IMG/VR virus record: IMGVR_UViG_3300046529_000479
Strand: one strand, 5' to 3'
Length of the DNA stretch: 20,000 nucleotides
Origin: an uncultured virus (IMG/VR IMGVR_UViG_3300046529_000479)
Taxonomy: Duplodnaviria; Heunggongvirae; Uroviricota; Caudoviricetes
The translations under genes and the position numbers were made by a program. The notes under the pieces are model-generated. The model made no database searches and was not told the DNA's origin. It saw only the letters and a program-made list of their open reading frames with translations. How positions within the stretch are numbered: position 1 is the stretch's first letter; each line of letters opens with the position of its first letter. Positions 1 through 20,000 of this stretch are shown piece by piece.

Positions 1-794
1 TCCTGCCCCACGAAGTCGAAGTGGTCACCCCACCTTTGCGCAACTGCCGGTGGTGAGAGGCCGTCGAGGGACTGGTCAATTGCTCCGGTGGCAATCACCC
101 CCAGTGGTAGATTGGGAAACTCCTTGACGAGCTTCTCGGGCAGCATCTGATCCTGGCATCGACCCTCGATATCAGCCAGAATCCCGTCCATTGGCAGAAC
201 TGACTTGACCATGGCCTGGACAGTGGCCCAGTTAACGTAGTCCATCCGGCCCCAGGCCCCAATTCGCAGACCTGCCGCTTTGCCTGCCTTGTAGAGGGCT
301 CGGGCGTTCTCTGCCCAGTCTGGGTCAGGTGTATCTCCGCCAATCTGGCAGATAATCGCCTGGCATTTTGCTCCTTTGGCCCTGGCGATCAGCTGGTCGA
401 TCGTCCAGACGCCGTCGTCCTTGCGCAGTCCATGGCTGGTATGGACGTGCTTGACCACCCACGGCGTGTTCTTCCACTTGGACGGTGGCAGAGTAGGCTG
501 GATTGGTGGCTTCTGCGGTGGTGGCGTGCTGTGCAACTTGATGTACTGGGTGAGTACGTCCCAATACATCTTGTCAGGCACAGATTTCCAGATGTCCTTC
601 GGGCGCGTCTGCGGATTCTTGCCAGCAGCGATCCACAACGCCCATTTCTGGAACTTGTTCAGCTCCCTGTCCACCGGACTGCCCGCCATGATGTGGGGCA
701 CGTCACTGGGACGTTTTCTCAATCCGAGCTTCAACTCCAGAGCTTCCTTGCGGAGTCTCCTGTCGGCCCACCACTTGGGCATGACAGTGGCCAT
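1..794 (-). CDS. Putative endolysin, GH25-like TIM-barrel glycoside hydrolase (runs off the window edge)
   Basis: Not in the ORF track. Manual translation from ATG 794 is open to the edge: MATVMPKWWADRR... Trp/Arg/Pro-rich N-domain, Pro-rich linker (PPPQKPPIQPTLPP), then ...AGKAAGLRIGAWG...MDGILADIEG... with a DxE catalytic-type motif. Confidence 0.65.
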   Translation of the reverse strand, partial: MATVMPKWWADRRLRKEALELKLGLRKRPSDVPHIMAGSPVDRELNKFQKWALWIAAGKNPQTRPKDIWKSVPDKMYWDVLTQYIKLHSTPPPQKPPIQPTLPPSKWKNTPWVVKHVHTSHGLRKDDGVWTIDQLIARAKGAKCQAIICQIGGDTPDPDWAENARALYKAGKAAGLRIGAWGRMDYVNWATVQAMVKSVLPMDGILADIEGRCQDQMLPEKLVKEFPNLPLGVIATGAIDQSLDGLSPPAVAQRWGDHFDFVGQ

Positions 795-797
795 TGC

Positions 798-920
798 CTA
801 CTTCCGCTTTCTTGATCGGGCTGGCAAGCGCCCTTTGTTGTTGAAATGGTGCTTCTTCGCCCACTTGGCGCCCTTGACGCCATAAGCCCAGCGACGCTGG
901 GCCTGGGATCGAGCTGGCAT
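798..920 (-). CDS. Small basic phage protein (40 aa)
   Basis: AAGGAGG SD just upstream of ATG 920; MPARSQAQRRWAYGVKGAKWAKKHHFNNKGRLPARSRKRK; stop lies 3 nt before the lysin start. Confidence 0.75.
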   Translation of the reverse strand: MPARSQAQRRWAYGVKGAKWAKKHHFNNKGRLPARSRKRK

Positions 921-940
921 GATGCCTCCTTGAGGTTTGC

Positions 941-979
941 GGGGGCGCGCATTCCCCTCCCGCCATATCGCGCGCCCCC
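941..979. repeat. 10-bp perfect inverted repeat, intergenic
   Basis: GGGGGCGCGC (941-950) / GCGCGCCCCC (970-979). Confidence 0.7.
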
Positions 980-1003
980 ACATTTGTGACAGTTGTGCTG
1001 CGC

Positions 1004-1348
1004 CTACAGAGGGTTGACCTCCGGCGCGTTGGGGTCGGTCGCCGGGTCGGCCGGAGCTGCCGGCGGGTTCAGCACGGCGTCGGCTGCCTCCTTGCTGGCT
1101 TCGAGGGACGCGGAGGCGTCCTTGACGGCCTGGATCTCGTCGGACAGATCCGCCGTCACGCCCACGGCGTCGATCTTGGCGATGAGAGCCGTGACAGCAT
1201 CTGCGTTTGCTGTCGCGTCGGCGACAAGGTTCTGGATCGCGGTGTTGAGTTCGTCCATCTGTGTGCTCATATTGTGCATATCCTTCCTGATTTGGCGGAG
1301 CTGTCGCTCGATGGAGTCGAGCCCGTCGATGTGAGTATGCCAATGCAT
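1004..1348 (-). CDS. Coiled-coil, Ala/Asp-rich hypothetical protein
   Basis: 114 aa ORF with heptad-like pattern and Pro-rich tail; AAAGGAG upstream; exact start uncertain. Confidence 0.75.
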   Translation of the reverse strand: MHWHTHIDGLDSIERQLRQIRKDMHNMSTQMDELNTAIQNLVADATANADAVTALIAKIDAVGVTADLSDEIQAVKDASASLEASKEAADAVLNPPAAPADPATDPNAPEVNPL

Positions 1349-1403
1349 TCTGTCGAGGACTCTCGTGTCTACTCCTTTCCTGGGAGGGGGCGGGGATCGG
1401 AGC

Positions 1404-1613
1404 TTAGCGTATCCCGTTCCCGTTCGCTTGCCGAGTGTTGTACTGCTTCCGGCCGTTAATGGCGTTCAGCAATCGCAAGTCTGCTCCTAAGAGTTGGTCT
1501 CCATAGCTCCGTCTTTGGGTGGCGCGTGCGACTGCCTGGTTGATGGTGCGGCCACTCGGAAGGATTGTGGTGTTTTTGTCGGGAGTCTGGTTGTATCGGG
1601 GGTTGTAACCCAT
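1404..1613 (-). CDS. Hypothetical protein (69 aa)
   Basis: Tiles the leftward operon, starting 6 nt after the upstream stop. Confidence 0.6.
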   Translation of the reverse strand: MGYNPRYNQTPDKNTTILPSGRTINQAVARATQRRSYGDQLLGADLRLLNAINGRKQYNTRQANGNGIR

Positions 1614-1619
1614 TTGTGG

Positions 1620-1823
1620 TTAAACCCTATCCCGGGAGGCATTGACTTGCTTGATGCCGTCGTAGTAGCACTCGCATTGGAGCTTGGTGTGGCCCTTGGC
1701 CAGCTGGCAGAGATGATTCCCGTCTGGGCTGGCCGCTCCGGTGCATCCCGGCCCCCAGCGGAAGTCGCAAGTTCCTTTGACTGAGGCTGGAGTGGGATCT
1801 GCCTGGGATTGGGTGGTAGCCAA
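1620..1823 (-). CDS. Small Cys/His-rich putative metal-binding protein
   Basis: AAAGGAG SD 5 nt before TTG; C-x7-C...HLCQLAKGH...CEC. Confidence 0.7.
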   Translation of the reverse strand: MATTQSQADPTPASVKGTCDFRWGPGCTGAASPDGNHLCQLAKGHTKLQCECYYDGIKQVNASRDRV

Positions 1824-1858
1824 TGTGTCTCCTTTCGTGTGTGGCGGGTTTGTGCGTG

Positions 1859-1864
1859 AGTATA
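1859..1864 (-). promoter_or_regulatory. Candidate -10 box (TATACT) of the leftward promoter
   Basis: TATACT on the minus strand about 35 nt upstream of the first leftward gene; no recognisable -35. Confidence 0.4.
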
Positions 1865-2184
1865 GCTGGCTGGTGCAGCTCGCGCCCGGCCTCGCGCGCG
1901 TGCACGCGCCCGCGCACTAAAGACTTATATCCATGGTTGTGAATTGGGGTGCCTCGTACGCGCGCGCGCGCAAAGAGCTTTTACTACTGAATAATGAGTT
2001 TTGAATGCAACGCGCGCCCCCGGCCCCGCGCGAGGCCCGGTGAAAAAACCTTCGCCTAGGCGCACGTACGCGCGTAAGCGAGAAAATCTGCATAGAGAGG
2101 TTTGGGTCGCGGGCGTACGGGTACGCGACTGCATGTGTTTTTCAGTTTTCTAAATAGGCTACTGCACGAAAAGCCTGCTAAAAT

Positions 2185-2300
2185 GTGGTTTTTTGTCAAT
2201 GTTGTGGTTTTTGCCTGGAATATTCTGTGTAATTTTGTGTAATTTTGTGGGGTGTTGGGTTTTTGTGTCAATTATGTTGTTTAGGGGTCAATTCTGGGTT
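2185..2300. repeat. T/G-rich block with phased T-tracts and tandem TGTGTAATTT
   Basis: TGTGTAATTT x2 at 2226-2245; T-runs near 2189, 2208, 2233, 2243, 2260 and 2280. Confidence 0.6.
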
Positions 2301-2358
2301 TCAACGGTCAAGACCGCTTCCGTGCCGGGACTCCGGTTTCTACATTTTTCCCACGGTG

Positions 2359-3458
2359 ATCGGCGGGTCGGCGAGTCGAGAGCTCGCGCCTCGATTACCC
2401 CGATTAGCAGGGATTTTCCGCGCTTCCCCCGCTCCCGCCCGCCCCGAGGCGTAGCCCGTCTAGGCGACGTTTACCGTTTAGGCTACGGATCTCGGTTCGG
2501 AGTTAGGCGATCCCCTCCCCGCCCCCGCGCGTACCGTTCTTCGAGCCGGAGACGGGCGCCGACGTTATCCCTCGATCGTTCGAGGCGAGAGGCGGGCGGT
2601 ATTAGTCGGAGGAGCCGCGCGATCGCTACGCGCGGGCTTCGCGGGGGCGGTCTACGGCTTCCCTCGCCTCGCCCGCCTTATAGCCGCCCGGGGGACTCGA
2701 TCGGACGCGCGTAGGGTCGCCGTCCCCCGTAGGTAGGGGCGGCTCCCGGGCTTTAGAGCGTAGGCGCGCGAGCCGTAGACCTTCCTTCCTTCGGCGGGCG
2801 GTCGGAGCCTCTTAGAGAGGCTCCGAGCGTCCCGCGAGAGGCGCGCAGGGATCGACGGGGGTCGAGAGATTCGAGGCGTTCGATTCTCTCGACCCCGCTC
2901 GATCGCGCGCGCCTCGCGCGGGACGGGGAATCCTCCCCGCCCCGACGAACGAAGGAGAGAAAAGTGTCCGTATCTAAGAAAGACGCCGCGAAAATCTCGA
3001 AGCTCGCGGCCGAAGGTAAGTCCGACGCCGCGATCGACGCGGCCGTCTATCCCGGGGAGACGGGAAAGTGGAGTACGCGGGAGATCTCCTACGCGGCGCG
3101 GCGCGACGCCTACGCGGCTTCGCTCTCGCCGAACGGCCCGAAGTACGACGGGCCGATCGTCCCTTCGCGCCTCGGCGCGTTCGAGACGATCGAGAGCGTT
3201 CGAGCGTCCGACGTCGCGGCGGTACTCGCCGAGTCGCCGAAGCTACGCGCCTACGCGCTTCCGATCGTCTTCGGCTTCCGCCCGACTCGGGCGAACGTCG
3301 ATAGGCTCGGCGGCTTCGCGGTCGCGCGGAAACGCCCCGGGCGGCTCGCCTCGGGCGCCTCGCGCGCCTAGCAGGGATCGAGCGGGGGAAGGGGAGAGGC
3401 TCGCGCCTCGCCCCTTCGCCCCGGTCGCGTCCCGCGACCGAACGCGGAAGGAAGGACG
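2359..3458. other. TG/CA-depleted segment, probable first-injected genome end
   Basis: Manual scan of 1100 nt found only 3 CA (2408, 2846, 3372) and 2 TG (2965, 3069). Confidence 0.9.
2964..3371 (+). CDS. First early protein (135 aa), candidate anti-defence factor
   Basis: GAAGGAG SD, GTG start; no Cys, His, Gln or internal Met and one Trp. Function is inferred from position only. Confidence 0.8.
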   Translation: MSVSKKDAAKISKLAAEGKSDAAIDAAVYPGETGKWSTREISYAARRDAYAASLSPNGPKYDGPIVPSRLGAFETIESVRASDVAAVLAESPKLRAYALPIVFGFRPTRANVDRLGGFAVARKRPGRLASGASRA

Positions 3459-3576
3459 CAAAGCCTCGCGATCGCGAAGCCGCGCGTCCGGTTTCCGCAC
3501 GCCCTCGATTCGGAAGGGTAAGCGCAAAAGAGGAAGCTACAAAAAGTTTCCTCAAAAACGAAGGAGGGTCACGAAA

Positions 3577-3915
3577 GTGGCAAAACGGAAAAAGCCGGCA
3601 AAAAGCAGAGGGCCGGTATCATCGAAGTCCGCAAGAAGTCCGGGACAAAGCCGCGACTCAAAGATAAGCGCGGCAACCGGAACGCCCGCAATCGACCTCG
3701 AACTAGCAAGGGCCGAAGCGTGCGACGCATTCGTCGGGAACACAAACGTAGTGTTCTTCAAGAAGAAGCGCACTAAGCGTACAAAGCTCGGGCCTGCCGG
3801 ATCATGGTACAATGGCCGAGCTGAGAGCGGCGAAAAGTGCGGAGCACTCGCGATAATGTCCAGATACAAAGACGGTAAGCGAGTTCACCGCTGCGCGAAT
3901 CACATCGCGTCGTAA
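3577..3915 (+). CDS. Basic hypothetical protein with C...C...CxxH
   Basis: CGAAGGAGGG SD at 3559; Lys/Arg-rich 112 aa. Confidence 0.8.
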   Translation: MAKRKKPAKSRGPVSSKSARSPGQSRDSKISAATGTPAIDLELARAEACDAFVGNTNVVFFKKKRTKRTKLGPAGSWYNGRAESGEKCGALAIMSRYKDGKRVHRCANHIAS

Positions 3916-3994
3916 CGACAAAGACGCGCGTTGAAGGTCGAGCGACGGACAACCCGCTCGGCCTTGAACGACAAACGAAGGAGGGTACAAACAG

Positions 3995-4156
3995 ATGACA
4001 TACGCGATCCAGTCGTCAGGCAGCGGGCAGCCGCCCGTAATGACGAACATCATCGCTGAGTTCGCGACGGAAGCAGAAGCCGTCACGACACTCGCTCGAC
4101 TATTCAAGTCGAGTCCAGTTCGCAAGAACTACCTCAGCATCGTGAAAGTCAAGTAG
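3995..4156 (+). CDS. Hypothetical protein (53 aa)
   Basis: SD at 3976; MTYAIQSSGSGQPPVMTNIIAEFATEAEAVTTLARLFKSSPVRKNYLSIVKVK (manual translation). Confidence 0.8.
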   Translation: MTYAIQSSGSGQPPVMTNIIAEFATEAEAVTTLARLFKSSPVRKNYLSIVKVK

Positions 4157-4226
4157 CGAGCTGAAGATCGGGCAAGGACAACTGCCCGGTCTTGAGCACG
4201 ATACCGATACACGAAAGGAGGGTACA

Positions 4227-4325
4227 GTGTACAAATGGAAAGACGCTTGGCCGACATACATCACTGCTCTGCCAATCGTCGTAATCGCATGTGCGCTCAT
4301 TGGGCGCGCGATCTCACATCTGTAG
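4227..4325 (+). CDS. Single-pass membrane peptide (32 aa)
   Basis: AAGGAGGG then GTG; MYKWKDAWPTYITALPIVVIACALIGRAISHL; stop abuts the next element. Confidence 0.7.
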   Translation: MYKWKDAWPTYITALPIVVIACALIGRAISHL

Positions 4326-4387
4326 CAGAAGCTGCGTCGTGGACAACCGACGCGGCTTGTACTACAGACAACAAACGAAGGAGGGTC

Positions 4388-4717
4388 ATGAAGCCAGAGT
4401 TCATAGAGAAAGTCTGGACAGCAACTGACCGCGAAGTCAAAGCTGACTGGATCGCCAATCAGTATGAAGGCGAATATGTCAGCCCTCACTGGACAGTGGC
4501 TGGCGTCCAAGGTGATCAGATCATCTTCTACTGTTACGCAGAGCAACTCGGATATGAAATCTGTGTCTGGATCAGTGATTTCGATCCTAGCAACCGCTAT
4601 GGCGGCGGCGAAGGGCTTGAAAGCAGACCGACATTGCGAGGAATCGTAATGTGTATTGAAGGCGAATGCGGCTGGATCAGCATCAAGGATCACAGTATCG
4701 TCAACAACTGCAACTGA
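4388..4717 (+). CDS. Hypothetical protein (109 aa)
   Basis: SD at 4376; MKPEFIEKVW... Confidence 0.8.
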   Translation: MKPEFIEKVWTATDREVKADWIANQYEGEYVSPHWTVAGVQGDQIIFYCYAEQLGYEICVWISDFDPSNRYGGGEGLESRPTLRGIVMCIEGECGWISIKDHSIVNNCN

Positions 4718-4805
4718 TAGAAGCTGCTACTCAGGACAACGAGTAGCGGCTTGTGTCAGAAGACATGACACAGTACCACAAAATGAAAAATCGAAGGAGG
4801 GTCAA

Positions 4806-5129
4806 ATGAAAGGCGCATTCATCACCATACTGCTACTCGGCAGTCTCTTTGTCGGGGGCGGAGCATTCGCACTTCACGGGATCACCGCCGCGAGCGACAA
4901 GTCAAGTGCTCAGGTCGATCCCAACACTTTCGCAGTCCTGCCAATCGGCGTCAGCGAAAGCTACGTGAGAAGTTCATTCGGAACTCCTCAGAGCAGCGAC
5001 GACACAACTGTCGGCGGCTACGGCAGCACGTTGAACAGCCGTTGTATCTACTACGGCATCCTCAGCCAGAACGGCAGTTATCAGTTCTGCTTCGACAACG
5101 GCAAGCTCGTCTCGAAAAGCAGGTATTGA
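4806..5129 (+). CDS. Secreted or membrane-anchored protein, BLIP/SmpA-OmlA-like fold
   Basis: N-terminal hydrophobic helix; G-x-S-x3-V-x3-FGTP...CIYY...YQFCFDNGKLVSK pattern. Confidence 0.65.
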   Translation: MKGAFITILLLGSLFVGGGAFALHGITAASDKSSAQVDPNTFAVLPIGVSESYVRSSFGTPQSSDDTTVGGYGSTLNSRCIYYGILSQNGSYQFCFDNGKLVSKSRY

Positions 5130-5196
5130 GTAGCAGCTCTGTCAGATAGAATCCGACAGGGCTGGTGTTCAATACAAACGAAGGAGGGTCAGCACG

Positions 5197-5484
5197 ATGG
5201 AAGCCAAGAAAGGCGAAGTCTGCGTGGTGTCCAGCATTCCTAATTGTGATTTCTGCAATCAGGAGGGCACGAAGACGCCAGGCCCGTACGACTTCAAGAC
5301 GCGGTTTGGCCCGTGGGCTCACGGATGTGAGGATCACTGGAAGCTGTACCGTGCGTTCGACAGCCTCGGTGTTGGGCAGGCTCAGATCTGGATCACGAAA
5401 GATGAGGAGCCGAAGCACGCGCCAGGTACACTAGGCGCGATCATGTCCAGCAAGACGAACAGGTTGAACAAAGAACTGGGGTAG
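5197..5484 (+). CDS. Small Zn-binding phage protein
   Basis: CDFC...YDFKTRFGPWAHGCEDH; SD at 5179. Confidence 0.8.
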   Translation: MEAKKGEVCVVSSIPNCDFCNQEGTKTPGPYDFKTRFGPWAHGCEDHWKLYRAFDSLGVGQAQIWITKDEEPKHAPGTLGAIMSSKTNRLNKELG

Positions 5485-5562
5485 TGACCAGTGGCTCCGT
5501 CATGGAGATCAGGGACGTTCGACATGGCGGGGCCGGTGTTCATCACCAACAGAAGGAGGGTC

Positions 5563-5916
5563 ATGAACGAGGAGCAAGCAGATTTCCTTGTGAAGTTCCG
5601 CAAGGAGAATCCGCCACAACCAGTACCAGGACGAGAAATGACTGAGGAGCAGTTTCGTGCTGATCTCAATGGCGTAGCAGAACGAACAGCCAAAGACATC
5701 GGTGGCGACTATCCTCACATCGACACAGGCTTCGAGTGCTACGTGTACAAGATTGACGGCAGATTCGTCGGCTACATCTACATGGGTGAAGCTGGCGAGT
5801 GGGCCCTCATCGACAAGTTCGATCAGTTCGACACCTGTGACGAACCGGACACACAGCTTCACGACGCACCCGAGTATCTCCAACGCGTCAAAGCGCTGTC
5901 GCCATACAAACGGTGA
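5563..5916 (+). CDS. Acidic hypothetical protein (117 aa)
   Basis: SD at 5551; MNEEQADFLVKF... Confidence 0.8.
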   Translation: MNEEQADFLVKFRKENPPQPVPGREMTEEQFRADLNGVAERTAKDIGGDYPHIDTGFECYVYKIDGRFVGYIYMGEAGEWALIDKFDQFDTCDEPDTQLHDAPEYLQRVKALSPYKR

Positions 5917-5977
5917 CCAGCGGCGGGCCGGGAGTTGTCCCCCGGCCTGTCGGTGTTCATCAAACGAAGGAGGGAAC

Positions 5978-6346
5978 ATGGCAATTGTAAGCTGTTTCGA
6001 CTGCCCACAGTCCATGATGACGACAGGTGTCGCAGGCGACGATGTCAGAACGTGGATCTGCTCGGAGTGCGCTCACGAGCGCGGGCTCACGCCTAAGCTC
6101 GCAGAGCGTGTTGCGATCGAAGACGCCAAGTGGGGCAACCCATGCTGCATCTGGGAAGCATGTCCCAAGGACGTCATGAAGCAGATCCTGATTCCGATCA
6201 CAGACAACATCGAGATCGAGGCAGAGAACGCCGGCATCGAAGAAGACAATCCCAACCGCGACTCATGGATGGCACACAAGATCTCTCATCGACTCGTCGG
6301 CGTCATGAACCACATCTGGTTCGGCCCGGAGGTATTGCTCCGATGA
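5978..6346 (+). CDS. Hypothetical protein with CxxC...CxxC
   Basis: SD at 5965; MAIVSCFDC...ICSEC. Confidence 0.8.
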   Translation: MAIVSCFDCPQSMMTTGVAGDDVRTWICSECAHERGLTPKLAERVAIEDAKWGNPCCIWEACPKDVMKQILIPITDNIEIEAENAGIEEDNPNRDSWMAHKISHRLVGVMNHIWFGPEVLLR

Positions 6347-6585
6347 CAGTAGGCAAGTTCGAGATCAGAACGTGGTACGACGGCAGAACCCACAACCAGT
6401 TCCGCAAAGTAGCGGAAGTCGAAGCACCGACCGCACTTCATGCCCTGCGTGCTTACGCGGGGAACAGGCAAGCGATCATTCGACAGCGCAAAACGGACTA
6501 CAGTGACGCCAAAGACTGGACAGCCACGATCCTAAACAAGAACGGAAAGCTGCGCGACTACATCGCTGTTCGGGTACGCAACTGA
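6343..6585 (+). CDS. Hypothetical protein (80 aa)
   Basis: ATGA overlap with the upstream gene; MTVGKFEIRTWYDG... Confidence 0.75.
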   Translation: MTVGKFEIRTWYDGRTHNQFRKVAEVEAPTALHALRAYAGNRQAIIRQRKTDYSDAKDWTATILNKNGKLRDYIAVRVRN

Positions 6586-6653
6586 TCAGCCGCTGGCACA
6601 TCGCAGAGTGTGTTGGCGGGTGCTCATCCGAGCATCATCCGAAGGAGGGTCAA

Positions 6654-6689
6654 ATGATACGACTGGGGAACAGAACCGATCGAAGGTGA
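6654..6689 (+). CDS. Minigene MIRLGNRTDRR
   Basis: ATG directly after the strong SD at 6640; stop overlaps the next GTG (GTGA). Confidence 0.5.
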   Translation: MIRLGNRTDRR

Positions 6690-6910
6690 GTGTCGTGAAG
6701 TTCATCTTCATCGACATTCCCGGCTCGATTCTCATACTGTGTTTCATTCTCGGCTGGTGGTCGAGACATAACAAGGTAGTCAAGACCGTGTTCTTTGACG
6801 GGAACGAACCAGTGAAGTCGAAGCCGATTACGCCCAAGCGGATTCCAGTTCCCAAGGCTTCAAAGCCGAAGCTGTACATCGTTCGAGATCAACCAGGTAG
6901 TGAAGAGTGA
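6686..6910 (+). CDS. Small membrane protein
   Basis: FIFIDIPGSILILCFILGWW hydrophobic segment followed by a basic tail; start at 6686 or 6695. Confidence 0.7.
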   Translation: MSVVKFIFIDIPGSILILCFILGWWSRHNKVVKTVFFDGNEPVKSKPITPKRIPVPKASKPKLYIVRDQPGSEE

Positions 6911-6983
6911 ATAGCGGCTCCACAGGTCAGCTACGATCTGTGGGGCCGGTGTTCATAAGACGCCACGAAGGAGGGCCAGCAAA

Positions 6984-7367
6984 ATGCCACTCAACATCTA
7001 TGTGGAGCGAAAAGGCAAGCGTCGCAAGGATCTCATCTGGGATCAGCAGATGCTTGACTTCTGCTACACCGTGGCCTACATGGACGAAGATGCTGACCGG
7101 GAATATCAGACTGGCAAGAAGTTCGCTGACCTCGGCACCTGGACATTCGATCCAGACAACAAGCTCGGATCGAAGTGGTCAGGGCAAGAGTTCGAGCACT
7201 ATGTCACTTTCCAATTCGGTGTGTACTACATCGAGGGTGATTGTGGCCTGGTGGAGAAGGGCGAGCAAGTTGTTAAGCACAAGCATCGCTTCCTTCATTC
7301 ACAGATGGAAAAGCCAGTCGTGTTCATGCCCGGAGACAGAATCGTCGCATGGAGGTCACACAAGTGA
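6984..7367 (+). CDS. Hypothetical protein (127 aa)
   Basis: SD at 6966. Confidence 0.8.
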   Translation: MPLNIYVERKGKRRKDLIWDQQMLDFCYTVAYMDEDADREYQTGKKFADLGTWTFDPDNKLGSKWSGQEFEHYVTFQFGVYYIEGDCGLVEKGEQVVKHKHRFLHSQMEKPVVFMPGDRIVAWRSHK

Positions 7368-7585
7368 TCAAGGTCAAGATGACGCAAGAGGCATTCAACA
7401 CCATGACGACTGCACAGAAGCACAGCATTGATGTTATCCTGAACAATCCGAAACTTGAAAACGTGGTTGTTCAGAAAGGCGGACTCGATCTGCCAGACAA
7501 CTATCTGTGCTTCACGATGCACTGGACGGATCATGGCCAGCCGATTTATGGCGGCATCTCGCCCCAAGGCCAGGTGTCGACATGA
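7349..7585 (+). CDS. Hypothetical protein
   Basis: Tiles the operon; alternative start GTG 7364 after GGAGG; ends YGGISPQGQVST. Confidence 0.7.
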   Translation: MEVTQVIKVKMTQEAFNTMTTAQKHSIDVILNNPKLENVVVQKGGLDLPDNYLCFTMHWTDHGQPIYGGISPQGQVST

Positions 7586-7818
7586 TCACGTTGGAGCAAG
7601 CAAAAAGCCTGAAGCGTGGCCAGATCCTTCACCACGACATCAACAGGAACAGCGATGGCACTTGCCAACGCTGGAAGGTGAATGGTCAAGTGCAGACATG
7701 GAAGCGTGAGCCCAACCGGGTTCGCGTGCCCATTAAACACGGGCTGAGGCACTACGATGCTCTTGATAGCCAAGGTGATCTCGATCTCGTTCATCTCGAA
7801 AGCGAGTGCCCGGGATGA
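7582..7818 (+). CDS. Small phage protein (78 aa)
   Basis: ATGA overlap; MITLEQAK...NSDGTCQRWKVNGQVQTWKREPNRVRVPIKHGL. Confidence 0.8.
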   Translation: MITLEQAKSLKRGQILHHDINRNSDGTCQRWKVNGQVQTWKREPNRVRVPIKHGLRHYDALDSQGDLDLVHLESECPG

Positions 7819-7958
7819 GACTCGTTGGCTACTGCACCGTTTGCCACAAGATCAAGTACGTCCAAGTCACCGGCCACGACCTGGCCATGGCTCAGGCTCG
7901 TGGTAGCAACGTCGTGTCTGGAATCTGCGACGACTGCGAGAAAGAGCAAAGGAAGTGA
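7815..7958 (+). CDS. Zinc-ribbon peptide (47 aa)
   Basis: ATGA overlap; MRLVGYCTVCHK...GICDDCEKEQRK (manual translation). Confidence 0.75.
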   Translation: MRLVGYCTVCHKIKYVQVTGHDLAMAQARGSNVVSGICDDCEKEQRK

Positions 7959-8036
7959 GTAGCGAGTCTGTCCGTCCGATGGATCGGATAGGCTCGGTGC
8001 TCACCAGGCACCAGTAACAACAACCGAAGGAGGGTT

Positions 8037-8726
8037 ATGCCACCATTGATCGAGACGTCACCGGGCGTGCTGGAGTTCGCACTCGATCGTGTGGGTGATG
8101 ACGCAGTTGAGATCCTGGAGCTGTCGTACAACGACATCCCCTGGAGCTGGATCTGCGGCACGCTCACGCGAGCCTGTGTGCTCAACGGGCATAAGAAGCC
8201 CGAGGGCTGCGCTCTCGGCCTGATCGGCATGAACGGCGGTCTGGCTAGCTTCTCTACCAGAGTAGTGAGGCTGTGGGACAACGAGATCGGCAAGGACGTG
8301 CCGACTGGACAGTACGAAGTCCAGGGCATCTTCGAGCAGAGCGATCTGTACGCGACTTCAACGACAGCAGAGGCGATCGTATGCCTCGCGCTGGCGATCC
8401 CGAAAGAGATCACCGTCAGTAAGGCTGGCTGGTACAACGAAGTCGATGAGGCGTACGACAAGTGGGCGGATAACATCCCTCACGACGTTTCAGGAGCTGC
8501 CGACTGCGTTGTCGCCTACAACGACGACGACATCACGAGAGGCGATGCAGCGTCGTGGTTCTGCAACGCCATCGGCATCGCACGTCTGCGCCGATCCGCC
8601 GGCAAGCAGGCCTCGACGTGGATGCAGGACGAGGACGGCTGTGAAGATCCGTCTTGTCAGCAGTGCTACCCGACCAACAGCGACACCGAAGACGCTTTGG
8701 TCGAGATGTACGAGGGCGACGCCTGA
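8037..8726 (+). CDS. DUF6197-like protein, paralog of 11433-11945
   Basis: WICG...KKPEGCALG...LALAIP...YNDD...AASWF. Confidence 0.7.
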   Translation: MPPLIETSPGVLEFALDRVGDDAVEILELSYNDIPWSWICGTLTRACVLNGHKKPEGCALGLIGMNGGLASFSTRVVRLWDNEIGKDVPTGQYEVQGIFEQSDLYATSTTAEAIVCLALAIPKEITVSKAGWYNEVDEAYDKWADNIPHDVSGAADCVVAYNDDDITRGDAASWFCNAIGIARLRRSAGKQASTWMQDEDGCEDPSCQQCYPTNSDTEDALVEMYEGDA

Positions 8727-8789
8727 CCAGCGAGTCCATCCCAACAAGGATGGGCTCGGTGTTCAGACAGAACACCAGAAGGAGGGTCA

Positions 8790-9065
8790 ATGGACGAAGT
8801 CAGATCAGACAAGTTCACGGTCAACGACGATCTTGAGACGATCTCGTTTCACGACGAAGCGCAGCCGACGCTCATGCTGGCATGGATCAGCGACGATGCG
8901 AAGAGCGATCGCGGCTCGTTCTTCATCGCGGATTCAGAGAGCGAAAAGATCTTCAAGGTCACCCCGAGTCTTCACGACGATGGCATCAGAGTGATCCTGA
9001 AAGTCGATTCGCTCCACCGAGACGGCGTTGTGGAAGACAGCGCCATGATCATCAGCGTGTTCTGA
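8790..9065 (+). CDS. Acidic hypothetical protein (91 aa)
   Basis: SD at 8777. Confidence 0.8.
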   Translation: MDEVRSDKFTVNDDLETISFHDEAQPTLMLAWISDDAKSDRGSFFIADSESEKIFKVTPSLHDDGIRVILKVDSLHRDGVVEDSAMIISVF

Positions 9066-9268
9066 TGCCACAGATAGTTACTCTCCATCAGGACGAGTCA
9101 GAGATCATCGTTGCTGACACCAAGGGCAACCCGATGTTCAAGCTCAAGTTCGATAACACGGACGCGGGCTGCGAGCTGATGGTTGACATCTGGTACCCGA
9201 AGCTGCTCAGCCCCGACAAGTGGGTGGGCAACTTCGGAGACGAACCATTCATCTACGAGCCAACCTGA
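9065..9268 (+). CDS. Hypothetical protein (67 aa)
   Basis: TGATG overlap; MPQIVTLHQDESEII... Confidence 0.75.
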   Translation: MPQIVTLHQDESEIIVADTKGNPMFKLKFDNTDAGCELMVDIWYPKLLSPDKWVGNFGDEPFIYEPT

Positions 9269-9342
9269 TCAGCGAGTCTGTCCGTCCGACACGACGGGTA
9301 GGCTCGGTGCTCAGCCGAGCATCAACCACGAAGGAGGGGAGT

Positions 9343-9873
9343 ATGGCAACGACAGCCTGGACAGAGGATCCAGCATCGGAGAGCCAGCTAGAGTTCATCC
9401 ACGACCTCTCACAGAAACACGAGATGTCGGATGAGCAGGCTGAGTTCATTGCCCGAGTCCATCTCGGTGGACGGAAGCTCACCAAGGGTGAGGCCAGTCG
9501 AATCATCGACGGGCTAAAGGCATGTCCCAAGAAGCAGGTCAGTAGAGATTGGCCTGATGTCCCGGCCGGCAGGTATGCCGTGGTCGATCCGATGGACGAT
9601 GTCCTGAAGTTCTACCACGTAGACAAGCCGACTGAGGGCAAGTGGGCAGGCTACACCTTCCTGAACGTCCGTGCTTCGGATGAGCGTTATCCGATCAAAA
9701 ACACGGAGCACAAGAAGTCCATCATGACCGAGATCTCCAAGAATCCGGCAGAAGCCAGCATGCGCTACGGGCGTGAGCTGGGCAAGTGCGGGATTTGCGG
9801 ACGGACTCTCACCGATGAGCAGAGTCGAGCAAGAGGCATCGGCCCGATCTGCGCAGCGAAAGAGGGTTGGTGA
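9343..9873 (+). CDS. DUF6011-like Zn-finger protein
   Basis: C-terminal CGICGRTLTDEQSRARGIGPIC; SD at 9329. Confidence 0.85.
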   Translation: MATTAWTEDPASESQLEFIHDLSQKHEMSDEQAEFIARVHLGGRKLTKGEASRIIDGLKACPKKQVSRDWPDVPAGRYAVVDPMDDVLKFYHVDKPTEGKWAGYTFLNVRASDERYPIKNTEHKKSIMTEISKNPAEASMRYGRELGKCGICGRTLTDEQSRARGIGPICAAKEGW

Positions 9874-10076
9874 TGGCGCAAGTGAACATCAGCGTGACTC
9901 GTGTCGGACACGTCGTGACGGTGAAGACCGCCAGCAACAAGGAGATCTTCAGCGTTGAGTACAAGAACCGAGGAGAGATCATCGATTACTGTCTCTGGCT
10001 CGCTCGTACTGGCAACGTCAACGCCGACCGCCAGACGATCGTGGATCTGCTGAAGGCCAACAAGGTGATCACATGA
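9873..10076 (+). CDS. Hypothetical protein (67 aa)
   Basis: TGATG overlap. Confidence 0.75.
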   Translation: MAQVNISVTRVGHVVTVKTASNKEIFSVEYKNRGEIIDYCLWLARTGNVNADRQTIVDLLKANKVIT

Positions 10077-10207
10077 ACGAGTTTCGCTGGTATCTGCGGC
10101 GACTCTCGCTCGATGAGATCCTCGGCCTAGTCAGAACAGGGAACGTGCCCAAAACGTTCATGCCTGCGATCCTCTCTGAGTTGAAGAGAAGGAAGTACGC
10201 ATCATGA
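10073..10207 (+). CDS. Hypothetical protein (44 aa)
   Basis: ATGA overlaps at both ends; MNEFRWYLRRLSLDEILGLVRTG... Confidence 0.7.
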   Translation: MNEFRWYLRRLSLDEILGLVRTGNVPKTFMPAILSELKRRKYAS

Positions 10208-10401
10208 GCTACACGTTCACTCACTGGAGCGATCGCTTCGGCGATCAAGTCAGCAAGATGCGCGAGGCTGAAACGGGTGAAATCTACCTGACCATGCGCG
10301 ACGAGTGCGACGAAGATCTGTTGCACGACTGGTACATGGTGGGGATGAAGCCAAAGGAAGCAGCCAAGCGGTTCATGGCCGGGGAAGCGCGTGCGAAATG
10401 A
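10204..10401 (+). CDS. Hypothetical protein (65 aa)
   Basis: ATGA overlap; ...LHDWYMVGMKPKEAAKRF. Confidence 0.75.
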   Translation: MSYTFTHWSDRFGDQVSKMREAETGEIYLTMRDECDEDLLHDWYMVGMKPKEAAKRFMAGEARAK

Positions 10402-10481
10402 GACACGTGTATCTTCTGCTGTTCGAGATCCTCGTTCTGCTTCATCATGTCAAGGACGCGATCGAGCTGGTGACGCCATGA
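10398..10481 (+). CDS. Short peptide (27 aa)
   Basis: ATGA overlaps at both ends; MRHVYLLLFEILVLLHHVKDAIELVTP. Confidence 0.55.
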   Translation: MRHVYLLLFEILVLLHHVKDAIELVTP

Positions 10482-10702
10482 GTACACCAAGGCCGATTCC
10501 AGTTCCTCATTCCAGCAATGTCAAGTCGATCTCTTGGGACAGTGACAAGAGCATCATGTACGTCACGTACAAGAGCGACAAGACGTACGCCTACACAGGC
10601 GTGCCATACCAACGTGCCGTTGTGGCTGCTAACGCTCGAAGCGTCGGCAGCTATATCAACAAGCACATCAAGCCGCACTACCCCGTACAGCAGGTCGGGT
10701 AG
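10478..10702 (+). CDS. KTSC domain protein
   Basis: SSNVKSISWD...YVTYKSDKTYAYTGVP...ARSVGSYINKHIK signature. Confidence 0.9.
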   Translation: MSTPRPIPVPHSSNVKSISWDSDKSIMYVTYKSDKTYAYTGVPYQRAVVAANARSVGSYINKHIKPHYPVQQVG

Positions 10703-10774
10703 TTGCAGCTCCCGGTGTCTCTGCGGTCACCGGGGGCTGGAGTCACCCGACTCCGAGTACAGCGAAGGAGGGTC

Positions 10775-10786
10775 ATGCTGAAGTGA
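10775..10786 (+). CDS. Minigene MLK
   Basis: ATG CTG AAG TGA after the SD at 10763; stop overlaps GTG 10783. Confidence 0.4.
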   Translation: MLK

Positions 10787-11031
10787 CGAATCCGCCGAAG
10801 CTCCTCAAGATCAAAGTCGTTCCGTATGATGAGGCTGATGTCACAGCTGCGATCCAGCTTCCGGTGTTACCAGAAATGATGGATTGGGAGCACGACCTCA
10901 TCTTCAAGATCGACAACCGTGTGATCTTCGGCTTATTCATCCATCGCCACGAGAGCGGTGACATCGGAGTCGAATTGTTCGACCCGGATAGCACCGAGCC
11001 CGTGGCGACTCACCAGTTCACGGAGGCATAA
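10783..11031 (+). CDS. Hypothetical protein (82 aa)
   Basis: GTG start downstream of the SD at 10763. Confidence 0.75.
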   Translation: MTNPPKLLKIKVVPYDEADVTAAIQLPVLPEMMDWEHDLIFKIDNRVIFGLFIHRHESGDIGVELFDPDSTEPVATHQFTEA

Positions 11032-11291
11032 TGGTCGTACAGCAGGAACAGGAGAACGTCGTCTTGTACAACATCGAGGCGATCGTGGTCGAGGAAGCAG
11101 GCGACAACGCCATCTATTCGATCGCCAAAATGAGACCTACAACCGGCACTGACCGATTCAAGCCCGTCGAGTTCTTCAACGACGAGCATGAGAATCGTTG
11201 GGTGAAGTTCTGGCCCAAGAACGGCCCTGCAAAGGGCAAGCAGGCCAGCATCCCGATCGAACGCCTGGTCATGGTGGTGCACAGCAAGTGA
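11031..11291 (+). CDS. Hypothetical protein (86 aa)
   Basis: TAATG overlap with GGAGG upstream. Confidence 0.75.
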   Translation: MVVQQEQENVVLYNIEAIVVEEAGDNAIYSIAKMRPTTGTDRFKPVEFFNDEHENRWVKFWPKNGPAKGKQASIPIERLVMVVHSK

Positions 11292-11305
11292 CACAACCGC
11301 CAATC

Positions 11306-11334
11306 TTCCTATCGCCGCGTTGGTTCCGCATAAT
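11306..11334 (+). promoter_or_regulatory. Possible sigma70-type promoter
   Basis: TTCCTA-17 bp-CATAAT in an AT-richer intergenic gap. Confidence 0.3.
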
Positions 11335-11432
11335 GTGGCTAATTATTCGGGAGCGTTGGCGAAAGTGATCAGCGGGTCTGTCCTTCGGGGCAGGCCCGGT
11401 GCTCATGAGAGTACCGTAACGAAGGAGGGTCA

Positions 11433-11945
11433 ATGCCGAGAATGACAGCCAAGGTCGTCCTGGAGGAGTCCATCCTGGACATCAGGGCCGGACACTGGCT
11501 CTGTGGCGAGCTGATGCAGGAAGCAGAAGCCAACGGAAACAAGAAGCCAGATGGTTGTGCCGTCGGCCTCGCGGTCATCAACTCGAAGCTCGCGCGTGTC
11601 GTCATCGCGAAGTCTGACGACTACGATTCGGGTTTGATGGCATACTGCCCGTCGATCAACAACCCGTCGGTCTACTTCAGAGGCGACCAGAACTACCCCA
11701 AGGCCAGATTGAAGGCACTGGAGAAGTCGCTGCTTGCACTCGCGTTGGCGATCCCTGTCGATGCTCGACCCGTGACGACAGAATACAGAGGCGACGAGTA
11801 CGAAGACCAACATATCAGCAACGATGACATCAAGGGCTACAGCATCGAGCAGCTGGAGTCGCTCATCATCGAGTACAACGACTCCAGCCTCGACACGGGC
11901 ACGGCGATGAACTGGTTCAAGGCAGCGTACAGCAGCCTCAAGTGA
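11433..11945 (+). CDS. DUF6197-like protein, paralog of 8037-8726
   Basis: WLCG...KKPDGCAVG...LALAIP...YNDS...AMNWF. Confidence 0.7.
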   Translation: MPRMTAKVVLEESILDIRAGHWLCGELMQEAEANGNKKPDGCAVGLAVINSKLARVVIAKSDDYDSGLMAYCPSINNPSVYFRGDQNYPKARLKALEKSLLALALAIPVDARPVTTEYRGDEYEDQHISNDDIKGYSIEQLESLIIEYNDSSLDTGTAMNWFKAAYSSLK

Positions 11946-12005
11946 GCTGCGAGTCTACCCACTAGGGTAGGCTCGGAGTTCATCAGAACTCCAGAAGGAG
12001 GGTCA

Positions 12006-12338
12006 ATGCTCAAGGAAGAAGCTGGCTGGGTTCAGTCATTCGAGTTTCCAGGGCTCAAGGTCGTGCAGATGAAGCTATGTGAGGCCTGCAAGATCAAGTT
12101 CGATACTCACAACCAGGCCTGCATCCATGTCGCCAAGGAACACCCGAAGCTGCTCCAGATCGACAACGGCGATCTCACGGTTGTCCGTCTCGCACAAGAG
12201 CCGTACAACCAGCGCGAGCGAACGCTCACGACTCGCCAGTACCTGCTCTACAAGGGCGAGCCGGTCGTGGCAGCAGGCTACCAGGTCGAGAGCTTCGCTG
12301 AAGGCGCAGCATGGGCGCTCAAGGAGTTGTCGAGATAA
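12006..12338 (+). CDS. Hypothetical protein (110 aa)
   Basis: SD at 11993; CEAC...CIH..EH may bind metal. Confidence 0.8.
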   Translation: MLKEEAGWVQSFEFPGLKVVQMKLCEACKIKFDTHNQACIHVAKEHPKLLQIDNGDLTVVRLAQEPYNQRERTLTTRQYLLYKGEPVVAAGYQVESFAEGAAWALKELSR

Positions 12339-12386
12339 CCATGCCGGTCGAAACCCCTGGTAATCAAAGGGTTTCGGCCGGGATGG

Positions 12387-12429
12387 TTGGCTAGCCATCC
12401 CGCCACTTGTATAGTATCATACTAAGTGG
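12387..12429 (+). promoter_or_regulatory. Sigma70-type promoter with overlapping palindrome
   Basis: TTGGCT (12387)-17 bp-TATAGT (12410); imperfect palindrome CCACTTGTAT...ATACTAAGTGG at 12403-12429. Confidence 0.55.
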
Positions 12430-12460
12430 CTGAAATCCACCACTACCGAAGGAGGGATCC

Positions 12461-12976
12461 ATGGCCAGGATCGCAGCAGAGCTGGAGCCAGCTCTGGTCA
12501 CGAAAGCGGTGAAGATCGTCAAGCCGCTGAGAGACGCCAAGGACAGCGCCAAGTTCGACGCGCTGCAGTCGGCTCTCAAGGTCGCGAGGCCGATGGCGGC
12601 CCGGTATCTCTACGTTGCCGAGGCGGTGATCGACCCAGCTCTGAAGTTCAAGCTCACAGCCGCTAACATCAACAAGGCTCGTGATCGTGGACTGCGCTGG
12701 GAGCGCATCGCGGCCTACACCGGCTCCACAGTGCCGGAAGTTCAGGCAATGTTCGTGGAGAACGGTGGGGACATGTCCAAGTCCTACACGGGCAGGGGCA
12801 AGCGTCCCGACGGCGTGCCGGCCGACGGCAAGCCTGCCAGGAAGCCGACTGCCAAGGAGACCAAGGCAGCGGCCGCAGCGGCGAAGCGTGGCCCCGGTCG
12901 TCCCAAGGGCAGCAAGAATCGGCCCAAGCCGGATGTCAAGGTGCGTCGGAGGTCGTCTCTCCCAACGCGCCCTTAG
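12461..12976 (+). CDS. DNA-binding protein, HTH plus AT-hook
   Basis: ARDRGLRWERIAAYTGSTVPEVQAMF (HTH-like); YTGRGKRP and KRGPGRPKGS; histone-like K/A-rich tail. Confidence 0.75.
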   Translation: MARIAAELEPALVTKAVKIVKPLRDAKDSAKFDALQSALKVARPMAARYLYVAEAVIDPALKFKLTAANINKARDRGLRWERIAAYTGSTVPEVQAMFVENGGDMSKSYTGRGKRPDGVPADGKPARKPTAKETKAAAAAAKRGPGRPKGSKNRPKPDVKVRRRSSLPTRP

Positions 12977-13008
12977 TTCACATCGACATCGATGATGAGC
13001 TGAAGGCG

Positions 13009-13380
13009 TTGCTAGAAGGCAGGAGCGTGCGTACTCGGAGCGAACTCATGAACATTGATGAAGAAACTTCCATCACGTTCAATAACGAAGTGTTCTGCGC
13101 CAAGTACATACGCTTCCTGCCTGCTGGCCAGACGTCATCAGGCTTCCGAAAGCAGCCACTCGTCCAGTTTTACTCTGACCGAATGGTGGATCGAGGACGT
13201 GAGATCCACACGAACATGCGAACGGTTGGGCTGGAGGATGTGGTCGGGATCAAAGGACTTACTGACGCTCAGATAAAAGCGATCGTTCAGGACGTTCGGA
13301 ACAACAGACTGCCCGAGCAACCACGCTCTGGCGTCAAAGTTGTATCCAAGACCCGGCGACGGAGCCAAATCAGGAAGTGA
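13009..13380 (+). CDS. Hypothetical protein, possibly a frameshift extension of the upstream gene
   Basis: 123 aa ORF with poor SD; the frame is open back through the upstream stop. Confidence 0.65.
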   Translation: MLEGRSVRTRSELMNIDEETSITFNNEVFCAKYIRFLPAGQTSSGFRKQPLVQFYSDRMVDRGREIHTNMRTVGLEDVVGIKGLTDAQIKAIVQDVRNNRLPEQPRSGVKVVSKTRRRSQIRK

Positions 13381-13385
13381 GCAGT

Positions 13386-13405
13386 GGGCGGGCTTCGGCC
13401 CGCCC
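13386..13405 (+). terminator. GC-rich TTCG hairpin (terminator-like, no U-tract)
   Basis: GGGCGGGC-TTCG-GCCCGCCC right after the stop at 13380. Confidence 0.45.
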
Positions 13406-13537
13406 TATGCTCCTGCTGCACGAGGCGGGAGGGGATGGGCAATACGGCCGTAACGGGCACTGCCTGAGGACACTCTAGGTGAACCCGTGTCCCACCCCGC
13501 CTCGTGGAGCAGAAGCTCCAATGAGAAGGAGGGTCAG

Positions 13538-15406
13538 GTGAGTAAAATCACCGCTGAACTCTCGCCAGATGGGAAACGTATCTGGCTCCGGTTCAGCTAT
13601 GAAGTCCGTATCAAGGACACCATCAAGTTCAAGGTGCCCAACAGCCGGTTCGTTCCACCTGAGAAAGGTGGCCCGGCTTGGACAGTGCCTCTCGATCTGC
13701 CGACTGGCCGCATCCTGCGTCATCTGTTCCAGCAACAGCTCGTGCTGGGCCCGAACCTGCTCCAGTGGGGCAGGGACGAGGTTCAACGTGAGCGGAACCT
13801 GTCGGGCCTCGCGCTCGCAGAGGATGCGGAGCTGGTGTACTGTCCGGTCACAGTTCCTGGTATCGTTGAGCTAATCGCAGGCGACGGGACTGAGAACTGG
13901 CCCGATCGACCGTACCAGCGGGCAGACATCGCGTTCCTGGCGGCGACTAACGCCGGCAACCTGAACCAGATGGGCCTCGGGAAAACCATCGAAGTCATCG
14001 GTGCGATCCACGAGGCTCAGATGGAACGCGGAGAGCACTTGATCATTGCACCGAAGACTGCTCTGGAGACTGTCTGGCGACTTGAACTGGAGCGGTTCAC
14101 CGAGATCCCGGTGTTCACGCTCTACAGCGAGACATCTGCGAAGGAGCGCAACGCGCTGCCTGAGCAGATCATGGAAGCCATGGGAGTCTATGGAGGATAC
14201 GCTTTCGTCACGACCGCGAGCATGCTACGCTCGAAGTCGTGGCGAGACGTGTTCATGGAAGCTAACTGGACGAGCATCACCATCGACGAGTACCACAAGA
14301 CGGGACTCTGCGAGGGCTCGTCTCAGTTCTCCAAGCTAGCAAAAGCCATGATACGGCCTAACGGCCAGAAACGCATACCTATGAGCGGTACGCCCATGGG
14401 TGGCAAGCCAATTAAGCTCTGGTCGGCGCTGAACTTCATCGACCCCGACAGGTTTAGCTCGAAGTGGAAGTGGGCTGAACAGTGGCTGGTGATCGAGGAG
14501 GGTTTCAGGAACCACAAGATCATCATGGGCCTGAAGCCCGGCATTGAAGAGGCTTTCTATGCTTTTCATGCGCCATACCTCGTGCGCCGTCTCAAGTCGG
14601 AAGTCGCGAGCCAGCTGCCTCCGAAGCAGCAGGTGGAAGTCATGTGTGATATGACCCCGAAGCAGAACAAGCAGTATCGCGAATTTGCGCGAGCTGCCGA
14701 AATCCGCATCGAGGATCTGCACCTGTCTGCCACCAACATCCTGACGGAGTACCTGCGGTTGAAGCAGTTCGCCAACGCAGTCTGTCTCGTCCACGAGTAC
14801 GAGGTAGCATGCAAGCACAAGAAGAATGAGGGCATGCTACACGGATGCGAAGACTGCCTGGGTGAGGGGATCGTCGTCAAGCAGAAACTAATCCCGACTG
14901 AGGACTCTGGAAAGTTGCCACAACTGCTCCAGAAGCTGAACGAGATCGGGATTGACCCAGACGATCCTGAAGGTGACGCCCAGACCATTATCGCCAGCCA
15001 GTTCCGAGAAATGGTGGACATGGTAGCTGCTTGGTTAGAGAAGCAGGGCATCCCAGTGGCGAAGATCACCGGAGATACCAAAGGCAAGGAACGAGTGAAA
15101 GTCCAGCAGCAATTCCAGAAAGGTGCCGGCCCGAGAGTCGTCTGTATGACGACAACGGCCGGAGGCGTTTCGATCACGCTGGACAAAGCCGATACCTGCC
15201 ACATCCTGGATGAGACCTGGAACCCGGACGACCAGGAGCAATTGGAAGACCGGATTCACAGGATCTCGCGTATCCATCAAGTCACTTGCTACTACTACCG
15301 CTCGAAAGATACAATCGAGCAATACATCCAGGACACGACTGCCGACAAGCGTCGGCTGAACGAGATCCTGCTGGATGTACATCGTATCGCGATGAAGCAA
15401 CTGTAA
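13538..15406 (+). CDS. SNF2-family (SF2) helicase/ATPase
   Basis: MGLGKT, IDEYH, MSGTP, WNPDDQEQLEDRIHRI motifs; GTG start after the SD at 13524; HARP-like N-terminus. Confidence 0.92.
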   Translation: MSKITAELSPDGKRIWLRFSYEVRIKDTIKFKVPNSRFVPPEKGGPAWTVPLDLPTGRILRHLFQQQLVLGPNLLQWGRDEVQRERNLSGLALAEDAELVYCPVTVPGIVELIAGDGTENWPDRPYQRADIAFLAATNAGNLNQMGLGKTIEVIGAIHEAQMERGEHLIIAPKTALETVWRLELERFTEIPVFTLYSETSAKERNALPEQIMEAMGVYGGYAFVTTASMLRSKSWRDVFMEANWTSITIDEYHKTGLCEGSSQFSKLAKAMIRPNGQKRIPMSGTPMGGKPIKLWSALNFIDPDRFSSKWKWAEQWLVIEEGFRNHKIIMGLKPGIEEAFYAFHAPYLVRRLKSEVASQLPPKQQVEVMCDMTPKQNKQYREFARAAEIRIEDLHLSATNILTEYLRLKQFANAVCLVHEYEVACKHKKNEGMLHGCEDCLGEGIVVKQKLIPTEDSGKLPQLLQKLNEIGIDPDDPEGDAQTIIASQFREMVDMVAAWLEKQGIPVAKITGDTKGKERVKVQQQFQKGAGPRVVCMTTTAGGVSITLDKADTCHILDETWNPDDQEQLEDRIHRISRIHQVTCYYYRSKDTIEQYIQDTTADKRRLNEILLDVHRIAMKQL

Positions 15407-15438
15407 ATCAATTCACCCGGCAACAGAAAACACACTTC

Positions 15439-15516
15439 ATACGCGCGCGTACGCCCCCGCCCGGGAAGAAATCACTAGTTTGATCTTCGCTAGTAGGGGC
15501 GTACGTGCGCGCGTAT
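15439..15516. repeat. Long imperfect inverted repeat in a non-coding region
   Basis: ATACGCGCGCGTACGCCCC ... GGGGCGTACGTGCGCGCGTAT. Confidence 0.75.
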
Positions 15517-15746
15517 ACGCGCGTAGGGGAGGATCAATCGGGTAGGGGTCGCGCGCGGCCGTAGGCGCGCGATACAATACAAAGACTAAAACCGCGCCCG
15601 CGCGCGTATACAATTCTGAAATCCCTGCTAATCGAAAGATCAGTTCTCGGCATTAAACTCGGCATCCGAAGGGAGTGAATCGGTAGTAGTCTCCCCGATA
15701 CGAGCCTCGCCGCTCGTGCCGGCAACAATTATTGGAGGGAGCGCCC

Positions 15747-16748
15747 TTGACCATTCCGCGTCTCAGAACGTCGGAAAGAACAACTTTTGAACGGTGTCGT
15801 TGGCTGTGGTACCTGAACTACGTTCTCGCGCGTCGGCCGAATATCGACAGACCGCCGCTGCGCTTCGGCACCCTCATTCACGGCGCGCTCGCTGCGTACT
15901 ACAAGCCGGGCAAGAAGCGTGGGCCGAAACCAGCGTTGACTTTCGAGCGCCTATACGAGGCAGATGCGAAAGCCGCCGGTGAGTTTGGCTTCAAGGTTGA
16001 AGAGGACGAGATCTGGGCCAACGCTGCCGAGCTAGGCCCAGCGATGCTCACCAACTATGTCGATTACTACGGCGCAGACGATGAGTGGGAAGTTCTCGCG
16101 ACCGAGTATCCGTTCAGCATACGCGTCAAGCACGCGATCCCGTTTGTCTACACCGGCGTCGTGGACGGAGTTTGGCGCCACCTTCCAACCGCGAAAATTT
16201 GGATGCCAGATCACAAGACGACGGGCGGTATTGAACGTCACCCTCGCTGGCTTCTCCTTGACGAGCAGGCGGGCGCGTACTGGACATTCGGACGCGAGGC
16301 CATCTATCGCGCGAAGCTGATCCCTCGGAGTACGCAGATCTCTGGACTGCTCTTCAACTTCCTTCGTAAGGCGCCACCCGACGATCGCCCGAGGGACAAC
16401 GGCGGTAACTACCTCAACAAGGACGGCTCGATCTCTGGCAAGCAGCCGGCACCCTATTTCGATCGCAAGCCGGTGTTCCGAGACGACAAAGACCGCGACT
16501 CCGTTTATGAGCGCGTCCAGAAACAATGGGCGCAGATCCATGCCGCCACTCAGAGCGCCTGGATTTTTCACGAGGACAGCGACCTCATTTACAAGAACGC
16601 AACGAAGTGGACTTGTCAGGGATGTAGCATGTTCGACATTTGCGAGGCCCACGAGATCCAGACCGACTGGGAGGACTTAATGGAATCAACTACACAGATC
16701 TGGAATCCGTACGCGGAGCACGAGGTTATTGCAGCGGAGCAGAGATGA
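15747..16748 (+). CDS. PD-(D/E)XK RecB/Cas4-like exonuclease
   Basis: TSERTTFERCRW, FGTLIH, TEYPF, GVVDGV, DHKT, CQGCSMFDIC; GGAGGG SD before TTG 15747. Confidence 0.9.
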   Translation: MTIPRLRTSERTTFERCRWLWYLNYVLARRPNIDRPPLRFGTLIHGALAAYYKPGKKRGPKPALTFERLYEADAKAAGEFGFKVEEDEIWANAAELGPAMLTNYVDYYGADDEWEVLATEYPFSIRVKHAIPFVYTGVVDGVWRHLPTAKIWMPDHKTTGGIERHPRWLLLDEQAGAYWTFGREAIYRAKLIPRSTQISGLLFNFLRKAPPDDRPRDNGGNYLNKDGSISGKQPAPYFDRKPVFRDDKDRDSVYERVQKQWAQIHAATQSAWIFHEDSDLIYKNATKWTCQGCSMFDICEAHEIQTDWEDLMESTTQIWNPYAEHEVIAAEQR

Positions 16749-16975
16749 GCGAGATCGACCCTCCAGGCTGGGTGTCCGAGGGCAAGACAGAAGTCTTCCC
16801 GCGTCCAGAGCCACCAGAGCAGCTCAGTCTGATCAACACGATGAGAGCGCGGCCCGGCTCTCTGCTCCTGTTCGCGGCAGAATGGGCAGGGATTGCTCTC
16901 GTCGCGATCGGGCTACTCACGATCGTGTTCCTGCTCTGCGTCGGCGGCTACGAGCTGGTACAGACAACGTCATGA
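16745..16975 (+). CDS. Membrane protein (76 aa)
   Basis: ATGA overlap; C-terminal hydrophobic helix. Confidence 0.7.
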   Translation: MSEIDPPGWVSEGKTEVFPRPEPPEQLSLINTMRARPGSLLLFAAEWAGIALVAIGLLTIVFLLCVGGYELVQTTS

Positions 16976-17124
16976 CGTACTACGTCGATTGCCCGAGCTG
17001 CGCGAAGCTACGCCCGTGGGCCAAGAGGCCCGAGCTGGTCGTGAAGGGCGAGAGGCGGTGTCGATATTGTAGCTTGAAGTCGGTCAAGAAGACACGACGC
17101 AAGGCGAGAATTGCTATAGGATGA
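16972..17124 (+). CDS. Zn-finger peptide (50 aa)
   Basis: ATGA overlap; CPSC...CRYC. Confidence 0.7.
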   Translation: MTYYVDCPSCAKLRPWAKRPELVVKGERRCRYCSLKSVKKTRRKARIAIG

Positions 17125-17465
17125 AAACTGAATTTTACCTTGCAAATAATCGGGCTGCCTCAATCGAGGCACGTGACGAGGCGATCGAGCGGGTCGGGAT
17201 CAACAACGTCATCTGGATTCGATCGGTCTTGCCATTCGTGCATGATATCTGTGAACGTCGTGAACTGTTCACAACGGACGCCGTACGCTGGCACGCCGAT
17301 CGGAAGATCGGGCCAGCGCGCGAGCCGCGAGCTATGGGTGCGGTGATGGCCAAGGCAGCAGCTCGCGGCTGGTGCGAGCCCACTAATGAAACTAGGCAAT
17401 CTACTCGCGTTCCATGCCATCGCAGACCATTGCGGGTATGGAGATCGCTACTGTGGGAGCCGTGA
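17121..17465 (+). CDS. Phage hypothetical protein (114 aa)
   Basis: ATGA overlap; EPRAMGAVMAKAAARGW...HRRPLRVWRS. Confidence 0.8.
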   Translation: MKTEFYLANNRAASIEARDEAIERVGINNVIWIRSVLPFVHDICERRELFTTDAVRWHADRKIGPAREPRAMGAVMAKAAARGWCEPTNETRQSTRVPCHRRPLRVWRSLLWEP

Positions 17466-17617
17466 CTTTCCAGAATCATCCGGTGGTATGTATGGAATGT
17501 CGCCGACCGGCGTGGCTAAGCGTGTCGATGATGTTCTATTACTGCCCGATGTGCCGCAGATCGGTAACTGCCGAGGAAGTCTACGACAAGATGGGAAGGG
17601 AGGTGAAGAATGGCTAA
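17462..17617 (+). CDS. Zn-finger peptide (51 aa)
   Basis: GTGA overlap; CMEC...YCPMC. Confidence 0.7.
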   Translation: MTFQNHPVVCMECRRPAWLSVSMMFYYCPMCRRSVTAEEVYDKMGREVKNG

Positions 17618-18410
17618 GCCCGCCGACATCCAGCCCATCACGGCCAGCAAACACTACCGCATCCTGGTCTATGGAGATCCAGGCGCGCGCAAGACGACGC
17701 TCGCGGGAAGCGGTGGTGCGAACACGCTCATCGTTCATCCGTACGTCGAGCACCTGGACGCGATCAAGAATAGCGGTGCGGATCACTGGCTGGTGAAGGA
17801 CTGGTCGGGGATGAACGAGGTTCTTGCGTGGGCTCGACACGAGGGCAATGCGTACGAATGGATCTGGCTCGACTCGATCTCATGCTGGCAGGATGTCGGC
17901 ATGGACGACATCTTCGATGTAGCGAAGGCACGCAACCCGCGTCGCGCTACCGCTTTCTGGGACAAGGGCGACTACGGCGTCAACATGGGCAGAATCGCAG
18001 AATGGGTGAGGTTCATGATGGGCTGCGATCTGTTCCATCTCGGCATCACGGCTCACCAGTTCTGGATGGAAGTCCAAGAAGGAGAGCCGGATGAGGAAAT
18101 GGGCCCACAATACACCGAGCGCATGATGCCGTGGATCCAGGGCAAAGGTATGCCACAGCGGATCGCTGGCTACATGCAGATGGTTGGCTACCAGACAGTC
18201 CACGACTCGAAGAAGCGGAAAGGAGAGCAATACACCAAGACACGTTTCAAAGGCAACACTGCGTTCTACGGAAAGGATCAGTTCCATGCCTTTCCAAGTG
18301 GTCAGGTAATCGACCTGACTGTACCAAAGCTAGAAGCAGCAATCAAGCAGGCGCGCGAAAGTGCGCCCACCACTACCAGACGTAGGAGGAACACAGTTGC
18401 CAGCAATTAG
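17610..18410 (+). CDS. AAA_24/Sak4-like ATPase (recombination)
   Basis: ILVYGDPGARKTT, WIWLDSIS, ITAH; lies between the exonuclease and the SSB-like gene. Confidence 0.85.
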   Translation: MAKPADIQPITASKHYRILVYGDPGARKTTLAGSGGANTLIVHPYVEHLDAIKNSGADHWLVKDWSGMNEVLAWARHEGNAYEWIWLDSISCWQDVGMDDIFDVAKARNPRRATAFWDKGDYGVNMGRIAEWVRFMMGCDLFHLGITAHQFWMEVQEGEPDEEMGPQYTERMMPWIQGKGMPQRIAGYMQMVGYQTVHDSKKRKGEQYTKTRFKGNTAFYGKDQFHAFPSGQVIDLTVPKLEAAIKQARESAPTTTRRRRNTVASN

Positions 18411-19179
18411 GTACGACGTCAGCGATGTCGAGTCAGGTGCCGGCGAGCAAGCACCGCCGAAGATCTACAAGGCCAAGATCACGGCCGTCGAGCACCGGAC
18501 AGAGAAGTCCGACGGTACCAAGATCGAGGGCAAAGGTGACTTCCATGTCACCGTCTCGGTCGGCGACGGATTCGCTCCGCTCCACTCGTACATCGGTCTG
18601 TACGACGCGACGGCATGGAAGCTGCGCGAGTTCACGGACGCGCTCGGACTGCCCGCGAAGGGATCGCTCGATCCCAAGAAGCTCGTGGGCAAGGAGTGTC
18701 GCGTCCAGGTCACAAAGGACGAGTACGACGGCGCGTACAAGGCCCGGCTGAAGACCTGGCTCAAGGCCAAGGACGACGAGGCCGATGAGGAGGACGAGGA
18801 CGAGGAGGAAACTGACGAGGAGGAAGTTGACGAGGAGGAGGAGACTGAAGAGGACGAGCCTGAGGAGGAGGAAGAAGAAGTTGAGGAGGAGGAGGAGCCT
18901 GAGGCCGAGGCCGACCCCCTCGATGAGATGGATCGGGCTGAGCTGAAGAAGCACATCAAGTCCGAAGGGCTGGAGATCAAGGTCACCACAAAGATGTCGG
19001 ACGACGACATCCGCGAGGCGATCCGTGCCGAGGACACCGACGACTACGACGAGTGGCCAGTCGGTGATTTGAAGGAGGAGTTCGGCAAGCGCGATCTCTC
19101 CCTCAAGAAGGGCGCCAAGGCTACCAAGGCCAACTACATCGCCGCGCTCCGCGCGGACGACAATGAAGAGCCCTTCTAG
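18397..19179 (+). CDS. SSB-like (DUF669-type) protein with acidic tract
   Basis: AGGAGG SD before TTG; WKLREFTDALG...LVGKECRVQV..DEYDG; long E/D tract; ends in DDNEEPF. Confidence 0.75.
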   Translation: MPAIRYDVSDVESGAGEQAPPKIYKAKITAVEHRTEKSDGTKIEGKGDFHVTVSVGDGFAPLHSYIGLYDATAWKLREFTDALGLPAKGSLDPKKLVGKECRVQVTKDEYDGAYKARLKTWLKAKDDEADEEDEDEEETDEEEVDEEEETEEDEPEEEEEEVEEEEEPEAEADPLDEMDRAELKKHIKSEGLEIKVTTKMSDDDIREAIRAEDTDDYDEWPVGDLKEEFGKRDLSLKKGAKATKANYIAALRADDNEEPF

Positions 19180-19188
19180 CAATTAGTA

Positions 19189-20000
19189 ATGCCGATTAAG
19201 AACGGGCAGATCAGGCTACTCCGAGACTACTTTGTCACGGATGGGCCGCGCGAGGACGGCGAGTGGTACTTGCTGTGTCCGCTACATGCGGATACGAAAC
19301 GCTCGGCGTCGATCAACGTGTACTCTGCTCAGTTCTACTGCCAAGCGGGCTGCGGCGGCTGTACGGTGAAGGATCTGATCGGGATGAAGTCCCGGTGGAT
19401 CACACCCAACAGTCAGGCCGCAGCCCGCGTTCGCAAGAACGGAGCCAACCCTCGCCGACGAGAGGCCGTGTCAGAGGCAATGGCCGACGCCTGGGCAGCG
19501 AACCTGCTCGATGAGGACGCGGCCCGAGACGAGATCGTAGGGCTGCGTGGATTAACGTCGGACACGCTCAAGCAGTTCCACATCGGGTGGGATCGGGACA
19601 AACACGTCTACACGATCCCTGTCTACGCGGCTGACGGAGAGCTGCTGAACATCCGCCGGTATACGCCTCGCCCGCGAGGCGACACGAAGATCTGGGGCTT
19701 GGTCGGACGCAATACTCCAGTTCTCTATCCGGCTAGCCAGCTCATCTACGACACGATCATCGTCTGTGAAGGGGAGTGGGATGCACTCGCAACTATTCAG
19801 GCGGGCTATCCAGCGGTCACCAAGACCGGATCAGCCAAGATGTGGAAGCAGGAATGGAATGAGGCTTTCAGGGACAAGTTGGTCTACCTCTGCCATGACC
19901 GCGATGATACTGGCGTGGATGCTAACCGGGTCGTGGCTCGTGCTCTCTCTCGCGTTTGTGACGTCCGTGTTGTTGTTCTACCGTACGAGCTGACTGAGAA
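19189..20000 (+). CDS. DnaG-like primase (CHC2 Zn finger plus TOPRIM), runs off the window edge
   Basis: Not in the ORF track. Manual translation gives CPLHADTKRSAS...FYCQAGC, IIVCEGEWDAL and LCHDRDDTG. Confidence 0.9.
   Translation, partial: MPIKNGQIRLLRDYFVTDGPREDGEWYLLCPLHADTKRSASINVYSAQFYCQAGCGGCTVKDLIGMKSRWITPNSQAAARVRKNGANPRRREAVSEAMADAWAANLLDEDAARDEIVGLRGLTSDTLKQFHIGWDRDKHVYTIPVYAADGELLNIRRYTPRPRGDTKIWGLVGRNTPVLYPASQLIYDTIIVCEGEWDALATIQAGYPAVTKTGSAKMWKQEWNEAFRDKLVYLCHDRDDTGVDANRVVARALSRVCDVRVVVLPYELTE

What the first reader, a model, noticed from the sequence alone, without database searches (positions are those of the whole stretch)
2359..3458. 1.1 kb almost free of TG/CA dinucleotides
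Seen: only 5 TG/CA in 1100 nt, where roughly 100 would be expected from base composition (rough estimate). Both TGs are obligatory (the GTG start at 2965 and a Trp codon at 3069). All three CAs sit in the same word, GCAGGGAT. The left boundary is sharp, next to a TG-rich block, and CA returns from 3459. Inference: the first-entering genome end has been purged of CA/TG-containing defence targets, such as many type I/III/IIG methylation motifs or the Ssp CCA site. This would parallel restriction-site avoidance in T5/T7 leading DNA but at dinucleotide level.
Basis: partly seen in the sequence, partly recalled or inferred. Interest (0 to 1): 0.88.

Follow-up and report, generated by a model that had tools for sequence, protein, structure and literature searches.

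The report
TG/CA-free early gene cassette in phage
A soil phage writes its first small gene and the 600-base leader in front of it almost without the DNA step TG/CA, and keeps it so by ongoing selection, which points to an unidentified agent that reads TG/CA on newly arrived phage DNA.

Summary
Window 2359-3458 holds 5 TG/CA where about 116 are expected (5000 shuffles never fell below 87). The window is an uncultured ~65-kb myovirus from soil, with actinophage-like proteins. The zone lies where the late and early gene arms diverge. It comprises a structured leader, one conserved gene (ORF135, dN/dS 0.26) and a hairpin. A sister genome has the same zone; about 18% of reliably aligned bases differ there, and neutral drift at that level would have made about 65 TG/CA. 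Two distant relatives also have one, around an unrelated gene on the other strand. Of 17 related genomes scanned whole, 4 have a strong zone, 2 intermediate, 2 weak and 9 none. Replacements of TG/CA are varied, so this is selection, not a directional mutation process. The zone is rich in TG/CA-less palindromes (CGCG at 39 per kb), so it is not general restriction-site avoidance. T5's first-step-transfer DNA shows no such ban. No DNA-modifying enzyme was found. Whether the zone is the physical, first-entering end is untested. This scan found the same ban before in E. coli Wifcevirus phages; I re-measured it in ECML-117. The agent is unknown.

The parts
2184..2315 (.). TG-rich, T-rich repeat block on the left flank of the zone. 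It carries TTGACA/TTGACC-like words on the - strand.
   Evidence: repeat families D7, D9; one sigma-70-like site on the - strand, 2271-2242. Comparable TG-rich blocks flank the zones of G006 and G009.
2327..2336 (.). GGGACTCCGG, the reverse complement of CCGGAGTCCC. Its core GGA(C/G)TCC is a 7-bp palindrome. It marks the sharp edge of the zone.
   Evidence: The 10-mer occurs once per genome, always at the zone edge, in 6 of 6 clade genomes (both G001 halves, G002, G004, G006, G009). It is absent from 8 of the 10 other genomes searched. About 0.1 chance hits are expected per genome (my arithmetic).
2341..2346 (+). TACATT, a possible -10 element of a rightward early promoter. It would put the transcript start near 2353, at the zone edge (inferred).
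   Evidence: G002 has TATAAT and genome A has TACATT at the same offset from the 10-mer. No -35 element was found, and the consensus scan found no + strand promoter.
2359..3458 (.). The TG/CA-free zone: 5 TG/CA against about 116 expected; G+C about 0.70; CG and TA enriched.
2353..2963 (+). Non-coding, hairpin-rich leader with no credible reading frame.
   Evidence: stop-to-stop frames give only R/P/G-rich translations. (minimum free energy -355 kcal/mol against -300.5 +/- 8.2 for 100 shuffles, z = -6.6). (inverted repeats I7 2791-2837 and I2 2850-2904). (no Rfam family; only a chance hairpin match below threshold).
2407..2414 (+). GCAGGGAT word 1, within ATTAGCAGGGATTTTC.
   Evidence: The 16-mer is identical in genome A and in G002 at the same place.
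2845..2852 (+). GCAGGGAT word 2, followed by the 25-nt-arm hairpin at 2850-2904.
   Evidence: D2, D5, I2.
2964..3371 (+). ORF135: GTG start, ribosome-binding site GAAGGAGAG, 135 aa, no C, H, Q or M, one W. No family is known; the predicted fold is all-helical.
   Evidence: homologues; dN/dS 0.26; P of no C/H/Q/M = 2.8e-6; no Pfam or PHROG family; pLDDT 79.6; best Foldseek E 0.39; best VIA Z 3.5.
3371..3378 (+). GCAGGGAT word 3. It overlaps the stop codon of ORF135 by its final G and is followed by the hairpin at 3384-3421.
   Evidence: (I20). The 27 nt CGCGCCTAGCAGGGATCGAGCGGGGGA are identical in genome A.
3459..3720 (+). Downstream tail: CA is back (16) but + strand TG is still nearly absent (1 against 7.9 expected). 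It covers the leader and first 48 codons of the next gene.
   Evidence: Genome A shows the same pattern.
3577..3915 (+). Second early gene: 112 aa, lysine-rich, no family. It lies on the slope where TG/CA returns to normal.

Best explanation
The zone is one small self-contained early cassette: a leader, ORF135 and a hairpin. It lies at the point where the late and early gene arms diverge, directly beside a unique palindromic site. Continuing purifying selection keeps its duplex DNA free of the base step TG/CA, and that selection overrides codon choice and even amino-acid choice (shown).

Most likely (inferred), this cassette has to work on the bare infecting genome before any phage function exists. 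Something outside the phage reads or attacks TG/CA steps in such DNA, for example a host nuclease or defence system of very low sequence specificity, or a DNA-binding small molecule. A cassette without the step is invisible to that agent. The ban fades downstream, as would be expected if later DNA is covered by functions the cassette or its neighbours provide.

The agent is not identified. That the cassette is the first to be transcribed, or the first to enter the cell, is inferred from its position only.
For: 1. The ban acts at duplex level, not gene level. It covers 600 nt of non-coding leader as well as a gene. In relatives G006 and G009 it surrounds a different gene (profile comparison probability 0.4%) on the opposite strand. 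There too the only TG/CA are the start codon, a Trp codon and, in G006 only, one further TG.

2. It is actively maintained. The sister copies differ at 141 of 758 reliably aligned ungapped positions (about 18-19%), with dS 0.67 in ORF135. Each copy nevertheless has only 5-6 TG/CA. Random substitution at 18% gives 64.9 +/- 6.4, with a minimum of 43 in 2000 simulations.

3. It is selection, not a directional mutation process. Where the G002 orthologue has TG/CA, genomes A and B carry many different replacements: TG>TC 8, CA>GA 5, TG>CG 4, CA>AA 3, CA>GC 3 and others. They include amino-acid swaps M>L, H>D, C>K/T and Q>S/A/K.

4. In G009 the zone coincides with one transcription unit. It ends at a 12-bp-stem terminator of its gene. 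In the window it starts at a putative -10 element and ends after a hairpin.

5. Strength varies among close relatives without any phage gene tracking it. G002 (helicase 77% identical) keeps the orthologous gene with 28 TG/CA. No Tet_JBP, ParB_N, N6_N4_Mtase or DNA_methylase was found in six-frame searches of 5 records. This fits an agent that depends on the host or habitat.

6. The same signature (TG/CA down, CG and TA up) is found in an unrelated E. coli phage, ECML-117: ratio 0.24-0.46 over 6700-8400 against a genome mean of 1.16. A ban on AG/CT would cost no amino acid (my reasoning from the genetic code), so convergence on TG/CA argues for a specific reader of that step.
Against: No known defence system or nuclease has TG/CA as its whole specificity (recalled knowledge; no call tests this). 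The zone is full of other short palindromes, so ordinary restriction enzymes are not being avoided.

Early timing and first entry are not shown. No raw reads or RNA were available, and no sigma-70-type promoter was found.

Two asymmetries do not fit a pure duplex-step model. TG alone stays rare on the + strand in 3459-3720. In G002, CA is more depleted than TG.

Nine of 17 relatives manage without a zone.

The absence of recognisable modifying enzymes does not exclude a new one; most early genes have no family.
Confidence: 0.4

Rival explanations
1. Mark-free island. The phage itself puts a chemical mark on a base at TG (hence on both strands of every TG/CA step) after replication. The first cassette must stay unmarked, for instance so that unmodified host RNA polymerase can read it, or so that modification-dependent nucleases cannot attack it before an inhibitor is made.
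For: There is a precedent for dinucleotide-level marks in phage DNA. Passages of PMC13229309 report that T-dioxygenase 5mYOX176 prefers NTG and 5mYOX97 prefers NTC. The listed title of PMC7544227 reports one deazaguanine modification at two motifs in phage CAjan.

The zone matches a transcription unit, as a block to elongation would predict.

An unexplained enzyme cluster sits beside the polymerase: a ThyX-like protein, an SDR, a Methyltransf_11 protein, a nucleotidase-like protein and a protein with an FAD/NAD(P)-type N-terminus. ECML-117 shares DnaE, ThyX and SDR.

Earlier agents of this scan favoured this reading for a groundwater phage (unchecked).
Against: Six-frame searches found no Tet_JBP, ParB_N, N6_N4_Mtase or DNA_methylase in 0 of 5 records. 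The SDR is absent from G006 and G009, which have strong zones. The 'kinase-like' protein matches actinophage nucleotidases or phosphatases, not a DNA kinase. No gene tracks zone strength. Genome-wide TG/CA is not raised in zone carriers. A TG-only mark would not explain the resistance of Wifcevirus to EcoRI and EcoRV (passages of PMC11990801; the recognition sites are recalled).
Confidence: 0.22
2. Cis-acting DNA element. The stretch is part of a replication origin or packaging region. TG/CA is cleared so that the few retained words (three GCAGGGAT, each containing CAG/CTG, two of them next to hairpins) are the only places where a low-specificity enzyme, such as a primase or nickase, can act.
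For: The only CAs kept are three copies of one 8-mer in one orientation, and two are followed by strong hairpins. The first and third are conserved to the letter in the sister genome, and the first also in G002. The zone sits at the cumulative GC-skew minimum, between divergent arms. Repeat arrays flank it. CAG/CTG is the most depleted trinucleotide in the ECML-117 zone (0.06).
Against: G006 and G009 have no GCAGGGAT in their zones. The ban runs through a whole protein gene at a cost in amino acids. The GC-skew minimum also follows from transcription direction alone. The primase idea rests on recalled E. coli DnaG specificity.
Confidence: 0.1
3. Signal hygiene. Every NTG start codon, the TTGACA -35 element and the TG of extended -10 elements all contain TG or CA. 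A ban therefore leaves the true start codons as the only expression signals on either strand of the first cassette.
For: The only TGs kept are two start codons (2965 and 3578) and one Trp codon. + strand TG avoidance runs on through the next gene's leader and first 48 codons. In ECML-117, ATG/CAT is the least depleted TG/CA trinucleotide (0.69).
Against: Such selection is normally weak. It would hardly remove His and Gln codons, which make no sense-strand start codon, or hold a 20-fold depletion over 600 non-coding bases. Nine of 17 relatives do without it.
Confidence: 0.1
4. Mutational or biased-repair origin. For example, T:G mismatch repair towards C:G in a recombination hot spot turns TG/CA into CG and raises G+C.
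For: The zone has high G+C (0.70 against 0.58) and CG at 1.54 of expectation. Recombinant flank pairings occur in exactly this region in different runs.
Against: Replacements are mostly not TG>CG or CA>CG (6 of 43 changed dinucleotide pairs). TA is also enriched 2.5-fold relative to the rest of the window. In ECML-117 the zone has no G+C rise, and TA words rise as much as CG words. ORF135 is under purifying selection (dN/dS 0.26).
Confidence: 0.04
5. Assembly or sequencing artefact.
For: The nearest record, G001, is a head-to-tail join of two related genomes with both ends inside the zone. 54 nt of the window (2833-2886) are missing from it.
Against: Contigs of three further runs from other studies (X3, X4, X5), besides the possible source run X1, lie on the zone. 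X4 alone covers nearly all of it with 0-3 differing letters. Two diverged copies and two distant relatives show the same ban. The gene inside has homologues and a dN/dS of 0.26.
Confidence: 0.01

Closest known systems
First-step-transfer (pre-early) DNA of phage T5, in its 10.2-kb terminal repeat
   Same: Both concern the first phage DNA to act in the cell, which carries a few small genes and must survive unprotected. T5's first-step DNA is reported to lack EcoRI sites (recalled; no paper read here). Complex repeats lie at one border: the T5 record annotates an 'injection stop signal'.
   Different: T5's first-step DNA has normal TG/CA (0.73-1.21 per 500 nt). No A1, A2 or dmp homologue lies in the zone. 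A terminal repeat and two-step entry are not shown for this phage. The avoided unit here is a dinucleotide, not a restriction site.
CA/TG-poor early cassette of E. coli Wifcevirus phages
   Same: TG/CA is depleted and CG and TA are enriched, over small early genes and the non-coding DNA between them. The residual TG/CA sit in necessary signals. I re-measured this in ECML-117. The replication modules share distant DnaE, ThyX, SDR and helicase genes.
   Different: The Wifcevirus ban is about 3-4-fold; here it is about 20-fold. There it lies inside a ~3.7-kb terminal repeat (passages on WFC/WFH in PMC6563267; placement of the zone in the repeat comes from earlier notes and is unchecked). There G+C is not raised. 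The structural genes are unrelated: the portal here is actinophage-like.
Restriction-site (palindrome) avoidance in phage genomes; the T7 leading end with gene 0.3 (ocr)
   Same: Sequence is shaped by what can attack incoming DNA before counter-defence is expressed (recalled knowledge).
   Different: Here short palindromes without TG/CA are kept or enriched. The ban is local (1.1 kb), not genome-wide.
Phage DNA modification with dinucleotide-level specificity (NTG-preferring T-dioxygenase 5mYOX176 with a ParB-like activator)
   Same: It shows that an enzyme reading only T followed by G exists in phages (passages of PMC13229309).
   Different: No Tet_JBP or ParB_N gene is present in this phage or in 4 relatives. 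No modification has been observed.
Eukaryotic dinucleotide signatures: CpG islands; repeat-induced point mutation (low CpA/TpG, high TpA)
   Same: The numerical signature is similar: low TG/CA with high CG, as in an island, or with high TA, as in RIP (recalled).
   Different: Those are mutational signatures tied to cytosine methylation or deamination. Here the replacement spectrum is diverse and the gene is under purifying selection.

Membership tests
T5-type first-step-transfer region | Lies in a long direct terminal repeat at the physical genome end | tested here: inconclusive
   Only contigs were available, so no termini could be mapped. Contig depth in the zone is not doubled against the flanks (X1: 10 against 9.1 and 7.1; X4: 13.9 and 11 against 11.6-19.5), but the samples hold mixed strains. 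The end repeats of 110-127 nt measured in three relatives' records are probably assembly overlaps (my inference), so they carry no information on physical ends.
T5-type first-step-transfer region | Carries homologues of the pre-early genes A1, A2 and dmp | tested here: not met
   ORF135 and the next gene match no Pfam or PHROG family. A nucleotidase-like gene exists, but in the replication cluster about 40 kb away.
T5-type first-step-transfer region | DNA entry in two steps | not testable with these tools
   This needs infection experiments.
Restriction-site avoidance | Short palindromes or host restriction motifs are under-represented as a class | tested here: not met
   Per kb in the zone against the rest of the window: CGCG 39.1 against 8.1, GCGC 23.6 against 6.2, TCGA 17.3 against 7.3, GATC 11.8 against 10.1. 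Among the palindromes frequent elsewhere in the window, only the TG/CA-containing CATG and TGCA fall to 0; the A/T-only TTAA, AATT and ATAT are also 0 but are rare throughout. Host motifs are unknown.
Phage DNA hypermodification with a short target motif | A gene for a base-modifying enzyme (TET/JBP dioxygenase with or without ParB, or a DNA methyltransferase) | tested here: not met
   Six-frame profile searches of G001, G002, G004, G006 and G009 found 0 of 5 for PF12851, PF02195, PF01555 and PF00145. For PF02195, PF01555 and PF00145 the control genomes matched above the family cut-off in 9 of 14; for PF12851 no control reached the cut-off, so that search is weaker. Other enzyme classes were not searched genome-wide.
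Phage DNA hypermodification with a short target motif | Modified base detected in virion DNA | not testable with these tools
   No native-DNA reads or chemistry are available for this uncultured phage.
CA/TG-free early cassette (this scan's Wifcevirus finding) | Local TG/CA depletion of at least 3-fold, with CG and TA enriched, across genes and spacers | tested here: met
   Window: 0.04 of expectation, CG 1.54, TA 1.44. ECML-117: 0.24-0.46, with CGA/TCG at 2.4 and TAA/TTA at 2.3.
CA/TG-free early cassette (this scan's Wifcevirus finding) | Residual TG/CA confined to necessary signals (start codons, Trp or Met codons, control words) | tested here: met
CA/TG-free early cassette (this scan's Wifcevirus finding) | Common descent with the Wifcevirus cassette | tested here: not met
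   The zone genes have no homologue in the phage collection. The portal's best matches are actinophages at about 37% identity. Only replication genes are distantly shared. The likeness is therefore convergent or positional.

The most novel reading that the evidence does not exclude
Bacteria as different as E. coli and soil (probably actinobacterial) hosts expose newly arrived phage DNA to a common, still undescribed agent that reads nothing more than the TG/CA base step. It could be a low-specificity nuclease or defence, or DNA-intercalating natural products (a phenazine-type intercalator prefers TpG:CpA steps: passages of PMC4027214; anthracyclines block phage infection at an early step: section 5 of bioRxiv 10.64898/2026.01.13.699316). 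At least two, by earlier notes three, unrelated phage lineages have convergently answered by writing their first-acting cassette without that step.
Probability: 0.3. Interest if true: 0.88.

Novelty: new variant of a known kind. Interest (0 to 1): 0.75.

Why it matters
A ban on a single dinucleotide, strong enough to remove four amino acids outright (a fifth, Trp, survives at one invariant codon) and held through about 18-19% sequence divergence, is among the strongest local sequence constraints I know of in a phage genome. No known reader of DNA explains it.

If an agent that reads TG/CA on incoming DNA exists, whether a host factor, a phage-made mark or a small molecule, it is a new layer of the phage-host conflict. 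It would also give a simple design rule for which stretch of a phage genome is exposed first.

The case can be tested directly in cultured E. coli Wifcevirus phages, which show the weaker form. The soil clade described here shows that the rule can become nearly absolute and can be gained or lost between close relatives.

My three full-text searches (and the Wifcevirus search) found no report of it.

Tried and rejected
DNA and protein searches of the phage collection with the zone and with ORF135 found nothing. A scan of IMG/VR with ORF135 found no relative.

The 16-mer ATTAGCAGGGATTTTC in IMG/VR gave 10 loci. Nine are chance hits in unrelated contigs with normal TG/CA; only G002 is a relative.

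In the 30 helicase-anchored loci (about 10 kb each side where the contig allowed) no 300-nt window fell below 0.25, because the zones lie just outside those pieces. Whole records were then fetched for 16 of them. G005 and 13 further loci were never scanned whole.

Gene presence or absence against zone strength follows only phylogeny. One apparent hit (window 5062-5418, - strand) was the wrong strand of a small Cys-rich gene (5197-5484) that also occurs in G002 and G017.

The 95%-identical core (2543-2800) between the sister genomes is absent from G002. I take it as recent exchange or the reason for the joined assembly, not as a conserved RNA. Rfam gave no family.

ORF135 fold searches gave no match: Foldseek best E 0.39, VIA best Z 3.5, protein atlas best 0.84. 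There are only weak helix-turn-helix leads.

ORF135 and the G006/G009 zone gene show no homology.

The idea of a hypermodification cluster with a DNA kinase was dropped: the protein matches actinophage nucleotidases or phosphatases.

The transition/transversion ratio in the zone (59/82) is only mildly below the rest of the genome (4954/4880) and is not decisive.

Read laying gave contigs only, so there is no information on termini, strand or expression.

The daunorubicin screen (section 5 read) did not include Wifcevirus.

The recognition site of EcoCFT_II is given only in a figure that I could not see. The S2 Table of PMC11990801 was not read. Both may bear on the Wifcevirus restriction argument.
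Full report
**What the window is**

The window is phage DNA. Leftward genes of unknown function occupy 3-1917. From 2964 onward a rightward arm carries small unknown genes, then an SNF2 helicase (13487-15406), a PD-(D/E)XK exonuclease, a Sak4-like protein and a primase.

The nearest held record, G001 (129,757 nt), shares 100% of the window's sampled words. It is two related genomes of about 64.8 kb joined head to tail (individual blocks 72-96% identical at nucleotide level, 56.8 kb aligned). Both of its ends, and its middle junction, lie inside the zone. The window is its reverse complement and runs across its two ends, with 54 extra bases at 2833-2886.

Each genome is a myovirus. It encodes TerL, a Mu-like portal, a sheath and baseplate J. 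It also carries a DnaE-type polymerase, ThyX, a primase-helicase and a few unexplained enzymes. The best matches of the portal and of a nucleotidase-like protein are actinophages at 37-45% identity. The DNA occurs in soil and rhizosphere metagenomes: 24 runs of 24 studies, 12 of them holding at least half of the sampled words, 2 of them possibly the source.

**The observation**

Window 2359-3458 has 2 TG and 3 CA against about 116 expected. In 5000 shuffles the count never fell below 87. The two TGs are the GTG start of ORF135 and its only Trp codon, which is invariant in 4 of 4 homologues. The three CAs all lie in GCAGGGAT.

CG is 1.54 and TA 1.44 times expectation, although TA is 0.57 in the window as a whole. 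G+C is about 0.70.

The left edge is sharp. The right side is a slope: 0.38 of expectation in 3401-3600, 0.70 in 3601-3800 and 0.96 in 3801-4000. On the + strand TG alone stays rare to 3720 (1 against 7.9 expected).

**It is not an artefact**

Logan contigs of a run other than the possible source cover 1243-2799 (3 differing letters, which are the sister genome's letters) and 2770-3618 (0 differing letters). The possible source run covers 1887-2838 and 2848-6500 without a difference.

The left flank is joined to the sister genome's right side in runs X4 and X5, and to the window's right side in run X1. The pairing of flanks therefore varies. This is either recombination or a crossing of the assembly graph at a shared 30-mer (2770-2799). 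It does not affect the zone, which each sister genome has.

**Anatomy**

From left to right the region holds:
- a TG-rich repeat block (2184-2315);
- a 10-mer, GGGACTCCGG, with a palindromic 7-bp core (2327-2336);
- a possible -10 element, TACATT (2341-2346);
- a 600-nt leader with no credible reading frame and much more predicted structure than shuffles give (z = -6.6);
- ORF135 with a good ribosome-binding site (2964-3371);
- a hairpin (3384-3421).

ORF135 is a real gene. It has homologues of 124, 140 and 139 aa. Indels between the sister copies are multiples of three. dN/dS is 0.26 at dS 0.67. It has no Cys, His, Gln or internal Met, which has probability 2.8e-6 given this phage's own amino-acid usage. 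It matches no family and no solved fold.

**Relatives**

I scanned 17 related genomes whole, scoring each by its lowest 400-nt (for G001, 500-nt) window.

| Zone strength (lowest window, observed/expected) | Genomes | Count |
|---|---|---|
| Strong, below 0.1 | both G001 genomes, G006 (0.06), G009 (0.02) | 4 |
| Intermediate | G004 (0.26), G013 (0.30) | 2 |
| Weak | G002 (0.46), G012 (0.52) | 2 |
| None, 0.63 or above | G003, G007, G008, G010, G011, G014, G015, G016, G017 | 9 |

All six genomes of the closer clade carry CCGGAGTCCC exactly once, always at the zone edge. Eight of the other ten lack it.

In G006 and G009 (helicase 44-45% identical) the zone surrounds a different gene (155 and 161 aa; no detectable homology to ORF135). 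That gene lies on the opposite strand and ends at a strong intrinsic terminator. The only TG/CA inside are again a start codon, a Trp codon and, in G006, one more.

G002 (helicase 77% identical) keeps the ORF135 orthologue, but with 28 TG/CA and with Met, His, Cys and Gln residues.

So the ban belongs to a place and a role, not to a gene family. It can be strong or nearly absent in close relatives.

**Selection or mutation**

The sister zones differ at about 18-19% of reliably aligned positions. Random substitution at that level would give about 65 TG/CA (minimum 43 in 2000 simulations). Each copy has 5 or 6.

Where G002 has TG/CA, the two strong-zone genomes carry many different replacements, transversions as often as transitions, and several amino-acid changes. 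A one-directional process such as T:G-to-C:G repair would not produce this spectrum.

The ban covers both strands, coding and non-coding DNA, and genes in either orientation. The simplest object being avoided is therefore the duplex step TG/CA. An RNA-level cause would need two separate bans, on UG and on CA.

**What it is not**

- It is not general restriction-site avoidance. CGCG, GCGC, TCGA and GATC are as frequent as elsewhere or up to five times more frequent.
- It is not like T5 in composition. T5's first-step-transfer repeat has normal TG/CA.
- It is not explained by a recognisable phage modification enzyme. Six-frame searches of five records found no Tet_JBP, ParB_N, N6_N4_Mtase or DNA_methylase, and no gene tracks zone strength.
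- Banning TG/CA is not the cheapest way to simplify a sequence. A ban on AG/CT would cost no amino acid (my reasoning from the genetic code). Convergence on TG/CA therefore suggests a specific reader of that step.

**Other lineages**

Earlier notes of this scan report a CA/TG-poor early cassette in E. coli Wifcevirus phages, their Pantoea and Serratia relatives, and a groundwater phage. These are leads, not evidence.

I checked one case myself. ECML-117 has TG/CA at 0.24-0.46 of expectation over about 6700-8400, against a genome mean of 1.16 (sd 0.18). CAG/CTG is the most depleted trinucleotide (0.06) and ATG/CAT the least (0.69). CG- and TA-containing words are enriched 1.6-2.4-fold.

[quoted passage not shown] In ECML-117 the zone holds 3 AGACC sites (the EcoP1I site as I recall it) and no EcoRI, EcoRV, EcoKI or EcoAI-type sites, although the genome holds 17, 9, 3 and 4 of these. 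With so few sites expected in 1.7 kb this is only consistent with, not evidence for, the idea that only this stretch is exposed to restriction.

ECML-117 shares only distant DnaE, ThyX, SDR, helicase and TerL genes with the present phage. The structural genes here are actinophage-like. The likeness is therefore convergent or positional.

**How it most likely works**

Shown:
- a local, duplex-level ban on TG/CA, maintained by selection;
- it covers one small cassette at the head of the early arm;
- it lies beside a unique conserved palindrome.

Inferred:
- the cassette is the first to act on the bare infecting genome;
- TG/CA is what some agent reads on that DNA.

I put 0.40 on an agent outside the phage, such as a host nuclease or defence of very low specificity, or a DNA-binding small molecule. 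The reasons are that strength varies between close relatives without a matching change in phage genes, and that no modifying enzyme is found.

I put 0.22 on a phage-made mark at TG that the cassette must lack. The precedent is the NTG-preferring T-dioxygenase (passages of PMC13229309).

Smaller shares go to a cis-acting origin or packaging element built around the GCAGGGAT words (0.10), to removal of decoy start codons and promoter words (0.10), and to biased repair (0.04).

Only contigs were on hand, and their depth shows no terminal-repeat doubling.

**Novelty**

Three full-text searches found no report of a TG/CA ban in phage early DNA. The scan has seen it before on other DNA. This window adds:
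- an independent lineage from soil;
- a nearly absolute form of the ban;
- gain or loss between close relatives;
- the same ban around unrelated genes in either orientation;
- a conserved edge motif.

Noticed in passing
G001 whole record (L044-L050); window 2770-2886: The public record nearest the window is a head-to-tail join of two related ~64.8-kb phage genomes (aligned blocks 72-96% identical), labelled 100% complete. The join and both ends lie in a ~260-nt core that is ~95% identical between them (window 2543-2800). Different runs pair the flanks differently.
   Followed up: yes
window 2327-2336; G001 497 and 65576; G002 63285; G004 58182; G006 35309; G009 13207: CCGGAGTCCC (palindromic core GGA(C/G)TCC) occurs once per genome, always at the sharp edge of the zone. 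In the window its central base pair is flipped. It could be an operator in a promoter spacer or a genome-end (cos-like) site.
   Followed up: partly
window 15400-15730 and 1950-2120: A second intergenic region between the helicase and the exonuclease carries TACGCGCGCGTA-type palindromes like those at 1950-2120. It also has ATTAGCAGGGATTT in reverse orientation, and its TG/CA count is mildly low (14 and 17 per 200 nt against about 24.5 expected). This looks like a shared set of control sites.
   Followed up: partly
L074/L075 (G006 about 34000-34480, shown) and L091 14010-14400 (G009): On the side of their zones facing the early genes (the side opposite the 10-mer), G006 and G009 carry arrays of CAACTCAA(G)TCA-like repeats. 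These arrays are CA-rich on one strand and preceded by a TG-rich, CA-free stretch. They may be iterons or promoter arrays.
   Followed up: no
window 5197-5484 (+): A small Cys/His-rich protein (95 aa, zinc-ribbon-like by eye) is conserved in genome A, G002, G006, G009 and G017. The longer ORF on the opposite strand (5062-5418) is spurious.
   Followed up: partly
G001 about 102000-110500 (L049 2042-10415): An enzyme cluster lies beside the DnaE polymerase: a ThyX-like protein, an HU-like protein, a Methyltransf_11 protein, an SDR, a nucleotidase or phosphatase-like protein, a protein with an FAD/NAD(P)-binding N-terminus (phrog_8720), and a weak Rpf-like match. E. coli phage ECML-117 has DnaE, an SDR and ThyX in a similar neighbourhood. 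The function is unknown.
   Followed up: partly
window 4656-5129 (+): A 157-aa early protein with an N-terminal hydrophobic stretch (MKGAFITILLLGSLFVGGGAFALHG) looks like a secreted or membrane protein. It is found only in the two sister genomes. It may be a superinfection-exclusion type of gene.
   Followed up: no
G002 contig ends (L062 end / L059 start): G002 is labelled linear, but its last ~98 nt repeat its first ~98 nt apart from the first few bases. It is therefore effectively a circular assembly, broken inside the ORF135 orthologue.
   Followed up: partly

Follow-up and report, generated by a model that had tools for sequence, protein, structure and literature searches.

A two-state RNA signal present in 15 copies punctuates the small genes of an early operon in an uncultured phage

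The small genes of an early operon in an uncultured phage are punctuated by 15 copies of a two-state RNA signal, which we describe here in a 20,000-nucleotide stretch of phage DNA (the window). By analogy with the RNase III signals of phage T7, we tentatively favour a role in processing and stabilising the message, with each element as an mRNA punctuation mark at the 3' end of an early-gene cassette where cleavage would take place.

A sequence-only reading of the window had placed hairpins at 15 positions, and we confirmed all of them on the + strand. Analysis by script gave a contiguous inner stem of 10-14 bp in 15/15 copies. The wobble that had been claimed for inner-stem position 5 was present throughout, as T.G in 14 copies and as G.T in one (E7, inner stem from 5921). 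The hairpins had been described as preceding each gene module; they are real, but each belongs to the preceding gene and not to the following one, and is part of a helix of approximately 20 bp beginning at the upstream stop codon. The element as first described is thereby enlarged by an outer stem of 6-7 bp with this stop codon in its 5' arm, a G/G mismatch, an alternative hairpin (hairpin 2) and a ribosome-site box. The G/G mismatch is invariant in 15/15 window copies and in 33/33 copies across four phages. In the 15 window copies 10-14 contiguous bp separate it from the loop above and 6-7 bp from the foot of the helix below, with a few inner stems continuing past a small interruption, and the U.G pair lies five pairs above it in the upper stem. 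The hairpins are followed on the 3' side by an A/C-rich linker, a strong ribosome-binding box and then the next gene. This conserved 13-nt box, CGAAGGAGGGTCA, occurs 14 times at two mismatches or fewer, always on the + strand, where 0.69 occurrences were expected.

State A of the element is the helix of approximately 20 bp, comprising the 6-7 bp lower stem with the upstream stop codon, the G/G mismatch and the 10-14 bp upper stem. State B is the upper hairpin alone together with hairpin 2, a hairpin of 5-7 bp made from the released 3' arm. Since hairpin 2 re-uses the outer 3' arm, states A and B are mutually exclusive, and they are no more than 3 kcal/mol apart in 19/30 elements. In folds read by eye, hairpin 2 was present in 27/36 elements and missing in 9/36, including E1-E3, E5 and E7. 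The window copies are as follows.

E1, 3929..3994, + strand: outer stem CGTT/AACG, G/G, inner stem of 11 bp at 3934-3965, T.G at position 5; GGACAAC within the loop; ribosome-site box next; without hairpin 2; z-score -5.9; upstream stop 3913-3915 outside the stem; just 7.9 bits with covariance model R1.
E2, 4153..4226, + strand: stop TAG 4154-4156 in the outer arm, G/G, inner stem 4164-4193; hairpin 2 absent or weak.
E3, 4319..4387, + strand: stop TAG 4323-4325 in outer stem TCTGTAG/CTACAGA, G/G, inner stem 4329-4358.
E4, 4714..4805, + strand: stop TGA 4715-4717 in the outer stem, G/G, inner stem 4721-4752; alternative hairpin 2 TGTGTCA...TGACACA.
E5, 5123..5196, + strand: stop TGA 5127-5129 in the outer stem, G/G, inner stem 5134-5164; without hairpin 2.
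E6, 5480..5562, + strand: tandem stops TAG-TGA 5482-5487 in the outer arm, G/G, 13-bp inner stem 5492-5535, 18-nt loop; weak 4-bp hairpin 2.
E7, 5912..5977, + strand: stop TGA 5914-5916, G/G, inner stem 5921-5952 with reversed wobble G.T at position 5, also G.T in the L121 counterpart (fold paired by hand); without hairpin 2.
E8, 6582..6653, + strand: stop TGA 6583-6585, G/G, inner stem 6590-6619 with four G.U pairs; hairpin 2 GTGCTC...GAGCAT; ribosome-site box, then an 11-codon mini-ORF.
E9, 6907..6983, + strand: stop TGA 6908-6910, outer stem GTGAATA/TGTTCAT, G/G, 14-bp inner stem 6915-6948; z-score -8.3.
E10, 7955..8036, + strand: stop TGA 7956-7958, outer stem GTGAGTA/TGCTCAC, G/G, inner stem 7963-7996; hairpin 2 GGTGC...GCACC.
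E11, 8723..8789, + strand: stop TGA 8724-8726, G/G, inner stem 8731-8758; hairpin 2 GGTGTTC...GAACACC.
E12, 9265..9342, + strand: stop TGA 9266-9268, G/G, inner stem 9273-9306; hairpin 2 GTGCTC...GAGCAT.
E13, 10695..10782, + strand: outer stem of another sequence, TCGGGT/ACCCGA, holding stop TAG 10700-10702; G/G, inner stem 10706-10739; hairpin 2 GGAGTC...GACTCC; box, then a 3-codon mini-ORF overlapping the GTG start at 10783.
E14, 11365..11432, + strand: own TGA 11366-11368, which ends no called gene, merely a 58-codon open frame; G/G, inner stem 11373-11398 with UUCG loop; hairpin 2 GGTGCTC...GAGTACC.
E15, 11942..12005, + strand: stop TGA 11943-11945, outer stem GTGAGCT/AGTTCAT, G/G, inner stem 11950-11975; hairpin 2 GGAGTTC...GAACTCC.

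The fold is selected on the mRNA strand, as had been proposed. Folded as RNA, the 15 long hairpins reached -23.6 to -37.2 kcal/mol, with z-scores of -3.0 to -8.3; shuffled sequences folded as well in 0/200 cases for 14 copies and in 1/200 for E8. The + strand was stabler than its complement in 15/15 copies (mean -30.8 versus -21.3 kcal/mol), and non-Watson-Crick cells in 33 elements comprised 75 G.U, 7 A.C and 17 others. The compensatory change that had been suggested is strong. In an 8-copy seed alignment, 96.5% of cells were paired (slid controls, 30-41%) and 10/18 pairs were changed on both sides, which 0/500 shuffles matched. Across 28 copies from five phage genomes the corresponding values were 96.2% and 14/18 (slid controls, 36-41%) in a model-fitted alignment; alignments A7 and A11 were fitted to the model, and shuffle controls leave the relatedness of the copies in place. 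Hairpin 2 also covaries: in a gap-free alignment fitted to no structure, 71% of cells were paired compared with 35-45% in slid controls, and 6/7 pairs were changed on both sides (0/500 shuffles). Position 5 was U.G in 22/28 copies across genomes, C-G in five and unpaired in one, so the wobble is not absolute. In the sister-genome counterparts of E9, E14, E15 and E11, compared by hand, the changed arms still pair and U.G is kept at this position. Covariance model R1, built from the 8 copies, found all 15 on the + strand, scoring 55-65 bits for the seeds, 7.9-22.8 for the remaining seven and 10-23 for complements.

The elements are confined to junctions between gene blocks of one operon, and in the window's 129.8-kb record all 17 model hits lie on one strand, within two early operons. 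Their position relative to the upstream gene is fixed: 29 of 33 elements have an open frame of 35 codons or more, and in 24 of them it stops 5-7 nt short of the mismatch G; the distance is 6 nt in 15 elements. A promoter scan gave 8 sites versus 6.3 expected in shuffles; no promoter-like site was recognised in the gaps between genes, and one + strand call within the operon (6711-6738) falls on the opening bases of the gene that follows E8.

The same design is kept in the related uncultured phages L121, L124, L128 and L129, in L130 and L133 with other flank sequences, and in the cultured Cluster M mycobacteriophage Estes. The element had been considered apparently undescribed. It matches no Rfam family, but the design is present in Estes, and the available text of PMC7953290 mentions stem-loops upstream of the Cluster M conserved repeats CR3/CR4 without a function. 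As in the window, interrupted hairpins of approximately 20 bp start from the stop codon between the leftward small genes of Estes, with a small alternative hairpin re-using the 3' arm and then a conserved ribosome-site box. Model R1 matches one Estes site (22.2 bits, E 7e-4), whereas the box and flank sequences differ (ACACGGAGAAGGGA versus CGAAGGAGGGTCA). A sister genome copy lacks E2 and gene 3995-4156 together, and the hairpin goes with the upstream gene in 2/2 readable cassette indels, as expected of a 3'-end element.

Among the three functions initially proposed, processing or stabilisation fits best as a putative role. A dsRNA-specific nuclease, most simply host RNase III, would recognise state A, and the G/G mismatch would allow it only one cut, on the 3' side. 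That would leave the upstream message ending in the upper hairpin, which would block 3' exonucleases, while the freed 3' arm would snap into hairpin 2 and cap the 5' end of the downstream message. A long early transcript could in this way be turned into single-cassette messages, each stable in its own right, comparable to what happens at the early RNase III signals of T7. The geometry of the element resembles such a signal. T7 signals, too, are hairpins that span about two turns of helix and contain an internal defect, and they lie between the small genes of an early operon at the leading end, from which a single long RNA is made. The internal loops of T7 signals are larger and asymmetric. The element differs from them in its 1x1 G/G mismatch, its 15 sites versus five, the stop codon inside the helix and the covarying alternative hairpin, and the host, unlike that of T7, is probably an actinobacterium. 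According to the available portion of Nicholson's review (PMC3867540), the T7 early precursor of ~7000 nt contains five RNase III signals, mismatches at RNase III target sites restrict cutting to one strand, and single-strand cuts leave RNA-stabilising 3' hairpins, as in T7.

Several observations count against processing. A cleavage model does not call for a fixed stop-codon register, hairpin 2 would lose length if the cut fell a few bases 3' of the mismatch, and the regularly spaced G/G and U.G defects could just as well be a means of escaping RNase III. A quarter of the copies lack hairpin 2, the promoter-like call at 6711-6738 lies inside the operon, and a phage-encoded RNase III (PF14622) was not found in 5/5 related records, the window's own record (G001) being outside that search.

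The same stable hairpins, which are without a U-tract, could alternatively act without cleavage as a decay barrier or insulator, stopping 3' exonucleases and keeping the untranslated gap folded, with no landing site for Rho or RNase E; the G/G and U.G defects would leave the helix easy for ribosomes to melt or make it a poor target for RNase III. This is somewhat unlikely. It is consistent with a hairpin that starts 5-7 nt past the stop, leaving no naked RNA behind the last ribosome, that remains with the upstream gene and whose helix defects recur at fixed places. However, it leaves unexplained the covariation of both the lower stem and the mutually exclusive hairpin 2, the near-isoenergetic states, and a mismatch that is always G opposite G.

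The stop-codon register could instead reflect a switch driven by translation termination, in which a ribosome stopping at the lower-stem codon would melt state A and drive state B, tying upstream translation to re-initiation, ribosome hand-over or, for messages being translated, protection from cleavage. The matching 3' arms of the outer stems built on other stop codons (E3 and E13) and the small energy difference between the states are consistent with this, but we consider it unlikely. With the 5' arm blocked, the predicted mean unpaired probability of the ribosome site in 33 elements was 0.57 versus 0.57, so the simplest coupling model fails and ribosome-driven unmasking of the ribosome site was not supported. 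In addition, E1 and E14 retain the element without a gene ending in it, and genes needing coupling in this operon just overlap.

As GC-rich hairpins directly behind genes, the elements could also be intrinsic terminators or attenuators without a U-tract, giving graded or regulated read-through along the operon. The phiC31 early region, described by title as having stem-loops without poly-U between actinophage early genes, reportedly contains terminators of this kind. However, later work in the available text of PMC3993855 indicates that purified mycobacterial RNA polymerase needs a U-tract and passes proposed U-less terminators. A U-tract was found in 0/15 elements, as had been noted initially, and terminators were therefore not supported. 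None of four + strand terminator-like calls was an element hairpin (scan, 15 sites versus 15.5 expected), and two - strand calls, at 4198-4183 and 5492-5475, do overlap E2 and E6 but on the strand opposite to the elements. The most conserved genes sit behind at least 11 elements, the gaps showed no recognised promoter-like site, and termination leaves hairpin 2 and the lower stem unexplained. Termination is quite improbable.

A G/G mismatch that never varies and a wobble maintained across compensatory changes are typical recognition marks, and could be read by a specific phage or host RNA-binding protein acting as an antiterminator, a dedicated endonuclease or a regulator of translation. The loop motif GGACAAC common to E1-E4 (GGACAAA in L121) points the same way. 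Such docking is nonetheless very doubtful: no candidate protein was found, Pfam and PHROG gave no function for the early genes, and loops and stems are otherwise freely variable. The earlier comparison with put antiterminators fits poorly, since put sites number one or two per genome, just behind promoters, and 15 copies stand in series here.

Integron attC sites stand between single-gene cassettes as imperfect inverted repeats whose ends and unpaired bases are conserved and whose centres vary, and the window likewise holds a series of single-gene cassettes with such repeats between them. A DNA recombination site for cassette exchange, whether attC-like folded strands or simple homologous repeats, is nevertheless highly improbable: gene content does vary by whole cassettes bordered by elements, two elements of L121 stand in tandem without an intervening gene, and the phage encodes Sak4-like and Cas4-like recombination proteins, but no tyrosine recombinase (PF00589) was found in 6/6 records of this phage group (five rated complete), no R/L-box sequences were seen, the joints of both readable indels are in the ribosome-site box and not the hairpin, stems of a single genome vary in sequence but preserve the fold (exchange driven by homology would need the reverse), and three consecutive G.U pairs in E8 and the UUCG loop of E14 point to RNA. 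More probably, the repeated box gives rise to cassette exchange as a side effect.

In the available text of PMC2839356 and PMC4122927, T4-type PeSL cassettes also place a repeated regulatory motif between novel small early genes, and gene insertions, deletions and replacements occur there; PeSL combines an early promoter with a terminator-like stem-loop, whereas the elements here contain no recognised promoter-like sequence and their conserved part is a ribosome site. The positional analogue in Cluster K is SAS/ESAS, whose function was still untested in 2025 according to the available part of PMC12699233. Like the box here, SAS is a conserved 13 nt with a Shine-Dalgarno core, located 3-7 bp before non-structural gene starts and in one orientation, and roughly half of the copies have 17-bp imperfect inverted repeats, split by a variable spacer, in front of them (PMC3203893, available sections); the SAS consensus had 0 matches here at two mismatches or fewer. 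The SAS/ESAS repeat arms do not support RNA pairing, and the authors favour DNA-binding sites in the same sections of PMC3203893, whereas pairing in the element described here covaries strongly.

The window has a G+C content of 57.7%, and no near match to it was found among deposited phages. Its replication genes bear a distant resemblance to those of actinobacteriophages: a helicase stretch matches Gordonia and Rhodococcus phages at about 70% nucleotide identity with 4% query coverage, and a Cas4-like exonuclease has 36-38% identity to proteins of Streptomyces, Mycobacterium and Gordonia phages. On the + strand, 3577-12338 is taken up by a series of some 30 small ORFs that have almost no family matches, and the 15 hairpin elements (E1-E15) are placed between the gene blocks of this single + strand operon. 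The features that follow the small-ORF run are:

12387-12415, promoter-like site from a promoter scan, between the small-ORF run and the replication module
13538-15406, SNF2 helicase, replication module
15747-16748, PD-(D/E)XK exonuclease, replication module
17610-18410, Sak4-like protein, replication module
from 19189, primase, replication module

The sequence-only reading had claimed 15 hairpins with stems of about 11-14 bp and a wobble at stem position 5. All 15 are present on the + strand. A script that extended base pairs from the claimed stem starts returned contiguous inner stems of 10-14 bp in every copy, and position 5 is T.G in 14 copies and G.T in E7, as described. RNA folds of the 15 long hairpins ranged from -23.6 to -37.2 kcal/mol (z -3.0 to -8.3 against dinucleotide shuffles), with predicted helices of 17-28 pairs in most copies, and the + strand was more stable than its complement in 15/15. 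Directly beneath the inner stem, G lies opposite G in all 15 window copies, and this 1x1 G/G mismatch separates two stems in 33/33 elements when those of the related IMG/VR loci L121, L124 and L129 are included. The outer stem beneath it has 6-7 bp, typically 5'-TGANNA paired with TGYTCA-3', and its 5' arm holds the stop codon of the upstream gene. Of the same 33 elements, 29 have an open frame of 35 codons or more whose end lies 5-13 nt ahead of the 5' mismatch G; this spacing is 6 nt exactly in 15 of them and falls within 5-7 nt in 24. In E3 and E13 the stop is a TAG elsewhere, and the outer 3' arm differs and is complementary. The loops of E1-E4 share GGACAAC (3945-3955, 4175-4183, 4340-4347 and 4733-4740) on differing stems, and one L121 element (1327-1336) has GGACAAA; this may be a subfamily-specific loop signal.

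The stems were also said to vary with compensation, and the alignments bear this out. In the seed alignment of eight copies (A4), from which E13 was left out because its 3' arm was shifted by one base, 96.5% of cells are paired and 10/18 pairs change on both sides. The covariance model built from it (R1) recovers all 15 window copies, with much lower scores for the same places on the - strand. We then considered 28 copies from five genomes (the window, the sister copy described below, L121, L124 and L129), fitted to R1. Here 96.2% of cells are paired, compared with 36-41% when the arms are slid against each other, and 14/18 pairs change on both sides; position 5 is U.G in 22 copies, C-G in five and unpaired in one. 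Because of this fitting, and because the copies are related, shuffle counts overstate the significance of this alignment. The slid controls are free of that weakness, as is a gap-free alignment of 24 3' flanks (A9) made with no structure fitting and including copies that have no second hairpin. In A9 this second hairpin, hairpin 2, is 71% paired against 35-45% when slid, 6/7 of its pairs change on both sides, and its covariation score was reached by 0/500 shuffles. MAFFT alignments A1, A2 and A8 placed the arms wrongly around the variable loops and were excluded from these counts. The non-canonical cells comprise 75 G.U, seven A.C and 17 others; the excess of G.U over A.C is the pattern predicted for selection on the transcribed strand, which agrees with the proposal of a folded + strand. 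This covariation shows that the element functions at the RNA level.

The 3' arm of the outer stem doubles as the 5' arm of hairpin 2 (typically GGUGYUC, a 4-nt loop and GARCACC), which is present in 27/36 elements by reading of the folds. The RNA can thus adopt two mutually exclusive states: a helix of about 20 bp made of outer stem, G/G mismatch and inner stem (state A), or the upper hairpin together with hairpin 2 (state B). When the downstream partner was blocked to obtain the energy of state A, and the 5' arm to obtain that of state B, the two lay within 3 kcal/mol of each other in 19/30 elements. The ribosome-site box CGAAGGAGGGTCA occurs 14 times at up to two mismatches, always on the + strand, against 0.69 expected. 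We conclude that the element is genuine: a signal in the RNA, with two states, that punctuates the early-gene cassettes. In two places the canonical box drives a mini-ORF, of 11 codons after E8 (6654-6694) and of three codons after E13 (10776-10787); the mini-ORF stop codons precede or overlap the GTG starts of the real genes at 6695 and 10783, an arrangement that suggests leader-peptide coupling.

Related helicases are encoded by 30 IMG/VR loci. R1 matches L121 (77% helicase identity) and L124, L128 and L129 (53-54%), which have the same architecture with entirely different stems, and L130 and L133 (44-45%) have the design with different flank sequences, which escape R1. A strict motif scan of IMG/VR returned only the contigs of L121, L124 and L129; the hits of a loose scan of viral contigs, at least 120 single-hit loci, were rejected as uninformative chance matches. 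All sampled words of the window are contained in the IMG/VR record G001 (129,757 bases), which consists of two genome copies, each about 65 kb long, in head-to-tail arrangement and only 74-96% identical in blocks. This layout could be real, as a diverged dimer, or an artefact of assembling mixed strains. R1 has 17 hits in G001 at E <=0.01, all on one strand and in two clusters, at 120,659-127,520 (the window) and 55,625-63,057 (the sister copy).

Comparison of the two copies showed how the elements change. The sister-copy counterparts of E9, E14, E15 and E11 have changed stems; when their two arms were paired by hand from the sequences, the stems still paired and kept U.G at position 5. An automatic tally of window against sister copy gave 12 compensatory, eight one-sided paired, 17 broken and 284 unchanged pairs, but is contaminated because E2, E6, E10 and E12 were aligned to paralogous copies and gaps interfere, and only the pairings made by hand are relied on here. 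E13 and its L121 counterpart are flanked by orthologous genes, and their stem sequences have no visible similarity.

The sequence-only reading had also asked whether changes in gene content break at the element. Two clean cassette differences are readable. The gene at 3995-4156 with E2 is found only in the window, the sister copy having there a single element with a stem identical to that of E1; a gene of about 56 codons with its element, after the E15 counterpart, is found only in the sister copy. In both cases the hairpin stays with its upstream gene, and the joints fall in the region of hairpin 2 and the ribosome-site box. Against L121, blocks of nucleotide homology start or stop within elements (6940, 9296 and 11393-11949), which is partly unavoidable because every gap carries an element; the module 11433-11945 occupies another place in L121. 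Window 7970-9296 is a replaced region relative to sister-copy 6970-8044. The cassettes 8037-8726 and 11433-11945 encode paralogous uncharacterised proteins (27% identity, E 1e-13). In L121 two elements (5516-5567 and 5571-5632) follow each other in tandem without an intervening gene, where the window has a small gene at 7815-7958. The sister copy (L156, G001 48000-67000; 9180-9515 of that locus, - strand) has an extra 111-codon ORF before the E13 counterpart, inserted via an ATGA overlap at the end of a KTSC-domain gene and with no element bounding the insertion; its tentative assignment as an HNH endonuclease was withdrawn, as it matched no Pfam family. Ahead of E14, 11292-11372 includes a hairpin that resembles a terminator and has a T-rich tail (11314-11339), and the TGA of E14 itself (11366-11368) ends no called gene, only a 58-codon open frame. 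This region may be what is left of a lost cassette.

Our best guess for the mechanism, held tentatively, is a processing and stabilisation signal of the type found in bacteriophage T7. Like T7 RNase III signals, it lies between the cistrons of a polycistronic early RNA and is predicted to form a hairpin spanning about two helical turns; its upper stem of about one turn, defect and lower stem recall those signals, as does its placement among the small genes of an early operon at the leading end. The invariant G/G mismatch (15/15 and 33/33) would correspond to the T7-type internal defect and is a candidate target site. A 5' stem-loop is known to protect bacterial mRNA. PMC3867540 describes target-site mismatches as permitting cleavage of only one strand, which leaves stabilising 3' hairpins. 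Combining this rule with the T7-like geometry, we propose that RNase III would cut state A once, on the 3' side, leaving the upstream message with a 3' hairpin, and that hairpin 2 could then form and cap the new downstream 5' end. Beyond the ability of the RNA to fold in two ways, we infer this chain. No phage-encoded RNase III was found in records G002-G006 of this phage group.

The register of the stop codon also allows the element to be read, with a much lower probability, as a translation-sensing RNA switch built into each gene cassette. In this reading the helix is near-isoenergetic by design, and a ribosome terminating on the lower-stem stop codon would switch it from a two-turn form that nucleases can attack into the two-hairpin form. 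If so, the lifetime of each cistron's message would be set by whether it is translated, and the unit of stop, hairpin, leader and ribosome site would make early genes plug-and-play across actinophages. A related idea, that the ribosome unmasks the ribosome-binding site, was rejected because blocking the 5' arm leaves the predicted accessibility of that site unchanged at 0.57.

HK022 put antiterminators occur in one or two copies just downstream of a promoter, whereas here 15 copies lie in series, each after a gene, which speaks against the put-like antiterminator that had been suggested. The suggested attC-like folded site is not supported: the tyrosine recombinase family PF00589 was not found in any of the six records G001-G006, in a search whose control was positive in 14/14 named genomes, and both readable joints lie outside the hairpin. 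The reported lack of a U-tract was borne out in all 15 elements, whose 3' flank is GGTGYTCA. The element is thus not a canonical intrinsic terminator, which would have a U-rich tract directly after the hairpin; mycobacterial RNA polymerase requires one for termination (PMC3993855). A terminator scan of the window gave 15 sites against 15.5 expected, none of them an element hairpin. Rfam gave four weak matches to the window at E <=1, none within an element, and only two tRNAs in 28 related loci (a set from which L128 and L148 are excluded), with no ribozyme at gathering score. Hammerhead and twister ribozymes in the element slots were rejected accordingly, and the element matches no Rfam family, self-cleaving ribozymes included, at that score.

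The element also resembles the CR3/CR4 repeats of Cluster M mycobacteriophages: in both, small non-structural genes are separated by a stem-loop that immediately precedes a conserved ribosome-site repeat. When the gaps between leftward genes 157-172 of the cultured Cluster M phage Estes were folded, they gave hairpins of roughly 20 bp, interrupted and beginning at the stop codon, as well as smaller alternative ones in which the 3' arm is used again. The box ACACGGAGAAGGGA recurs in these gaps; we take it to be CR3, and it differs from the window's box. R1 found one site in Estes (22.2 bits). The SAS and ESAS motifs of Cluster K are positional analogues. The 13-bp SAS consensus has no match in the window at up to two deviations, and ESAS are 17-bp inverted repeats of conserved sequence, whereas the window arms vary and compensate; the arms of SAS/ESAS were judged not to pair as RNA (PMC3203893), and their function was still untested in 2025 (PMC12699233). 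A published account of the two-state fold, the G/G mismatch and the stop-codon register was not found, although Pope 2014 (Cluster M) could contain one. The element had been called apparently undescribed; it is a new sequence family, with no match in Rfam, but of a kind already noticed and left unexplained in actinobacteriophages.

Actinophage genomes are rich in small early genes of uncharacterised function whose expression is poorly understood, and the motifs before them (SAS/ESAS in Cluster K, CR3/CR4 in Cluster M) have been on record for more than a decade without a mechanism. The window supplies a sharp structural definition, namely a helix anchored at the stop codon, with two alternative folds, an invariant G/G and a kept U.G; the candidate mechanisms are processing, stabilisation and translation sensing. 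Because a phage that can be grown on Mycobacterium smegmatis shares this design, the mechanism is directly testable. If confirmed, the elements would represent a widespread RNA class absent from Rfam and a natural cistron insulator for operon engineering in actinobacteria.

Further regions of the window are structured. The stretches 2280-2960 and 3372-3560 are G+C-rich, non-coding and heavily structured; the piece 3360-3579 has a folding energy of -113.9 kcal/mol, and the Rfam microRNA match at 2828-2925 is weak, scoring far under the threshold. The window appears to cross the ends of record G001, and coordinate arithmetic puts one end at about window 2887, so the structured stretch there may mark a physical end of the genome. 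Where the early operon ends, a strong hairpin (12336-12389) and a second hairpin are followed by the promoter-like TTGGCT-17-TATAGT (12387-12415), which a palindrome of about 27 nt overlaps. The motif CTAGCCATCC...GGTATAGT/GGTATGAT/GGTATACT recurs ahead of the orthologous gene in L121, L124 and L129. The replication module probably has a regulated promoter and operator in the region 12336-12460.
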